Source: a virus. Taken from it: 44,425 nt of DNA. Below the pieces are notes generated by a model that searched no databases, had not been told where the DNA came from, and saw only the letters and a list, made by a program, of their open reading frames with translations. Both the position numbers and the translations under genes were made by a program. Each line of letters opens with the position of its first letter. Within the stretch, counting starts at the first letter, position 1. This document shows, piece by piece, positions 1 to 44,425 of this stretch. The DNA lies in IMG/VR virus record IMGVR_UViG_3300031910_000474, one strand, 5' to 3'.

Positions 1-127
1 GCGCTGCTCGCGAAGGCGAAAGGAAACGCACGCTGATGAAGCGCACGGCGCGCATGAAGCACCGCTACGAAGCCGCAGAAATCGACGGTAAATGGTTTGT
101 GATCGATCTGCGTCTTCCCGACAAAGG
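1..127. repeat. Terminal direct repeat, left copy (identical to 44299..44425); circular-assembly overlap
   Basis: Direct comparison: bases 1-127 equal 44299-44425. A length of 127 is a common maximum assembler k-mer. The unique genome is therefore 44298 bp. Confidence 0.9.
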
Positions 128-239
128 TCCCGTGCTCGAGGAACGAAGCGAACGTGACGCCCGCGTCACCGCAGACATCTCGAACATTCTCGAAGGTTAC
201 GCACGTTGCTATCAGGATCATAAACATGGCGACGAGTGA
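36..239 (+). CDS. Hypothetical small protein (67 aa)
   Basis: ORF whose ATG overlaps the RecT stop (TGATG) once the genome is circularised. Sits between RecT and the exonuclease. Confidence 0.5.
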   Translation: MKRTARMKHRYEAAEIDGKWFVIDLRLPDKGPVLEERSERDARVTADISNILEGYARCYQDHKHGDE

Positions 240-870
240 ACTTCCGGCCTTCACTTTTGACGAGGCGAAGCACGAATACACTGTGAACGGCATGCGCGTT
301 CCCGGCTGCACGTCCATTCTGCACACTGGCGGGCTCGTGCCTCGCTTCTTCGTCGACAACGAATACCTCGAGCGGCGTTCGGCCCTCGGCAGGGAAGTGC
401 ACAAAGCCTGCCATCTGCACAACCTCGGCACGCTTGGCAGTTACGACAAAGCGGTGAAGCCGCACCTGCACGCGTGGATCGCCTTCAAAGAACAGAAGAA
501 ATTCGTGCCGCGCCTGAGTGAGCACCTGTGCGTTGCGTATGTAAACGGCATGGGATTCGGCATGCAACTCGACTGCGAGGGTTTGCTTGACGGAGAAGAA
601 GCGATCATTGACTACAAAATCGGCGAGGTGTACCCGCACCACGCGATACAAACCGCAGGCTATGCCGCGGGATTGCCGCATGCGAAATACACCACGCCGA
701 TGGCGCGGTTTCTGAAGCGCAAGCGTTTCGGCGTGCAGCTGCGGGAAACTGGCGTGCCGAAAATTGTGCCGTTTGATTTGCGAAGTGACTATGAGGCGTT
801 CGTGTCCGCGTTGTACGTGACCGCCTGGAAACGGCGGAACGAAAAATTTTACAGGGAGATGGAACGATGA
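226..870 (+). CDS. PD-(D/E)xK (RecB/Cas4-like) exonuclease, probable RecT partner
   Basis: Internal ATG at 226 (MATSELPAFTFDEAKHEY). Motifs HEY..G..VPGCTSIL, D..(x)..IIDYK (D/ExK) and QTAGYA (QxxxY). Adjacent to recT on the circular map. Confidence 0.7.
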   Translation: MATSELPAFTFDEAKHEYTVNGMRVPGCTSILHTGGLVPRFFVDNEYLERRSALGREVHKACHLHNLGTLGSYDKAVKPHLHAWIAFKEQKKFVPRLSEHLCVAYVNGMGFGMQLDCEGLLDGEEAIIDYKIGEVYPHHAIQTAGYAAGLPHAKYTTPMARFLKRKRFGVQLRETGVPKIVPFDLRSDYEAFVSALYVTAWKRRNEKFYREMER

Positions 871-1562
871 CGAAAAAGGCGATCCAGAAATATGAAGTGC
901 CCGAACGTCCGAAAGAGGCGCTGCTCGAGAAACGCACCGCGCCGATACTCAAACAGTGTCATGCATTCACGGCGATCACGAGCGAAGATCATTATCTTGC
1001 CGCAGGCGCTTTGATTCAGCGAATCGACGACGCGGCGAAATGGATTGAAGCGGTCGGGCGTCCGTTCGTACTCGGCCTCGACCGCATGCACAAGGCCGGC
1101 GTTGCTTGGCTGAAGAAGCAGACGGTGCCGCTTGCGGATCAGAAGTCGCGGCTGCTTTCCATGCGCATGTCGTGGAAAGCGATCGAAGAGAAGAAGCGCG
1201 AGGAAGCGGCGGCAAAGGTTGCCGAAGCATTGCGAAAGAAGCAGCAGCAGGAGCTCGGGAAGATGGCGCGCGCCGCCGAGAAGAAGGGCGACACGGAGCA
1301 GGCCGAGGTGCTGCGCGAGCAGGCTGCCGAAATGCCGCTGCCGTTCATTGATACGGGCGCGCAGATCATTCAGGAAGGGTTTTACGTTAAAGAACGCTGG
1401 GTGTTCGAAGTGACGGATCCCGACAAAGTGCCGCGTGAATTCTGCTCGCCGGACGACAAAAAGATCCGCGCTCACGTCGACGCTTACGGGCCGACCGCGA
1501 CGATCGCCGGGGTACAGATCAAAAAAGAAGTGAAGGAACATTCACGGAGCGTGGCGTCATGA
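867..1562 (+). CDS. Hypothetical protein with a K/E/A-rich coiled-coil centre (231 aa)
   Basis: ATGA overlap with the upstream stop; G/C-ending codons. Located in the recombination module. A Gam/gp157-like role is only a guess. Confidence 0.6.
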   Translation: MTKKAIQKYEVPERPKEALLEKRTAPILKQCHAFTAITSEDHYLAAGALIQRIDDAAKWIEAVGRPFVLGLDRMHKAGVAWLKKQTVPLADQKSRLLSMRMSWKAIEEKKREEAAAKVAEALRKKQQQELGKMARAAEKKGDTEQAEVLREQAAEMPLPFIDTGAQIIQEGFYVKERWVFEVTDPDKVPREFCSPDDKKIRAHVDAYGPTATIAGVQIKKEVKEHSRSVAS

Positions 1563-1858
1563 CCCCGGAGCAATTGTTTTCGACGATGACCGAGAAGCAG
1601 AAACTCGTGCTGATCCACGACGTGTTCAATTCCTTCACGCCGGGATTCAAAAAACTGCTGCTCGAGGAATTGCTGCCCGAGCCGACGGGGCCCGTGGACA
1701 TACAGATCACCTCGAATGATGACGCGGTGCGCGTGACATTCGATCGGCGCGTAGCCTGGCTGAACTTTCCGAAGCAGTACGCTTTGCAGTTCGGGAAGAT
1801 GCTCATGGAGCACGGCGGCGCGACGTTCGAAAAGGCGCAGAATCCGACCGAGAAGTAA
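1559..1858 (+). CDS. Hypothetical protein (99 aa)
   Basis: ATGA-coupled ORF with no recognisable motif. Confidence 0.55.
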   Translation: MTPEQLFSTMTEKQKLVLIHDVFNSFTPGFKKLLLEELLPEPTGPVDIQITSNDDAVRVTFDRRVAWLNFPKQYALQFGKMLMEHGGATFEKAQNPTEK

Positions 1859-1986
1859 TCCACACTTTCACACGTTTTCCACAGAGGCGTCACCTTGCAT
1901 TCATGGCCACACTGTGAAAGAGTCCGCATGCTCCGCTATCCGCGAGCATTGAGCCTGCGCCGACGGGCGCAGGCAAGGCAAGGGCG
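1859..1986. promoter_or_regulatory. Structured intergenic region upstream of the helicase gene
   Basis: 8-bp inverted repeat CTTTCACA (1865-1872) / TGTGAAAG (1913-1920). CCACA occurs three times. Hairpin ATGCTC-N10-GAGCAT at about 1927-1948. GC hairpin at 1953-1974 (9-bp stem, loop GACG) with no T-tract. Confidence 0.4.
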
Positions 1987-3288
1987 GTGCCCTCATACAT
2001 CGCCCTTTCCGCCCGTTATGAGGGGGTTTTCGAAGTGTCCCACGATGAAATATGGCCGAAAGACGCGCCCAAAGCAGACATAGAGCGCCTCTTTAATTTC
2101 GCAAAGCAACTCGGGCTCGACGAACTTCTCGCCGCGAAAATGCAGAAGGACGTCACTGCCGCCGAGAAAATCGTTGCCGCGCCGCTGCCCGAAGTACACC
2201 TGAAAGACATGCCGGAAGCGTGCCTAGTCGGAAGGCTCGGTGAAATCTGCGATACGCGCATGGCCGACCTGCCGCGTGCTTACGCATGGCCGACGCTGCT
2301 CGCGATCGGCTCGGCGTTTCTCGATGAACAGAACAGCAACCCGCCGACCATGCTTTATGTCGCGCTCGTCGGGCCCGTGCATTCCGGCAAAACTCAGGCT
2401 ATAGAACGCGCGGTGCACGTGCTCGGCCTCGAGAAACCGCAACTCATGCGTACTTACTCGGGCAGCGCCGAGCAATTGGTGCGCCGCCTCGGTGACGCCG
2501 ACGGAAACCCCCGGCTATTGTGGATCGACGAACTCGCGCACCTTTTTAAGAAGCAGCAGATCGATCGCGCTTCCTTTCCGCAGATCCTGAACGAAGCCTA
2601 TTACAACACCGCGTTTGAGGTGCTCATGGGGCACAAACAACGCGTCGACGTATCTGTCAAACTTTCCATGATCGGCGGCATCGTCGAGGAACTCTTTCAG
2701 GATTCCTTCGCAAAGGAAACCGTCGGCGGCCAGCATGATCGCTTTCTGTTCGGCTTGTGTCCAGGCGGGTTTAGGTTTGATTTCATGCCGCTCGATGGAC
2801 TGCACGAGAAATTCGACATCCGCCCCGTGAAAGTCGACCGCAGCGTCTGGGAAGCGAAGAAGGAATACCTCGAAAAACATCCTGAAATGAACCCGCGCAT
2901 TCTTGAAACCTCGATGCGCGGCACACTGATCGCCGCTGCCTTCAATGGCAATAAGGCGCTGAAAGGCTTTCAACTCGGCCCGGCCTTCGCCCTCGCCGAA
3001 TATCAAATGCGCATTCGCGAAATCCTGCAGCCTGAAAGCGGCGAAACCGTCGAAGGGCGCATGACAGGGCGCATTCTGAACTTTGTCAAACGCTACAAGG
3101 GCAAGTACGTTTCACGCCGCGAGGTGCTGCGTGCCACGCGCGCTTATGATCTCGGTGCCGTGCTTTGCGATCGCGTCGTGGCGGTGCTCAAAGCGAACGG
3201 CGATATTGAAGTCGTGAAGATCGGAAAGCAAACCGTCATGCGCTGGATTACCGACGCGGAAGAGGAACCCGATGACACCGAAAACTGA
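1987..3288 (+). CDS. P-loop NTPase, DUF3987-like phage replicative helicase or helicase loader
   Basis: Walker A VGPVHSGKT and Walker B LLWIDE; YAWPTLLAIGSAFL block. This is the maximal ORF (GTG 1987). An alternative start is GTG 2035, preceded by GAGGGGG. Confidence 0.6.
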   Translation: MPSYIALSARYEGVFEVSHDEIWPKDAPKADIERLFNFAKQLGLDELLAAKMQKDVTAAEKIVAAPLPEVHLKDMPEACLVGRLGEICDTRMADLPRAYAWPTLLAIGSAFLDEQNSNPPTMLYVALVGPVHSGKTQAIERAVHVLGLEKPQLMRTYSGSAEQLVRRLGDADGNPRLLWIDELAHLFKKQQIDRASFPQILNEAYYNTAFEVLMGHKQRVDVSVKLSMIGGIVEELFQDSFAKETVGGQHDRFLFGLCPGGFRFDFMPLDGLHEKFDIRPVKVDRSVWEAKKEYLEKHPEMNPRILETSMRGTLIAAAFNGNKALKGFQLGPAFALAEYQMRIREILQPESGETVEGRMTGRILNFVKRYKGKYVSRREVLRATRAYDLGAVLCDRVVAVLKANGDIEVVKIGKQTVMRWITDAEEEPDDTEN

Positions 3289-3511
3289 CCTGTCAGCAGC
3301 GTGCTTATATATGTGTGTAGGGGGGGGGGTAAAAAGCCTGCTGACAGATGCGCTGACAGTTGCTGACAGTTGCACAGATAAGGTATTTAAGTATGAATAC
3401 TTTAGGTTTTTTCTCACACACATATATAGGAAACGCGCTGACAGTTCGATTTTGGGCCTGAACTGTCAGCAGTTGTCCGGGGGGGGTTGCTGACAGTTGC
3501 CGGGGGCCTTT
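3289..3511. promoter_or_regulatory. Putative replication origin or operator array: seven CTGWCAG iterons, a 13-bp inverted repeat, an AT-rich core and two long G-tracts
   Basis: GCTGACAG(TT) at 3340, 3352, 3362, 3437 and 3489; the complement CTGTCAGC at 3290 and 3463. Inverted repeat TATATATGTGTGT (3306-3318) / ACACACATATATA (3416-3428). Palindrome AAGTATgaATACTT (3389-3402). G10 at 3320-3329 and G8 at 3479-3486. Confidence 0.6.
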
Positions 3512-3688
3512 ATGAACCTTCCTAAACCTATCGCCGAACCCTTCTGCCCATGGTGCCGCCGTACCGACCTGCCCCTGCACCGCCTTAAATTTCATGTCAA
3601 ATACTGCGACAAAGCACCGCAGCCGAGAGGAAAGAAAAACGCCCAGCGCCGCCTTCTCGAGGCAACCGGGAAAGGGAGCTCGCCATGA
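3512..3688 (+). CDS. Small zinc-ribbon-like protein (58 aa)
   Basis: ATG 3512; FCPWCRR...HVKYCDK (CxxC...HxxxxC); basic C-terminus. Confidence 0.55.
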   Translation: MNLPKPIAEPFCPWCRRTDLPLHRLKFHVKYCDKAPQPRGKKNAQRRLLEATGKGSSP

Positions 3689-3906
3689 CGGACAAAAAAA
3701 TCGTGATCGAAAGTGACGATGAAGCGTTCAAAAAACATATTGCACTCGTGTGCAAGGACCTGCTCGACTTCGTTATCGACCGCACACGCGGGCCGCTCGA
3801 GGCATTGATCGTGCTTCAGTGCGTGAAGAATGCTATTGCGCAGGAACACCAGATCGCCGAAGTGGATCTCCTGGACCTGCCCATGCCGACGGGAATGAAA
3901 CAGTGA
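3685..3906 (+). CDS. Hypothetical acidic protein (73 aa)
   Basis: ATGA-coupled ORF. Confidence 0.55.
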   Translation: MTDKKIVIESDDEAFKKHIALVCKDLLDFVIDRTRGPLEALIVLQCVKNAIAQEHQIAEVDLLDLPMPTGMKQ

Positions 3907-4085
3907 GCACACTAAATCAATTCGCGCTGCGCCGCATGCTTATCGACGCCGAAGAACAAGTCGCCGAGGTGCGCACACTGATCGCGTCCGCACCTGACGA
4001 TACGCGGGCACTCGTTGAAATCTGCGATGAAACGCAGCGCCAGATTCTGCGGCTCGAGAACGCGATCATTGAGGTATTTCGATGA
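3903..4085 (+). CDS. Hypothetical helical protein (60 aa)
   Basis: GTG 3903 in a GTGA overlap with the upstream stop. The upstream part of track ORF 3750..4085 is out-of-frame overlap. Confidence 0.5.
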   Translation: MSTLNQFALRRMLIDAEEQVAEVRTLIASAPDDTRALVEICDETQRQILRLENAIIEVFR

Positions 4086-4237
4086 GCTCGCGCTGGTTTG
4101 AACGCGGCACCGCCGCAGGAATTATTCTCGTGTGTCTTTCCGTGGCGCTTTGGCGCGCACGCAATCGGCGTTACTGCGATCGCGTGTGTCCGCTCGGTCA
4201 TTGTGTGTGTGTCGAAACCTGTCCGACTGCGAGGTGA
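4082..4237 (+). CDS. Small membrane protein with a Cys-rich tail (51 aa; below the ORF-track cutoff)
   Basis: Hand translation MSSRWFERGTAAGIILVCLSVALWRARNRRYCDRVCPLGHCVCVETCPTAR. ATGA overlap with the upstream stop. It fills the gap before 4241. Confidence 0.45.
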   Translation: MSSRWFERGTAAGIILVCLSVALWRARNRRYCDRVCPLGHCVCVETCPTAR

Positions 4238-4240
4238 ACG

Positions 4241-4552
4241 ATGAACGATCATTTTATCGAAAGCGCCGTGAAATTCGACTGCGCGAAAATTTGGCTGGAT
4301 ATTCTCGGCACAGACTTTTCGCATCCGTGTTTCCGTTGCAATGAAATGCCGCACGAAGGCGATGTGTGGCGCGTCGAAACGATCGGCGGCGTCATTCGCG
4401 AAGGGCATTCACGCTGCTTCGCCGACATCGAGAAAACACATGCGCCGATGCTTTACGAAATCGTGCGCACCATTCCCGAAGCGGTGCGCAATATGTATCT
4501 CAGTCCACAGCAGATTCTCTGGCTTGCGGCGATCGAGGAAAAGAAATGCTGA
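4241..4552 (+). CDS. Hypothetical protein (103 aa)
   Basis: ORF with an ATG start; Cys/His scattered (CFRCNEMPHEG). Confidence 0.55.
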   Translation: MNDHFIESAVKFDCAKIWLDILGTDFSHPCFRCNEMPHEGDVWRVETIGGVIREGHSRCFADIEKTHAPMLYEIVRTIPEAVRNMYLSPQQILWLAAIEEKKC

Positions 4553-4743
4553 GTCCCACGCAACGGACCGAACTACGCAGTACGCTCGACGTGATGCGGG
4601 ATGCCGGACTGCTGTGCGGGGATGACGAACAGATCGCAGCAGTCGAAGGCGCGCTTGTGCGCGTGATCGATCTGTTCATCATGGAAACGTTGCTCGATGC
4701 GTTTGTAATTCTCGAGGTGAAACCGTGCGACCTATCGAAGTAA
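4546..4743 (+). CDS. Hypothetical protein (65 aa)
   Basis: Internal ATG 4546 (MLSPTQRTEL) overlapping the upstream stop. Confidence 0.5.
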   Translation: MLSPTQRTELRSTLDVMRDAGLLCGDDEQIAAVEGALVRVIDLFIMETLLDAFVILEVKPCDLSK

Positions 4744-4949
4744 CTCGCAAACAATTCGCCCGACTCTTGCGCAACGCAAAGCAGGCCGGCAACGACCGAA
4801 ACGTCACGAGCGAACGCAAACAGATCGCTCGGCAGGTGCGGCGCTGGATGCGACAGGTTGCATGGTCGCTCGACGACGCAGGTGATCGCGACGTCGTGCT
4901 CGACTGTGCGGAAGCGATCTACAAAAGAATCCTGGAGAGCAAAGTGTGA
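4725..4949 (+). CDS. Hypothetical basic protein (74 aa)
   Basis: GTG-start ORF. Confidence 0.45.
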   Translation: MRPIEVTRKQFARLLRNAKQAGNDRNVTSERKQIARQVRRWMRQVAWSLDDAGDRDVVLDCAEAIYKRILESKV

Positions 4950-4974
4950 AACTCAGGAAACAGGGCAAACGCTG

Positions 4975-5271
4975 ATGGCCAAATGGATCGAAGTTAGCGC
5001 AGAGAGTGTGCCGAGCCGTTTACGCGACGGCGTGCGCATCGGGAAGGATTTGCGCGTGTTCCGCAGCGGCATGCTGACCGTTTTCGTCGCGACCGAAGAG
5101 GGCCTGCTGCACCTGTCGATCTCGCATCCGCTGCGTTATCCCGAATGGAACGAGATCAAATCCGCTCGGTACGATCTGCTGCCGAACAATAAAACTTTCG
5201 CGCTGCTGCTTCCACCGATGGAAGAGTATGTGAATCTCCACAAGAATTGCTTTCACCTTCATGAAATCTGA
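4975..5271 (+). CDS. Hypothetical protein (98 aa)
   Basis: Internal ATG 4975 (MAKWIEVSAES); LHLSISHPLRYPEWNEI block. Confidence 0.55.
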   Translation: MAKWIEVSAESVPSRLRDGVRIGKDLRVFRSGMLTVFVATEEGLLHLSISHPLRYPEWNEIKSARYDLLPNNKTFALLLPPMEEYVNLHKNCFHLHEI

Positions 5272-5284
5272 AAGGGAAACGCCG

Positions 5285-5509
5285 ATGAAACGCCCGACGC
5301 TTTCGATCGAAGAAGCGACTATGGTGCTCGCGGCCATCGCGCATGATTCCACGCCGGAAGAACAGGACCGTGCGAACGCGCTGGCCAAAGTGGTCTACAC
5401 CGAACACTTCATGGACAAAGCGCCTGTGCGCGAGTTCGGCTTGTTCATTTTTTCCCTGCTGTGGGACTTTGCCGAGAATTGCGAACTGCTCGAGGTGAAA
5501 CCGGAATGA
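5285..5509 (+). CDS. Hypothetical protein (74 aa)
   Basis: ATG 5285 is preceded by GAAAGGGAAACGCCG, which resembles the leader box of the leftward operon. An alternative start is ATG 5261. Confidence 0.5.
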   Translation: MKRPTLSIEEATMVLAAIAHDSTPEEQDRANALAKVVYTEHFMDKAPVREFGLFIFSLLWDFAENCELLEVKPE

Positions 5510-5514
5510 ATCGC

Positions 5515-5543
5515 TTGACGCGCAATCGAACTCAGTGATAACA
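5515..5543 (+). promoter_or_regulatory. Candidate sigma70-like promoter
   Basis: TTGACG (5515-5520), about 16 nt, then GATAAC (5537-5542), upstream of an AGGAGG RBS and ATG 5585. The host is unknown, so this is weak. Confidence 0.3.
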
Positions 5544-5584
5544 GTTTGCTCGCAGTAAAACTTCCGCAATCAGGAGGAAGCCAA

Positions 5585-5917
5585 ATGATCAAACAGAAAA
5601 ATCAGCCTCTCGCTTTGCTCGTGATCTTTGCACTTTCGATGACTCCGCTGACGCTCGGGTTCGTTTCGTTCTACACGCACCCGTATCCTGCAGGCCCGTT
5701 CGGCGGCGGCGGCGGTGACGCGAAAATGAGCGGCTACGTGTGCGGCCCGATGTGCGACGGCATTGTCGCTTGGCTGATCGATCGCGGGCTGAATTACGTT
5801 GCCGACCATTGGAGTGATCCGAGCGGCTGCGCGACGGGCACGTGCGTCGGCAATGCCTCGATGGGCGGCGTGGGCAGTGCGGGTTCACTTGGCGGCGGCG
5901 GGGGAAATACCTTTTGA
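5585..5917 (+). CDS. Secreted or membrane-anchored Gly/Cys-rich small protein (110 aa)
   Basis: AGGAGG RBS. N-terminal hydrophobic helix LALLVIFALSMTPLTLGFVSF, then GGGGG tracts and 5 Cys. Confidence 0.6.
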   Translation: MIKQKNQPLALLVIFALSMTPLTLGFVSFYTHPYPAGPFGGGGGDAKMSGYVCGPMCDGIVAWLIDRGLNYVADHWSDPSGCATGTCVGNASMGGVGSAGSLGGGGGNTF

Positions 5918-6417
5918 GCGTAGCGAAACGGCTGATCGAAGCGGTACGCATCGGACGCTGGCGGCAGGCGGTGCACGTTATGCACGACAACGATTGCACC
6001 GACGGCGAAGGCGAATGGACGAACCCGATCGGCGTTGCGGGCGAACTGCAGTTCGAACTCGAAAGCGGCTACACAATGAATCGCACGCTCGATCATCGCG
6101 GCGATAGCGGCATTGATTTCAATTGTCCAGGCGGAACGGTCGACGTGAAATGCGTGCAGAAAAAGCCGCATCACCTGTTCATTGAAGTCGGCAAAGCGGT
6201 CGCAGATTATTTTGTGATGTATCGCTTTTTCAGTTTCACCGACGTGCGTTTCATCGGATGGTGCACACGAGCCGACGCATTGCGAGCTCCGCAGCGCGTC
6301 ACAAAAAAACTGAATTATGAGCCGAACTTCAGGCCGAGCCGCGCCGACCTGCTCGAACTGCTTCGCACTGTGACGAAGCGTGTTGACGAGCGGCCAGCGT
6401 CCGGCTTACTCTTCTGA
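5914..6417 (+). CDS. Putative PD-(D/E)xK-fold nuclease-like protein
   Basis: GVAGELQFE...GDSGIDF...TVDVKC (E / D / DxK spacing). The start is uncertain: TTG 5914 in a TTGA overlap, or ATG 5980. Confidence 0.45.
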   Translation: MSVAKRLIEAVRIGRWRQAVHVMHDNDCTDGEGEWTNPIGVAGELQFELESGYTMNRTLDHRGDSGIDFNCPGGTVDVKCVQKKPHHLFIEVGKAVADYFVMYRFFSFTDVRFIGWCTRADALRAPQRVTKKLNYEPNFRPSRADLLELLRTVTKRVDERPASGLLF

Positions 6418-6480
6418 GCCATCAGGTAGATCAGGCGCTCGCGCCTACAAGGCGCTGCAAGACCATTCGCGCAGAAATGG

Positions 6481-7050
6481 TTGTATCTCGTGGCAGGAGT
6501 AATTTACCTCCACAGAAGCGGCACGGAGAACCTCGTCTACATTGGACAGACGATGCGCTTCGAGGACCGCTGGGACGAACACGTTCTCGCGGCCTTTATC
6601 GGAAGCACAACGCCGTTCCATCAAGCGATCCGCCGCCTCGGGCCTTCTGATTTTTCCTGCGAGATACTCGCCGAAGCGAAAACGCGTGAGGAATTGAATC
6701 TCCTCGAGAAGCGTTTCATCGCCTACTACGACGCAACCGATCCAGCGAAAGGCTATAACGTCATGGTTGGCGGAACTTCTTCGCGAACATTGCGGCCAGA
6801 AGAAGCGATGGCTCCGCAAGGCATGCCGCTCGAGCAGGCATTGCCGCTCTACAATTGCTACGGCGAATTTATCGGGAAAATTCGAGTCCAACACGCACTG
6901 CAGATGCATGGCGTTTTTCTTCAGGTCCGCGCTCGAGGGACCGGGCGAAGACGTCACTTTACTTCCGCAAAACTTTACGCGCGCAGAACATGGCGATGGG
7001 AACCGAAAACCTCGGACGGTTTCATCGTGATGCAACTCGTGCGTGCATAG
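6481..7050 (+). CDS. GIY-YIG homing endonuclease (free-standing)
   Basis: GVIYLHRSG..LVYIGQT..F.DRWDEH...F..AIRRLG..F..EIL.E...EELN.LEKRFI..Y....GYN. The start is TTG 6481 or GTG 6490. Confidence 0.8.
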   Translation: MYLVAGVIYLHRSGTENLVYIGQTMRFEDRWDEHVLAAFIGSTTPFHQAIRRLGPSDFSCEILAEAKTREELNLLEKRFIAYYDATDPAKGYNVMVGGTSSRTLRPEEAMAPQGMPLEQALPLYNCYGEFIGKIRVQHALQMHGVFLQVRARGTGRRRHFTSAKLYARRTWRWEPKTSDGFIVMQLVRA

Positions 7051-7061
7051 GAGAAAAATAA

Positions 7062-7592
7062 ATGGCACCTCCGTTTGTAGTGGCAGCGAATCCGTCCACC
7101 TGGAACACGCTCGTCGGCGGGCAGGGCGGCCCGTCATTCGCCACAGGCCCGCAACCGTGCGCCGGATTTCAGGTCAGCGACATCACGCTTTCAAGCGCGC
7201 AGATTCTTGCAATTCAGACTGGCGCGATCACGCTGATTCCCGCGCCCGGCGTGACAGGCTGGTTTCTGAATATCGACAAGATCATCATGCGTCTGATCGC
7301 GGGCAGCGCGGCTTACACCGACGTGGGCGGCGCGGTTTCGTTCGCGGTCGGCGGCCTTTCGATGGCGCTCGCGTCGAATGCAATCTTCCTCGTGACGACC
7401 GCACCGAACCGCAGGCAGCAAGTCGTCGACTTCGCGGCGGCAGCTGCAGGCACAGGCGTCACGGGCACCGCAGCGAATCCGCCGACTGAAGACAACGCAG
7501 CGTTCCAGATCAGCAAAGCGACGAATAACTTTGCTGCCGGGAACGGCACGATGCACATCACGACGTACTACACGACCGAAGCGAGCCTCTAA
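7062..7592 (+). CDS. Stand-alone paralog of the tail-fibre C-terminal domain (176 aa)
   Basis: Residues from about 42 to 176 align with the last ~128 aa of the 24918..26264 product (LSSAQILA.QT...L..APGV, AYTD.GGAVSFA, ANAIFLVT..PNRR.QV, AANPP..DNAA..I.KATN.FAAGNGT). Confidence 0.7.
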   Translation: MAPPFVVAANPSTWNTLVGGQGGPSFATGPQPCAGFQVSDITLSSAQILAIQTGAITLIPAPGVTGWFLNIDKIIMRLIAGSAAYTDVGGAVSFAVGGLSMALASNAIFLVTTAPNRRQQVVDFAAAAAGTGVTGTAANPPTEDNAAFQISKATNNFAAGNGTMHITTYYTTEASL

Positions 7593-8269
7593 TGCCGCCC
7601 TTCATGACGCAGCCGCCGCAATTGCAGCCGCGCCGTGGAATCACCGGGGGATTGCCTGCGTATTCCTTCGGCTCGTTTCCCGTCGGCTTGCAGCCTGCGC
7701 GCATGGTCGTTACCTCGGTCGCGGTCGCTTCAAACGTGGTGACGCTCGGCGTGAAACTGCTCGAAGGAAACATTCCGACAACCGCAAACTTCGTCACGGT
7801 GACGGGCACGGTTGTCGGCGGCTCGACGGTGAACGTCACGAACACTGCGCTGACTGGCGTCACGATCGCGCCAGCGACAGGCGTCGGCACGATCACGTAT
7901 TCGCTTACGCTCGCGAATCTTTCGACGACGCCCGACGGCGGTCAGGTGTTTGTGCTCGCGCAGGACGTTGGCGAAACAACTGCCGTCGCGAAGGGGCAGC
8001 AGTTCGCGCTCGCGCCCGACGGCGGTTACGGCCTTACAGTTGTTTGGGCGTGCACCGCAGCGACGGTCGCACTGCAACTCGAAGGCTCAGTCGACGACGT
8101 TGACGCGCAGTACGCGATCATCGGAACGAGTCAAACCACGCTCACAGGCTCGGTGCTTGCGCAGGTGCCGACCGATGTGCGTTTCGTTCGCGTGAATACA
8201 ACTGCGTTTACGGGCGGCCCCGGCACGCTTTGGGCGAAGATTTATCAGTCGACGAATGCCGGGAACTGA
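7592..8269 (+). CDS. Beta-rich T/V/G-rich hypothetical protein, probably structural (225 aa)
   Basis: Translationally coupled ORF inside the fibre-like cassette. Confidence 0.55.
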   Translation: MPPFMTQPPQLQPRRGITGGLPAYSFGSFPVGLQPARMVVTSVAVASNVVTLGVKLLEGNIPTTANFVTVTGTVVGGSTVNVTNTALTGVTIAPATGVGTITYSLTLANLSTTPDGGQVFVLAQDVGETTAVAKGQQFALAPDGGYGLTVVWACTAATVALQLEGSVDDVDAQYAIIGTSQTTLTGSVLAQVPTDVRFVRVNTTAFTGGPGTLWAKIYQSTNAGN

Positions 8270-8877
8270 TGTTTGTTCAAACTGCTTCCGACAATTTCAC
8301 GCGGGCGAACGGCGCGATCGGGGGCAATTGGACGGCAAGCGTGGGAGGGGCGGTGATTCTGTCAAACACCGCTGCCGCAGCGGTCCCTTCGTCAGGAGCG
8401 GGAAACAGAAACAATCTTTTCTGGTCCGCGCAGTCGTTTCCGAATGATCAGTACGCGGATGGAGTTATCGCAAGCGTAACGACTGGAGCATTCGCCGGGC
8501 CTGTGGTACGCGGAAGCGCCGGCGGTGAGCACGGCTATATCTGCCTTGTGCCGCCGACAGGCGTGTCAGGTTCCGTGATCGTTCAGCAGGCGCCGACAAA
8601 CTTGTCGATTCTCGTTCTTCCGGGCATTACGCCGCAGATCGGCGACGTTTTCAGGATCGCGGCGGTCGGAACACTGATCAGCGTCTATCAGAACGGCGCG
8701 TTTCTCGGTTCGATCGTGGATTCGTCGCTCGTTTCCGGCGCGCCTGGAATATTTCTTTTTCCGAACGGCAACGGACAAACTGCTGCGGAATTGTCTTCAT
8801 GGGCTGGCGGTTATGTTTCAAGCGGCGGCGGCGGCGGTGACATCGGCCCCGGCTTCGATTTCAAATTAAAATTATGA
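8269..8877 (+). CDS. Lectin/jelly-roll-like module protein (202 aa), single module
   Basis: ATG 8269 (TGATG overlap). DNFTRANGAIGGNW...NDQY...GD.F.I.A.G..I.VYQNG; C-terminal tail GGGGGDIGPGFDFKLKL. Confidence 0.6.
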   Translation: MFVQTASDNFTRANGAIGGNWTASVGGAVILSNTAAAAVPSSGAGNRNNLFWSAQSFPNDQYADGVIASVTTGAFAGPVVRGSAGGEHGYICLVPPTGVSGSVIVQQAPTNLSILVLPGITPQIGDVFRIAAVGTLISVYQNGAFLGSIVDSSLVSGAPGIFLFPNGNGQTAAELSSWAGGYVSSGGGGGDIGPGFDFKLKL

Positions 8878-10424
8878 CACTTGTTCGTGACAGTTTCGCT
8901 CGAGCCGATGGTTCCCTGGGACCAAACTGGGTGAATAAATGGTCCGGCAATTCCGAGGGCGCCGTCGGCCTCGGCGACATGGCCATCATTTCGCAAGGCT
9001 ATGGCCCGACAAACAATCATTCCGCTGAACGGCTGATGATGTGGAACGGCGGGCAAACCTTCGGAAACGATCAATATTCGCTCGCCGTCGTGAAAACGAT
9101 TGCTCCAAACATTGCGACGCTTTCGATCACGGCAGTCGCCAATGCAGGCGTGAACTTATGGACGTACACCTATACGGTCACGCAAGGCAGCGTGGCCGCG
9201 GTGATCGCAGGCGGCGGTTTGTTTGCGCAGGTCAGCGGCATGGCGAACGCCGGAAATAATATCACCGTCAAGCCGCAGATCATTACCGCCTACGGCGCGG
9301 GAACATTCACCGTTTCGAGTACGACGGGAGTTGCCGAAAGCGGATCAAGCGGCATCGGAAACTGCCCGAGTGATTCGACGAGTGGCGTGGCCGTTCGTGC
9401 GTCGAATCGAACCTGCTATTACCAGATTCAAGGGCCGAACACGTTTAACGCTCTAGGAAGTTACACGCGTGAAATGTGGAGTCTGATAAACGGTGTCGGC
9501 AGTGCAATCGAAGGAACGGGAATCAATAACACGCCGAATCTTATCGGTGACATCGTTTGCATGGTGGCTGTCGGCACGCAGATTAAGGTGCTCGAATTAA
9601 GTGCGGGCGTCTGCACAACGCAAGGGCCTACAACCGACGCGAACATTGTTTCGGGAACGCCCGGAGTTTATGACTGGTGTTTTGGCGGCCCGCAGGAATA
9701 CAACTGGGGTGCATGGGGCAATTCGGGAGTCGTCGGCAGCGATCCGCCGGGAAACGCAGGCACAACGTGGAACAACTGGCAGGCCGGGGATTTTTCTCTG
9801 GTCGGAAGTCTGCCGCTCGGCGTCGACAATTTCACGCGAGCAAACGAAAGTCCGCTTAATCCCGCCAACTGGACCGTGCCGAGTGGAACGGGCACAGGAA
9901 ATTTGCAGGTCGTCAGCAATCTTTGCGTGTGCGGTGCTTCAGTTGTTTCGTTCAACGTTGAAATCTTTACGGGCGGCGGAGCGCCCGCAAGCGCCGATCA
10001 GTATGCGCAGATCACCGTGCAGAACGTCGGTTCAGCGATGGGAGTCGTTGTGCGCGCCTCGACAAGTTCCGTCACGTTCTATTATTTTCAGTGGAACAAT
10101 GCGGGCGTTTTCAATTTGTTCAAAGTCGTCGCCGGAACGGTGACGGGACTCACTAGCCAAGGCGGCATAGCGTTTCCTGTCGCGGGCGATACGATGGGCC
10201 TCATGGCGCTCGGGCCTTTGCTCGTCTGTTTGCACAATGGCGTCGTAATCATGTCGTGGCTTGATACTTCGATCGCTGCGGCGAATCAGGGTGCGGGCCT
10301 CTGGATTCAAGGCGGCCCGGGTTCAGTCAGCGCGTTCTCGGGCGGCACAATTCCGATCACGCCGAACGTTGCAGGCGGCGGCGGCGATCTCGGTCCAGGC
10401 TACGATCTGAAATTCGGTTTTTGA
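8874..10424 (+). CDS. Two-module lectin/jelly-roll-like protein (516 aa)
   Basis: ATGA overlap. Module 1 DSFARADGSLGPNW...NDQY; module 2 VDNFTRANESPLNPANW...ADQY; C-terminal tail GGGGDLGPGYDLKFGF, paralogous to 8269..8877. Confidence 0.6.
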   Translation: MTLVRDSFARADGSLGPNWVNKWSGNSEGAVGLGDMAIISQGYGPTNNHSAERLMMWNGGQTFGNDQYSLAVVKTIAPNIATLSITAVANAGVNLWTYTYTVTQGSVAAVIAGGGLFAQVSGMANAGNNITVKPQIITAYGAGTFTVSSTTGVAESGSSGIGNCPSDSTSGVAVRASNRTCYYQIQGPNTFNALGSYTREMWSLINGVGSAIEGTGINNTPNLIGDIVCMVAVGTQIKVLELSAGVCTTQGPTTDANIVSGTPGVYDWCFGGPQEYNWGAWGNSGVVGSDPPGNAGTTWNNWQAGDFSLVGSLPLGVDNFTRANESPLNPANWTVPSGTGTGNLQVVSNLCVCGASVVSFNVEIFTGGGAPASADQYAQITVQNVGSAMGVVVRASTSSVTFYYFQWNNAGVFNLFKVVAGTVTGLTSQGGIAFPVAGDTMGLMALGPLLVCLHNGVVIMSWLDTSIAAANQGAGLWIQGGPGSVSAFSGGTIPITPNVAGGGGDLGPGYDLKFGF

Positions 10425-10431
10425 GGAAAAC

Positions 10432-10782
10432 ATGTTCGGAAAAGGCGTCGACCCGAAAGTCGGCAAAAGCACGCAGTTCAAAAAAGGCTGCAATCATAAT
10501 CCGAAGGGCCTGCACGGCGAATCGGAAGATGCGCGCAAGGTTGCCTCGATCCGCAAGGTGCTGTTCGCGCTCGTGCCCGAAAAGGAAATGAAACGCCGCT
10601 GGAAGTTTTTCCTCGATAATTCGAACACCGATATAAAGTGGACCGCGTTCAAACTCGCGCTTTATTACATGTACGGACGCCCGCCGAAGCGCCCGATCAA
10701 TCCCGACGATCAGGCGGAATCGAACATGGGCGAGGCGTTCGACTTTTCGGATTTCCCGACGGGTAACACTCCGATCCAGTGA
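10432..10782 (+). CDS. Putative terminase small subunit
   Basis: Lies immediately upstream of, and is GTGA-coupled to, the large terminase. N-terminal TQFKKGCNHNPKG resembles the F.KGqSGNPkG box of DUF5681-type small terminases. Confidence 0.55.
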   Translation: MFGKGVDPKVGKSTQFKKGCNHNPKGLHGESEDARKVASIRKVLFALVPEKEMKRRWKFFLDNSNTDIKWTAFKLALYYMYGRPPKRPINPDDQAESNMGEAFDFSDFPTGNTPIQ

Positions 10783-12266
10783 AGATCAGCGACTGGTACA
10801 AACCGCAGCCCGTGCAGCGCCGCTTCCATGAAAGCGAGGCGAAGTACCCGCTGCTCGAGGGCGGGCGCGGCGGCGGCAAGTCGACGGCTTTGATGTGGGA
10901 AGCGATCATGGAATGCTTGCGCGTTCCAGGCTCGAACTGTTTGCTGTTGCGGCGCACGCTGACGAGCATGGAAAAGGGCGGCATCGAGGATCTGTTCACG
11001 AAGAACGTGCCGAGAAAACTTTACTGGCGATACAACGCCTCGCGGCATATCGTGATGTTCGCGAACGGCAGCAAACTTTTTTTCGGGCACATTTCGAATG
11101 ACGCGGACCTGCTGCAGTATCAGGGCGCGGAATTTCTTTTTATCGGCTGGGAGGAATTGACGCAGTTCACTTACGGCCAGTGGGAATTTCTGAAAGGCAG
11201 TAACCGCTGCCCGATCAAAGTCTACATGCACGGCGGCAAAACGTTTCCGGTCAGGCCGCGCATGGCCGCAGGCACAAACCCGAACGGACGCGGCTCGGGC
11301 TGGGTGAAGGCGCTGTGGATCACGCGCAAACCCGTCGGCGACATGGCGCTGAATTACGACGCCGGCGACTACGAAGCGATCCACTCGACTTACGAGGACA
11401 ATTTCGTTTATGCGAACGACAAGGATTACATTTCAAAACTCCATTCCATCGTCGATCCTGTCCTGCGAGCCGCTTGGATCCCCGGCGACTGGAATATCCT
11501 CGCTGGACAGTTTTTTCAAAACTGGGATCCTGCTCGACATGTCAAGCGATACTCGGACTGCATTTTTGAAGACTGGCAGGACCGATGGATCTCGATCGAC
11601 TGGGGTTTCGAGCACGCGACTGTCGTGCTCTGGTGGACCCGAGTCAGAATAAAAACGGAATTTGATCCCGACGCGAAGAAGAACGTGATTCTCTGTTACC
11701 GCCAATTGGTTGCGCGGCAGACGAACGAAGAGATCCTCGCGGAGAAAATCGTCAATGCCAATGCCACTGGGGACAAGTTCGATCGTGTGGGGCGAATTTA
11801 TCTTTCTCCCGACCGATTCAGTAAAATCGATCAGCACCACAGCATTGCGGACAAGATGGGCGATGTTTTTGTACGATTCGACCTTCCGCGTCCTGAGCGC
11901 GCAAACAACCGTCGCGTCGACGGCTGGCGGCTCTGTTACACCCTGCTCGACACTGATGGAGTCGCTGTACTTGACAACTGTCCAGATGTGATCGATTCGA
12001 TCCCGAAACTCATGCGGGACGAGAAAAACCTCGAGGATGCGGCAAGCGAGGGCAATGAACTTTTTCTCGACGTGTGCGAGTCGTTTCGCTACGGCCTTAT
12101 GAGTTATGCTTCCGCCGCCGGGGTGCCGAGAGAAGTCGCCATGCAGCGCGAGATCCAGGCGATCAAGGGAAACACGCAGAAGTACATGCGTTATCTCGAG
12201 CTTCAGGCGAAGCCGAAATCGAGCGGGATCACGTTTACGGTGAATCGCGGAAGGCGGCTCAGATGA
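10779..12266 (+). CDS. terL: Terminase large subunit
   Basis: Walker A LLEGGRGGGKST, Walker B-like LFIGWEELTQF and a C-terminal nuclease-like region. Size is 495 aa. Confidence 0.85.
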   Translation: MKISDWYKPQPVQRRFHESEAKYPLLEGGRGGGKSTALMWEAIMECLRVPGSNCLLLRRTLTSMEKGGIEDLFTKNVPRKLYWRYNASRHIVMFANGSKLFFGHISNDADLLQYQGAEFLFIGWEELTQFTYGQWEFLKGSNRCPIKVYMHGGKTFPVRPRMAAGTNPNGRGSGWVKALWITRKPVGDMALNYDAGDYEAIHSTYEDNFVYANDKDYISKLHSIVDPVLRAAWIPGDWNILAGQFFQNWDPARHVKRYSDCIFEDWQDRWISIDWGFEHATVVLWWTRVRIKTEFDPDAKKNVILCYRQLVARQTNEEILAEKIVNANATGDKFDRVGRIYLSPDRFSKIDQHHSIADKMGDVFVRFDLPRPERANNRRVDGWRLCYTLLDTDGVAVLDNCPDVIDSIPKLMRDEKNLEDAASEGNELFLDVCESFRYGLMSYASAAGVPREVAMQREIQAIKGNTQKYMRYLELQAKPKSSGITFTVNRGRRLR

Positions 12267-12448
12267 CCGATTTCGTTACCGTCGTCGGGATCGTTACGAT
12301 CTCGCTTGTCATGCTTCTCGTCGCGATCCCTGTTCTCGTCGGTGCCGTGCAATTCTGGATTTATTACATTCGAATCCTGCGAAAGACGCGGAAGGAAGAA
12401 CGTGAAAAAGCCGCGAGCGAACAAGTACCTAACTTTGCTCGAAAATGA
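12263..12448 (+). CDS. Small single-pass membrane protein (61 aa)
   Basis: ATGA overlap with the terL stop. TM helix VVGIVTISLVMLLVAIPVLVGAVQFWIYYI followed by a basic tail. Confidence 0.55.
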   Translation: MTDFVTVVGIVTISLVMLLVAIPVLVGAVQFWIYYIRILRKTRKEEREKAASEQVPNFARK

Positions 12449-12743
12449 TCTGGCGCTCGAACGCAAGCGCGCCGAGCGGCTCGAGAAGGATCTCGAATTC
12501 TTTCAAGGCAAGTGCGAACGCCTCGAGCTCGCGCTGGCAAAGAATCCGCAGGGCCTGCTGCAGTACGGGCAGACAACGCCGCTGCCGCCAGCGCCGCCCG
12601 CCCCGCCGCAGCAAGGCCCGCGGCGCATGTCGCGAGCCGATATTCTTTCCGCGTGGAACGAGAAGTCGGAAGCCGAGCAGAACGAAATCCTCGAGCGAGG
12701 CGAGTGGGATCCCACGAAAGAGGTGAACAATGCAAGGCAGTGA
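12402..12743 (+). CDS. Coiled-coil and Pro-rich hypothetical protein (113 aa)
   Basis: GTG 12402 after GGAAGG. The upstream part of the track ORF is out-of-frame overlap. Confidence 0.45.
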   Translation: MKKPRANKYLTLLENDLALERKRAERLEKDLEFFQGKCERLELALAKNPQGLLQYGQTTPLPPAPPAPPQQGPRRMSRADILSAWNEKSEAEQNEILERGEWDPTKEVNNARQ

Positions 12744-13182
12744 AACGTTTGATGGAAAAATTTCAGGCAACCGGCAATTGGTGGATCGCTACAACGAAGC
12801 GAAGGGCAAGAAACCGGGCGCACCGAAAAAGTCGCGTCCGAAACCGGGCGGCGGCTTTTCAGGCGGCGCTCACGAACCGAGCGGGCACGACGAGATCAAG
12901 CAAGTAGTCGCCGAGCACGGCCCGGCGCACTCGCATCACATTCATAAAACCCCGGACGGCTATCACAGCACAAGCCATCACGAGTCCGGCCACGTGCACC
13001 ACGCCGATCACGCAACACTTGGCGAAGCGCACGAGCACGGCGCGCACGCGTTCGACGATACAACGCACCTCGGCGATATGGGCAAAGACGACGAGCAGGT
13101 CGCGGGCGAGCATGCGCGCATGGAAGAAGGCGGCTCGGGTTCGAGTTACGGCGGAACGAAAAGCGTCGGGTTCATGAGTTGA
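12730..13182 (+). CDS. Histidine-rich protein (150 aa)
   Basis: About 19 His, nearly all within residues ~48-122 (HSHHIHKTPDGYHSTSHHESGHVHHADH...). Confidence 0.6.
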   Translation: MQGSETFDGKISGNRQLVDRYNEAKGKKPGAPKKSRPKPGGGFSGGAHEPSGHDEIKQVVAEHGPAHSHHIHKTPDGYHSTSHHESGHVHHADHATLGEAHEHGAHAFDDTTHLGDMGKDDEQVAGEHARMEEGGSGSSYGGTKSVGFMS

Positions 13183-13556
13183 GTGAACAAAAAGATTCGA
13201 AAGCCGCGGTACTCTACTTCAAACCGAGCTCGATCAACCGTGCGAGCGGTGCGCGATGCGGTGCCTGCTGGAAGTTTATTCGCGATCCCGGCGAGTGTTT
13301 GGAAGTTATTGGAAACATCGCCGCTCGCGGTGTCTGTGGACTGTACGTCAACGGCGTTCCGCATTCGACTCGATTGGACCATCTCTGGCGGATCACTAAA
13401 ATCAGTAAAGAGGAATCTGGATATACCGACGAAGGCGACTCGCACTGCGTAGGCTGCGAGCACATGGCGAACCCGGGAAACGCGACGAGTCCGTGCGAAA
13501 AAGTCGAGGGCCTCGTCGAGCAACGGGGGTGCTGTAATGAATACGAAGCTCGATGA
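13179..13556 (+). CDS. Cys-rich protein with a HiPIP-like 4-Cys motif (125 aa)
   Basis: C27-x2-C30-x9-C40-x12-C53 (RCGACWKFIRDPGECLEVIGNIAARGVCGLY), then HCVGCEH...PCEK...GCC. TTG start at 13179. Confidence 0.5.
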   Translation: MSEQKDSKAAVLYFKPSSINRASGARCGACWKFIRDPGECLEVIGNIAARGVCGLYVNGVPHSTRLDHLWRITKISKEESGYTDEGDSHCVGCEHMANPGNATSPCEKVEGLVEQRGCCNEYEAR

Positions 13557-13601
13557 GATGTTTCAAAATGGCGCGAATGGCGCGAGGAATACCTCGGCAC
13601 A

Positions 13602-14108
13602 GTGGTACGACAACTCGCGTTCGAAAGCAGGATTCGCAAAATGAGCACAGGTGAAAACGACAGTCCATTCGAGATCGAAACCGATGACGAGCGCGATCGC
13701 CGCATCGGGCGAATGATTCGCGAGAACGTGGGTAAACGAATGAGTGAAGACAACATCAACGCGAACGGCGCGGTACTTTCCGCCGACATGACACGCAAGG
13801 GATTTCACCGCTTCCCGCAAAGCGATCGCATTCGCATTTCGAAGACGCTTTACGATCAGATCGCGAGAGTGCCGTGGCTTTCCGGGCCGCTCGTCGTTTA
13901 CGTCGACGCGAACGTTCCCGTCACCGAGGTGTGGTATCAGGACAGCACAAACAATCTTTTGGGCCGCATCGTGAATCTTGGCGCGCCCATCGCCCCGCCT
14001 GTCGCGCACGTCACGCAGAATGACGCGCTCGATTTCAAGGACGACGAAGGAAATCAGCCGAAGGTGAAGAAACAAAAGGATCGCCGCGAAAAGGACGCCT
14101 TACTGTAA
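13602..14108 (+). CDS. Hypothetical protein (168 aa)
   Basis: ORF with good G/C-ending codons. The start is GTG 13602 or ATG 13641. Confidence 0.55.
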   Translation: MVRQLAFESRIRKMSTGENDSPFEIETDDERDRRIGRMIRENVGKRMSEDNINANGAVLSADMTRKGFHRFPQSDRIRISKTLYDQIARVPWLSGPLVVYVDANVPVTEVWYQDSTNNLLGRIVNLGAPIAPPVAHVTQNDALDFKDDEGNQPKVKKQKDRREKDALL

Positions 14109-14470
14109 TGCCTGCCCGCGAAATCATGAATCTGTATCACCAGCGAAAATTGCATTCCGGGCCCGGCGGGCCGATCGTCAAAAAGAAATCACAGGCTACG
14201 GCGATTCAGATCGCGATGGCGCGCCGCGAAGGTCACGACATTCCCGAAGTGAAAGGTTCGATGCAGGACGGCGGGCTCGTGCCTGAAACCGGAGCATACA
14301 AACTGCATGAAGGCGAGCGTGTCGTGCCCGTGGCGAACCGCACGGAAGCGACGGATCTGTTCGCGAGTCGGCCCGAAGAACGTCCGCGAAAGGAACCGCC
14401 TGGACGCGTGCCCGGTTATCGCGCCGGGAAAATGCCTACAGGAATGGGCGGCGCGTTCGAGAGGAGATGA
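14108..14470 (+). CDS. Hypothetical small basic protein (120 aa)
   Basis: TAATG overlap. KLHSGPGGPIVKKKSQATAIQIAMARREG is reminiscent of small DUF6496-type proteins (from memory, unverified). Confidence 0.5.
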   Translation: MPAREIMNLYHQRKLHSGPGGPIVKKKSQATAIQIAMARREGHDIPEVKGSMQDGGLVPETGAYKLHEGERVVPVANRTEATDLFASRPEERPRKEPPGRVPGYRAGKMPTGMGGAFERR

Positions 14471-14474
14471 GCGA

Positions 14475-14672
14475 ATGGCCGAGGAAAAATGGATGCAGCA
14501 CGTTTCGAAAGGCATCGAGCACCGCGGCACGAAAGGCGTCTTCCGCGAAGCGGCACACCGCGCCGGAATGAGTACACACGCTTACGCCGAAAAGAAAAAG
14601 CATTCTGCGGGTAAAACTGGCCAGCGTGCACGCCTCGCGCTGGCGTTTATGGGCGCAAAGCATGGCGGATGA
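14475..14672 (+). CDS. Hypothetical small basic protein (65 aa)
   Basis: Internal ATG 14475 (MAEEKWMQHVSKG). Confidence 0.45.
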   Translation: MAEEKWMQHVSKGIEHRGTKGVFREAAHRAGMSTHAYAEKKKHSAGKTGQRARLALAFMGAKHGG

Positions 14673-17193
14673 AGAACAATTGGAAGGCGCGGGCCACGAA
14701 GAAGGAATCGAGGAAGAAGTCGAAGAGTTTCTGCCGGGCGAACTTTGCGCCGTCGACGGTGTTACCGAAGAAGATAAAGTCGATCTCGAGGAAGAAGACG
14801 ATTCGGGCCTCACGCAGGAAGAAAAAGAAGGCGTGCTCGCCGAACTCTGCAACGCCGCAACGCAGCGCGATCTCACTTCCTATCGCCTTGAAGTCCGCGA
14901 CGCTTGGAAAGCGCGGTATTTCTGGCGTGGTAATCAGTTCCTCTTGCCTGGAAGAAATGGTGCGTGGGTTCTTCCGCAATTGATTCTCGTCGGCGGCCAA
15001 TCTTACGACGACCACAATTCGGAAACGAATATTTATCTGGCGTTCGGCGACACGATCATCGCCTCGCTGACCGCAGGCACGCCGAGCGTCCGGTTCGAGC
15101 CGGACGACCCGACGAATCCCGCCGACGTCAGCGCCGCCGAGAATTCCGAGGGAGCTCGGCGGCTGATTGAACGTGCGAATAACATGATCGTCGCGCAAGA
15201 GGATCTTTGCCGTTTTCTGTGGACGGATTCGCGCTGCATCACGCTTACGAAGTACGTGCTCGACGCCCAGCGGTTCGGCTATGAGCAGCGCAGCGAACTC
15301 GAGGATGAGCTCGGCTATCTGCCAGAAGAAGGCGAAAAGGTCGGCGAAGAATCCGGCGAGGAAGAAATCACCATCGGACGCGGCACGCCTCGCGGTCAGG
15401 AAATCGTTGAAAACTTCGGCGCACTCGAGTCGAAGATTCCCATGCAGGCGAGTTCGATCGACGAATGCGATTACGTGCAGATCGCGAAAGAACGCGACAT
15501 CACGCGCATGAAAACGAAGTACCCGAAGAAGGCGAAGGATCTGCAGCCCATGCAGACGCCGACCGCGAACACCGAATATATGCGGCTGGCGCGTACTTCG
15601 ATCATGACCGGAATGCGTCCGTCGAACATGACGAACGACGCGATGACGTACAACTGCACCGAGCAATGGATGTGGTTCCGTCCGAGTTTTTATCCCGAGT
15701 GTAAGGACGAAACGAAACGCGAATGGCTGTACGACACGTTTCCGACGGGCTGCTACGTTGCAATGGTCGGCAAAACAGTCGTCGAAGCGCGCCGCGAGCA
15801 GATCGACGATCACATCACGCTGACGCACTGCCGCCCCGGCGACGGTTCGCATCGGCCGGCGCTCGGTTCGCCGCTGATCCCGATTCAGGAAAAACTGAAC
15901 GACTGCATGGACTACATGCACGACGCCTACATGCACCTCGTGCCGCTCAAATGGGTTGACTCGGAAGCGGTCGATAAAGAGGCGCTCGAGGAACTGCAGA
16001 CAAAGCCGAATCAGTATGTCGTCATGAAGCGGCGGCCAGATAAGGACATGGCATCGAACATTTTCGTCGAGCCGCAGATCCAAATTGCCGAGGGCCTCAT
16101 GCTGTATATTCAGCAACTCTTCGGCGAGATCCCGCAATTTCTCTGCGGCGCGTTTCCGGCGTTGTTTGGCGGTGATACAGGGGCGAACGATACGGCCAAG
16201 GGCATCGCGGGCCAGCGCGATCAGGCTCTTGGCCGTGTCGGGCTGACGTGGCGAAACCTGAAAGCGAGTTATGCGCGGATCGTGCGGCAGGCCGTCGCCG
16301 CCGCCGCGAAATTCCGCAATTCGCCGATGTCCGGCGAAATGCCGGGCGCGGGCGGCGCAAAGGAAATCATCAACGTCGACCCGAACGACCTGAAAGGGAA
16401 CGTGCGGTGCTATCCCGACACGGATGAAAACTTTCCCGAGTCATGGGTTGCGCAGCGCGGAATTTGGCAGGGCCTCATGGCCGCAGCGGCGGCGAATCCG
16501 ATTCTCGCGCAGGTGCTGCAGGTTCCGCGCAACCTCGCGATCGCAAAGGATAAAGTCGGCCTGCCCGAGCTCGTCATTCCGGCGGCAGCAGCCGCAGCAA
16601 AGCAGCAGGCCGAAATCATGGTGCTGCTCGAGGGCGCGCCCGTGCCGAACCCGGCGCTCGAGCAGGCAAAGCAGGCTGTGCAGTCATTGAACCCGCCGCC
16701 TGGAACGCCGCCCGAGCAGATCCTCATGGCGCAGCAGAAAATGGCGCAGGCGATCACGCAGATTCCGCCGCTTGTGAGTTCCGTGCCGATCGACGAGGAA
16801 CTCGACGACCATCAGAACGAAATGGGCGAGATCCTGACGTTCGCGAATTCGCCGAAGGGGATCAAGGCGCGTGTCGAGAAGAAGGACGGATTTTTGAACT
16901 TGCGGCTGCATTATGACGAGCACAAACGTGCGCTGGCCGCCAAGATCGCGCAGCAGCAGGGGCAGGGCAGTCAGTTCAAACCCGTTTCGGATTCGGTCAG
17001 CGTGAGTTTCAAGGATCTGCCGCCCGAAGGGCAGGCACAGGTCGCGGCAAAGATGGGGATCCAATTGAACCCGCAGAATCTCATGGCCGAGGATCAACTC
17101 GAAAAGGCGCACGACATCAAGGCGCTCGCGACGACTCCGAAAATTCCGCCCGGCGGTGATCAGGCACCCGGGCAGAAACCGCCCGTGATGTAA
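14662..17193 (+). CDS. Putative portal protein (843 aa)
   Basis: Large ORF downstream of the terminase and directly upstream of the scaffold-like and capsid genes. Acidic N-terminus. The call rests on synteny and size only. Confidence 0.55.
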   Translation: MADEEQLEGAGHEEGIEEEVEEFLPGELCAVDGVTEEDKVDLEEEDDSGLTQEEKEGVLAELCNAATQRDLTSYRLEVRDAWKARYFWRGNQFLLPGRNGAWVLPQLILVGGQSYDDHNSETNIYLAFGDTIIASLTAGTPSVRFEPDDPTNPADVSAAENSEGARRLIERANNMIVAQEDLCRFLWTDSRCITLTKYVLDAQRFGYEQRSELEDELGYLPEEGEKVGEESGEEEITIGRGTPRGQEIVENFGALESKIPMQASSIDECDYVQIAKERDITRMKTKYPKKAKDLQPMQTPTANTEYMRLARTSIMTGMRPSNMTNDAMTYNCTEQWMWFRPSFYPECKDETKREWLYDTFPTGCYVAMVGKTVVEARREQIDDHITLTHCRPGDGSHRPALGSPLIPIQEKLNDCMDYMHDAYMHLVPLKWVDSEAVDKEALEELQTKPNQYVVMKRRPDKDMASNIFVEPQIQIAEGLMLYIQQLFGEIPQFLCGAFPALFGGDTGANDTAKGIAGQRDQALGRVGLTWRNLKASYARIVRQAVAAAAKFRNSPMSGEMPGAGGAKEIINVDPNDLKGNVRCYPDTDENFPESWVAQRGIWQGLMAAAAANPILAQVLQVPRNLAIAKDKVGLPELVIPAAAAAAKQQAEIMVLLEGAPVPNPALEQAKQAVQSLNPPPGTPPEQILMAQQKMAQAITQIPPLVSSVPIDEELDDHQNEMGEILTFANSPKGIKARVEKKDGFLNLRLHYDEHKRALAAKIAQQQGQGSQFKPVSDSVSVSFKDLPPEGQAQVAAKMGIQLNPQNLMAEDQLEKAHDIKALATTPKIPPGGDQAPGQKPPVM

Positions 17194-17210
17194 AAATCAG
17201 GAGGAAAAAA

Positions 17211-18491
17211 ATGGAAGGCGAGGATCTCGGCTTAATCGAGGATTCAGGCGTAGCCGACTTAGGAGGAGAAGAATCAGGTGGCGAAGAAACCCCAATCGAA
17301 GGAGAAACGGAAACCGAAACGCCCGAAGACGGCAGTACCCCTTCGGGAACCGAGATTACCGGGGAGTCCGAAGAAGGCGAAGGCGAACGATCAGGGCGAG
17401 CTTTACCCCAGCAAGTAAGGCTCGCGCTTCGGGAATTCGCGCAGAACAATCCAGAGTTCGCGAAGAAGTTTCCGCGACTCGAACGGCAACTGACCGATGC
17501 GATGTTTAAGACGGCGCAGTTGTCGAAACTTGGCGGCCTCGCGGCGCTCAGGGAAGCACACGAAGCGATCGAGGCGCACGGCGGTGCCGAGGGCCTGCGC
17601 GAGCTCGCCGAAACCGCGCAGGCGTCCCGTGTGCTCGAGGAAGGTATGAACACGGGCGATCCCGTGCTCGCGAACACGTGGGCCGAAACCGCGCCCGAGG
17701 GGTTCAAATCCTTCGGGCGTCCGTATCTCGAGAAACTCGAGCAGCTGGATCTCGCGGCGCACGACTGGAACGTCGCGCCCGATATGGTGAAGACGCTCAC
17801 ACGCACGGGCGTTTACGACAGCATGGCGGAACTTGAAACCGCGATCGCCGGCGAACGCTTAGCCGATGTACAGTCCACGTTCCAGAAACTCAAAAAATAT
17901 TTTCTCGACTTGCGTCATTTCGGCAACGCCACGAAAGGCCCGGACCCGCTCAAGGCCGAGCGCGAAAGGTTCGACGCCGAACGGCAGGAATTCGCGACCG
18001 AGCAGCGGAAAACTTTTTATGGCGGCGTGCGCAGTGAAGTGAACACGCAGGTGATGGGATTCACGAACCGCCTGCTGCGTCAGGAACTGCACGGACGGAC
18101 GATCCGCCTAGAAACCGCGAACCGCCTGCGGAAACAGATTAACGAGGATCTCGCCGCTGCGGTGAATAACGCCGACGGCTACGCCGACCGTTACAAAGCG
18201 GTGATGGGGCAGAACGACCACGCCAAGTCGGTGCAGTTCATCGTCGCCGCAGCAAAAGCGAAATTGCCGATGGTCGTGAAACGCGTGCTGCGGGATTTCA
18301 ATCTTGCCGGAACGGCCCCCGCTGGTGTCCGGCGAGCGGCACCCGGCGCTGGCAGACAGGGGACGTCTGTCAGCGTCGGACGTCCAAAAACGGAAGACGT
18401 CGACTTCACTCGCACGGAAAAATCCAATTGGCTGACGATGCGGAACCACGGAGAGGCATGGTTGAAAAATGGAAAAAAAGCCAAGTGGTAG
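17211..18491 (+). CDS. Putative scaffolding protein (426 aa)
   Basis: AGGAGG RBS. Very acidic E/G/T-rich N-terminus followed by a long helical region. Lies between the portal and the capsid gene. Confidence 0.5.
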   Translation: MEGEDLGLIEDSGVADLGGEESGGEETPIEGETETETPEDGSTPSGTEITGESEEGEGERSGRALPQQVRLALREFAQNNPEFAKKFPRLERQLTDAMFKTAQLSKLGGLAALREAHEAIEAHGGAEGLRELAETAQASRVLEEGMNTGDPVLANTWAETAPEGFKSFGRPYLEKLEQLDLAAHDWNVAPDMVKTLTRTGVYDSMAELETAIAGERLADVQSTFQKLKKYFLDLRHFGNATKGPDPLKAERERFDAERQEFATEQRKTFYGGVRSEVNTQVMGFTNRLLRQELHGRTIRLETANRLRKQINEDLAAAVNNADGYADRYKAVMGQNDHAKSVQFIVAAAKAKLPMVVKRVLRDFNLAGTAPAGVRRAAPGAGRQGTSVSVGRPKTEDVDFTRTEKSNWLTMRNHGEAWLKNGKKAKW

Positions 18492-18738
18492 ATTCATGCG
18501 AAAGCATGTCGAGCATCACGAGCCGCCGACGCTCATGCCCGCACCGCCGCCCGAGCCTGCGCCTGAAACGCTCGAACCCGAACCCGTGGCCGCTCCGCAG
18601 TCAGGAATGATGAAAGCGCCCGCAGGCTACAAGATTTACTCACTGCCCATCGCCGTGGCCGTCGCGCCGAACGGTCATAAACTCTACACTTCGAACGGTC
18701 AAGATTGGTTCGACGAATCTGCTTATTACGCGAGGTGA
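18469..18738 (+). CDS. Pro-rich small protein, paralog of 19469..19648
   Basis: Shared C-terminal block GY.(I/T)Y...P..H..(L/I)Y(T/S)(S)N(D)GQ.W(F/V)DE. An alternative start is ATG 18496. Confidence 0.5.
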   Translation: MEKKPSGRFMRKHVEHHEPPTLMPAPPPEPAPETLEPEPVAAPQSGMMKAPAGYKIYSLPIAVAVAPNGHKLYTSNGQDWFDESAYYAR

Positions 18739-18740
18739 CT

Positions 18741-18854
18741 ATGATTCCTGATCATTTCATGCCGCTGCAATGTGTCATTCTTCTTCTGTACGCATTCTTA
18801 GCCGGAGTCGGCTGGAACTTTGGAAACTGGGTTGCGACGAAAATCCACAAGTAA
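18741..18854 (+). CDS. Small membrane peptide (37 aa; below the track cutoff)
   Basis: Hand translation MIPDHFMPLQCVILLLYAFLAGVGWNFGNWVATKIHK, preceded by GAGGTG. Confidence 0.35.
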   Translation: MIPDHFMPLQCVILLLYAFLAGVGWNFGNWVATKIHK

Positions 18855-18873
18855 GCCGGAAGGGAAAAAGAAA

Positions 18874-19116
18874 ATGACCATACCCGTGCAAACTGACAGC
18901 GTTGCTTCCCTGCTCGAGCAGATTCTGGCGGTCGACAAACAAATCCTCGACGCGCTGAACGCGACAAACATGCTGCTGACGAAGGCGAACACGATCGCGC
19001 AGGAAACGCTCGATTCGTCGAAACGCATCGAGGTGCTGCTCGGCGGCGGCGAGGAAGTTTCCGTGCCTACGATGATGAAAGTCGTCTATAAGCACGTACT
19101 CTCACAGAAAAAATAG
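18874..19116 (+). CDS. Hypothetical helical protein (80 aa)
   Basis: Internal ATG 18874 after GGAAGGGAAAAAG. Confidence 0.5.
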   Translation: MTIPVQTDSVASLLEQILAVDKQILDALNATNMLLTKANTIAQETLDSSKRIEVLLGGGEEVSVPTMMKVVYKHVLSQKK

Positions 19117-19127
19117 AGGAGCAACCA

Positions 19128-19472
19128 ATGGCAACCAATCAAGTGACAGTGCCCGTCGGGCCGAATACCGCGACGGTCACAGTTCAGGATTCAACCGGAG
19201 CGGACATCACGGGATCCTGCAGTATCGCCGCCGTGTCGTCCGACCCGACCACGATACAGATCGGATCGCCCGACGCGACCACGCCGAACGTGATCCCGTT
19301 CACTGCGGCTAATCCGGGCACGCAGGGAACCACGATCACCTATACGGCAACGAACGCCGCCGGGCAGGTCGTGCAGACTGATACCGTCGACGTGATGGTT
19401 ACGGCACCCGTGGCCATGACGATCGTTTACGGCACGACCATTCCGAACGTGATCAATCCGCTGAAAAAATGA
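19128..19472 (+). CDS. Bacterial Ig-like (Big_2-like) domain protein, possible capsid decoration
   Basis: AGGAGC RBS. All-beta T/V/A-rich 114 aa with the ...ITYTATNAAGQ...V.V pattern. Lies just upstream of the capsid gene. Confidence 0.5.
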   Translation: MATNQVTVPVGPNTATVTVQDSTGADITGSCSIAAVSSDPTTIQIGSPDATTPNVIPFTAANPGTQGTTITYTATNAAGQVVQTDTVDVMVTAPVAMTIVYGTTIPNVINPLKK

Positions 19473-19648
19473 GCACGAAGCCGACCGCGCAGCCGCCGAC
19501 GCCGACACCGCCGCCCGGGTACGTCACGTATGCTTACTTCGCGTTTAATCCGAAGACGCATCACGTGATCTATTCGAATGACGGGCAGGCGTGGGTTGAC
19601 GAGGCGGGCAATCCCGTTCCCGCCACAGGCGCGAAAGAAAAGAAATAG
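19469..19648 (+). CDS. Pro-rich small protein (59 aa; below the track cutoff), paralog of 18469..18738
   Basis: Hand translation MSTKPTAQPPTPTPPPGYVTYAYFAFNPKTHHVIYSNDGQAWVDEAGNPVPATGAKEKK. ATGA overlap with the upstream stop. Confidence 0.5.
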   Translation: MSTKPTAQPPTPTPPPGYVTYAYFAFNPKTHHVIYSNDGQAWVDEAGNPVPATGAKEKK

Positions 19649-19853
19649 AGTTTTGCGTTCCCGGTCAATCCGATCGTGTCCCGAGTCACGTAAAACGGAA
19701 AACTCGGACCCGAGCAACGCAATGCAGCAAGTGTGACCAAAAACCCTTTTGGGTTACGGTTACATCACTGTCGTTCCACACTCAGCAGACCGATGCTGGC
19801 CGACTCAGGCGGCGAAACCGAAAACGACAAGTCCACAATGGAGCAGCCCAAGA

Positions 19854-21182
19854 ATGGCCGCTCTTAATGAAGCCGCAGTGCAAGCGGTCGAACTCGAAAC
19901 AGTACGGGAAGAAATTCCCGATTTGATGCTGACCGAGGACACGCTATACGCCCGGCTTAAAAAGGCGGGCCGCGTTCTGCCGATGTCGACTTCGACAGGC
20001 GGATCAAGCGGTTCGACTTACGATCCGACGGGCCGACCGTCGCTGCGCATTCCGATGCGCATCGCGGCAGGCTCAACGCACCAGCAATTCAGCGCAGACG
20101 GCGGCGACATGGGCCGTGGCACGGGAAGTTTCTATGCCGCGCAGTTCATTACGCCGATCAGTTTCTCCGAGGCGTGTGAGATCACCGCTCAGGCTCTGTG
20201 GTCTACTGAAACGGGCAAGAAATCACGCGTCCAGGTGAAGGCTTCCGAGTTCACGCATACTTTGGAGCAGTTCAAATCCAATTTAGACGCGGACCTGCAG
20301 GGCGACGGCAGCGGAACGCTCGCGACCGTCACGACTGCAAACTCGGGCACTGGATCTGCCGGACCTTCTTTTTCAAATATCATCTGCAGCAACGCAAACC
20401 AGTTTTACGACAATCAAGTCGTGCAAGTGTTTCCTTCGGTCGGCGGCGTAAGCCGCGGATCGTTCCAGATTTCCTACGTCGACGGCGTAGTGAATACGAT
20501 CTGGAGTGCGCAGGCTCTGCCTGCCGGAACCACGGCAAACGATTTGCTCGTCGTGAACGGCGCGCCGGGATCCGCTTCTTCTTCGCTGATGGGAGTCAAA
20601 GCCTATCAGGTGAACGGGAACTCGGGAACGCTGAACGGCCTCGCCCGTTCGAACTTCCCGGGGCGGCTTTCGACGCCCACGGTCAACTTGTCGGGCGCGG
20701 CGATCACCGTACCAATTGGCCGCCTCGTCGTCAGTAAGATCGCGCTCGCGCTCGGCAATGAATCGCCGGCGCTGGCCGATCTGATCTGGTATCTCAACGT
20801 TGATCAGGCTGCCGCGATCGAAAACCTCGCGATCCAAGTCGCGATCACAAATCAGCAGGAAATCAAAGGCGATTCTTCGCAGGACATGCTGAAAAAGTTC
20901 ACCCCTGCGACCTTCGTCGGTTACGACCTAGTGAAATCCGTGCACGCCACGCCGGGCCGTGTCGACGCCCTTTGCCTGAAATACTGGGGTATGGGCGAGC
21001 TCAAGGCGTCGGATCTTTACGACGTCAACGGGCAAACCGTTTTCCCGACCATTGGTGCCAGTGGCGGCATCAACGCGTCGACGGTGTTTTATTTCGTGAC
21101 ATCGTTCAACGTGTTCAACTCCAACGTGCGCGCTGGCGCTTTCATTCAGAACGCACAGATCCCCACGGGGTATTTCAGCTAG
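19854..21182 (+). CDS. Putative major capsid protein (442 aa)
   Basis: Internal ATG 19854 (MAALNEAAVQ). Preceded by a 200-bp structured spacer and followed by a strong hairpin. Size and position fit a capsid protein. Confidence 0.6.
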   Translation: MAALNEAAVQAVELETVREEIPDLMLTEDTLYARLKKAGRVLPMSTSTGGSSGSTYDPTGRPSLRIPMRIAAGSTHQQFSADGGDMGRGTGSFYAAQFITPISFSEACEITAQALWSTETGKKSRVQVKASEFTHTLEQFKSNLDADLQGDGSGTLATVTTANSGTGSAGPSFSNIICSNANQFYDNQVVQVFPSVGGVSRGSFQISYVDGVVNTIWSAQALPAGTTANDLLVVNGAPGSASSSLMGVKAYQVNGNSGTLNGLARSNFPGRLSTPTVNLSGAAITVPIGRLVVSKIALALGNESPALADLIWYLNVDQAAAIENLAIQVAITNQQEIKGDSSQDMLKKFTPATFVGYDLVKSVHATPGRVDALCLKYWGMGELKASDLYDVNGQTVFPTIGASGGINASTVFYFVTSFNVFNSNVRAGAFIQNAQIPTGYFS

Positions 21183-21224
21183 TCTTTTCTGTGATACCCT
21201 TCGGGCTGTCCATAGGAACCAACC

Positions 21225-21262
21225 GGATCCGCCGGGGTACGGGGCATGTCCTCGGCGGATCC
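21225..21262 (+). terminator. Stem-loop downstream of the capsid gene (10-bp stem, no U-tract)
   Basis: GGATCCGCCG (21225-21234) pairs with CGGCGGATCC (21253-21262); 18-nt loop. Confidence 0.4.
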
Positions 21263-21278
21263 AAAATCAGGAGCTCCC

Positions 21279-21560
21279 ATGAACTACGAGGAAATCGTTC
21301 CGCCCGCGTCGCCGGAATCCGAACCCGGTATGCCGATGTACGACAAAACACTCGCGCAGATGAAAACCGAGGCAGCGACGCTCGGCATCGCCGGGAGTCC
21401 CGTTTACCCGACCGTGACCGAACTGCTCGAAATGAAAAAAGCCAACCTCGAACACGAACTCGAGCTCGTGAACAAGGCGCTCGAGCAACGCGAGAAAAAC
21501 AAAGGCGCGATGGATCTGATCGACGCGATCAGCAAGACGCGCGTGAGTTCGCGCCTGTGA
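21279..21560 (+). CDS. Hypothetical protein (93 aa)
   Basis: ATG 21279 after AGGAG. Confidence 0.5.
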   Translation: MNYEEIVPPASPESEPGMPMYDKTLAQMKTEAATLGIAGSPVYPTVTELLEMKKANLEHELELVNKALEQREKNKGAMDLIDAISKTRVSSRL

Positions 21561-21826
21561 TCTCGCGGCGCGGTTTTCTCGTGCAGGGCACGCTCGGCGT
21601 GCCGCTGTTCGCTTTGAGTGACGGCAATTTTTCCCGCGAAGCCAAGATCGAACCCGGGCAATACTATCTCCTGTTTTATGACGCCGAGGTGCTCGACGGC
21701 GAAGACGTCGCACGCCGGGAATTCCCGACGTTCATGAAGGACACGGTGATCGAACTCGTGCCGCTGAAACTTCACGGACGTCCGATCGAGGAAGCGATCA
21801 AACTTTATAAGGTCGAACATGCTTGA
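21557..21826 (+). CDS. Small protein with a twin-arginine (Tat)-like N-terminus (89 aa)
   Basis: GTG 21557 in a GTGA overlap. (M)ISRRGFLVQGTLGVPLFALS matches S-R-R-x-F-L plus an h-region. Only the last 89 codons of track ORF 20972..21826 look coding. Confidence 0.5.
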   Translation: MISRRGFLVQGTLGVPLFALSDGNFSREAKIEPGQYYLLFYDAEVLDGEDVARREFPTFMKDTVIELVPLKLHGRPIEEAIKLYKVEHA

Positions 21827-22172
21827 TCTCGAACCGCTTGGCGATCGCGTGATCGTGAAACGAATCGACGAAGATTCTGAAATGCAATTCGGCCTGCACG
21901 TTCCCGAAATTGCGCAGGTAAAATCCTGCAAGGGACGCGTCATGGCCGTCGGAGAAGGACGGATCATCGGCGATCGAATCGTGCCGCTAAATGTCAACGT
22001 CGGGGATGTGGTGCTGTTCTCGAAGTACGGCGCGACGGAAATAAACCTCGACGGCGAGGAATATCTGATGCTGCGCTACGACGAACTTCATCTGCGGCAG
22101 AAACTTATCGCGGTGGAAACGAATCCGCTCGAAAAGTTTGATTACTTAAAATTCAAAGGTTCCAGCGGATGA
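21819..22172 (+). CDS. groES: GroES/Cpn10 co-chaperonin homolog
   Basis: LEPLGDRVIVKR...G...P..A......G.V.AVGEGRI......PL.V.VGDVVLFSKYG.TEI.LDGEEYL aligns along the whole length of E. coli GroES. It has a C-terminal extension of about 20 aa. Confidence 0.9.
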   Translation: MLDLEPLGDRVIVKRIDEDSEMQFGLHVPEIAQVKSCKGRVMAVGEGRIIGDRIVPLNVNVGDVVLFSKYGATEINLDGEEYLMLRYDELHLRQKLIAVETNPLEKFDYLKFKGSSG

Positions 22173-22861
22173 GTTGGACGATTCCAGGCATGGAGCGCCG
22201 CGAAACGCCGCGCGAGTTTCAGGCGCATGTAAACGCGATCGGCGGCATGAACCGATACGGCGAGCCGAACTTCCGCCTCGTGTGGGGGCAGAACGAAACC
22301 ATGCTGGTGTATGGCGTCGACGCGAACGGAAAGAAGGGGCAGCATGTCGTTCTGAAGCATGGCGGCGTTCCTGCGTGGTTCATCGATTGCTGGAAGCCGC
22401 CAGAATGCTACGGATCGCCCGAGCAGTGGTACGCGCTCACGTGGGACCTCGAAGCGGACGCCCCGGGAATAGGTCCTTATCCCGAGCGCGGCCTGTACGA
22501 AGCCGCGCCGTTCAATCTGTTCGCGAGGCGCTTCGAAGGCGATCGCATGATCATTGACGCGATGCCGCTCGCGCACTGGGTGATCGATCTGCTGATCCCG
22601 AACCTCATGAAGGACCTGGACACGACGTATGAGCAACGAAAAAACGCCGTCAGAAACCGCCTGCTCGCCGAAAAAGAACGGGCGGCTCGAATTGCTTTCG
22701 ATGCTTATCTTGGCGCAAGCGTGGCTTTTGGCAACCGAGCCGGAACTCATGAATCGAACCGCGAACGCTGGATGCAGCGACTGCACGAGAAGCAAAAAGG
22801 AATGAAGATCAGCCGCGATCAAATCGTCGCCCGCATGGGCCTCGGCCATCGTCAGAGATAA
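22169..22861 (+). CDS. Hypothetical protein (230 aa)
   Basis: ATGA-coupled to groES. Lies in the morphogenesis region. Confidence 0.55.
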   Translation: MSWTIPGMERRETPREFQAHVNAIGGMNRYGEPNFRLVWGQNETMLVYGVDANGKKGQHVVLKHGGVPAWFIDCWKPPECYGSPEQWYALTWDLEADAPGIGPYPERGLYEAAPFNLFARRFEGDRMIIDAMPLAHWVIDLLIPNLMKDLDTTYEQRKNAVRNRLLAEKERAARIAFDAYLGASVAFGNRAGTHESNRERWMQRLHEKQKGMKISRDQIVARMGLGHRQR

Positions 22862-22896
22862 GAAATTCATCCAACACTGAACGGATGATTGAGCGT

Positions 22897-22929
22897 GGGG
22901 GATCGCTCGATAATCTCTCCCCCGTTTTC
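22897..22929 (+). terminator. Weak terminator-like hairpin
   Basis: GGGGGA (22897-22902) pairs with TCCCCC (22918-22923), followed by GTTTTC. Confidence 0.3.
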
Positions 22930-22946
22930 AAATCAGGGAGGAACTA

Positions 22947-23711
22947 ATGCCGCACGACACGCCAGTCGCATTGAGAGAAAAACGCGAAAGAGAAGAGGCA
23001 TTGAACGGCGTACTCGTTTACACGCCCGATAACGCGGCATTATCGCCGGATCCGCCTTACAAGGTTTACATCTGGAACCTCGGGCCCGTGCGTCACGAGG
23101 TGCCGAAAGGTTCGCTCGGCGTGTTCGTCATTCCGGCCTGCGGCGACGACGGGGAGCTCGGCGCGCCGCTCGTGCTGCCTTCCGTCGTGCGTGACAGTTA
23201 CTTCGTCGAACAGGAAATGAAGACGCATTCGGTCAGCGGCGAGTACACCGCGCAGGACATCGTTCACCCGATGACCGCTGGCGGGAAAACGTGGTGGAGT
23301 TTCGGCTCGAACCTCGACGATCTCGGCGTGTTCTGGACAAAGAACAATCCGCCGAGTGATCAGGAACTCATGGCCGCGCGGACGAAAATGGAAGCGACGT
23401 ACCGCAGACTTTTGAACATGGCGGCCAGTATCGAAGCCGCCGGACGGCTCGACGATATTACGCCGCTTATGCGCATCGCGGCGTCCTATTTCGGCGAGGA
23501 TCGCGCATGGAATCGGATCTACAAAAAGACGCTCGAGTGCCCGGGCTGCGGCGAGCCTGCGAAAGCCGGGATCGTCAGACACCCCTGCGGGTTCGTTTTC
23601 GATCCCGACAAGGCGCTTTTGAACGGCATGATCTCGGAAGCGGCATACCGCGAGATCGTCAAGGCACGGCAGCCCGAACCTACAAAACCGACAAAACCCC
23701 CGAAACGCTAA
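22947..23711 (+). CDS. Hypothetical virion-module protein with a C-terminal zinc-ribbon-like CPGCG...HPCG (254 aa)
   Basis: GGGAGG RBS and an ATG start. Confidence 0.55.
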   Translation: MPHDTPVALREKREREEALNGVLVYTPDNAALSPDPPYKVYIWNLGPVRHEVPKGSLGVFVIPACGDDGELGAPLVLPSVVRDSYFVEQEMKTHSVSGEYTAQDIVHPMTAGGKTWWSFGSNLDDLGVFWTKNNPPSDQELMAARTKMEATYRRLLNMAASIEAAGRLDDITPLMRIAASYFGEDRAWNRIYKKTLECPGCGEPAKAGIVRHPCGFVFDPDKALLNGMISEAAYREIVKARQPEPTKPTKPPKR

Positions 23712-23828
23712 ACGATCTTCGGGGGGCGGCAGTCTGCCTTCTGAGCACCTGATCTCAGTAAGACGGCTGGATCCATGCTCACGACACGTGGATCTCTCCC
23801 GCTCCCCGTCGCATTTTCGGAGTCATTC

Positions 23829-24620
23829 ATGACGCAAGTACAGGAAGGAACGTACCCGATCGCCGAAGATGTGCTGAACCTCGCCCGGGCGATCATAAAC
23901 GACATGCTGCGCACGACTGCGGGCTCGATCCTCGTCGACTCGGCGCCGTTCACGAATGTCTTCCTGAACAACGCCGTGCGGCGCACGCAACGCTATCTCG
24001 CGAATAACGGGCTGCTTTCGAATGTCGTCGACAATGCCATTCTCACGCCGATCACCCCGGTCGCGAATCAGAACACGGGCGTGCAGGTGTTTGTTTCCGC
24101 GCTCGGTTATTACGACGGCATGACGACGCACTCGCAGCCTGTTCTGCCGCCGGATCTGATCCTTCCGCTTTCGCTCATGCAGCGGCAGACAAACTCGGGC
24201 GCGCAGTTCACGCCGATGTGGCCAGCGAAGCAGCCGCTGCAGGATCGTATTCCAGGGCCGTACTTCGGCGAGTGGGAATGGCGCAACGACGCGATCAACA
24301 TGGTCGGCTCGACAAGTACGCTCGACATCCGCGTGCGCTACGAGGGCCGACTCGCCCGCATTTCACCGACCGCCGATTACACGAAGACGACGATTAACAT
24401 CCGCGACGGCGAAGACGCGCTCGGCGCTGCGGTCGTGTTCGTTTACGCGTTCAGCCGCGGAGCAGCGCAACGGGCCGAAGCGCGGGCAATGTGGCAGGAA
24501 GAATGCGATCAATTGATCAACCGCTACGTGCGCAAGGATCAACGCATCGCCGTGCGGCCTCGCGGCTACGCTGCAGGCGGCGGTTCGATCGACGGCGCGC
24601 TTAGCGGCGACTACCGATGA
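23829..24620 (+). CDS. Hypothetical structural protein, possible adaptor or tail-tubular-A analog (263 aa)
   Basis: Internal ATG 23829 after GGAG. The call rests on its position ahead of the fibre and large tail genes. Confidence 0.45.
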   Translation: MTQVQEGTYPIAEDVLNLARAIINDMLRTTAGSILVDSAPFTNVFLNNAVRRTQRYLANNGLLSNVVDNAILTPITPVANQNTGVQVFVSALGYYDGMTTHSQPVLPPDLILPLSLMQRQTNSGAQFTPMWPAKQPLQDRIPGPYFGEWEWRNDAINMVGSTSTLDIRVRYEGRLARISPTADYTKTTINIRDGEDALGAAVVFVYAFSRGAAQRAEARAMWQEECDQLINRYVRKDQRIAVRPRGYAAGGGSIDGALSGDYR

Positions 24621-24813
24621 CGATCGGCGGCATGGGACGGACGCTTGCGAGCTCCTCGTTCAATTTCGTCATCCGTTCCATGATTTCAAGTAAGTGTTTG
24701 TCGAAATCGAGCAGCGCCTCGACGAACTGATCGTGCGTTTTCGGCAGTCCGCGCATTTCAGCAAAGCGACTCGCCAAAAAATTTTTCTGGTCTGACAGCA
24801 TGGGGGAAAGCAT
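24601..24813 (-). CDS. Orphan reverse-strand helical protein (70 aa), moron-like
   Basis: This is the only plausible ORF in the 297-bp gap between plus-strand structural genes. About two thirds of its codons end in G/C (hand count). Confidence 0.4.
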   Translation of the reverse strand: MLSPMLSDQKNFLASRFAEMRGLPKTHDQFVEALLDFDKHLLEIMERMTKLNEELASVRPMPPIVIGSRR

Positions 24814-24917
24814 AGCATGAGTTTTCGTTACGAGCAGGTGAGGGGCGCCTCGGGTTGCGATCCCAGGCTCGCCGCCTTCAGGCGGCTATCCAGCGCCCAC
24901 ACTGAGGCGAGAATACC

Positions 24918-26264
24918 ATGAGCTTTCGCTACGACGGACGCGTGCAGGATATTGTAGGCAACGCCATTGCCGGCGCTTCGATCGCCGTCCTTACGCAGCC
25001 CGCAAACACCACGACGCAGCCCGGCTCGCCGCTTGCCACGATCTACAACGGGCCGAACACGGTTTCGAACACGGTGTCGACGGCCTCGTGGTCGAACCTT
25101 ACGGCGCAACTGACTTTCGTGCTCGGCCTCGCACCGAGCGCCGACGTGATCCCGGGAAACTTTCTCGGCATCGCGGGCGTAACGCCCGTCGGCTATAACG
25201 GAATTTGGCAGATCGTCAGCGTGGCAGGCACGACGGTCGTCGTCACCACGCCGTACACGCTTGCCGCGATCGCGAACCCCGGCACGTATCTAGCAGGCGG
25301 CACCGTCACGACGTCGATCATGCCGAACCCGTTCCCGACCGATACACTCGGAAATTTTTTCTTCTATGCCGCAGCGGGGATTTACACGGTTCAGATTTAC
25401 GATTCGCTTTCGCGCATTGCGCCGCTCGTGCTCGCCGATCAGAACGTGACCGCAGGCAGCGGAACGGGCAGTGTAACAAGCGTTGCGCTGACGGTGCCCG
25501 GGGAGTTCAGCGTTTCGGGCAGCCCGATTACCACGTCCGGCACGCTCGCCGTCACGAAGGCAAATCAGAATCCGAACCTCGTTTATGCAGGCCCCACAGG
25601 CGGCGGCGCAGCTGCACCGACTTTCCGGGCGCTTGTCGCAGCGGACATGCCTGCAGGAACGGGCACTGTAACAAGTATTTCACACACGCTCACGGTGCCG
25701 CCGATCTTCAGCGCAAGCGTGGGCGGTTCGCCGATCACGACAAGCGGCACGCTGGCCGATGCGGTTTCACTTGTCAGTCAGAACGCGAACCTCGTGTGGG
25801 CAGGGCCGTCGTCAGGCGCTGCCGCGAATCCGACCTTCCGTTCGCTTGTCGCGCAGGATTTGCCGTTCACCACGACGACGCTCAGTTCGGCGCAAATCCT
25901 CGCGCTGCAAACTACGCCCGTTACGCTTGTCGCCGCACCAGGCGTCGGATTCACGATCGTGCCGACGAGGATCGTGATCAAGTTTTTCGGCGGCGGCATT
26001 GCCTACACGGACGCGGGCGGCGCGGTAAGTTTCGCGAACGGCTCGATGAGCGCGGCGCTGGCAGCCAATGCCATTTTCCTTGTCACCGTATCGCCGAACA
26101 GGCGCATACAGGTTTTCCCGTGGCCGGGCGCAACCGACACGGCGGCTAATCCGCCCTCGGACGACAATGCCGCGCTCACGATTCAGAAGGCGACAAACCA
26201 ATTCGCCGCCGGGAATGGAACGGCGACGATCTTAGTCTGGTACTACATCGTACCCACGACGTAA
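24918..26264 (+). CDS. Tail fibre protein (448 aa)
   Basis: Tandem ~65-aa repeat (G)TG.VTS(V/I)...P..FS.S.GGSPITTSGTLA......QNANLV(Y/W)AGP..G.AA.PTFR.LVA.D(M/L)P (aa 182-316), typical of phage fibres. The C-terminal domain is paralogous to 7062..7592. Confidence 0.75.
   Translation: MSFRYDGRVQDIVGNAIAGASIAVLTQPANTTTQPGSPLATIYNGPNTVSNTVSTASWSNLTAQLTFVLGLAPSADVIPGNFLGIAGVTPVGYNGIWQIVSVAGTTVVVTTPYTLAAIANPGTYLAGGTVTTSIMPNPFPTDTLGNFFFYAAAGIYTVQIYDSLSRIAPLVLADQNVTAGSGTGSVTSVALTVPGEFSVSGSPITTSGTLAVTKANQNPNLVYAGPTGGGAAAPTFRALVAADMPAGTGTVTSISHTLTVPPIFSASVGGSPITTSGTLADAVSLVSQNANLVWAGPSSGAAANPTFRSLVAQDLPFTTTTLSSAQILALQTTPVTLVAAPGVGFTIVPTRIVIKFFGGGIAYTDAGGAVSFANGSMSAALAANAIFLVTVSPNRRIQVFPWPGATDTAANPPSDDNAALTIQKATNQFAAGNGTATILVWYYIVPTT
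25461..25865 (+). repeat. Intragenic tandem repeat (2 units) in the tail fibre gene
   Basis: Two consecutive diverged units, seen in the translation and in the DNA (GGAACGGGCA(G/C)TGTAACAAG...). Confidence 0.7.
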
Positions 26265-26273
26265 GGAGAAAAG

Positions 26274-26672
26274 ATGGCAACCGCTACAGTCAAATGGAAT
26301 ATCACCACGCAGCAGCCGACGAGCCTCGGCAGCATCGATCAGGAAACGGTAACGTTTTCGGGTACGGTGACTTTCAGCGCCGCCGCGGACACTTACGCGA
26401 CGGGCGGCCTGCTTCCGGCTGCCGGATTCGCGCTGAAAAATCTCGGGCCTTATGCCGATCGCGCTCCGCTCGCGTGGACCGTGGCATCGCAGGCGGGCTC
26501 AGGCTGGGAATACGAGTACAACGTGAGCACCGGGAAACTGATGATCATTGCGGGCGGCGGTTCGGGCACGGCGGCGACTGTCGAACTCACGAACGGCACG
26601 GCACTGAACGCCGCAACGCCGAACATCTTTACCGACGTCGTGAAATTCCAGATGGTTTTCCCCCGGATCTGA
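26274..26672 (+). CDS. Hypothetical small structural protein (132 aa)
   Basis: AGGAGA RBS; beta-rich. Lies between the fibre and the giant tail gene. Confidence 0.55.
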   Translation: MATATVKWNITTQQPTSLGSIDQETVTFSGTVTFSAAADTYATGGLLPAAGFALKNLGPYADRAPLAWTVASQAGSGWEYEYNVSTGKLMIIAGGGSGTAATVELTNGTALNAATPNIFTDVVKFQMVFPRI

Positions 26673-26680
26673 TCTGAACC

Positions 26681-29600
26681 GTGGACAACGTTCTCGAAAC
26701 GAACGGCGTCCCGCTGACCGTTTTCGGCGGGGCAGTTCCCGAACTCGCACCCGAGGACCTGCCCGAAGGGGCCTCGCCGTTCAATCAAGATTGCGACTTT
26801 AACCCGGGATCCGTCTTCACACGCGGCGGTCGCACGAATCAGTATTATTACCAGAATCTTTTTTACGACAAGATCACGCAGTTCGCCCGCAACGCGCCCG
26901 GGCCGTTCTTCCCGAACGAAGTCGCGTGGATTGCGCCGCAGAACGTGCAGAACAACACGCCGGGCAGTTACGCCGTCGCGCAATTGAATCAGGGCGTGAA
27001 CATTTCGAACGTCGTGCAGTTCAAACAGGTGCAAATCAACACGACGACGACGACGTTTACCGCAGCCTTCGATAATCCAGTCGCGGCCGGTTCGGCGGTG
27101 TTCATCGCGCTGTTCATTCACGATTCGAACGGTTCGGTCGAGGGCGTGAACTGCACCGCCTGCGTCGACAACCGCGCGCAAACCGCCGATCACATCGTCG
27201 CGAACCTTTCAACGCCGAATAATAACGACATCTGTTTCTCGATCGGCTACAAGTCCGCACTCGGCGGAAATCAGTCGTACACCTTCACTCTTCAGACAAA
27301 CGCCGCTGGAACCCTCACCGCTTCAAACTACGCCTATTGTCTTTGTGAAATCATTGCCACGCAAAACGCGGCCAGTGCCGATCCGTTCGATCAAATGGTT
27401 GCCGAAGTTGTTTCAACCGTCACGGGATTCGGCGCGGGCCTCGTCACCACGGTGACGGCGAACGAGCTCATGCTGTCCGTCGTGCAATGCACCGGGGCGT
27501 CATGGAACGGCTTTTTGATGCCGTCGCAGTATTACTTCACGGGCGGCAATGAACCGCTGCAACGCGTTATTTCGACGATCGCAACACCGACTGGAAACTT
27601 TCAGGAACAGGCTTTGATCGGTCGGAATATCCCGACGAATCCAGGCGCTGCCGTACCGATCGCAAACTGTGGTCCCGTCACGTCCGTCACCGGGCTTGTG
27701 GTGTGGATCACGCTCAAGATGACGAACGCGAACGCCATCGGCACGCCCGGAATTCTGGCGCTCGATTCGGTCGTTGCCGGCTCAGGCAGCGGCGGCACCA
27801 CGATCAGCTTTCCCCCGATCACCACGGCGCACGACAACGAAATCATTTACCTGTTCGCCGCGTACACCACGAACTTCGGCTATCCCATCATTGCGCCGCC
27901 CGAAGGTTATGTCGGCTCGAGCCTGAACGGCGGAAACGGTTTCGTCGGCTGCATGTTTGCGCCGACTGCCGGAACCTATTCGCCGCCTGCCGCGACCGTG
28001 GCCGCTGGCGGCTCGAGTGGCGCAATCGCGGCGTCGATCAGTTTCAGCGTTGCAGGCCCCCTCGCGCAGCCTGCGTTGCTGCAGATGATCGGCAACGGAT
28101 CGAACATTCCGGCAGGGCCGCAATTGTTCACGTGGCCGAATCCCGTCACGCCGGGCAGCACGATCATCTGCATGTTCTCGAGCGGCTTCGCGACAGGCGG
28201 GTTTGCCGGGCCGTGCTCGGATACCGTCGGCGATGTTTTCACGCCCGTAGTGCAAAGCGCCGCCACGAGCACCGGAGTTCCGCCGCATAACTTCGTCGCC
28301 TTGACGATCAACATCTGCCAGAACACGATCGGCGGCAACACCGACATGACGGTGCAGGGCGGCGGCGCGGGCCTCGGCGGCGCGCAGTTCATCGCCATTG
28401 AGATCGCTCCGGGCGCGCTGGCCATTTCGCCGACGCCGCATTCCGAAATCCTCGCCGCGAGTAACTTCGGTTTTAACTTCCCGTTGACGCAGCCGATCCT
28501 CGGCATGGAGATCGAAGTTAGCGGGCACCAGTCGACGCTCGATCCGAGCGCCACGATCAGCGTCACCACAAACCAGACGGGATCCTCGACGGTCGTGACG
28601 CAAATGCCGGGATCGGACGGCACGATCACGATCGGCAATCCACTCAGCAATTTCGGGCTCGCGCTGACGCCCGCCATGCTGAACGATCCGGGGTTCACGG
28701 TCGAGATCCAGGCGAACGAGTCGAACCTGACGACCGCCGCGACGTTCGACCTGTACGCGGTACGTGTGCGCGTATTCGTCACGCCGTTTCCGCCGTGCAA
28801 TTTTGACTGGATCAAAACTTACGAGCAAACGGATGGCGAGATCGATACGCTCGTGCTCGACGCGAACGGCATTCTGTGGGACGAAGATGTGGACACGAAC
28901 CCCGGGGTGCTCAATTCCATTTTCACGACGATCCTAAAAAACACTTACGCGAAATCCGTCACGTTCGACGACATCGAATACATTGCGTTTTCGAACCTTG
29001 TGAACGGCACCGACGTGCCGCGGCAGTGGAACGGCACGAACCTCGACCGTATTTCGATGGTCGGCCCGGGCGCAAAGCCGAGCGCGAGCTCCGCAGGCAG
29101 CGGCTCGAACACGTTCGCAATTCAGAACACCACGCAGCAGTCGCCCGTTGAGATCCGCCGCATCGCGTGGGGCACGGTGAATTCGCCGAGCGTTTCAACT
29201 CCCGGCAATCTTCTCGTCGTGTTCGGGCAGGGCCGTCAGGTCAGCCCGCCCGCGCCGCCGCCCGACTATTCGACTTTGAAACCGTACACGCCGACCTTCG
29301 GCTCGGGCACGCATGTCGTGCTGTCGGGCATTCCGAGCCCGTTTCCGAAAAAAGGCGGCGGCACGCTGCCCTACAACATAAACGGAAACTATCTCGTCGG
29401 GACGGTGCAGTTCGGCAATGTCGGCGGAAACGAAAACTGCCCGACGTTCACGCTGCCCAGTCCGACGACTACATGGGCGTATTCGGACGACTTCGGCTCA
29501 GGTCAAGCGCCTGGAGTTCCGCCGCCGTCCGGCTGGTTTTACCAGTCGTGTATCGCAACCGTGACGATGCAGGTCGGGCTGCCGAACGTCGGCCCGGGAA

Positions 29601-32125
29601 GCCAGATCACGATCTCGGGCACGGGCGGCTCGCCGCCTTCCGGCTACGATGGCACATGGACCGTGCTGCAGGCCCCGAACGCGGTTCAAATGACGATCAA
29701 CTCGACGCAATTGACTGCGGCGACGTCGATCGCGACTTACTCGTTCACGCTGCTGCCGGGGTTCGTGAACCCGCCGCAGCCCGGGCAGGTCGTCACCATC
29801 ACGAATTGCGAGAATCAGGCCCCCGGGGATCCGAGCTCGCCTTTCAATGGCACCTTCACGATCGCCTCGGTCGGCGGCGGGCAGTTTACGGTCAGCATTG
29901 CCCACGCGACCGATATACCCCTCGCAACCGAGTCCGGCGAGGTGCCCACGCCGACGGCAGTCATTGCCGGAACGATCTTCACCTTCGACGCTGGGGTCAT
30001 AGTGGCGTCAGGGAGTCCCGTAAGCGGCGGAACTATCACGCAGCAGGGACAAGTCGCGACGGGGCCCCGGAAGGTGTGCTATTCGTTCCTGACGCGCTCA
30101 GGCTATATCACACAGCCGTCGCCGATCGCGATGACGAACATCACGACCTCGGCCGGCTCGATCACCGTGTCCGGGCTCGCCACGGGGCCGTCAAACGTCG
30201 TCGCCCGGATCGTGTCCTTCACCGGGGCAAACGGCGGCAATTTCTTCTATATCCCGCAGCCTGTATACGTTACGGCTGGCGGCGTCACCACGAAGAACGA
30301 TTCGACGATCGTGAACGACAACACGAGCACGAGCGCCACGTTCAGTTTTTCGGACGCTGTGCTGCTGTCCGCGACCGCGATCGACATCACGGGAAACAAC
30401 CTTTTCAACGACATCGAGCTCGGATCCTGCAGAGGAATCGTGACTTACGCCTCGCGGCTGTTCGCGTGGTCGGAGCAAAACAAGATCACGAACCTGCGGA
30501 ACTGGAGTTTCGACGGGGGAGTCGGCGGCACGACCGTCGGCGGCCTGTCGACCACGTACCCCCTCGGCTGGACACTCGACGCCACAAACGGCGCAGGCGG
30601 CTCGGTGTTCCAGAATTCCCAAGTGTTCGGCTGGTGCTATCAAATTCAAAACAATACGGGTTCGACGCAGGCGACTTACGGCATGCTGACGCAGCCCGCC
30701 TATCAGGACGAGTTCGGGGTTGCGATCGTGAACGCGTCCGTCGCCTATTCGGTGCGCCTGTGCGCGCTTGTGACGCCCGTGCCGCTTTCGGGAAACCTCG
30801 TGGTCGATCTGGTGTCGAATGGCGTTGCGGTCGGAACGTTTTCGCTGCCGCTTGCGAGCATGACGAACTTCATGCAGATATACACGGGCACGCTGCTAAC
30901 AAACGTGCTCGCGCCCGTGCCGCCGGATCTTACGCTGCGGATTTGGGCGCAGAACATCACGAACGGCACGACGATTCTGATCGATCGCATTGAACCGTTC
31001 GCAACGTTCAATCCCGTGCTGTCGACCGCCTTCAAAGCGTCTTACGCAAACAATCAGGAAGCCTTCGATCAGGTCACGGGCGTGTGCGGCCCGGCGCAGA
31101 ATTCGCAGCCGATCAACGGCGGCGCGGTGCTGTTCGATCTGCTGTACGCACTCAAGGAAAAATCATGGTATTCGACTTCGGACAATGGCGTCACCGAGCC
31201 GTACCAGTGGAACTGGAAAGAAGTTTCGAATAAAGTCGGCGCGATCGGGATCCACAGTTACGACTACGGCGAAGGCTGGATGGTCGCGGCGAACCGTCAG
31301 GGCGGGTATTTTTTCGAAGGCGGCGAGCCGATCAAGATCACGCAGGAAATTCAACCGCTGTGGGACATGATCAACTGGAACTACGGGTACACGATATGGA
31401 TGAGAAACGATCCCGAACAGAAAAGAATGACGATCGGAATTCCGATTCGGACGCCGAATGCCTACATGCCGGAATTCCCCGTGAACGCGAACCCGACGTC
31501 GCCGAACGTCGTCCTGATGTGCAACTATCGCGAATTGAACACGGGCGCGGCGCTCGCGCAGACAGGCCCGATCCGCAGCACGTATATGGGCCGACTGATG
31601 TCGCCGGAACCCGCGAGGAAATGGAGTTTCTGGAACATCTTATGTCCCTATTCGGATTACATTTCCCGGGCGAACGGACAGTGGCCGCAATTCTTCTGCA
31701 CCGGATACAATGACTCGAAAATTTTCCAGCTGCTCGCGTCGACGCTGAATGACGACGGCACAGCGATCAATTCGTTCTGGATCAGTTACGGGTTCGTGAA
31801 ACCGGAAGCCGCCGACGCAAAGGGCCTCGGGCTGTTCCGAGTCGAATTCCCATACTTCACCATGCTGTGCATCGGCAGCGGCACCGTGAATACTTATGTT
31901 TACCCCGAATCACCCCAAAATCGGCCTTATGTTCTCGAGTCGGAAATTCTCCCCGCCATCACGCAGGGCGATCTTGAGATCGGCGTCAACATCAAAGGCC
32001 AGCGGTTTTTTGTGAGAGTGGGAACGAACGCCGTCGGAAATTTCTTCCGGCTTTCGAAGATGGTCGTTCCACTCGTGACTGACAGCTGGAGTCCGATTCG
32101 CGGATGGAATCAAATTACCGCTTGA
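26681..32125 (+). CDS. Giant tail-associated protein (1814 aa)
   Basis: Single uninterrupted GTG-start ORF covering about 12% of the genome. T/G/S/V-rich and beta-like. The function is inferred only from size and position; it could be a nozzle or tail-tubular-B analog fused to adhesin-like regions. Confidence 0.6.
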   Translation: MDNVLETNGVPLTVFGGAVPELAPEDLPEGASPFNQDCDFNPGSVFTRGGRTNQYYYQNLFYDKITQFARNAPGPFFPNEVAWIAPQNVQNNTPGSYAVAQLNQGVNISNVVQFKQVQINTTTTTFTAAFDNPVAAGSAVFIALFIHDSNGSVEGVNCTACVDNRAQTADHIVANLSTPNNNDICFSIGYKSALGGNQSYTFTLQTNAAGTLTASNYAYCLCEIIATQNAASADPFDQMVAEVVSTVTGFGAGLVTTVTANELMLSVVQCTGASWNGFLMPSQYYFTGGNEPLQRVISTIATPTGNFQEQALIGRNIPTNPGAAVPIANCGPVTSVTGLVVWITLKMTNANAIGTPGILALDSVVAGSGSGGTTISFPPITTAHDNEIIYLFAAYTTNFGYPIIAPPEGYVGSSLNGGNGFVGCMFAPTAGTYSPPAATVAAGGSSGAIAASISFSVAGPLAQPALLQMIGNGSNIPAGPQLFTWPNPVTPGSTIICMFSSGFATGGFAGPCSDTVGDVFTPVVQSAATSTGVPPHNFVALTINICQNTIGGNTDMTVQGGGAGLGGAQFIAIEIAPGALAISPTPHSEILAASNFGFNFPLTQPILGMEIEVSGHQSTLDPSATISVTTNQTGSSTVVTQMPGSDGTITIGNPLSNFGLALTPAMLNDPGFTVEIQANESNLTTAATFDLYAVRVRVFVTPFPPCNFDWIKTYEQTDGEIDTLVLDANGILWDEDVDTNPGVLNSIFTTILKNTYAKSVTFDDIEYIAFSNLVNGTDVPRQWNGTNLDRISMVGPGAKPSASSAGSGSNTFAIQNTTQQSPVEIRRIAWGTVNSPSVSTPGNLLVVFGQGRQVSPPAPPPDYSTLKPYTPTFGSGTHVVLSGIPSPFPKKGGGTLPYNINGNYLVGTVQFGNVGGNENCPTFTLPSPTTTWAYSDDFGSGQAPGVPPPSGWFYQSCIATVTMQVGLPNVGPGSQITISGTGGSPPSGYDGTWTVLQAPNAVQMTINSTQLTAATSIATYSFTLLPGFVNPPQPGQVVTITNCENQAPGDPSSPFNGTFTIASVGGGQFTVSIAHATDIPLATESGEVPTPTAVIAGTIFTFDAGVIVASGSPVSGGTITQQGQVATGPRKVCYSFLTRSGYITQPSPIAMTNITTSAGSITVSGLATGPSNVVARIVSFTGANGGNFFYIPQPVYVTAGGVTTKNDSTIVNDNTSTSATFSFSDAVLLSATAIDITGNNLFNDIELGSCRGIVTYASRLFAWSEQNKITNLRNWSFDGGVGGTTVGGLSTTYPLGWTLDATNGAGGSVFQNSQVFGWCYQIQNNTGSTQATYGMLTQPAYQDEFGVAIVNASVAYSVRLCALVTPVPLSGNLVVDLVSNGVAVGTFSLPLASMTNFMQIYTGTLLTNVLAPVPPDLTLRIWAQNITNGTTILIDRIEPFATFNPVLSTAFKASYANNQEAFDQVTGVCGPAQNSQPINGGAVLFDLLYALKEKSWYSTSDNGVTEPYQWNWKEVSNKVGAIGIHSYDYGEGWMVAANRQGGYFFEGGEPIKITQEIQPLWDMINWNYGYTIWMRNDPEQKRMTIGIPIRTPNAYMPEFPVNANPTSPNVVLMCNYRELNTGAALAQTGPIRSTYMGRLMSPEPARKWSFWNILCPYSDYISRANGQWPQFFCTGYNDSKIFQLLASTLNDDGTAINSFWISYGFVKPEAADAKGLGLFRVEFPYFTMLCIGSGTVNTYVYPESPQNRPYVLESEILPAITQGDLEIGVNIKGQRFFVRVGTNAVGNFFRLSKMVVPLVTDSWSPIRGWNQITA

Positions 32126-32468
32126 TTGCCCAGCGGATTTTCTGCGCTTCTCTCATGTGCCTGCGCAAATAGCGTAGTCGTTTCGGCGTCATGCGGCGAT
32201 TCTTTCCCGATTCGCTTGCGGTCGTCCAGCGCATATTTCCCGGTTCGTAATGCCCATCGTTGTCGATACGGTCGAGCATGTGTTTTGGGGAGGGCCGTCT
32301 GCCGACATCGGCGAGGAATTCTTTGTAGGAATTGAACAAAAACTTGATGCCGCGACCGCCCCAATCTTTGAATCTTGCACTGCGCGGATTAAGGCATCGG
32401 TTTCTTGCGTTTCTCCACGCTCTATACTCTGGCGTTAAAGGGCGTCTTTCTCCGTGGGTTAACCGCAT
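32115..32468 (-). CDS. HNH-type homing endonuclease-like protein (117 aa)
   Basis: EYRAWRNARNRCLNP....F.DWGGRGI.F...Y.EFLADVGRRPSP.HMLDRIDNDGHYEPGNMRW matches the widespread phage family Y..W..M..RC.....Y.GRGI...W..F..F..DMG.RP....LDRID..G.YEP.NCRW. Confidence 0.7.
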   Translation of the reverse strand: MRLTHGERRPLTPEYRAWRNARNRCLNPRSARFKDWGGRGIKFLFNSYKEFLADVGRRPSPKHMLDRIDNDGHYEPGNMRWTTASESGKNRRMTPKRLRYLRRHMREAQKIRWAIKR

Positions 32469-32486
32469 GAATGGAGTGTACTATAA

Positions 32487-33083
32487 GTGATAGATAGCAA
32501 TCAATTTATCAAGGAGATCAAGAACCGCGATCCGAAACTCGGTTTGCTGCTCGAAACATGGTTCGACTCGTGGAACACGTCATTGAATCACCTCGGCATG
32601 AGCGCGACGGGCCTGCACCAGCCGCCGCATCCGATCGCCGGCGTGAACGTCGCGGCAGGCTCGGATCATGTGCACGTCACGCTCACGGACGCTTCGGCGG
32701 TGAAGAAGAACATCCAGTATTTCGTCGAATACTCGGTGAACGATCCGACGTTCGCGCAGCCGCACGTGCAGGATCTCGGTGCGTCCCGCGGGCACGTTTT
32801 CCCGCTGCCCGCAAAAGACGGACTCGGTGCGCCGATCAACTATTATTTTCGCGCCTATTCACAGTACGCCGGAAGCGATCCGCAATCGAAGCATGCTTAT
32901 TGGGGTACGCTCGGCGCGCCAACTGCCGTGACACTGACAGGGAGTTCGCAATTGACTTTGCTGCCGTCGACCGGAAGCGGCACGGGCCGAAGTGACGGCA
33001 CGCAGGGCGGCAGCGGGATCGGCTCGGTGCTGACGCGCCCGCCCGTGCAGCCGAAGCAGTGGCCGTTGCCGAAGGTGACGTGA
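32487..33083 (+). CDS. Hypothetical virion protein, possible FN3-like core (198 aa)
   Basis: GTG-start ORF; HVHVTLTD...IQYFVEYS...YYFRAYSQY. Confidence 0.5.
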   Translation: MIDSNQFIKEIKNRDPKLGLLLETWFDSWNTSLNHLGMSATGLHQPPHPIAGVNVAAGSDHVHVTLTDASAVKKNIQYFVEYSVNDPTFAQPHVQDLGASRGHVFPLPAKDGLGAPINYYFRAYSQYAGSDPQSKHAYWGTLGAPTAVTLTGSSQLTLLPSTGSGTGRSDGTQGGSGIGSVLTRPPVQPKQWPLPKVT

Positions 33084-33084
33084 C

Positions 33085-33810
33085 ATGTTCAACGAACCGC
33101 ATCGCAGACAACCGCGCACAACTCGCCGGGCGATTCACGATCCGATCGACGGCGTGACCGAGATCGCCGGGATCCGCGCCGCGACAGGCGCGGCTTCGAA
33201 TGCCGCAGCAACCGCAGCGGCCACGGGCGCAGGATACGGCGAACAGGCGGGCGGCATCGGCGGAATGCTCGTGCCGTATCTCGAGAATCAGATCACGAAC
33301 CCGATGGGATTCGGGCCTGCGGCGACGAACGCCATGCTCGTCGAGGGACTCGAGGGCGCAGGCGGTGCGGCATCGAGCCTCGCCGGGGAAGCCGGGCTGC
33401 GTGCCGCCCGCTCGCGCAATGTCGGCGGCGCGACCGGGATCCTCGATGAACTTTCCCGCGAGAAAATGCGCACCTCGGCAGGCGTCGGCCTGGATGTCGC
33501 AACGAAGAACGCGCTATTGCAGCAGCAGCAGCGATCGCAGGCGCAGGGGCAACTCGAAAACCTGTACGGCACCGACGTCGGCGCGCAATTGAAGGCGCAG
33601 TCGCTTGTGCCCGAGGACATCAATGCATGGACGAATGCCAGCAAATCGGGCTGGTTGCAGAACGTCGAAGGAATGATGGGCGCGGTCGGCGGCCTCGCAG
33701 GCGGCCTCGGCGGCGGCCCGGGAATCGCAAAACTTTTTAACCTCGGCGGCGGCGGAAATCCTTACGCCGGGCAGACGACTTTCGGCGGAACTGGCGGCGG
33801 GGCGGCTTAA
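33085..33810 (+). CDS. Gly/Ala-rich putative internal virion protein (241 aa)
   Basis: G/A-rich with hydrophobic stretches. Precedes the two large internal-protein-like ORFs. Confidence 0.5.
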   Translation: MFNEPHRRQPRTTRRAIHDPIDGVTEIAGIRAATGAASNAAATAAATGAGYGEQAGGIGGMLVPYLENQITNPMGFGPAATNAMLVEGLEGAGGAASSLAGEAGLRAARSRNVGGATGILDELSREKMRTSAGVGLDVATKNALLQQQQRSQAQGQLENLYGTDVGAQLKAQSLVPEDINAWTNASKSGWLQNVEGMMGAVGGLAGGLGGGPGIAKLFNLGGGGNPYAGQTTFGGTGGGAA

Positions 33811-33812
33811 AA

Positions 33813-35573
33813 ATGGCAGACGAACTTGTCCGCAAACCGGACGACGACGAAGAAGACGAAGAACGGCGATCACGCTACGCCACGGGCGAAGCGGAACCTG
33901 CGCGACCTTTGCCGCCCGTCAGTTTCGGCGAGCCGGACACGGCGGGCGCAATGCCCTCGATCGAACAGCGCCGTCCGCTCGAGGGCACGAGTCCATATAC
34001 GCGCAGCGTGATTCGCGGCCTTGAGGAGCAGCAGGCGCGCCATGAAGCGCCCGTGCACGGCGTGTTTCCGAAGATCGGACGCGTTGCACGGGACATCGGC
34101 GAAGTCGCGGGCAGTGCCGTTGCCCCGGGCGTCATGATGCAGATCCCGGGCACACGTCTGAACACCGCAGCGCAATTGGCCGGGCAGCGTGAACTTCTCG
34201 AGGGACAACTCGGGCGTGAAGCGCGCACCGAAGAAGCCGCCGAACGATCGCGCATCGCGCAGGAACAGGTCGACGTTGAGCGGCAGAAAGCGGGCTTGCC
34301 AAAACTGATCGAAACCCCGGGCCTCGAACGCCGCTGGACAGACGAGCAGGGAAACGAGCACCTCGAGATGCCAGTTGTGACGCCGGGACAGGGCGCGGAA
34401 TATCGCGAGCTCGGCCCGACGATGCTGCAGCCGCGTGCTGCGCCGGGAACGATTCAGCCCGTCGCAACCGGACCCGCACCGCCAGCGGGCGCGCCTGCCG
34501 CAGCACCGCCAGAACGCAAATACACTTACGGGGCACCGAAGCAACTGACGCCCGAGCAGCAATTGAAAGAAACTTTCATGGGGTACTGGGGGATCCCTGA
34601 ACAGAATCGCACGCCGGAACAGCAGCAATTCGTGAACGAGCACATCGGACAGTTCGGCAAGGAAGCGCCGATTACGCAGCCCGATATGCGGCAGAAGAAC
34701 GACTCGATGAACGACGACTACGCCCGGGCGCAGAAGGCGCTCGGAAACGATGCGCCGAAACCGAATCTGATCCAGGCGAACGATAATTACGACACTGCGG
34801 AGAAAAAGCGCACCGACTACGCCGACAAACTTTACAAGGCGTACGAGTCGAAGAAGCAGCAGGACGACCGTCGCGGGCTGCGCGACATTCAGACCGAGCT
34901 CGCGAAAGATAAACTCGACAAGGAACGGAACGATGCGTCGGCGCAGTCCGATCAGGCTTATTACGGCTTGTACGCGCAAAAAAATTATCAGAATCGGATC
35001 CATACGTGGCACACGAGTGGAAACTTCGGCAAGGATTCCGGCCTGATTCACGAGCAACTCGGCGAGCACGGCGGCGGCGGCATGAACCTCGGACCATTCG
35101 CGGGCCTGCTCGCATCGACGCCGCAGGGCGCGGTCGCGGCGGTCGGGGCCGACATGCTGCTCGGTTCGGTGCGCAATACGCTGAACGGCTACCTCGACAC
35201 GGCGAAAAAGGCGGGCATCTCGGATCCCGGTTATCAGGCGATGACCGCTTACGCGAACGCGATCGTCGGGCGCATGCAGTACGAACTCGGTGCCGCCGGC
35301 GTGAAGGCAAGCGCGCTGCGCATGCGTGACGTGATGCAAAAAGTTTTGATGACCGTACCGCCGCCGAACACCCCGCCCAGCGAGTTCGATCGCGCCTTCA
35401 ACCAATACTATAAAACGATGGAGCAGGCCGTCGGACGCCGGAAGTTCGGCACGCCGAAGGATTACATCGCGCCGACTTTTGAAAGCGTGTTTCCGCCCGA
35501 GCAGCCTGCAGCTGCAGCGCCCGCCGCAGGCGGCAAAGGAAAATGGAATCCGGTCACGGGCAGGTACGAATAA
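33813..35573 (+). CDS. Putative internal virion / ejection protein (586 aa)
   Basis: Acidic N-terminus, Pro-rich linker with PGTIQPV, and a hydrophobic segment MNLGPFAGLLASTPQGAVAAVGADMLLG. Confidence 0.5.
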   Translation: MADELVRKPDDDEEDEERRSRYATGEAEPARPLPPVSFGEPDTAGAMPSIEQRRPLEGTSPYTRSVIRGLEEQQARHEAPVHGVFPKIGRVARDIGEVAGSAVAPGVMMQIPGTRLNTAAQLAGQRELLEGQLGREARTEEAAERSRIAQEQVDVERQKAGLPKLIETPGLERRWTDEQGNEHLEMPVVTPGQGAEYRELGPTMLQPRAAPGTIQPVATGPAPPAGAPAAAPPERKYTYGAPKQLTPEQQLKETFMGYWGIPEQNRTPEQQQFVNEHIGQFGKEAPITQPDMRQKNDSMNDDYARAQKALGNDAPKPNLIQANDNYDTAEKKRTDYADKLYKAYESKKQQDDRRGLRDIQTELAKDKLDKERNDASAQSDQAYYGLYAQKNYQNRIHTWHTSGNFGKDSGLIHEQLGEHGGGGMNLGPFAGLLASTPQGAVAAVGADMLLGSVRNTLNGYLDTAKKAGISDPGYQAMTAYANAIVGRMQYELGAAGVKASALRMRDVMQKVLMTVPPPNTPPSEFDRAFNQYYKTMEQAVGRRKFGTPKDYIAPTFESVFPPEQPAAAAPAAGGKGKWNPVTGRYE

Positions 35574-38500
35574 ATGGCAAACGGTGACGATCTCGAAACC
35601 GTACAGCACGAAACGCTCGGCGCGCTGAAGTTTCCGCGTGACATGCCCGCAGCCGAACGGCAGGAAGCGATCGATCGCGTGATCCGCCAGAATCACGGGC
35701 TGCCTGAGGGCACGGACCTGCACGCAAAGGAAGTGCCCTCAGGCGTCGATCGCGACCGATATATCAACGCGGCGTATGAGGCGAGCGGCGAAATGAAAGG
35801 CGCAGCCGCACCGACATCGGCGCGCAACGTGTTTGCAAAGCCGGAAGGAAAAACGGCAAGCGAACAAGCAGGCGAAGCAGTCAAACGAGGATGGCGGGCG
35901 CTGATCACACCGCCGCCGCCACGGCTTGCGGCTCAAGGCCCGCCTCGAGAAACGATGAGCGCGCAACCGACGTTCTGGCAGGGAGTCGAAAACTTGGTGG
36001 GGCAAGGGCCCGGCCAGATGGAATCCCGCGCGCCTGCTTACGAGAATATGACGCCGGAAGGCCGCGCCGAGCATCCGATCCTGTCCCGTGTCGGCGACGT
36101 GACACGCGGCGCGAAAGAATACGGCGGCATGCTGCTGAACCTTGGCGGGCTGCTCGCCGGGCCTGAGTACGAAGAGTTTCCGAACGCAGCGCCTCGGCCT
36201 GCGGCCCGTGCTCCCGGCTCGCAGATGCCAGCGGTGCCGCGCACGACGCTGCGCGACATCGGCAATGTGCTCGAGCAGGAAATGAACCGGCCGCCGCAGC
36301 CGCGTGTCGAAGCACGGTTTGATGAAGCGGCACACGAACTTTTCGGGCAGTCTTACGAGAATCTGAATGCGCAGCAAAAGCAGGCCGTCGCACGGCGTGC
36401 CGTCCCGGCGCCGACCGAACGCGGAACGATCCAGCCTGTCGAGCGCCGCGCTGGACCTGCAGGGCCGCCGCCCGCTGGCCGCACCGAGCAGCGCGGCATG
36501 CCTTGGGTTCAGGAAACTTTCGGACGCGCTGCGCCGGGCGCGGAGTCCGACATTGATCTCGAACTGCGAGCTCCCCCTGCGCCCGGAACGATCGAACCTG
36601 TCGGCACGGCACCGCCGCCGCCGAAACCAGCAGCAGCACCGCAAGGCGGCAGAGTTGTCCGTGGCGGCAAGGTTGTACCCGAAGCAGGCGCGCCGCCGCC
36701 CGGCCCGGGGTTCACGCGGGAAACAAAAGGCGGCGCGGAGTGGGCCGTTGATCCAACCGGGAAGTACCGCATTTCAGTTACGCCGCAGATGAGCGAAGCA
36801 GACATCGGCGCGAAATTGAACGAACAGATCAAGGCGCAGCAGGCATTGCAGGCGCGACTGAAGCAACCGCCGCCGCAGCCTGGAACACCTGAACGACCGC
36901 CGCCGACTGCCGCTGCCGAAGAAGCGGATCCACTTAAACGTGAATTCCCTGACGCTGGGGTTCGGCGCTTCGCCCGGGCGAACGGGCCCGAGTTCGTGCG
37001 CGCCACGGAAAGCGAACCGGAAGCGCGGCAGGCCGTTCACGATTTGACGAACGTCGAAGTCCGGCAGGCGGCGATCAACGCCGGGATCGACGTGGGCGCA
37101 AAGCATGTCGGGCAGAAGATCGGCCTCGGCCCGGAGCAGGTTTCGCGGCAGGAACTGATCGCTGAAATGCTGAACCGGGGGATCCCGGCGCGGCAGATTC
37201 CCGATCTCGCAAAGCCGCAGACAACGGAATTCTCGGCGGGCGAACTGAAGCAGGGCGACACGTTCGTCGACGATAAAGGCGAGCCGCGCCGCGTTGTCGA
37301 CATTGAAGACGGCAAGATCAAAACTGCCGACGGCACCACGCGGACGTATGAAGGCTCGATCGAATCGCAGACCGATCTGAACTCGCCGAAGGCGCAACTC
37401 GCCCGCGGCGGAAAGTTTATCGCGCACGAAGCGGCAGGCGTTCACGAGGATGATCTGCCACGGGACGCGAAGGTGCCCGACGTGCGCTGGCAGGAACAGG
37501 ACCTGCAGGACACGGCGAAGATGGTCGACGAGAAATCGATCGCAAAGGATTACGGCCCTCGGAAAAAGGGCGTGCCGTTTTCCGTTTATCAGTCGTACAT
37601 TCCGATGGAAGATATGCCGACGCCGAGGATCGTCGAAGAGGAAGAAGAAGATCCCGAACTCCGCAATTTCGGCTGGCGCGAAGACTATGTGCCTTTCCGC
37701 AGCAGCCCGCCGATCAAAGTCCGCATCACCCCGGAAGGAAAACTCGAGATCCTTGATGGCGCGCACCGCACGGCGTTATGGGAAGACATGAACATGACGC
37801 ACGCGCCGGCATGGGTTGTCGACGAACGCGGAAGCGGAATCGAGAATCTCGCGGAAGAAGAAAAAGGCGAGCGCGGCTTTGCGCCTGGAACTGAGATCCG
37901 TTACGCAGGCGAGAAGCCTGAACACATGGAAGAGTTTTTTACGGCGGTGCAGAACACGCCCGGCGCGGCAATGAATCGCGACGGCTCGATCACGCTCGAT
38001 CTCGGTCGGCGGCAGTTGCATGAACAGATCGGGCAGCGTGCGATCCGCAGCGGGGTGTTCTTCTCGCCGGAAGCGAATTCACCTTTCGGTCGCGGGTACA
38101 CGGGGCGCACGGGATACGGCGGCCCGATGCGGATCACCGAGGAGCAGGTGACGTTCCGCAAGCCGATCGTCGCAAAGGGCGCGACAGGCGGCAAGGTTCC
38201 CGAGCGCGTGTACGACGAACTGAAAGGAAAAGGCGCGTATCAAGAGATGCGTCAGGACGTAATCGATCGCGTGGTCGGCTGGCAACTCACGCCCGAACAA
38301 AAGATCCAGCGCGTCGGCGACGTACTCGAACGGTACGGCAGTCGGCGAGATTTCGCCGACGACATCGTGCGTCACAGCCGACTCAGTAATCAGTTGCCTT
38401 ACGCCGTGCAGGAACACATCGTCGCGCAGGCGGTGCGTGACGCTGGATACGACGCTGCGGTCGGCTATTCGAAAACGAAAGGACAGTGGCGGCTCTCGGA

Positions 38501-38942
38501 AGTTTTCGATGTGAAGCGGCAGGCATATCCTACAGGCAGCACGCGTGCTTCACGCGAACCGTGGGATCTCGGAAAGCAGAACGATGTGCCGTCCGAGGAA
38601 GGCTACGTGTACCATGCAACGAATGCCGACCGTCTGCAGGAAATCGCGGACAGTGGAAGCCTGAAAACACACCGCCCCGACTACGGAACAGAACAGGATC
38701 GATGGCCGGACGGTTCGAGTGACAAGCGCAGTTACTTCACACGGCGAGCCGACCACGCGTGGCAATTCGCGCCCGAAGAAGGCCGTGGCGTGATCGTGCG
38801 CATGAAGGAAAACCCGAAGTTTCATTCAGTCGAATCGACGGGCGACGTGTACGCGACACAAACGATCAACTCACGGCATCTCGAGTATTTGGACGCGAGC
38901 GGAACGTGGCGTCCGGTTCAGGATCTGCGCGGCGCGAAATAG
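35574..38942 (+). CDS. Large multidomain (polyvalent-like) virion protein with a ParB-like domain (1122 aa)
   Basis: PPIKVRITPEGKLEILDGAHRTALW matches the ParB N-terminal DGxHR box (nt ~37690-37830). Pro-rich linkers contain GTI(Q/E)PV twice. The C-terminal ~110 aa begin GYVYHATNADRLQEIADSGSL. Confidence 0.6.
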   Translation: MANGDDLETVQHETLGALKFPRDMPAAERQEAIDRVIRQNHGLPEGTDLHAKEVPSGVDRDRYINAAYEASGEMKGAAAPTSARNVFAKPEGKTASEQAGEAVKRGWRALITPPPPRLAAQGPPRETMSAQPTFWQGVENLVGQGPGQMESRAPAYENMTPEGRAEHPILSRVGDVTRGAKEYGGMLLNLGGLLAGPEYEEFPNAAPRPAARAPGSQMPAVPRTTLRDIGNVLEQEMNRPPQPRVEARFDEAAHELFGQSYENLNAQQKQAVARRAVPAPTERGTIQPVERRAGPAGPPPAGRTEQRGMPWVQETFGRAAPGAESDIDLELRAPPAPGTIEPVGTAPPPPKPAAAPQGGRVVRGGKVVPEAGAPPPGPGFTRETKGGAEWAVDPTGKYRISVTPQMSEADIGAKLNEQIKAQQALQARLKQPPPQPGTPERPPPTAAAEEADPLKREFPDAGVRRFARANGPEFVRATESEPEARQAVHDLTNVEVRQAAINAGIDVGAKHVGQKIGLGPEQVSRQELIAEMLNRGIPARQIPDLAKPQTTEFSAGELKQGDTFVDDKGEPRRVVDIEDGKIKTADGTTRTYEGSIESQTDLNSPKAQLARGGKFIAHEAAGVHEDDLPRDAKVPDVRWQEQDLQDTAKMVDEKSIAKDYGPRKKGVPFSVYQSYIPMEDMPTPRIVEEEEEDPELRNFGWREDYVPFRSSPPIKVRITPEGKLEILDGAHRTALWEDMNMTHAPAWVVDERGSGIENLAEEEKGERGFAPGTEIRYAGEKPEHMEEFFTAVQNTPGAAMNRDGSITLDLGRRQLHEQIGQRAIRSGVFFSPEANSPFGRGYTGRTGYGGPMRITEEQVTFRKPIVAKGATGGKVPERVYDELKGKGAYQEMRQDVIDRVVGWQLTPEQKIQRVGDVLERYGSRRDFADDIVRHSRLSNQLPYAVQEHIVAQAVRDAGYDAAVGYSKTKGQWRLSEVFDVKRQAYPTGSTRASREPWDLGKQNDVPSEEGYVYHATNADRLQEIADSGSLKTHRPDYGTEQDRWPDGSSDKRSYFTRRADHAWQFAPEEGRGVIVRMKENPKFHSVESTGDVYATQTINSRHLEYLDASGTWRPVQDLRGAK

Positions 38943-39008
38943 TGTGATACTCTGCTGCGGGTTGTTTCATCTCCTTTCGGGTGAACACTCGGTCACTTCA
39001 GGATCACC

Positions 39009-39040
39009 GGGGCAGGTCGGACAGCCTGCCCCTTCTTCTC
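39009..39040 (+). terminator. Hairpin with a pyrimidine tail after the 1122-aa gene
   Basis: GGGGCAGG (39009-39016) pairs with CCTGCCCC (39025-39032), followed by TTCTTCTCTC. Confidence 0.45.
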
Positions 39041-39052
39041 TCGGAGGACAAT

Positions 39053-39328
39053 ATGCAAATCGGCGATCCGATCAAAGTAACGGGAACGGTGAAGGACATC
39101 GTGCACGCAAAGGACACGAACATCGTGTCGATACTCATGCAGTCGGACGATCTTCCGGGCGCGCCGGGCCGCGAATTCTGGTTTCCAGAGGGACAGGTGC
39201 AGGACAATCCGCCCCCGCAGCCTGCGACTGCGACTGCGACTGCGCCCGCAACGGAGCATGCGGCAAAGCATGCGGCTGAGCCTGCGCCAAAGCACACGCC
39301 AGCGCCGCACGTCGCGCACGGTTCGTGA
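39053..39328 (+). CDS. Hypothetical protein with a P/A/H-rich tail (91 aa)
   Basis: GGAGGA RBS and ATG 39053. This is the last plus-strand gene before the convergent terminator. Confidence 0.55.
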   Translation: MQIGDPIKVTGTVKDIVHAKDTNIVSILMQSDDLPGAPGREFWFPEGQVQDNPPPQPATATATAPATEHAAKHAAEPAPKHTPAPHVAHGS

Positions 39329-39366
39329 TAGAGTCGCCGTAATCTACGTTCTATCTTTTTTGCTCT

Positions 39367-39408
39367 AAGGGCCCCGTCGTCATGGCGACTGCGGGGCCTT
39401 TTTTATTT
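39367..39408 (+). terminator. Rho-independent terminator of the rightward late operon
   Basis: GGCCCCG (39370-39376) pairs with CGGGGCC (39392-39398), followed by TTTTTTATTT. Lies at the convergence point with the leftward operon. Confidence 0.75.
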
Positions 39409-40567
39409 CGAGGTATGCTTCGATGAACGCGACGGCTTGCGGCGCACAGCACGCATTCCCCGCTCCGCGCAGGACGCCCACTCGTCCGGCAGTCCGAGCA
39501 GCCAAAGGGAAAATCTCGGGTTCAGCAGGAACGAGCCGGAAGCGTCCGTCGGTGCAGCGGTGCTGCCGAGCTCCGTGCCAGAAAGATGCGCGAGGCGCGG
39601 CAATTGGTCGAGCCGCTTGCGATCCTCGGTTTGCTGCGTCATTCCGGGCGTGTCTTTCCAGTCGCGGCTTGCGGGCGTCGTCCAGGCTGCGACTTGATTG
39701 TGCAGGCCGTCCGGTTTCCCCCGATGCGCCCCGATATATTCCGAATCTTCCGCTCGTGGTGTCGCCCAACTGGCCGCCCTCGTCAGCGAGTTGTATTCCC
39801 CGCTCGCCCGCGTCCCGTTGTTTGGGTCGTCGCAGTTCGGCGTCGGCCACCCTGCCAACTGTGCTGTTTGTCCCACGGTCAATCCGAATCCGTTGTTGTG
39901 ATATTTTTCCCGACTTACGGCCCGGCGCTGTTTCCACGTCGTATCGCTGTCGTTTTGCGGGCCCGCGTTCGGCGTCGGCCACCCAGTCAAAAGCGCCTTG
40001 TCGTTCAGGCAGAACGTTCTCCCCTGTCCGCGTTGCGGTTTCCCGCCCCGGTCGTCCCTGCCCGTTGCTGTCGGCCACGAAGTACAATCGCTGGCGGATG
40101 TGCGGCGCGCCGACGCCCGCTGCGCAGGTATCGAGCGCCCCGACGGCGTAACCCTCGTTTTCCAGATCAGCCGAAACAGTGTCGAACCACGCGAGTCCGT
40201 CTTTTCCCGATACTTGTTCGCCAAAAATGACGTCAGGGCGAAACTCTCTAATGAGCCGGAACCATGCAGGCCAAAGGTGACGGTGATCGCTAAAGCCTTC
40301 CCGGTTCCCGCTTGCACTGAAACCTTGGCAGGGACAGGATCCACTCCACACGGGAGAATCATCTGGCCATCCAGCCGTTCTAAGGGCGTAACTCCACACG
40401 CCGATCCCGGCGAAGAAATGGTGCTGCGTGTAGCCTTTGAGATCCGCGACGGTGACTTCTTCGATCGATCTTTCATCGATTTCTCCCGGGCATATAAGTT
40501 TAGCGGCGACGAGCTCACGAAGCCACGCCGCCGCAAAGGGATCGTTTTCGTTGAAATAGGCGGTCAC
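39380..40567 (-). CDS. DNA (cytosine-5) methyltransferase. The reading frame is uncertain downstream of about 40070 (see findings).
   Basis: YFNENDPFAAAWLRELV, FFAGIGVWS, SCPCQGFS (PCQ catalytic motif), FGEQV and GAPHIRQRLYF. The likely start is GTG 40567, in a GTGA overlap with the upstream stop. The target-recognition part reads better in the overlapping ORF 39403..40536. Confidence 0.75.
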   Translation of the reverse strand: MTAYFNENDPFAAAWLRELVAAKLICPGEIDERSIEEVTVADLKGYTQHHFFAGIGVWSYALRTAGWPDDSPVWSGSCPCQGFSASGNREGFSDHRHLWPAWFRLIREFRPDVIFGEQVSGKDGLAWFDTVSADLENEGYAVGALDTCAAGVGAPHIRQRLYFVADSNGQGRPGRETATRTGENVLPERQGAFDWVADAERGPAKRQRYDVETAPGRKSGKISQQRIRIDRGTNSTVGRVADAELRRPKQRDAGERGIQLADEGGQLGDTTSGRFGIYRGASGETGRPAQSSRSLDDARKPRLERHARNDAANRGSQAARPIAAPRASFWHGARQHRCTDGRFRLVPAEPEIFPLAARTAGRVGVLRGAGNACCAPQAVAFIEAYLEIKKAPQSP

Positions 40568-40884
40568 AGGTCGAACGCCGCCATGCAGTTCGTCGAGCAC
40601 CAGTACATTCCGAAGCGCGGAAAATTGCATTCGCAATCGCGCTTCACGATCTTGTCGCACTGCTGACAGGTGTGCGAATGCGGCTCGCCATGCAGGCCGA
40701 GCGCGTCACGCGCAATTCCGACGGCCTGCGTTTCGGACTCTTCTTCGATGTCCGAAATCTTTGTGAGCGCCTTGCGGTACTCTTCAATGACGCGCAGGTA
40801 CTTCGACACGTCACCTTCAAGCGCCTCGATGCGCACTTCCTGTTTGCGGATCAGTCCGCGTGCTGCGCTGATTCCGCCGCTCAT
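40564..40884 (-). CDS. Coiled-coil protein with a C-terminal FCS/MYM-like zinc finger (106 aa)
   Basis: ATG 40884 in an ATGA overlap. HTCQQCDK...CEC...YWCSTNCMAAF. Confidence 0.6.
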   Translation of the reverse strand: MSGGISAARGLIRKQEVRIEALEGDVSKYLRVIEEYRKALTKISDIEEESETQAVGIARDALGLHGEPHSHTCQQCDKIVKRDCECNFPRFGMYWCSTNCMAAFDL

Positions 40885-41333
40885 GACCGCCGCCTGTTCT
40901 GCGCCCACACGGCGACGAGCACGTCGGCGATCTCGCTGACCGCCTGCCGTTCGATCTCGGACTGTTCGGGCGCAATGTCGCCGGATTCCCGATCGCGCAT
41001 AACTTCGGTTGCGACGTTCAGTTCGATGAAGTCGCTGATCACTCGGGCGATCGACTCATTGAACGAAGGAAACATGCCCTCGCCGACCGCGAATTCCATC
41101 AGTTGCTGGCAGGCTGCGGCTTCGTCGGCGGTATCGAAAGCATATTCGTCATTGCAGATAGGCACGACGTACTTGATCCGCCCGTCGATCTCGGCCATGT
41201 AGGCATAAAGGTTTCCGCGCTCGGCTTCGAAAATGACGCCGCGCGTCGGTTCGTCGAATCCCGTCGACACGCCGTGATCGTCAAGGTTCGAAACTTCGCG
41301 CACGCTGCGCCATGCTGGTTTGATAATGTTCAC
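40881..41333 (-). CDS. Hypothetical acidic protein (150 aa)
   Basis: GTG start in a GTGA overlap. Confidence 0.55.
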   Translation of the reverse strand: MNIIKPAWRSVREVSNLDDHGVSTGFDEPTRGVIFEAERGNLYAYMAEIDGRIKYVVPICNDEYAFDTADEAAACQQLMEFAVGEGMFPSFNESIARVISDFIELNVATEVMRDRESGDIAPEQSEIERQAVSEIADVLVAVWAQNRRRS

Positions 41334-41758
41334 GACCGCACCTCGTCTTTCACGCCGTAAGTTTGCCGCACGACGTCGACGTCAAACCAGTATCGTTTCC
41401 CGTTGTCGAGGCGTTCCATGAGCACGGGATTGCGGCGGCGCGTGAGGGCATAGCCGACGACTTTATATTGCAAGCCGCCGCGCACGGTGACGGGCTGATC
41501 AAGCCATTCGGGTTTCAGGCGCACGAGTTCGGCGATGCGCTTGTATTCCTCGCGTTCCTTGTCGTTCACGACTCCGCCCTCGCCCTTCGTCGCGAATTCG
41601 AGTTTCCACGTGCAAGAATTGCCGCTTGGGTCGTACACGCAGCGCCCGACCGTCACGCTCAGGTCGAACTGCGTGCGCACCGACGCAAGTGCCTCGTTCA
41701 GCGCGAACCGCACATGCTCTAGTGTTTTCGGATCCAGCCTTTTAATCTTCGTGTTCAT
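41330..41758 (-). CDS. Hypothetical protein (142 aa)
   Basis: ATG preceded by the leader box CGAAAGGGGAAAGCGA. Confidence 0.6.
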   Translation of the reverse strand: MNTKIKRLDPKTLEHVRFALNEALASVRTQFDLSVTVGRCVYDPSGNSCTWKLEFATKGEGGVVNDKEREEYKRIAELVRLKPEWLDQPVTVRGGLQYKVVGYALTRRRNPVLMERLDNGKRYWFDVDVVRQTYGVKDEVRS

Positions 41759-41823
41759 TCGCTTTCCCCTTTCGGACTGTAGTCACTTCGCCCCGGGCCC
41801 CGTAAGGCCGAGGGCACAGCAAC

Positions 41824-42162
41824 TCAGTCGCTCGACATGGCGATTTCGTGCAGCCGCTGCCTGCTGATCGGTTTCCATTGGATCTTATATTCCGGCAGAA
41901 CGACGGGCGCGAAATTGGTGCACACGCTCGCGACGATGGGCACCCCGGGATTGTAGCCAATGTGATCAAGTACGGCGTTGCGCGCTTCGTCGCCGTTCGG
42001 CGCGCCTTCGACGGCATACAGCGCAGGCACGCCCGGATCGTATTTAACCCAAACACTGTGCACGACGGTATCGCCGAAGTGCGAGGCGACATGCATGTCG
42101 CCGTACTTGTCGTTCAGCACCGTGCCGCAATAGCGGCACATTCTAGGTTCCCAGCGGATCAC
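41824..42162 (-). CDS. Hypothetical protein (112 aa)
   Basis: GTG start in a GTGA overlap (alternative ATG 42141); N-terminal CRYC. Confidence 0.5.
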   Translation of the reverse strand: MIRWEPRMCRYCGTVLNDKYGDMHVASHFGDTVVHSVWVKYDPGVPALYAVEGAPNGDEARNAVLDHIGYNPGVPIVASVCTNFAPVVLPEYKIQWKPISRQRLHEIAMSSD

Positions 42163-42395
42163 TTTGCACCCCCGATCGCTTCGATCACTGCGTTGCCGTG
42201 CTTGCAGTTCGAGAAAAGGTTCGTGTGAATGAAAGGCAGTTTGCGATAGAAGAAGTCACCGCAGTTGCAATAGTACGTGGTGCCGTCGCGTTTCACCTCG
42301 ACGACGACATACTTCGTGTCGGGTTCGGATTCGCTCGTGACGGTGAACGTTCTGACGCCCGCCACGGGGTTTTTCTTGGCGAGTAGGACGGTCAT
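42159..42395 (-). CDS. SWIM-type zinc-finger protein (78 aa)
   Basis: YYCNCGDFFYRKLPFIHTNLFSNCKHG matches CxC-x(n)-CxH. Confidence 0.65.
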   Translation of the reverse strand: MTVLLAKKNPVAGVRTFTVTSESEPDTKYVVVEVKRDGTTYYCNCGDFFYRKLPFIHTNLFSNCKHGNAVIEAIGGAK

Positions 42396-42655
42396 TCCGT
42401 TTCCTCGGCTTTCCGCAGTTCGGCGCTGTTAAAGGATTCGAAGTCGACGTCGCCGCACAGGCACGGAAACTCTTCGCAGCGGGCGCACTCGATCTCCGGG
42501 CGGTCGGCGGTTTGCTCGGCTTCCCGCGCCTCGCAGAACGCGCACAGATCGCCGTTATTCTCGCAGGTGCAGCGGGTTTCCATGACGCGTTCGAAAACGT
42601 CATTGAGCCGCGCCATGCCCGCGAAGAAGGTATAGGTTTTCAAAGGCTGTTCCAT
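42392..42655 (-). CDS. Cys-rich acidic small protein (87 aa)
   Basis: First gene of the leftward operon. RCTCENNGDLCAFCE...ECARCEEFPCLCGD. ATG preceded by CGAAAGGGGAAACCGA. Confidence 0.6.
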   Translation of the reverse strand: MEQPLKTYTFFAGMARLNDVFERVMETRCTCENNGDLCAFCEAREAEQTADRPEIECARCEEFPCLCGDVDFESFNSAELRKAEETE

Positions 42656-42802
42656 TCGGTTTCCCCTTTCGAGTCGGACAACTCGGTCACACTCAGGAGT
42701 ATCTCAGAAAATCCTGTACCGCGTCAATACGGAACAAAAGGCGAAAGTATTATCCTGTACTTTATACCTTACTTTCGTGTATTATTCGCCCCGGAGGTGT
42801 CT
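42656..42802. promoter_or_regulatory. Divergent early control region
   Basis: Leftward promoter candidate, read on the minus strand: TTGACG (42727-42722), 18 nt, GATACT (42703-42698). The 9-bp direct repeat ATCCTGTAC lies at 42711-42719 (inside that spacer) and at 42752-42760. GGAGG RBS at 42793 for the rightward RHH gene. Confidence 0.5.
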
Positions 42803-43000
42803 ATGGCGAAGAAGGTGAAAGATCGCTGGCAAATCGCGCTGTACGTGCCGCCCGAACTCGAGAAACGGCTGCGCAACGAAGCGAAGCGGCAGCGGCGTTC
42901 GCATAATGCGACGGTCGTCGAAATCCTGCGGGCGCATTTTTATCAGGAAGACGCGAAGCAGCCGACCGAAGGGGACTATGCAAACCCCGCGTCACAGTAG
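42803..43000 (+). CDS. Ribbon-helix-helix (Arc/CopG-like) DNA-binding protein (65 aa)
   Basis: GGAGG RBS. RWQIALYVPPELEKRLRNEAKRQRRSHNATVVEILRAHF has the beta-strand/helix/helix pattern of RHH regulators. Confidence 0.6.
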   Translation: MAKKVKDRWQIALYVPPELEKRLRNEAKRQRRSHNATVVEILRAHFYQEDAKQPTEGDYANPASQ

Positions 43001-43205
43001 TCACTACGGGTACGTGGTGCTCTGCGACAAGTGCCACGGCAAAAGATTTCTCGACGTCGGCGTCGCTTGTCCGAAGTGCGATGGCGTCGGGGAGTTGTAC
43101 GTGCCCGAGCTCGAACGCCGCGTCGACTGGTTTTCAGTCGGCGTGATCCTCGCGCTCGTGCTGTTTGTGATCGGTGTGTTCATTGCAATCTGGTTTATAA
43201 AATAA
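42978..43205 (+). CDS. Membrane-anchored DnaJ-type zinc-finger protein (75 aa)
   Basis: Internal ATG 42978. CDKCHGKR...CPKCDGVG (CxxCxGxG type), then the C-terminal TM helix WFSVGVILALVLFVIGVFIAIWFI. Confidence 0.55.
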   Translation: MQTPRHSSHYGYVVLCDKCHGKRFLDVGVACPKCDGVGELYVPELERRVDWFSVGVILALVLFVIGVFIAIWFIK

Positions 43206-43221
43206 AAAAGAGGAGAAACCT

Positions 43222-44334
43222 ATGCCCGAAAAAACGGCCCTCGAGAAGCCGCAATCTATTTTCTCGATGCTCGACTCCGCAGACTTCAAAGGGAAACTTG
43301 CGAAGGCGCTGCCGGAAACGCTGAAAGTCGAACGCGTGGTGCAACTGGCGTACACGCTGCTTCGCAAGAATCCGACGCTCGCGAAGTGTTCGCCCCTATC
43401 GATCCTCGCCTCGCTCGCCGACTCTTCGGCGCTCGGGTTCGAGATCGACGATGTGCTCGGCCTAGCATATCTCGTTCCGTTCAAAGGTGAATGCAAACTG
43501 ATCGTCGGTTATCGCGGCTTTGCCGAGCTCATGTATCGCACGGGCCTCGTGAGTTCGATCTCGACCGAGATCGTGCGTGATACGGATCGGTTTTCGTTTT
43601 CTCTCGGAACGAAGCGGCAACTCGTGCACATTCCCGCCGGAACGCCGGCAAAAGACGGCCCGGCGAACTGGCGCGGCGCTTACGCTGCGGTGCAGTTCAT
43701 CACGGGCATGACCGACTTCGAATACCTCGACAAGGCGCACATTGAATCGGCGCGCAATCGTTCGAACGGCTGGCGGGCCTTCGAACGCGGTGACGCGAAG
43801 GATAACCCGTGGCACACGGACCCCGAAGAGATGTGGAAGAAGACGCCGATCCGGCGCATGGCGAAACGCATGCCGCGTTCGGTTGTCGACAAGCGCGGCG
43901 ATCTCATGCGGGCCGCCATGCTCGACGAATACGGCGAGAAACCCGGGCTGCTCATTCCAACCGATACAGGCTGGCAGGTGAACCCCGAACCCGAGCTCCC
44001 TGCCGCAGCCGAGCCGATCGCCCCGACGCTCGAGGCGCAATTGCAGGAATCGATCGAAGACGTCGAGCAGCGCAAGAAAAAGGTAGCCGGCAAGAACAAA
44101 AAGATCGCGCCGAAGGCTTCCGCTGACGTTCCGAAGGCGCAGATCCCGGCGAAGATCGACGACCCGTACATCACGCAGAAACAGCAAACCGACTTATACA
44201 ATTCGGCGGCGCAGGCGGGCTGGACACTCGACGAGTTCATCGAATACGTGAAGAAAAACTATAAATCGATTCGCGAGGTGCGGCAGTCGCAGTACGCGGC
44301 GCTGCTCGCGAAGGCGAAAGGAAACGCACGCTGA
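43222..44334 (+). CDS. recT: RecT-family single-strand annealing protein
   Basis: AGGAGA RBS. LAYLVPFKGECKLIVGYRGFAELMYRTGLV..I....V...D.F......H.....W.GAY.......G...F..L....I...R..S...NPW...PEEMWKKTPIRRMAKRMP. It has a long K/A/Q-rich C-terminal extension. Confidence 0.9.
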   Translation: MPEKTALEKPQSIFSMLDSADFKGKLAKALPETLKVERVVQLAYTLLRKNPTLAKCSPLSILASLADSSALGFEIDDVLGLAYLVPFKGECKLIVGYRGFAELMYRTGLVSSISTEIVRDTDRFSFSLGTKRQLVHIPAGTPAKDGPANWRGAYAAVQFITGMTDFEYLDKAHIESARNRSNGWRAFERGDAKDNPWHTDPEEMWKKTPIRRMAKRMPRSVVDKRGDLMRAAMLDEYGEKPGLLIPTDTGWQVNPEPELPAAAEPIAPTLEAQLQESIEDVEQRKKKVAGKNKKIAPKASADVPKAQIPAKIDDPYITQKQQTDLYNSAAQAGWTLDEFIEYVKKNYKSIREVRQSQYAALLAKAKGNAR

Positions 44335-44425
44335 TGAAGCGCACGGCGCGCATGAAGCACCGCTACGAAGCCGCAGAAATCGACGGTAAATGGTTTGTGA
44401 TCGATCTGCGTCTTCCCGACAAAGG
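44299..44425. repeat. Terminal direct repeat, right copy. It contains the RecT 3' end and a duplicate of the start of ORF 36..239.
   Basis: Identical to 1-127. The ATG at 44334 corresponds to the ATG at 36. Confidence 0.9.

Follow-up and report, generated by a model that had tools for sequence, protein, structure and literature searches.

Lectin-like proteins sharing a C-terminal peptide fill a variable gene slot beside the terminase of an uncultured soil phage

Two proteins, gp3 and gp4, encoded just upstream of the terminase genes of an uncultured soil phage, are probably interchangeable host-range heads that bind or degrade glycans and are tethered by a C-terminal peptide, likely to the conserved protein gp2. 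The window analyzed here is the whole 44,425-nt stretch of IMG/VR record IMGVR_UViG_3300031910_000474.

Results

The four coupled ORFs described in the first-pass annotation were all present on the plus strand: gp1 (7062-7592, 176 aa), gp2 (7592-8269, 225 aa), gp3 (8269-8877, 202 aa), and gp4 (8874-10424, 516 aa). Their junctions are TAATG, TGATG, and ATGA overlaps, respectively, making the genes translationally coupled, and the spacer between gp4 and the next ORF is 7 nt long and contains GAGG. The placement of the cassette between a homing endonuclease and the terminase was confirmed. Upstream of gp1 is a GIY-YIG homing-endonuclease-like gene (6481-7050, plus strand; Pfam PF01541, 8.8e-7, 29.6 bits versus a cut-off of 22.6; phrog_7168, 6.7e-17), which joins a nuclease domain at the N-terminus to a C-terminal region of approximately 75 aa, the latter existing as a stand-alone 74-aa ORF in relatives (L010, L013). 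Downstream, the slot is bounded by a 116-aa ORF in the TerS position (10432-10782, plus strand) and TerL (10779-12266, plus strand; Pfam Terminase_3, 6e-11; phrog_2, 1e-27), a boundary common to all relatives in the lineage. Genes for a portal and a tail are present in the genome. The nearest recognizable tail gene, for a 448-aa tail-fiber-like protein (24918-26264, plus strand; phrog_9625 in two stretches, 3.4e-21), is 14.5 kb away, in agreement with the separation of about 14 kb originally estimated. A promoter and terminator scan of positions 5500 to 11000 returned nothing that exceeded shuffled sequences.

Gp1 is a paralog of this tail-fiber-like protein's C-terminal (distal) domain (nt 25878-26243) and exists as a protein of its own; it is 58% identical to residues 321-442 (E = 4e-41). 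Homologs of gp1 that are 56-83% identical lie upstream of gp2 in L010-L017, L025, L026, L028, and L034-L043, and gp1 is among the conserved genes here. Apparent variation in the gene upstream of gp1 (165, 161, and 199 aa) among near-identical contigs was traced to start calls and contig ends.

Related phages retain gp1 and gp2, while the slot between gp2 and TerS holds 0 to 3 different genes. The slot was absent or differently filled in phages with TerL 76-81% identical and MCP approximately 90% identical. This comparison shows that gp3 and gp4 are accessory, as had been proposed; far from being syntenic and invariant, slot content differs between relatives. Homing endonucleases populate the locus, with GIY-YIG in the window and an HNH endonuclease between gp1 and gp2 in L011; the GIY-YIG domain is lacking in L010 and L013-type relatives. 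However, no co-variation of endonuclease with gp3/gp4 content was seen, and nothing ties the endonucleases to movement of gp3 and gp4; the suggested GIY-YIG-linked mobility is at most weakly supported.

A module of about 190 aa occurs three times across gp3 and gp4, matching the three copies of about 200 aa first described for the last two ORFs. In gp4 it was recovered by BLASTP and by an HMM whose source was gp3 and two single-module homologs. The gp3 module occupies 8269-8823. In gp4, the HMM matched residues 1-173 and 205-266, which make up an N-terminal module (8874-9743) interrupted by an inserted domain of about 95 aa (residues ~75-170, nt 9096-9383) that is kept in P0003-P0008, and residues 315-513, the C-terminal module (9804-10373; E = 7e-22, also supported by alignment); all of these features are on the plus strand. 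BLASTP of gp3 against gp4 gave three segments (E = 2e-6, 4e-5, and 8e-4). The N-terminal motifs quoted for the modules were found as DNFTRAN..GGNW, DSFARAD..GPNW, and DNFTRAN..PANW, and the DQY motif was found once per module (NDQY, NDQY, and ADQY). Members of the family carry a signature of their own at the N-terminus, D-x-F-x-R-x-x..W, and the invariant D/R/W/Q/Y residues could have a structural role. No invariant Glu was found among 55 modules, and the GH16 catalytic motif E-x-D-x-x-E was not found in gp3 or gp4. The description of all four proteins as paralogs did not hold, since only gp3 and gp4 share the module; gp1 is related to the tail-fiber-like protein, and gp2 shows no relation to the module. 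Neither gp1 nor gp2 is a lectin paralog; both belong to the conserved gene core of the lineage.

The module is a ConA-like beta-jelly roll resembling CBM66 and the glycan-binding CBM that BppU of mycobacteriophage Douge carries. AF2 modeled gp3 with a pLDDT of 86.6, a pTM of 0.84, and about 14 strands; for gp4, modeled from a 7-sequence alignment, pLDDT was only 52.6. The best Foldseek match of the gp3 model was 8zdo_a (Douge BppU; E = 2.4e-6, TMq 0.63), and the best 50 of 85 PDB matches (E<=1e-3) were mostly ConA-like domains, including BppU-CBM, CBM66, GH16, the GALC lectin domain, and ERGIC-53. Matches in BFVD were minor tail, tail-fiber, and receptor-binding proteins, among them DUF7257 proteins, which are actinophage minor tail proteins. 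A profile of the 55 modules searched against PDB sequences matched the CBM66 chains 4b1l, 4azz, and 4b1m (E = 1.8e-8 to 2.5e-8) over about 110 residues, CBM66 being the only solved structure reached by sequence profile. As single sequences, gp3 and gp4 gave only chance matches in PDB. Neither reached any Pfam threshold or matched a ConA-clan family (3keto-disac_hyd, DUF7257, Laminin_G_3, and others) at E<=1, and other members of the module family had only sub-threshold Pfam matches (PF06439, 15-17 bits versus 26.8; DUF7257, 13 versus 27). Structure prediction, Foldseek, BFVD, and the CBM66 profile match thus agree on the lectin-like jelly roll that had been anticipated, and the gp3 model itself has this fold.

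The module family is large (20,423 representatives at E<=1e-3) and co-occurs with esterase, GH43/GH32-like, CHB_HEX_C, and PKD domains; this company and the predicted fold suggest that the modules bind carbohydrate. Gp3 matched phrog_2804, "virion structural protein" (6e-12). A homolog in Gordonia phage GTE6 carries the same annotation, with its gene located where the tail module ends, and P0005, a homolog of gp4, is found within the structural module on a phage contig of 44 kb. These homologs indirectly suggest that gp3 and gp4 may be virion proteins as well. A gp4 query found no related locus in IMG/VR, and tblastn of gp1, gp2, and gp4 against 50,697 GenBank phages gave no match.

Both proteins end in the same unusual tail, as first noted, and in each case it is the exact C-terminus: GGGGGDIGPGFDFKLKL in gp3 (8824-8877, plus strand, including the stop codon) and GGGGDLGPGYDLKFGF in gp4 (10374-10424, plus strand, including the stop codon). 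Each consists of a Gly-rich linker followed by D(I/L)GPG(F/Y)D(F/L)K(L/F)x(L/F)-COOH, and the consensus in the lineage is GGG-D-L-G-P-G-Y-D-F-K-F-R-M-COOH. In the gp3 model the tail is unstructured behind the Gly linker, with pLDDT falling from 74 (residues 181-190) to 50 (191-200) and 45 (201-202); residues 199-202 are the only segment below 50. The conserved element spans about 12-17 residues, and the N-termini of the proteins that bear it differ. A search of other phages, which had been recommended, located the tail on approximately 20 genes with different heads (LamG-like lectin, GH43-like, CHB_HEX_C, and an unknown "MGLTF" domain), always downstream of gp2. Because the tail codons vary freely at synonymous sites, selection acts on the peptide, and the same variation rules out a nucleotide-level element such as a recombination site or an RNA element. 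In a survey of the window and nine loci (1,058 ORFs, each 80 aa or longer), an alternating-hydrophobic C-terminus was confined to gp3, gp4, the equivalent proteins of other loci, and two ORFs that look non-coding. The tail pattern had no matches in 185,579 reference genomes, and the tail sequence was not found in the literature searched. The variety of heads, the synonymous variation, and the linkage to gp2 all support the idea of a shared C-terminus that is a functional, portable peptide; its additional description as a processing peptide found no support.

Homologs of gp2 numbered 94, at 34-100% identity. No Pfam, PHROG, or PDB match was obtained for gp2, and its profile gave only chance matches (VirB8) in PDB; a PHROG scan of 32 homologs produced one weak match to "tail fiber protein" (E = 0.0034), which is only a hint. 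Wherever the upstream DNA could be read, in all of approximately 15 distinct architectures from two phage lineages, a gp2 homolog directly preceded the first of the tail-bearing genes. In the second lineage (L002, L032, L047, and L048), gp2 is 38-47% identical and the tail has diverged to GFxFxFxF, with the same adjacency. In the more distant phages L030 and L031, gp2 is at the end of the structural/tail module, after homologs of the window genes at 26274-35573, and in L031 it is upstream of a fiber-like gene. A collagen-repeat gene abuts gp2 in L013-type phages. Gp2 is also kept in phages without a tail-bearing gene (L017, L013), and because no tail-bearing gene neighbors it in L030 or L031, gp2 has a role that does not require the tail. 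Gp2 was considered as a paralog of the module, which was rejected by hhalign (E = 0.66), and a BLAST match of its N-terminal domain to the gp4 insert (E = 0.066) was not supported by hhalign (E = 0.13). Two gp2 homologs were in MAGs labeled Acidobacteria and Xanthobacteraceae, which is weak evidence of host. A TerL search for prophages or a host among the 185,579 reference genomes found none.

Discussion

Gp3 and gp4 would be accessory, swappable proteins that bind host-surface glycans. In each, a ConA-like, probably carbohydrate-binding jelly-roll module or a pair of them precedes a flexible poly-Gly linker, after which comes an amphipathic C-terminal strand of about 12 residues. This strand would serve as a portable docking peptide that fixes any fused head to a conserved virion component. 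The prime candidate for that component is gp2, which is encoded immediately upstream and is a tail/fiber-module gene in distant relatives, and we infer that the tail docks on it. The gp2-TerS interval would then be a hot-swap site in which 0 to 3 genes with lectin, GH43-like, CHB_HEX_C, or unknown heads share a common plug, and exchange at this slot could allow the lineage to alter or stack host-range determinants while leaving the core tail untouched. Gp1 is a free copy of the tail-fiber tip domain.

The adjacency of gp2 and tail-bearing genes could also stem from co-expression, or from gp2 acting as a chaperone and not as a socket. Tail-fiber assembly proteins grip fiber C-termini, and gp2 might be a dedicated assembly chaperone or adaptor that recognizes the C-terminal peptide while the heads join the virion by another surface. 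The strictness of the adjacency and the absence of any recognizable structural family for gp2 are consistent with such a role. However, gp2 is retained without tail-bearing genes (L017, L013-type, L030, and L031), it is upstream rather than downstream of its supposed clients, and in small heads such as gp3 (202 aa) no other part could act as an anchor, so we consider a chaperone rather unlikely. The tail might instead be an oligomerization tag, a mini-foldon or beta-annulus that bundles heads into multivalent lectin bouquets without docking. Multivalency is usually needed by lectins, and a short GPG turn plus an amphipathic strand at the extreme C-terminus, preceded by a flexible linker, would suit this purpose. 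A bouquet would still require an anchor, and bundling explains neither the invariable gp2 adjacency nor why gp2 and the tail diverged in parallel in the second lineage, which makes it somewhat less plausible still.

A location on the HK97-type capsid rather than the phage tail, as outer decoration or encapsulin-like inner cargo, was also considered. The family-1 encapsulin targeting peptide is C-terminal, with the consensus SDGSLGIGSLKRS (PMC8346489). Its format of about 10-13 aa, a flexible Gly-rich linker, portability between unrelated cargo, and a gene beside that of its binding partner resembles that of the tail, and the cassette is encoded beside packaging/head genes. The likeness is one of format only. 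The consensus differs, with resemblance confined to a loosely matching G-x-L-G-x-G core; there is no shell gene, and the conserved neighbor, gp2, apparently lacks the HK97 fold and is found in tail modules elsewhere. The heads, moreover, are extracellular-type CBM/GH domains whose structural relatives are tail proteins. A capsid address is therefore quite improbable, and equally so is the broader proposal that the peptide is the phage counterpart of the encapsulin cargo-targeting peptide, a universal short address for an HK97-type particle. If that proposal were true, tailed phages would share the peptide-addressing principle of encapsulins, possibly as its source, and employ it here to display interchangeable glycan-binding heads. 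Least probable of all, gp3 and gp4 may be non-virion proteins that are released at lysis or act on the envelope, with a C-terminus mimicking an OMP beta-signal or PDZ ligand (Phi-x-Phi-x-Phi-x-F-COOH). The alternating aromatic/hydrophobic residues and terminal F/L/M would fit, some phages keep lysis genes just upstream of the terminase, and some GTE6-group homologs are annotated with a hydrolase or lysin A domain. The residues do alternate in this way, but neither a signal peptide nor a TM segment was found at any N-terminus, the fold is that of a soluble jelly roll, homologs lie in structural modules, one of them has a virion annotation, and the Gly-linker format favors tethering.

For the preferred reading, that of tethered, exchangeable heads, the anchor is the unusual part. 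The known anchors of phage RBPs are domains at the N-terminus rather than peptides at the C-terminus, and the well-described systems all use sizeable ones. In Douge BppU, a ring domain of 100 residues at the N-terminus is the anchor, followed by a linker and a CBM that has been shown to bind mycobacterial (host surface) glycans. Gp3 resembles BppU in having a ConA-like CBM on a flexible linker, which in Douge is at the tail periphery; however, sequence identity is about 16%, the genome position differs, and the order is reversed, with a C-terminal peptide of about 12 residues as the candidate anchor. CBM66, from the Bacillus subtilis exo-levanase SacC (PDB 4AZZ/4B1L/4B1M), is matched by both sequence profile and fold (TMt 0.66-0.68) and stands beside the related Pfam ConA-clan families 3keto-disac_hyd/DUF1080 and DUF7257, whereas the gp3/gp4 family has its own signature, is very large alone, and falls below Pfam thresholds. 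Klebsiella phage RBPs combine a conserved anchor with an exchangeable specificity domain (PMC6872550, PMC8262889), the structural anchor being N-terminal and the specificity module C-terminal (PMC8262889). The likeness is in a conserved attachment element, horizontally exchanged glycan-binding or depolymerase heads, and several RBPs per phage. The same C-terminal element is likewise found on different heads within and between related phages, but the tail-bearing proteins share no N-terminal structural anchor; their candidate anchor is a short linear peptide, and the cassette is outside the tail module, beside the terminase.

Phages change their host range mainly through modular exchange of receptor-binding heads, on which current phage engineering is also based. 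If a C-terminal peptide of this length suffices for unrelated heads, it would be a minimal, genetically portable plug useful to retarget or decorate phages. The locus also offers a first functional handle on an unannotated CBM-like family with more than 20,000 representative clusters, on gp2 as an orphan conserved phage protein, and on an uncultured soil phage lineage in which homing endonucleases and cassette turnover mark an evolutionary hot spot.

Results

The window is a near-complete genome, approximately 45 kb, of an uncultured soil phage, and contigs from JGI, ENA, and Logan, the longest of 45.6 kb, carry its sequence at 99.9% identity. It lacks tRNA genes, and none of the window ORFs scanned was recognized as an integrase. 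A RecT recombinase (43222-44334, plus strand) lies with the early genes and precedes the cassette in gene order. Also on the plus strand, a GIY-YIG gene (6481-7050) is followed by the four cassette genes, gp1 (7062-7592), gp2 (7592-8269), gp3 (8269-8877), and gp4 (8874-10424), then by a 116-aa ORF in the TerS position between gp4 and TerL, TerL (10779-12266), portal (14626-17193), major capsid protein (19749-21182), a 448-aa fiber-like protein (24918-26264), and a 1814-aa protein with other large structural proteins up to ~39.3 kb. The cassette junctions are TAATG, TGATG, and ATGA; the ORF coordinates, tight coupling, and ~14.5 kb distance to the fiber gene agreed with the first-pass annotation. 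No family match was obtained for most of the structural proteins, the 1814-aa and 1122-aa ones among them, and a C5 cytosine DNA methylase is encoded on the minus strand (39380-40660). One contig (L004), otherwise 99.9% identical, shows a second small indel a short way 5' of the cassette: the segment in window 5288-6411 with ORF 5546-5917 (a putative membrane protein rich in Gly) and ORF 5842-6417 is either missing or replaced.

A module HMM trained on gp3 plus two homologs with one module each matched gp4 at its C terminus (residues 315-513, E 7e-22) and its N terminus (1-173 and 205-266, interrupted by an insert of ~95 residues). The three module copies claimed from the sequence are therefore real, and the motifs quoted for them are present. 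A 12-sequence module profile searched against 1.84 billion representative proteins gave 20,423 matches at E<=1e-3 (9,618 at E<=1e-10), with 2-13 module copies in many of the matched proteins. Pfam did not recognize the module and gave no relevant match for gp3 or gp4; other family members had only sub-threshold Pfam matches, to 3keto-disac_hyd, DUF6250, DUF7257, and the GH59 C-terminal lectin domain (ConA-clan). With a 55-sequence profile, CBM66 of B. subtilis levanase, for which a structure is solved, was matched at E 1.8e-8. CBM66 is known to bind fructan (PMC8715580).

AlphaFold2, using the 55-sequence alignment, predicted gp3 to be an all-beta sandwich (pLDDT 86.6, pTM 0.84) in which the final ~19 residues, the Gly linker and tail, are unpacked. 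ConA-like jelly rolls predominated among the 50 PDB matches listed by Foldseek, the best being 8ZDO chain a (311 residues, E 2.4e-6), which was assigned to BppU of mycobacteriophage Douge by agreement in length. In Douge BppU, a flexible linker connects the ring domain at the N terminus to a C-terminal CBM, whose ligands are mycobacterial LAM/AM and alpha-glucan (PMC13033339). Among predicted viral structures, gp3 matched minor tail proteins, tail fibers, a putative receptor-binding protein, and actinophage DUF7257 proteins. Its sequence matched phrog_2804 'virion structural protein' (6e-12) and Orf37 of Gordonia phage GTE6, the final gene in the tail module of that phage and also annotated 'virion structural protein'. 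A GH16-type catalytic motif was absent from the gp3 and gp4 modules. Taken together, these structural and sequence matches without such a motif support the jelly-roll, or lectin, reading of the first-pass annotation. Both gp3 and gp4 are very probably made of CBM-like jelly rolls, and we infer that the modules bind sugar. Within a known class of fold and function comprising CBM66, DUF1080, DUF7257, and the BppU CBM, the module forms a new branch that is very large and so far un-modeled.

The first lectin module of gp4 and of all gp4 homologs contains an inserted small domain (aa 75-170 of gp4, window 9096-9383) with the signature ...(I/V)(S/T)G(M/F)xNxxNNGxFx(V/I)....G.GTFTV.... Segments that look similar, and may be related, occur in the 448-aa fiber-like protein of the window (24918-26264, aa ~60-135) and in L001:12415-13758. 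A 422-aa version of gp4 (P0002) matches gp4 over ~318 residues and then switches to the frame of the alternative window ORF 9601-10143, so that neither the C-terminal module nor the tail remains; either a frameshift or an error in sequencing accounts for this version.

At the C terminus of both gp3 and gp4, a flexible Gly linker leads into a conserved amphipathic strand, the tail peptide (not the virion tail). The candidate docking peptides of the cassette are GGGGDLGPGYDLKFGF and GGGGGDIGPGFDFKLKL. A canonical GDLGPG(Y/F)DF(K/R)(F/L)(R/K)(M/L/F)-type tail or close variant was found in 10 of the 150 best module representatives, and looser versions in at least 2 more. Tail-bearing representatives were 597-1476 aa long, with GH43/GH32-like propellers, CHB_HEX_C, or CarboxypepD_reg domains. 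A degenerate DNA pattern of the tail matched 6 IMG/VR stretches and 14 JGI metagenome stretches, and none of the 185,579 bacterial and archaeal reference genomes. In a codon alignment of 20 tails, synonymous sites varied freely (Gly GGC/GGA/GGT/GGG; Leu CTC/CTG/TTG; Arg CGG/AGG/AGA), so it is the peptide that is conserved and not the DNA. No description of the tail motif was found in the literature searched. Four gp4-family proteins of other phages (P0004, P0027, P0029, and P0046) share another recurrent C terminus, ...YSVPDCRV..SRNVQGT.IYDVQ....IPP.DSR..GAPVDSRV.PNIPQNSRTPGTFGPGE, which suggests that there is a conserved attachment or chaperone element other than the tail.

Relatives were IMG/VR loci recovered through gp2, with identities to the window of 76-81% for TerL, ~70% for portal, and ~90% for the major capsid protein. 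In all of them gp1 and gp2 are retained, with a small ORF on one side and TerS on the other. The slot between gp2 and TerS is empty in L017 and in L012-L016, holds two ~230-aa proteins in L011, and holds three proteins in L010 and L028. Thus, slot content turns over between close relatives. All slot proteins after gp2 share the same C-terminal tail (...GGDIGPAFDFRLRL, ...GSDLGPAYDFKLRF, ...GGDLGPGFDFRLRM, ...GGSLLGGSSDFKFKL), and their heads, the parts in front of the tail, consist of the lectin module in some and of an unrelated domain of ~210 residues in others. By these comparisons of sequence, the tail strand is portable between unrelated heads and is under selection at the level of the peptide. 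In L012-L016, gp1 and gp2 are separated (for example, at L013:4154-6085) by genes for a 373-aa protein and a protein of collagen triple-helix repeats (Pfam Collagen 1.8e-14), the latter ending 1 nt 5' of gp2, and by an 87-aa ORF.

Wherever upstream DNA was readable, the first tail-bearing gene was directly 3' of a gp2 homolog. In the window lineage, the readable contexts were the window, L010, L011, L020-L023, L025, L026, L028, L034-L036, L038, and L041-L043, and the tail-bearing genes were also 5' of TerS/TerL. A second lineage of ~65-kb contigs (L002, L032, L047, and L048) has the same order of gp2 and tail-bearing gene, with gp2 identity down to 38-47% and a divergent tail, ...G-F-x-F-x-F-x-F (LADFRFGFDFNF, GLGFNFDLTF, RFGFGFNFKF, GLGFDFRFRF, DFGFNSDFGF, and DSDFSFEFKF). 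Tail-bearing genes are strictly linked to gp2. In the second lineage these genes are at the end of the late operon, behind a glycosyltransferase/methyltransferase cluster. Glycosyltransferases, SAM-methyltransferases, and an NAD-epimerase are directly 5' of gp2 there (L002:1-7473, L032:1-9943, L048:71-6553, and L047:1-885) and could together serve to modify virions or glycans.

The proposal that all four genes are paralogs was not borne out. Over its residues 42-170, gp1 shares 58% identity (E 4e-41) with the C-terminal domain (nt 25878-26243) of the 448-aa fiber-like protein; the 41-residue N terminus of gp1 is different. The 448-aa protein has two repeats of ~60 residues, which we take to be of a kind typical of tail fibers, and matches phrog_9625 in two stretches. 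The identity indicates that gp1 is a free second copy of the distal (tip) domain of the fiber. For gp2, no relation to the lectin module was found and no relatives were found in Pfam, PHROG, or the PDB; its 94 homologs (34-100% identity) are all without annotation. In two distant phages (L030 and L031), gp2 is 35-41% identical and at the end of the structural module, with homologs of window 26274-26672, 26681-32125, 32487-33083, 33085-33810, and 33813-35573 located 5' of it. In L031, gp2 is directly 5' of a protein with an N terminus resembling that of the window fiber-like protein.

The GIY-YIG domain is present in the window phage and absent from its species-level relatives, in which the small ORF 5' of gp1 (74 aa; L010:8661-8885; L013:3381-3605), a homolog of the GIY-YIG protein's C-terminal third, is all that is kept. 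Two endonuclease types occupy two sites, HNH between gp1 and gp2 (L011:553-957; phrog_3377, 3e-29) and GIY-YIG 5' of gp1 in the window. The locus is therefore a landing zone for homing endonucleases. No association of endonuclease presence with gp3/gp4 content was seen among the relatives compared, so the causal link proposed for mobility is unproven.

Discussion

For gp3, gp4, and the tail, the initial view of an auxiliary glycan-binding or host-range set with a shared C-terminal peptide was correct for the most part; it erred on four paralogs, and mobility is unproven. We consider it likely that heads of the gp3/gp4 type are virion-associated with a role in host range. These heads would bind host surface glycans and, in relatives, would also degrade them. 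The tail, which is fairly probably a docking peptide, would attach them to a conserved component of the virion, for which gp2 is the likeliest candidate, through a non-covalent contact that is probably strand addition. Heads that determine host range could then be added, dropped, or swapped by recombination between conserved stretches, namely the flanking gp2 and TerS and the gene ends that encode the tail.

The identity of the socket is the more tentative part. Tail-bearing genes do not adjoin gp2 in L030, L031, L017, or the L013 group, and a tail-pattern scan of IMG/VR found none elsewhere on the L017 and L013 contigs. Since gp2 is kept where tail-bearing genes are absent, it has a function independent of them; the simplest would be that of a tail- or fiber-associated structural protein, and the tail-bearing heads are optional additions. 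That gp2 specifically is the socket is possible, and the rival role for it is that of a chaperone. The conserved strand could alternatively be an oligomerization tag, an envelope-targeting mimic of the OMP beta-signal, or an encapsulin-like capsid address; its format is like that of encapsulin targeting peptides (PMC8346489), by analogy only.

The proposed docking of exchangeable heads by the tail follows the logic of the conserved anchor and exchangeable heads of modular RBPs in Klebsiella and other phages (PMC6872550, PMC8262889). Unlike the N-terminal anchor domain described there, the candidate anchor here has inverted polarity and is a short linear peptide at the C terminus. The window cassette also differs from those systems in being outside the tail module, directly 5' of the terminase genes, and strictly coupled to an orphan conserved gene, gp2. 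On balance, a plug-and-socket mechanism, in which glycan-binding or glycan-degrading heads dock by their tails and are swapped by recombination, is the explanation we lean toward, and the hypothesis is sharply testable.

Follow-up and report, generated by a model that had tools for sequence, protein, structure and literature searches.

Background

Phages and conjugative elements encode polyvalent proteins, in which several unrelated effector-type domains share one polypeptide (Iyer, Burroughs, Anand, de Souza and Aravind 2017; PMC5512222). ADP-ribosyltransferases (ARTs) of the H-Y-D type and domains of the ParB superfamily are among their commonest constituents, recurring both alone and in very large proteins, and in phages they are reported to be encoded beside virion genes (PMC5512222). 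An ART that travels in the particle has a precedent in T4 Alt, which is packaged, injected with the DNA and modifies host proteins, RNA polymerase among them (PMC5512222). Alt is a single-function ART of the R-S-E clade, carried in a myovirus head.

Short-tailed phages deliver internal proteins as well. The ejection proteins of T7 (gp14, gp15 and gp16) and P22 (gp7, gp20 and gp16) are encoded by three adjacent small, medium and large genes late in the structural operon. Size and synteny have been used as the identifying criterion for these proteins, with gp15 ranging from 431 to 982 aa and gp16 from 609 to 1337 aa; domain swapping among homologues is documented, and every gp14- and gp16-like member is said to have membrane-spanning segments (PMC8954989). 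A third relevant protein is found in Cluster C (Bixzunavirus) mycobacteriophages, where a 575-aa product (e.g., Ngannou gp79; phrog_3147) is encoded in a 154-kb myovirus genome upstream of tRNAs and the portal gene. Some records label it "ParB-like nuclease domain protein", and an ART-like C-terminus is absent from its annotation.

Here we describe an 1122-aa protein encoded in the window, the whole 44,425-nt stretch of viral DNA that was analysed (IMG/VR record IMGVR_UViG_3300031910_000474). Sequence comparison, structural modelling and analogy make it probable, in our judgement, that an uncultured soil phage with a short tail uses this protein as a polyvalent effector with a scaffold-like front half, an exchangeable cargo of three modules, ejection-type delivery and an NAD+-using ART. 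This overall interpretation agrees with the original prediction, the main points of which stand at differing strength.

The last large gene of a virion operon

The gene and its surroundings comprise the following features.

33085-35573, + strand: genes of 241 aa (Gly-rich C-terminus) and 586 aa, directly upstream of the 1122-aa gene
35574-38942, + strand: 1122-aa open reading frame with its stop codon, ATG start (open reading frame listing)
39009-39042, + strand: terminator-like, GC-rich hairpin with a 9-bp stem (7 G-C pairs) and a T-rich tail, about 70 nt past the stop of the 1122-aa gene

The open reading frame and all four parts previously described for it were confirmed on the translated sequence, and a string search placed the quoted segments at aa 712-736 (PPIKVRITPEGKLEILDGAHRTALW), 826-854 (SGVFFSPEANSPFGRGYTGRTGYGGPMRI), 1010-1031 (GYVYHATNADRLQEIADSGSLK), 1051-1058 (KRSYFTRR) and 1086-1093 (VESTGDVY). 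Because 102 blocks in public assemblies hold an identical protein and homologous proteins exist for each segment (12 for the N-terminal half, 336 for aa 782-992 and 472 cluster representatives for aa 1004-1119), we regard it as a true gene and not a chance open reading frame of high-GC DNA. Upstream, the same strand carries the genes for terminase, portal and major capsid protein, the stop codon of the 586-aa gene abuts the start codon of the 1122-aa gene (GAA TAA ATG), and genes on the opposite strand begin beyond the hairpin. Gene order, hairpin and strand switch thus bear out the proposal that this is the last large gene of the structural operon, closing a long + strand run. An 1814-aa neighbour rich in Thr, Ser, Gly and Asn is fibre-like in composition, not tape-measure-like. 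In no part of the 1122-aa protein itself did a curated family reach its cut-off.

The 241-, 586- and 1122-aa genes form a small, medium and large trio whose order and sizes are conserved in related phages. One relative has a run of 1800-199-219-597-969 aa, and another a run of 125-213-593-1336 aa followed by holin and lysozyme. The sizes fall inside the published podovirus ejection-protein ranges, and the 1122-aa gene is the largest of three adjacent genes, matching the gp16-like pattern of size and synteny (PMC8954989). By position, the trio is a candidate ejection-protein set, and position, size and synteny suggest that the 1122-aa product may be an ejected internal protein. It resembles the T7 and P22 proteins neither in sequence nor in profile, a peptidoglycan hydrolase domain and a clear membrane-spanning segment are both missing, and its ParB-like and ART cargo has no counterpart there. 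A crude hydropathy test detected no strongly hydrophobic membrane-spanning segment (best 17-aa Kyte-Doolittle mean 0.61, and at most 1.19 in the neighbours); only Gly/Ala-rich, weakly hydrophobic stretches were seen in the protein and its 241- and 586-aa neighbours. PHROG and Pfam searches returned no structural match for these three proteins or for eight large relatives that share the module M435 described below.

The lack of structural-protein matches and of a membrane-spanning segment would also suit a protein that is never packaged, namely a late cytoplasmic multi-enzyme for DNA handling, host shut-off or phage exclusion that happens to be encoded at the end of the structural operon. Genes for standalone homologues of its middle domain can adjoin terminase and replication genes in another phage, away from ejection genes, and the gene for the mycobacteriophage homologue precedes the portal gene and is surrounded by tRNAs and small genes of early type; both fit such an enzyme. 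We nevertheless consider this improbable. The gene is translationally coupled to its upstream neighbour within a conserved block of 200-, 220-240-, 590- and 1000-1300-aa products, a block that follows a tail-fibre-like gene and, in a relative, precedes lysis genes. A constant N-terminal half with exchanged C-terminal cargo is the pattern of a delivered protein, and the accompanying domains are those usually met in polyvalent proteins embedded in virions.

A conserved front half

35574-35795, + strand: aa 1-74, conserved N-terminal segment common to orthologous last genes of related phages (P0005, P0007, P0009)
35796-36875, + strand: aa 75-434, Pro/Ala/Gly-rich by composition, probably flexible
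36876-37424, + strand: aa 435-617, lineage-conserved module M435 (homologue alignments)

Pro, Ala and Gly account for up to 25 of 50 residues in aa 75-434, a region that carries the motif GTI[QE]PV twice (36423-36440 and 36585-36602) and aligns with the closest homologues only (P0002-P0004 and P0012). M435 is found in 11 other large proteins of 673-1504 aa whose C-terminal parts differ, and we infer that it is a delivery or scaffold part. Across related phages, the N-terminus and M435 of the last gene are retained, and the cargo behind them comes in at least three different sets. Unlike the polyvalent proteins described in PMC5512222, the front half would be a lineage-specific scaffold and has no MuF, RNAP or metallopeptidase anchor.

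A putative ParB-like module and a domain without a curated family

37425-37880, + strand: aa 618-769, putative ParB/Srx-like module (sub-threshold ParB_N and Noc matches within the module family)
37755-37769, + strand: DGAHR motif, aa 728-732, with Arg732 (sequence)
37917-38549, + strand: aa 782-992, "Mid" domain (336 homologues, no curated family)

The signals that suggest a ParB-like identity for aa 618-769 are weak but specific. The core reads "IPMEDMP ... PPIKVRITPEGKLEILDGAHR ... APAWVVD", and the Gly, His and Arg of D728-G-A-H-R732 are invariant across the 11-member module family; DGAHR is unique to the 1122-aa protein, the 10 relatives reading DGNHR. In the ParB/Srx superfamily, the Gly-x-x-Arg motif sits at a strand-helix junction with its Arg in the active-site pocket. 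The protein's own segment has no Pfam match at E up to 10, ParB_N (PF02195) included, and four of the 11 family members reach ParB_N below its gathering score of 26.3 bits (best E 5.2e-4, 20.3 bits). One member touches DndB, and the DdrB-ParB model is absent among the Pfam matches of the protein and of the family. A PDB profile search with the family matched only two sequences, both the ParB-family protein Noc (E 0.27), in an alignment that covers the N-domain in full, starting at "IP", passing "ILDGnHR" and ending at "PAWV". It is these ParB_N and Noc matches that uphold, weakly but specifically, the ParB/Srx block of the original prediction. AlphaFold2 places a strand-strand-helix at the DGAHR motif, at low confidence (pLDDT 30-67 across the segment). 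The module has the "PI.V....G...I.DG.HR" core, predicted as strand-strand-helix, and its conserved Arg in common with the N-domains of Noc and Spo0J and with the DdrB-like ParB of P1. Unlike these, the 1122-aa protein has no ParA partner, helix-turn-helix or dimerisation domain, and an additional conserved N-terminal part, "HE.vG.H.DD.PR…QDLQD", sets the module apart from them.

The Mid domain, which is widespread, is modelled by AlphaFold2 as an alpha/beta domain with a helical insert of about 85 aa, at pLDDT above 90. Its best Foldseek match in the PDB was AcrIF11 (6kyf, E 0.016), and a BFVD structure search returned an unnamed match at E 5e-4 and a PolyVal ART at E 0.12. The model hints weakly at a structural resemblance to ARTs, and Mid is possibly a very derived ART. 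One homologue, P0065, consists of Mid together with the Pfam domain ART-PolyVal.

A C-terminal domain with a predicted ART fold

38583-38930, + strand: aa 1004-1119, predicted ART-fold domain with an H-Y-D/E triad (AlphaFold model, Foldseek, family conservation)
38613-38615, + strand: H1014, triad His
38733-38735, + strand: Y1054, triad Tyr
38832-38834, + strand: E1087, acidic residue near D1091
38844-38846, + strand: D1091, invariant acidic residue in "TGD"

The AlphaFold2 model of this domain (pLDDT 80.9, pTM 0.78) was compared with the PDB by Foldseek, and almost all of the top 30 or so matches were ART folds, among them TreTu (8s2n, the best at E 0.016), EcPltA, Tpt1/KptA, CC0527, pertussis S1, CARDS, PARP16 and DarT. 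Since E-values ran from 0.016 to 1 and TM-scores from 0.40 to 0.47, the support for an ART fold is moderate. Among 156 divergent family copies, twelve polar or aromatic residues are invariant, including H1014, R1052, Y1054, R1076 and D1091, and E1087 is kept in 149. The model places the His on strand 1 (17-23), the Tyr on strand 2 (59-62) and D1091 at the start of strand 5 (97-100). Given the invariance of D1091 and the near-invariance of E1087, the triad reads H-Y-D with a nearby E, so that the H and Y of the H/Y/E spacing first proposed hold and its E is refined to D1091.

Profile searches pointed in the same direction. Family members gave sub-threshold Pfam matches to Tox-ART-HYD1, PTS_2-RNA (Tpt1/KptA), TreTu_C and DarT; three of 53 matched Tox-ART-HYD1 (PF15633) below its gathering score of 25 bits, and the 1122-aa protein reached 15 bits (E 0.039) over the His-to-Tyr part only. 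PDB sequence profile matches of the family were to DarT and KptA on the motif "YvYHATn..l.dI..sGkL". With the E-value limit at 1, Pfam ART-PolyVal (PF18760) matched neither the 1122-aa protein nor any of the 53 family members, and hhalign found no relation between the family and the ART-PolyVal-bearing P0065 (probability 0.2%). The domain shares with H-Y-[EDQ] ARTs (Tox-ART-HYD1/HYD2, DarT, Tpt1/KptA, TreTu) its predicted fold, the Tyr on strand 2, the acidic residue at strand 5 and the beta1-His-alpha1 motif "YHAT..l..I..G.L". It differs from them in that all its matches are sub-threshold and in having an invariant loop of its own, T-[DE]-Q-x-x-W-P-D-G (aa 1039-1047), which lies between the strands of the His and the Tyr, as well as two invariant arginines. 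Structure prediction, sub-threshold ART profiles and triad conservation thus support the ART/Tpt1-like C-terminus of the original prediction, and we assign aa 1004-1119, with moderate confidence, to a previously unannotated ART fold with a conserved H-Y-D/E triad. The same domain appears to end the mycobacteriophage protein, whose last 114 aa align with aa 1005-1117 at 40% identity (E 5e-22; E 6e-20 for phrog_3147 against the domain). That protein also has a ParB-type motif, "EGNHR", ahead of this domain, in the same module order; it lacks Mid and has no N-terminal half in common with the 1122-aa protein.

The fold and profile matches all lie under the usual significance thresholds, and the ParB-like motif departs from its family consensus (DGAHR against DGNHR). 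The enzyme likenesses could on these grounds be spurious, or the domains catalytically dead, in a purely structural component of the ejectosome or tail. We judge this very improbable: twelve polar or aromatic residues are invariant with H-Y-D on the expected strands, structure, Pfam profiles and PDB sequences are three independent lines whose weak matches agree on a single superfamily, and the modules are also found on their own as small proteins, unlike structural parts.

Module shuffling and the possible target

The 472 representatives of the ART-fold family are internal, terminal or standalone, in proteins of up to 3253 aa. Their Pfam companions are ART-PolyVal (four times), ParB_N (twice), LPD38, PBECR5, PhageMin_Tail, Amidase_2, GNAT and Acb1, of which ART-PolyVal, ParB_N, LPD38 and PBECR5 are hallmark domains of polyvalent proteins; this recurrence supports the polyvalent architecture first proposed. 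The ParB-like and ART-fold modules occur together in eight further proteins, in both orders, Mid and the ParB-like module in four, and Mid and the ART-fold domain in two (shuffled pairs in 14 proteins altogether). The three cargo modules belong to separate homologue families with no detectable mutual relation, and the five-module order of the 1122-aa protein was found complete in no other protein compared. As in the polyvalent proteins of PMC5512222, at least two unrelated effector-type domains, recombined elsewhere, are encoded beside virion genes by a phage with portal and terminase. Unlike that set, the three cargo domains are unmatched by the Pfam models derived from it (ART-PolyVal, ParB_N) or by other curated families.

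The recurrence of the ParB-like and ART-fold modules in both orders suggests a functional couple, and one reading is that the pair acts on nucleic acid, the ParB-like module binding or nicking DNA and the ART ADP-ribosylating DNA or RNA, in the manner of DarT on ssDNA thymidine or of Tpt1/KptA-type enzymes on phosphorylated ends. Such a pair might guard the entering phage genome or stall the host chromosome. The ART-fold domain has Tpt1/KptA and DarT among its best matches in both structure and sequence, the invariant R1052 and R1076 could bind phosphate, and NTP-regulated DNase activity has been predicted for the ParB-family domains of polyvalent proteins (PMC5512222). We think this unlikely. 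Protein-targeting ARTs (TreTu, pertussis-like toxins) match equally well or better by Foldseek, the ParB-like module is absent from 145 of 155 sampled ART-fold family members, and polyvalent H-Y-D ARTs were placed by their describers with protein-modifying clades (PMC5512222); an ART fold does not by itself reveal its target. A little less likely still is a version in which all three cargo modules form one virion-delivered unit on DNA, an NTP-gated ParB clamp or nickase positioning the H-Y-D ART on ends or bases. If true, it would protect the incoming genome against exonucleases or restriction, or freeze the host chromosome, and would amount to a system for ADP-ribosylating nucleic acids that travels in the virion and comprises three protein families yet undescribed in curated databases. 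Overall, we would divide our expectation for the target of the ART-fold domain as about half for protein and about a third for nucleic acid, the remainder being something else or none.

Proposed role

As a polyvalent effector, the 1122-aa protein would be the counterpart, by position and size, of the largest podovirus ejection protein. Its aa 1-617, with their long Pro-rich linkers, would bring it into the virion and then out through the tail with the DNA, followed by aa 618-1122 as exchangeable cargo of three modules. By family precedent, the ParB/Srx-like module may bind nucleotide and DNA and may nick DNA. Within the first minutes of an infection, the ART-fold domain would carry out NAD+-dependent ADP-ribosylation of some host macromolecule, in the service of host takeover or the blunting of host defences. 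T4 Alt would be the precedent for such a particle-borne ART delivered with DNA, the domain here differing in its H-Y-D/E centre. Polyvalent proteins, which phages presumably inject, are an already known class, and what is new here is a probable variant of such effectors, in which a conserved front half is joined to three swappable domains.

Gene and operon position

The open reading frame (ORF) predicted at 35574..38942 was confirmed on the + strand with an ATG start and a product of 1122 aa, in which every peptide string of the original prediction could be located (aa 712-736, 826-854, 1010-1031, 1051-1058, and 1086-1093). The identical protein is on record in 102 public-assembly blocks, JGI and ENA metagenome samples included, on contigs reaching ~45 kb, and protein-level relatives were found for every part of it. 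For these two reasons, the ORF is a genuine gene and not a long reading frame left open by chance in a genome of ~60% G+C. Long ORFs also lie antisense to this gene and to the 586-aa gene upstream, reaching 617 aa (e.g., 33870-35723, - strand); such ORFs are expected by chance in this ~62% G+C region and are without support as genes.

There is no gap between the stop codon of the 586-aa gene and the ATG of the 1122-aa gene (GAA TAA ATG). A terminator-like hairpin follows ~70 nt after the 1122-aa stop, and the genes past it are on the opposite strand, the first encoding a C5 cytosine methyltransferase.

Features around the 1122-aa gene
10779-12266, + strand, large terminase, upstream
14626-17193, + strand, portal (portal-like, 855 aa), upstream
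19749-21182, + strand, major capsid protein, upstream
26681-32125, + strand, fibre-like 1814-aa protein, Thr/Ser/Gly/Asn-rich, upstream
39009-39042, terminator-like hairpin, 9-bp G-C-rich stem with a T-rich tail

A tape-measure role was considered for the 1814-aa neighbour and rejected on its fibre-like, Thr/Ser/Gly/Asn-rich composition. None of the window proteins scanned or read was recognisably tape-measure-like, so a short-tailed phage is plausible. A tblastn search of 50,697 records of cultured phages matched neither the portal nor the 1814-aa protein (E up to 1e-3), and the morphotype is therefore not tied to a known phage. Set beside the 102 assembly blocks with the identical 1122-aa protein, this looks like an abundant, uncultured phage lineage.

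Several observations concern the region past the operon. The methyltransferase gene (39380-40660, - strand; Pfam DNA_methylase, E 2.5e-14; phrog_363, E 9e-70) is called at other lengths (357 and 313 aa) in contigs that are nearly identical elsewhere, and in one of them two + strand genes of 242 and 82 aa are called in its place; the counterparts compared were L002:13850-15093, L003:13830-14903, and L004:12579-13520. The spot may truly vary, or the genes may have been called differently. Another inverted repeat rich in G and C (aagggccccgtcgtcatggcgactgcggggcctt) was read by eye at 39363-39400; it lies between the methyltransferase gene and a small ORF that converges on it (+ strand, 39053-39328) and may terminate transcription in both directions. 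The 370-aa ORF at 43222-44334 has its counterpart in the matching contigs L002-L005, where the gene is called as RecT (PF03837).

Domain architecture

Searched whole against Pfam, NCBIfam, and PDB sequences, the 1122-aa protein had no match, and its PHROGs match was confined to aa 1002-1116 (phrog_3147, "unknown function", E 6e-20). Local BLAST and jackhmmer comparisons with all retrieved sequences placed domain borders that divide it into six parts.

Domain map of the 1122-aa protein
aa 1-74, Nt, conserved N-terminus
aa 75-434, Pro/Ala/Gly-rich linker
aa 435-617, M435, module common to other large proteins
aa 618-769, ParB/Srx-like module
aa 782-992, Mid, widespread domain without annotation
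aa 1004-1119, ARTc, ADP-ribosyltransferase (ART)-fold domain

A short motif, GTI[QE]PV, is found at just three places when the window is translated in all six frames (34446-34463, 36423-36440, and 36585-36602), each time in a Pro-rich context ("APGTIQPVATGP", "ERGTIQPVERRAGP", "APGTIEPVGTAPPP"), against a rough chance expectation of ~0.01. One copy falls in the 586-aa protein and two in the 1122-aa protein, and the close homologues P0002-P0004 keep the motif. The two neighbouring virion-operon proteins could share it as a site for docking or processing.

The C-terminal ART-fold domain

The original prediction had guessed, from an H/Y/E spacing, that the C-terminus is ART-like, and this proved right in kind on three grounds: the predicted fold, sub-threshold matches to ART families, and the conservation of an H-Y-D arrangement. 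An AlphaFold2 model of ARTc from a seven-sequence alignment (pLDDT 80.9, pTM 0.78) has one strand-helix unit followed by seven more strands, and a Foldseek search with it against the PDB returned ADP-ribosyltransferase folds almost exclusively, among them TreTu (8s2n, E 0.016), EcPltA, Tpt1/KptA (many entries), pertussis toxin S1, CARDS toxin, PARP16, DarT, and CC0527, the last of which we take to be ART-like. Singly these scores are weak (E 0.016-1, TM-scores 0.40-0.47), and the fold call is persuasive because the list is consistent rather than through individual E-values. Sub-threshold Pfam matches from a scan of 53 small family members point to four ART families, namely Tox-ART-HYD1 (three members; E 0.039 for the protein's own sequence), PTS_2-RNA (Tpt1/KptA), TreTu_C, and DarT. 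The family profile likewise touched DarT (E 0.23) and KptA (E 0.27) among PDB sequences, aligning on "YvYHATn..l.dI..sGkL", the strand-1-His-helix-1 motif.

In a MAFFT alignment of 156 ARTc copies, Y1013, H1014, T1039, Q1041, W1044, P1045, D1046, R1052, Y1054, F1065, R1076, and D1091 are invariant, and between the His and Tyr strands lies an invariant loop peculiar to the family, T-[DE]-Q-x-x-W-P-D-G. The third residue originally proposed, E1087, is kept in 149 of the 156 copies, but the stricter acidic residue is the invariant D1091. In the model, H1014 ends strand 1, Y1054 lies within strand 2, and D1091 opens the fifth strand, which would bring the three close in space, going by strand order alone. 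The H-Y-D arrangement is the configuration described for the ARTs of polyvalent proteins, the multidomain phage effectors of Iyer et al. (PMC5512222). Together, the model and the conservation support an ART fold built around an H-Y-D/E centre. It could be argued that the domains of the 1122-aa protein are inactive; this is less likely, and ARTc is expected to be catalytically active because the copy in the 1122-aa protein retains every invariant residue.

ARTc scores below the thresholds of Pfam ART-PolyVal and Tox-ART-HYD1, and we rejected membership of either. By hhalign, its family gave no usable match to P0065, a retrieved protein bearing ART-PolyVal, and phmmer with the ART-PolyVal segment of P0065 over the fetched proteins retrieved only itself. 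An exhaustive HMMER search with a seven-sequence profile over 1.84 billion cluster representatives (50% identity) found 472 ARTc proteins at E <=0.001, 304 of them at E <=1e-30. Among 166 copies in retrieved proteins, 48 are in proteins of <260 aa and the remainder are internal (80), C-terminal (27), or N-terminal (11), in proteins as long as 3253 aa. One standalone member, P0138, had an uninformative context, a 224-kb contig of genes without annotation.

ARTc was the sole domain of the protein with tblastn matches in cultured phages (193 records, all mycobacteriophages), and it had none in plasmids. The record examined, a Bixzunavirus (Mycobacterium phage Ngannou gp79, L001:3621-5345), has the match at the C-terminus of a 575-aa protein (40% identity, E 5e-22). 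Across the records this protein is labelled "hypothetical" or, in some, "ParB-like nuclease domain protein", and the ART part is absent from the annotations examined.

The ParB-like module and Mid

The ParB-like module (~150 aa) was aligned from eleven full-length copies, with two further partial or near-duplicate copies found; the others are 48-67% identical to that of the 1122-aa protein, and the invariants include "IPMED.P" and "PIKV....G...I.DG.HR...W....PAWV.D". Pfam ParB_N was matched below threshold in four of the eleven copies (best E 5.2e-4, 20.3 versus a cut-off of 26.3 bits) and DndB was touched by one. An earlier five-sequence alignment gave no profile match in the PDB; the present family profile gave two, both to Noc, a ParB-family nucleoid occlusion protein, spanning its whole N-domain (E 0.27). 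The AlphaFold model of the segment is poor (pLDDT 30-67), with a strand-strand-helix placed at the motif. The DGAHR form (37755-37769, aa 728-732) is unique to the 1122-aa protein, the other ten copies having DGNHR, and the superfamily-pocket Arg (R732) is retained. The module probably belongs to the ParB/Srx superfamily. Assignment to ParB_N itself was rejected on the below-threshold scores, as was DdrB-like ParB membership, which was below threshold and which no test supports. Compared by hhalign with mycobacteriophage gp79, the family aligned over a 24-residue GNHR stretch alone (E 0.005 for a single comparison, probability 7%).

Mid (window 37917-38549) has 336 metagenomic relatives at E <=0.01, most of them 300-400-aa proteins without a Pfam domain, and none in cultured phages at tblastn sensitivity (50,697 genomes). 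Its model is confident (pLDDT above 90), with six strands and a five-helix insert of ~85 aa, and Foldseek found no significant PDB neighbour. The best PDB match was 6kyf, the ADP-ribosyltransferase anti-CRISPR AcrIF11 (E 0.016, probability 0.77); the BFVD matches include a 767-aa protein without a name (E 5e-4) and, more weakly, a "PolyVal ADP-ribosyltransferase" (E 0.12). In the Mid homologue P0065, the place behind Mid that ARTc has in the 1122-aa protein is taken by a true Pfam ART-PolyVal domain (E 8e-8). PDB profile and Pfam scans with the Mid family gave chance-level matches only (EzrA, dynein light chain, Trigger_N), and hhalign gave no usable match between the Mid and ARTc families. 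That Mid is a very derived ART is a tentative and rather unlikely idea. Its "KGATGGK" was rejected as a Walker A motif, the spacing being one residue short and the Lys outside the nearly invariant (>=90%) positions. A standalone 368-aa member in another phage contig (L006:3114-4220) is encoded just upstream of terminase genes, after RusA and DUF5856 genes; unlike Mid in the window, it is away from the end of the structural operon.

Module shuffling and a conserved slot

The modules recur in several orders among the retrieved proteins.

Module orders among retrieved proteins
Mid then ParB-like, 4 proteins
ARTc then ParB-like, 4 proteins
ParB-like then ARTc, 4 proteins
Mid then ARTc, 2 proteins
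Nt, M435, ParB-like, Mid, ARTc, 1 protein (the 1122-aa protein only)

In 24 large ARTc-bearing proteins (934-3253 aa), the companion domains are ART-PolyVal (4), ParB_N (2), GNAT, LPD38, PBECR5, PhageMin_Tail, GGDEF, Amidase_2, 2',5'-RNA ligase, and Acb1, which are signature constituents of polyvalent proteins (PMC5512222). As read from these sequences, the ParB-like, Mid, and ARTc modules are repeatedly linked to one another and are part of the stock of polyvalent-protein domains; the polyvalent architecture originally proposed is borne out by the shuffled pairs and hallmark companions.

The last genes of related contigs have Nt and/or M435 in common, and the sequence after M435 differs, with at least three cargo types. 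One alternative cargo, that of the homologues P0002 and P0004, recurs in P0141, P0142, and P0149, where it adjoins modules of the ParB-like and ARTc kinds. The gene order of the window recurs in contig L009 (1800-199-219-597-969 aa) and in contig L010 (125-213-593-1336 aa). In L010 the run leads into genes for a holin (GTA_holin_3TM) and a lysozyme, whereas at the corresponding place in the window we noticed none for lysis. The neighbours of the homologue P0013 have nothing in common with the window. Judged by these comparisons, the position of the 1122-aa gene is conserved and its cargo exchangeable.

The 241/586/1122-aa trio matches a podovirus gp14/gp15/gp16-type ejection operon in order and size, and homologues of this type are usually recognised through size and synteny alone (PMC8954989). 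No membrane-spanning segment and no profile match to a structural family were found, both of which count against an ejection protein; a PHROG scan of eight large M435-sharing relatives gave no match. That the 1122-aa protein is not packaged is the less likely reading.

Proposed mechanism and significance

If the protein is packaged, its N-terminal half and long Pro-rich linkers may take it into the particle and allow passage through the tail channel. Inside the host cell, the ART domain would modify a host macromolecule using NAD+, like T4 Alt, and the ParB-like module might act on DNA in an NTP-dependent manner. ARTc is structurally as close to protein-modifying toxins as to nucleic-acid-modifying enzymes (DarT, Tpt1/KptA), and we keep a DNA target open because the ParB-like module is recurrently coupled to ARTc.

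The theme of virion-associated effectors that combine ART and ParB domains in one multidomain protein is already published, and current concepts are not overturned but extended. What is new is three cargo families outside curated models, their linkage in shuffled orders, and their placement, at an ejection-protein position, behind an N-terminal half that the lineage conserves. The large ART-fold family is itself new: it has no Pfam or NCBIfam model, is of "unknown function" in PHROGs, and its cultured representatives are solely mycobacteriophage proteins annotated for their ParB part. Mid is an unexplored, widespread domain with a confident fold and no curated family. The mycobacteriophage homologue is experimentally accessible, the phage host being M. 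smegmatis. In keeping its front half while swapping effector cargo, this putative ejection protein of a soil phage lineage ties the podovirus ejectosome literature to the polyvalent-protein idea.

Follow-up and report, generated by a model that had tools for sequence, protein, structure and literature searches.

The closest described counterpart of the locus analyzed here is M.EcoHK31I, a YGGCCR-specific C5-methyltransferase from E. coli HK31 that consists of an alpha and a beta polypeptide, both of which are needed for activity (PMC2836561, PMC3404938). The gene for its beta chain lies within that for alpha, in a different frame (PMC2836561). M.AquI is a natural C5-methyltransferase as well, whose conserved motifs are divided between two polypeptides (PMC3404938). 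Such a division of motifs is what we also propose for our locus, but the subunits of M.AquI split the chain in sequence (motifs I-VIII plus part of the variable region in one, the rest plus motifs IX-X in the other) and are not encoded in nested frames. A gene lying wholly inside another one in the +1 frame is exemplified by Rz1 of phage lambda, which comprises ~60 codons within Rz, both products being required for one function. Our locus shares this nesting in the +1 frame with Rz/Rz1, whereas its nested ORF is 357 codons long, occupies ~90% of the host gene, and is accompanied by an alternation of the constrained frame. Extended overlaps between genes on one strand are considered rare in bacteria and their phages, and annotation pipelines do not allow them. 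The limited literature set that was searched yielded no account of a nested ORF for this family of phage methyltransferases. Judged from its sequence, the locus holds two intact genes in a dual-coding arrangement and is not a damaged gene: ~1.1 kb appear to encode two proteins on the same strand, with both frames kept stop-free and the constraint alternating between them.

Layout of the locus

The window, i.e., the whole stretch of viral DNA that was analyzed (IMG/VR record IMGVR_UViG_3300031910_000474, 44,425 nucleotides), carries on its minus strand the ORFs 39380..40660 (426 aa) and 39403..40536 (377 aa) that the initial annotation had reported as frame 1 and frame 2, and all peptide strings quoted there were found at their sites in both frames. 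The genes that we assign to these ORFs and the signals next to them are as follows:

39380..40567, minus strand: alpha, putative C5-cytosine methyltransferase catalytic chain; 395 codons, GTG start at 40567, TGA stop at 39382-39380
39403..40476, minus strand: beta, ORF nested in the +1 frame of alpha; 357 codons, ATG at 40476-40474, TAA at 39405-39403
40483..40487, minus strand: Shine-Dalgarno-like GGGAG, 6 nt upstream of the beta ATG and within the conserved PGEIDER segment of alpha
39370..39398, no strand assigned: GC-rich hairpin between convergent transcription units, with a T-run on the plus strand

The GTG of alpha overlaps the TGA of the upstream ORF 40564..40908. Frame 2 is indeed +1 relative to frame 1 (40567 − 40476 = 91), and beta lies wholly within alpha, in another frame of the same strand, which is the nesting known from M.EcoHK31I. 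In gene geometry the locus corresponds to that enzyme, and the conserved motifs are apparently apportioned to the two frames in the same manner. The beta frame is open from 40536, i.e., already upstream of its ATG. The largest +1 open span covers 88% of the ORF at this locus, compared with usually 7-40% in the other long ORFs of the window. The numbers of G/C-ending codons counted by hand earlier agree closely with the computed values in all three segments, which amount to 23/26 in frame 1 and 18/26 in frame 2 for 40138-40060, to 21/34 and 29/35 for 40065-39960, and to 14/26 and 20/26 for 39530-39450. Other long alternative-frame and antisense ORFs are also present in the window.

The hairpin at the 3′ end of the pair, likewise described before, is real: its fold energy is −20.8 kcal/mol for the minus-strand RNA and −27.7 kcal/mol for the plus strand, where TTTTTTATTT comes next. 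The frame 2 stop immediately precedes it, and the frame 1 stop is situated within its loop. Neither an internal sigma-70-like promoter nor a convincing internal terminator was found in 39200-41000. The locus is surrounded by phage genes, with a RecT-like gene at 43222..44334 of the same window, and no restriction gene adjoins it. Because of these surroundings and the lack of an adjoining restriction gene, it most likely encodes a phage methyltransferase of the orphan type, with a role in protecting the DNA of the phage.

The catalytic chain alpha and the nested ORF beta

The conserved elements of alpha are distributed over both ends of the chain:

40417-40391, minus strand: FxGxG-like FFAGIGVWS (FFAGIG = residues 51-56); invariant columns in alignments
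40333-40325, minus strand: motif IV PCQ (SCPCQGFS = residues 77-84); P79, C80, and Q81 invariant, aligned to M.HhaI PCQ
40225-40211, minus strand: motif VI FGEQV (residues 115-119); aligned to M.HhaI ENV
40111-40079, minus strand: motif VIII GAPHIRQRLYF (PHIRQRLYF = residues 155-163); aligned to M.HhaI QKRER
39583-39536, minus strand: C-terminal block FWHGARQHRCTDGRFR; part of the conserved block 39434..39583
39466-39434, minus strand: putative motif X GAGNACCAPQA (GAGNA = residues 368-372); conserved in alignments

Alpha matches phrog_363 from end to end (residues 1-391, E 6.5e-70), motif X included, and its homologues start at the same MxAYYNE position. In hhalign, alpha aligns with canonical C5-methyltransferases at a probability of 98% (E 8e-14). 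In a separate comparison, motifs IV, VI, and VIII align to residues 72-173 of M.HhaI; motif IV with the nucleophilic cysteine as well as motifs VI and VIII are found in the chain. The AlphaFold2 model, in which the N-terminal domain reaches pLDDT values >85, matches M.HaeIII and M.HhaI in Foldseek (E 6e-8) in alignments that cover only ~185 columns. Alpha shares the catalytic large domain with these single-chain enzymes (PF00145), but it differs from them in several respects. Its Pfam DNA_methylase (PF00145) match is confined to residues 75-172, and FxGxG is located after the motif-II-like AYFNENDP segment and not before it, so that the motif order looks permuted; for the C-terminal part of the Pfam or PDB profiles, no match to alpha was returned. 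Moreover, the chain has no small domain comprising a target-recognition domain and motif IX: motif IX is absent, and the AlphaFold2 model contains no small domain.

Beyond the catalytic part, the residues W330, C338, D340, R344, G370, and N371 are invariant in the C-terminal block, which is modeled as a hairpin followed by a long helix. The intervening residues 170-320 are modeled with a pLDDT of 32-50 and are unalignable among homologues; this predicted disordered linker of ~150 residues coincides exactly with the WPTP repeats of beta. In this respect alpha differs from its counterpart in M.EcoHK31I, which is said to include the target-recognition domain, whereas here the variable region of alpha is predicted to be disordered and it is beta that evolves in a protein-like manner over this region. 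Frame 1 below 40070 had been regarded as R/G-rich low-complexity text. It is R/G-rich, but it is not meaningless, as it stays open and returns to the conserved C-terminal block and motif X in all homologues. We predict that alpha comprises motifs I, IV, VI, VIII, and X, with a linker of ~150 residues between VIII and X whose sequence is unconserved and whose frame is kept open.

Beta can be divided into the following parts:

40096..40251, minus strand: conserved N-terminal module (residues 76-127, GSTLFRLIWK..TPSGR..RAS.RRTS), overlying alpha motifs VI-VIII
39593..40069, minus strand: variable region, with five W(P/A/T)T(P/A) units in beta and the R/G-rich linker in alpha (residues ~167-325)
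39525-39478, minus strand: motif-IX-like block LNPRFSLWLLGLPDEW (LNPxxSxWLMGLPxxW), whose alpha reading is part of the conserved EPxxFPLA segment

The databases already contain a gene-caller product identical to beta (P0001; 357 aa, 100% identity, present on 28 contigs); the ORF has at least 1,601 homologues among database proteins and matches phrog_1008 (E 4e-25). Scans against Pfam, NCBIfam, and PADLOC with beta, extended to each of the 34 members of alignment A1 and to E values of up to 10, gave no match, and neither did a comparison of the beta profile with PDB sequences under the same E limit. For beta, AlphaFold2 produced a model with a mean pLDDT of only 59.6 that yielded no meaningful fold match in Foldseek; residues 76-127 are predicted with a pLDDT of 78-89 as a helix and a hairpin. 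Since this module overlaps alpha motifs VI-VIII, the segment is constrained in both frames, and the third codon positions of alpha show a conservation of 0.59-0.66 over 40096..40251 compared with 0.33-0.55 upstream. The conservation of beta over alpha motifs IV-VIII is in part a by-product of the conservation of alpha itself. The WPT-type units start at 40077, 39981, 39849, 39768, and 39684, vary in number among beta proteins, and correspond to the VADA/LADE strings in the alpha reading of the same DNA.

Within beta, LNPRFSLWLLGLPDEW shows the highest conservation, with a pairwise identity of 0.84 versus 0.66 when this DNA is read as alpha. When the beta profile was compared in hhalign with the M.HhaI sequence, whose residues 72-173 agree with the alpha-M.HhaI alignment, and with a purpose-built canonical alignment of seven sequences, only LNPxxSxWLMGLPxxW aligned, namely at motif IX (M.HhaI residues 270-291 and the corresponding canonical alignment columns), and these matches are not significant (E 0.17 and 0.31). 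Of the motif split in M.EcoHK31I, with I-VIII and X in alpha and IX in beta, the alpha part is thus found here, and its beta part corresponds to this non-significant match.

With regard to the start of beta, 61 of the 77 loci have their first ATG of the +1 frame within alpha codons 28-40, and +1 stops occur before this zone and none after it. According to codon-position conservation, the first ~70 residues of beta have no constraint of their own, and consequently the true start could be further downstream in some lineages; alpha codons 91-92 hold an ATG in 22 loci and a TTG in 44, and the window has neither. Beta is composed of an unconserved N-terminal stretch situated over the catalytic motifs of alpha, a helix/hairpin module, the WPTP units, and a motif-IX-like block.

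Conservation and constraint of the two frames

The arrangement is identical in all 163 further loci that we examined, and a free-standing beta was not seen. In the 83 loci found through beta, alpha is in frame −1 relative to beta in every case (83/83), and in all 80 loci from bacterial genomes, which were selected only through the N-terminal motifs of alpha and hence independently of beta, a beta HMM match lies in the +1 frame with E at most 4e-60. The +1 open span of the latter loci has a median of 91% of alpha, compared with 20% for the +2 frame. Their GC content extends down to 0.52, and the arrangement holds at 0.52-0.55 (Xenorhabdus, Morganella, L063). It spans prophages of Proteobacteria, Desulfovibrio, Acidobacteria, and other groups. 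In the complete annotated phage genomes SEN5, EBPR podovirus 2, RcIroh, and Klebsiella N133, the methyltransferase is annotated as a single ORF, which is frame 1, with the WPTP ORF open at +1. Every annotated phage match that was checked is nested at +1; relatives that join the WPTP repeats and the catalytic domain in one frame were looked for and did not turn up among these matches. One database protein (P0053) combines beta with an in-frame HNH domain. The 98%-identical relative L167 has the same frames; an HNH gene is inserted there in the beta frame, and alpha is still open across the insertion. L167 also represents a natural variant of the WPTP units with a 132-nt deletion.

The notion that a recent frameshift mutation or an assembly indel split a single-frame methyltransferase in this genome has only the first impression of conserved blocks in two frames in its favor. 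It is refuted by the intact frame 1, which runs from the start through motif X with an end-to-end family match, and by the recurrence of the layout in complete phage genomes, at 163 independent loci, and in L167: as homologues carry the same two frames, the disruption is not private to the window. A homologue search had been suggested as the way to locate a change of frame. It showed that methyltransferases align with the whole of 39380..40567 (phrog_363) and that the WPTP-repeat translation has homologues of its own (at least 1,601; phrog_1008), so that of the two refuting observations named in the initial annotation one was made and the other was not. Among the three options considered in the initial annotation, two overlapping products have therefore stood up, while a +1 frameshift needed for a full enzyme and an assembly indel have not, given the same layout in 163/163 loci.

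How far each frame is kept open was assessed by stop counts per gene segment in 77 loci. Resampling of the synonymous codons of alpha predicts 3.8 stops per gene in the +1 frame, of which 0.27 are observed, and predicts an ATG followed by an open +1 frame in 1.5 loci, whereas this is found in 57/77. By segment, the +1 frame is stop-free in 77/77 loci against an expectation of 16.6 to 46.8. Conversely, resampling of the synonymous codons of beta predicts 4.3 stops in the alpha frame of the variable region, and none occurs in the 77 loci. The codon-position conservation changes along the gene from alpha only to both, then to beta-type, again to both, and finally to alpha; in the variable region, position 1 of alpha, which is position 3 of beta, is the least conserved and the pattern is thus beta-type. 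The 21 substitutions between the window and L167 form the same mosaic: the four in 40096..40251 are all silent in beta, and in the variable region 13/13 change alpha, with 7 being silent in beta.

These data bear on the explanation that the +1 ORF is an untranslated by-product of alpha composition in GC-rich DNA and that its protein family stems from gene-caller frame errors. The other long alternative-frame and antisense ORFs of the window would fit it, and the similarity of beta over alpha motifs I-IV is explained by the conservation of alpha alone. However, the coding signature in the variable region is that of beta and not of alpha, the motif-IX-like block is better conserved in beta than in alpha, the +1 frame is free of stops far beyond expectation, the arrangement persists at a GC content of 0.52-0.55, and P0053 contains an in-frame HNH-beta fusion. 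We consequently regard this explanation as strongly disfavored and highly improbable.

Somewhat less improbable, yet still very unlikely, is programmed +1 frameshifting after motif VIII, which would yield an alpha-N/beta-C fusion and, if ribosomes also returned to frame 1 ahead of motif X, one chain of the canonical type. Motifs I-VIII in frame 1, the target-recognition domain and motif IX in frame 2, and motif X in frame 1 would then follow the canonical enzyme order, the first beta WPT (40077-40066) shares DNA with the end of alpha motif VIII, and a minor frameshift product is compatible with the data. On the other hand, no conserved slippery or stimulatory sequence is apparent, with identity amounting to only 0.35-0.46 at every codon position over alpha nt 495-585, and the alpha frame remains open for ~140 codons past the putative shift site, up to motif X, where 4.3 stops would be expected; for these reasons a simple fusion by +1 frameshifting was rejected. 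Moreover, beta is constrained upstream of the putative site, over motifs VI-VIII, the W..C.D...R block of alpha is constrained where a shifted ribosome would read the beta frame, and beta has its own ATG and Shine-Dalgarno zone as well as a sharp 5′ boundary of the stop-free frame. The "second switch back" that had been contemplated on account of motif X is correct in placing this motif in frame 1, which follows from frame 1 apparently being translated throughout; a ribosome that switches frames twice is not borne out.

A proposed two-polypeptide methyltransferase

In our view, the pair probably constitutes a nested two-polypeptide C5-methyltransferase like M.EcoHK31I within a very large family of phages and prophages. 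Beta would be translated separately from the mRNA that it shares with alpha, the start being the ATG at 40476 behind GGGAG. By analogy with M.EcoHK31I, alpha and beta would assemble into one methyltransferase, to which alpha would contribute the catalytic, AdoMet-binding large domain and beta, following the same precedent, what alpha lacks, namely a small target-recognition domain and motif IX. The two systems are not alike in every respect: the beta chain of M.EcoHK31I in the 1995 paper by Lee et al. is reportedly ~176 aa long, compared with 357 aa for beta here, and the enzyme described there is said to be a member of a restriction-modification pair and not a phage orphan.

An unlikely, though not negligible, alternative is that beta is real and separately translated but unrelated to the methylation by alpha; it could, e.g., counteract defence systems, act in regulation, or bind DNA, and have been overprinted where the methyltransferase gene tolerates it. 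No methyltransferase profile or structure is matched significantly by beta, its N-terminal module is without a canonical C5-methyltransferase counterpart, and a few loci (L042, L082, L092, L122, and likewise PMG1) retain an intact beta with alpha interrupted. Furthermore, a classical motif IX may be dispensable in single-chain methyltransferases whose C-terminus resembles that of alpha, which would also speak for an unrelated function. Against it stand the co-occurrence of alpha and beta in 163/163 loci, with no free-standing beta seen, the weak alignment of the best-conserved beta block at precisely the motif that alpha lacks, the missing small domain in the alpha model, and the M.EcoHK31I precedent.

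If the two-polypeptide reading is extended to the family as a whole, it is quite possible, albeit tentative, that a large unrecognized class of phage and prophage C5-methyltransferases is obligatorily composed of two polypeptides, with the small domain being a separate +1 protein of recombining WPTP modules and the alpha linker a passenger that joins motif VIII to motif X. The databases hold >8,000 alpha clusters and at least 1,600 beta clusters of this kind. The WPTP modules would expand and contract by recombination between the repeats.

For annotation, the arrangement means that two frames are apparently in use over ~90% of a gene of 1.2 kb, and it is conserved across diverse prophages. Gene callers report alpha or beta, never both, and for the sequence of the window only beta is on record. 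Database labels of beta comprise "hypothetical", "DNA repair protein", "putative metabolic enzyme", and "DNA methyltransferase", and in PGAP annotations some copies are broken up into a pair of partial pseudogenes. If target recognition is indeed the role of beta, the specificity of thousands of orphan methyltransferases from phages is being predicted from the wrong polypeptide, and M.EcoHK31I, a single textbook oddity, would be just the exposed part of a major class of enzymes. The family would then also offer a natural system for two proteins that share their DNA while the constraint alternates between the frames. Should the class indeed be obligatorily two-polypeptide, its members would rank among the longest same-strand gene overlaps known in prokaryotic viruses and also among the most widespread ones, and the exchangeable units of beta would provide these phages with a modular route to new methylation specificities.

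Layout of the two reading frames

Conserved blocks of a C5-cytosine methyltransferase in two overlapping frames had been noted in the initial annotation, which offered a frameshift or decay, an assembly indel, or two overlapping products as explanations. Every peptide string quoted there was recovered at its position, and the hand counts of G/C-ending codons lie close to the computed values. The two ORFs are:

39380..40660, minus strand: frame 1 (alpha), 426 aa counted from the first possible start
39403..40536, minus strand: frame 2 (beta), 377 aa, +1 relative to alpha

Homologues set the start of alpha at GTG 40567 (MxAYYNE...), which yields 395 codons. This GTG overlaps the TGA stop of an upstream ORF (40564..40908, minus strand), and the resulting GTGA suggests translational coupling of the two. 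The upstream ORF, for which PHROG and PADLOC scans gave no match, carries a Cys-rich segment at its C-terminal end (CQQCDKIVKRDCECNFPRFGMYWCSTNC). The beta ATG of the window is located at 40476 with GGGAG 6 nt upstream, both being encoded by PGEIDER of alpha. In 61 of 77 loci the first +1-frame ATG falls at alpha codons 28–40; many loci have TTG or ATG at alpha codons 91–92, at the onset of beta's own constraint, and the window has neither. Because no internal promoter was found in the alpha/beta gene of the window, internal initiation on the alpha mRNA would be the simplest reading for the translation of beta. The previously claimed hairpin is real (39398–39370), the beta stop lying just before it and the alpha stop in its loop; given its T-run on the plus strand, it is mainly a terminator of convergent plus-strand genes.

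By sequence comparison, alpha is a complete rather than a truncated methyltransferase: the match to Pfam DNA_methylase is confined to residues 75–172, the phage family phrog_363 matches residues 1–391 of 395 (E 6.5e-70), and the C-terminus RVGVLRGAGNACCAPQAVAFIEAYL aligns with the ending RVGRLRAYGNAI..A..FIEAY of all homologues. A profile of 75 alpha proteins aligns with the canonical C5-methyltransferase profile over motifs II–VIII (probability 98%, E 8e-14); motif IX is absent from alpha. In the predicted structure, residues 1–166 form a confident N-terminal domain (pLDDT above 85) that matches M.HaeIII, M.HhaI, and DNMTs (E down to 6e-8, about 185 aligned columns). Residues 170–320 are disordered (pLDDT 32–50) and are followed by a C-terminal hairpin and helix, so that alpha is predicted to comprise the large domain only and to lack the small domain. 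Within alpha residues 1–59 (window 40391–40567), the profile alignment puts AYFNENDPFAAAWL on the canonical motif II region, and the FxGxG-like HHFFAGIGVWS falls between motifs III and IV as an insertion. Relative to M.HhaI, the family therefore looks permuted in the order of its N-terminal motifs.

Frame 2, too, reads as a real protein family. A tblastn search with the C-terminal half of beta yielded 66 phage records, and the whole ORF matched at least 1,601 proteins in databases, all of them lacking Pfam domains, as well as phrog_1008 (E 4e-25) and phrog_31772. One database protein (P0001, a gene caller's product of 357 aa from 28 contigs) is identical to the window ORF from ATG 40476. The alignment displays conserved starts, a conserved block GSTLFxLTWK..TPSGR..LRAS.RRTS, between two and seven WPTP units, and a C-terminal GQLNPxxSRWLMGLPxxWxxC. 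Confidence in the beta model is limited to residues 76–125 (helix and hairpin), 181–200, and 320–344, and a structure search with the model found no fold match. The repeat region of beta coincides exactly with the disordered linker of alpha: VADA and LADE of alpha share their DNA with WPTP of beta, and the FVAD that ends motif VIII of alpha shares its DNA with beta's first WPT.

Homologues and constraint on both frames

The same layout recurs in homologues. Salmonella phage SEN5, EBPR podovirus 2, and Burkholderia phage phiBtTUL1a have a beta ORF of 280–394 codons open at +1 of the methyltransferase ORF. In 80 IMG/VR loci fetched via beta, alpha homology always lies in the frame one base upstream, and both frames are open for 280–450 codons, the third for only 1–120. 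Conversely, 80 loci from bacterial genomes were fetched only by two N-terminal motifs of alpha; all 80 have a beta-HMM match at +1 (E at most 4e-60), and the longest stretch open at +1 takes up 91% of alpha (median) vs 20% for +2. Hosts include Brucella, Desulfovibrio, Edwardsiella, Xenorhabdus, and Morganella as well as Acidobacteria MAGs, and GC content spans 0.52 to 0.70.

Stop codons were analyzed in 77 loci, leaving out six atypical loci and one duplicate. When synonymous codons of alpha were redrawn with protein and codon usage kept, 3.8 +1-frame stops were predicted in the gene body vs an observed mean of 0.27. An ATG at alpha codons 20–45 followed by a frame that is open nearly up to the end is present in 57 of the 77 loci (1.5 expected). 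Upstream of alpha codon 28, the number of +1 stops matches expectation (1.9 vs 1.4), while codons 42–100 and 101–165 are free of them in all 77 loci (46.8 and 16.6 expected). The reciprocal resampling of beta predicted that the variable region would contain 4.3 stops in the alpha frame and that 1.5 loci would be free of them; all 77 are. Both frames are thus under active maintenance. An origin by frameshift, decay, or assembly indel is rejected, as alpha is complete, homologues share the conserved +1 beta, and both frames are kept free of stops. The reading as two overlapping products is supported and can be narrowed down to that of a nested alpha/beta C5-methyltransferase.

Along the gene, constraint alternates between the frames, as judged from pairwise identity averaged for each codon position:

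Constraint along alpha (nt of alpha)
0–315: alpha only; alpha third positions 0.33–0.55, beta amino-acid identity 0.26–0.49
315–495: both frames; alpha third positions up to 0.59–0.66
495–990: weak, beta-type; least conserved are alpha first positions (= beta third positions)
1035–1080: both, beta stronger; identity 0.84 for beta vs 0.66 for alpha
1080–1125: alpha again; motif X

On a small scale, the same pattern separates the window from an ENA contig (L167) that is 98% identical to window 40567–39527. Toward the N-terminus, substitutions are few and leave alpha unchanged; four at 40252–40234 change alpha and are silent in beta; at 39986–39607, 13 of 13 change alpha, seven being silent in beta and eight falling on beta third positions. 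Moreover, a 132-nt in-frame deletion (39853–39985) corresponds to exactly one WPTP unit between two GGGTGGCCGACGCCGA copies, which indicates that WPTP number changes by recombination between units with neither frame broken.

The contig also carries a 162-aa HNH endonuclease ORF (L167 2389–2877) in the beta frame, inside alpha and directly after beta's motif-IX-like end, as does locus L107; in the beta-family protein P0053, beta and the HNH domain form a single in-frame fusion. Alpha of L167 stays open across the insert (554 aa there) and then resumes with motif X. This resembles an insertion of the homing type, placed where the DNA of the locus is most conserved.

In a few copies alpha is interrupted and beta intact. 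Among all 164 loci, in-frame stops in alpha are limited to L042, L092 (a single stop in the linker each), and L082 (just before motif X); L122 and PMG1 (L166) each show a one-base frame change. Sequencing error, decay, or tolerated variation could explain these interruptions.

Three antisense ORFs of 214–242 codons lie opposite alpha/beta (39423..40151, 39586..40230, and 39998..40666, within 39423–40666, plus strand), presumably as a by-product of GC-rich double coding. Two further plus-strand pairs overlap in different frames: 613 codons (29152–30993) within a 1,815-codon ORF (26678–32125), and 316 codons (25199–26149) within a 452-codon ORF (24906–26264). PHROG scans of both pairs returned only phrog_9625 (unknown function) for the 452-codon ORF.

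A putative two-polypeptide methyltransferase

The evidence for dual coding, drawn from sequence, is strong; that for a partnership of the products is indirect. Against M.HhaI or the canonical profile, only LNPxxSRWLMGLP of the beta profile aligns, at motif IX (RKLHPRECARVMGYPD), and not significantly (E 0.17 and 0.31). M.EcoHK31I, whose beta chain is encoded in another frame inside alpha, is an exact precedent in architecture; M.AquI is also a two-subunit C5 enzyme. Based on this precedent, the alignment at motif IX, and the lack of motif IX and the small domain in alpha, we favour a two-polypeptide methyltransferase in which beta would supply recognition and motif IX functions.

Databases handle the two products inconsistently. 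In the phiBtTUL1a record beta is annotated (as "DNA repair protein") and alpha is not; PMG1 has beta as "DNA methyltransferase, Mte8-like"; in RcIroh and Klebsiella N133 alpha is annotated, with beta at +1. In E. coli EC20 (NZ_CP084900.1, locus 1489–2658), PGAP splits the gene into a pair of partial pseudogenes ("missing C-terminus" and "missing N-terminus"), likely because its variable middle defies alignment. Further copies in E. coli are annotated as "DNA cytosine methyltransferase" alone, without beta.

A RecT-like gene lies near the locus, and no restriction gene was found nearby. Several features were not described in the literature searched and would be new relative to known two-polypeptide enzymes: the scale, with alpha clusters numbering more than 8,000 and beta clusters at least 1,600; a nested ORF of about 90% of its host gene; a beta chain built of repeats; evidence that the "variable region" of alpha may be a passenger linker rather than a TRD; and the orphan phage context of the locus.
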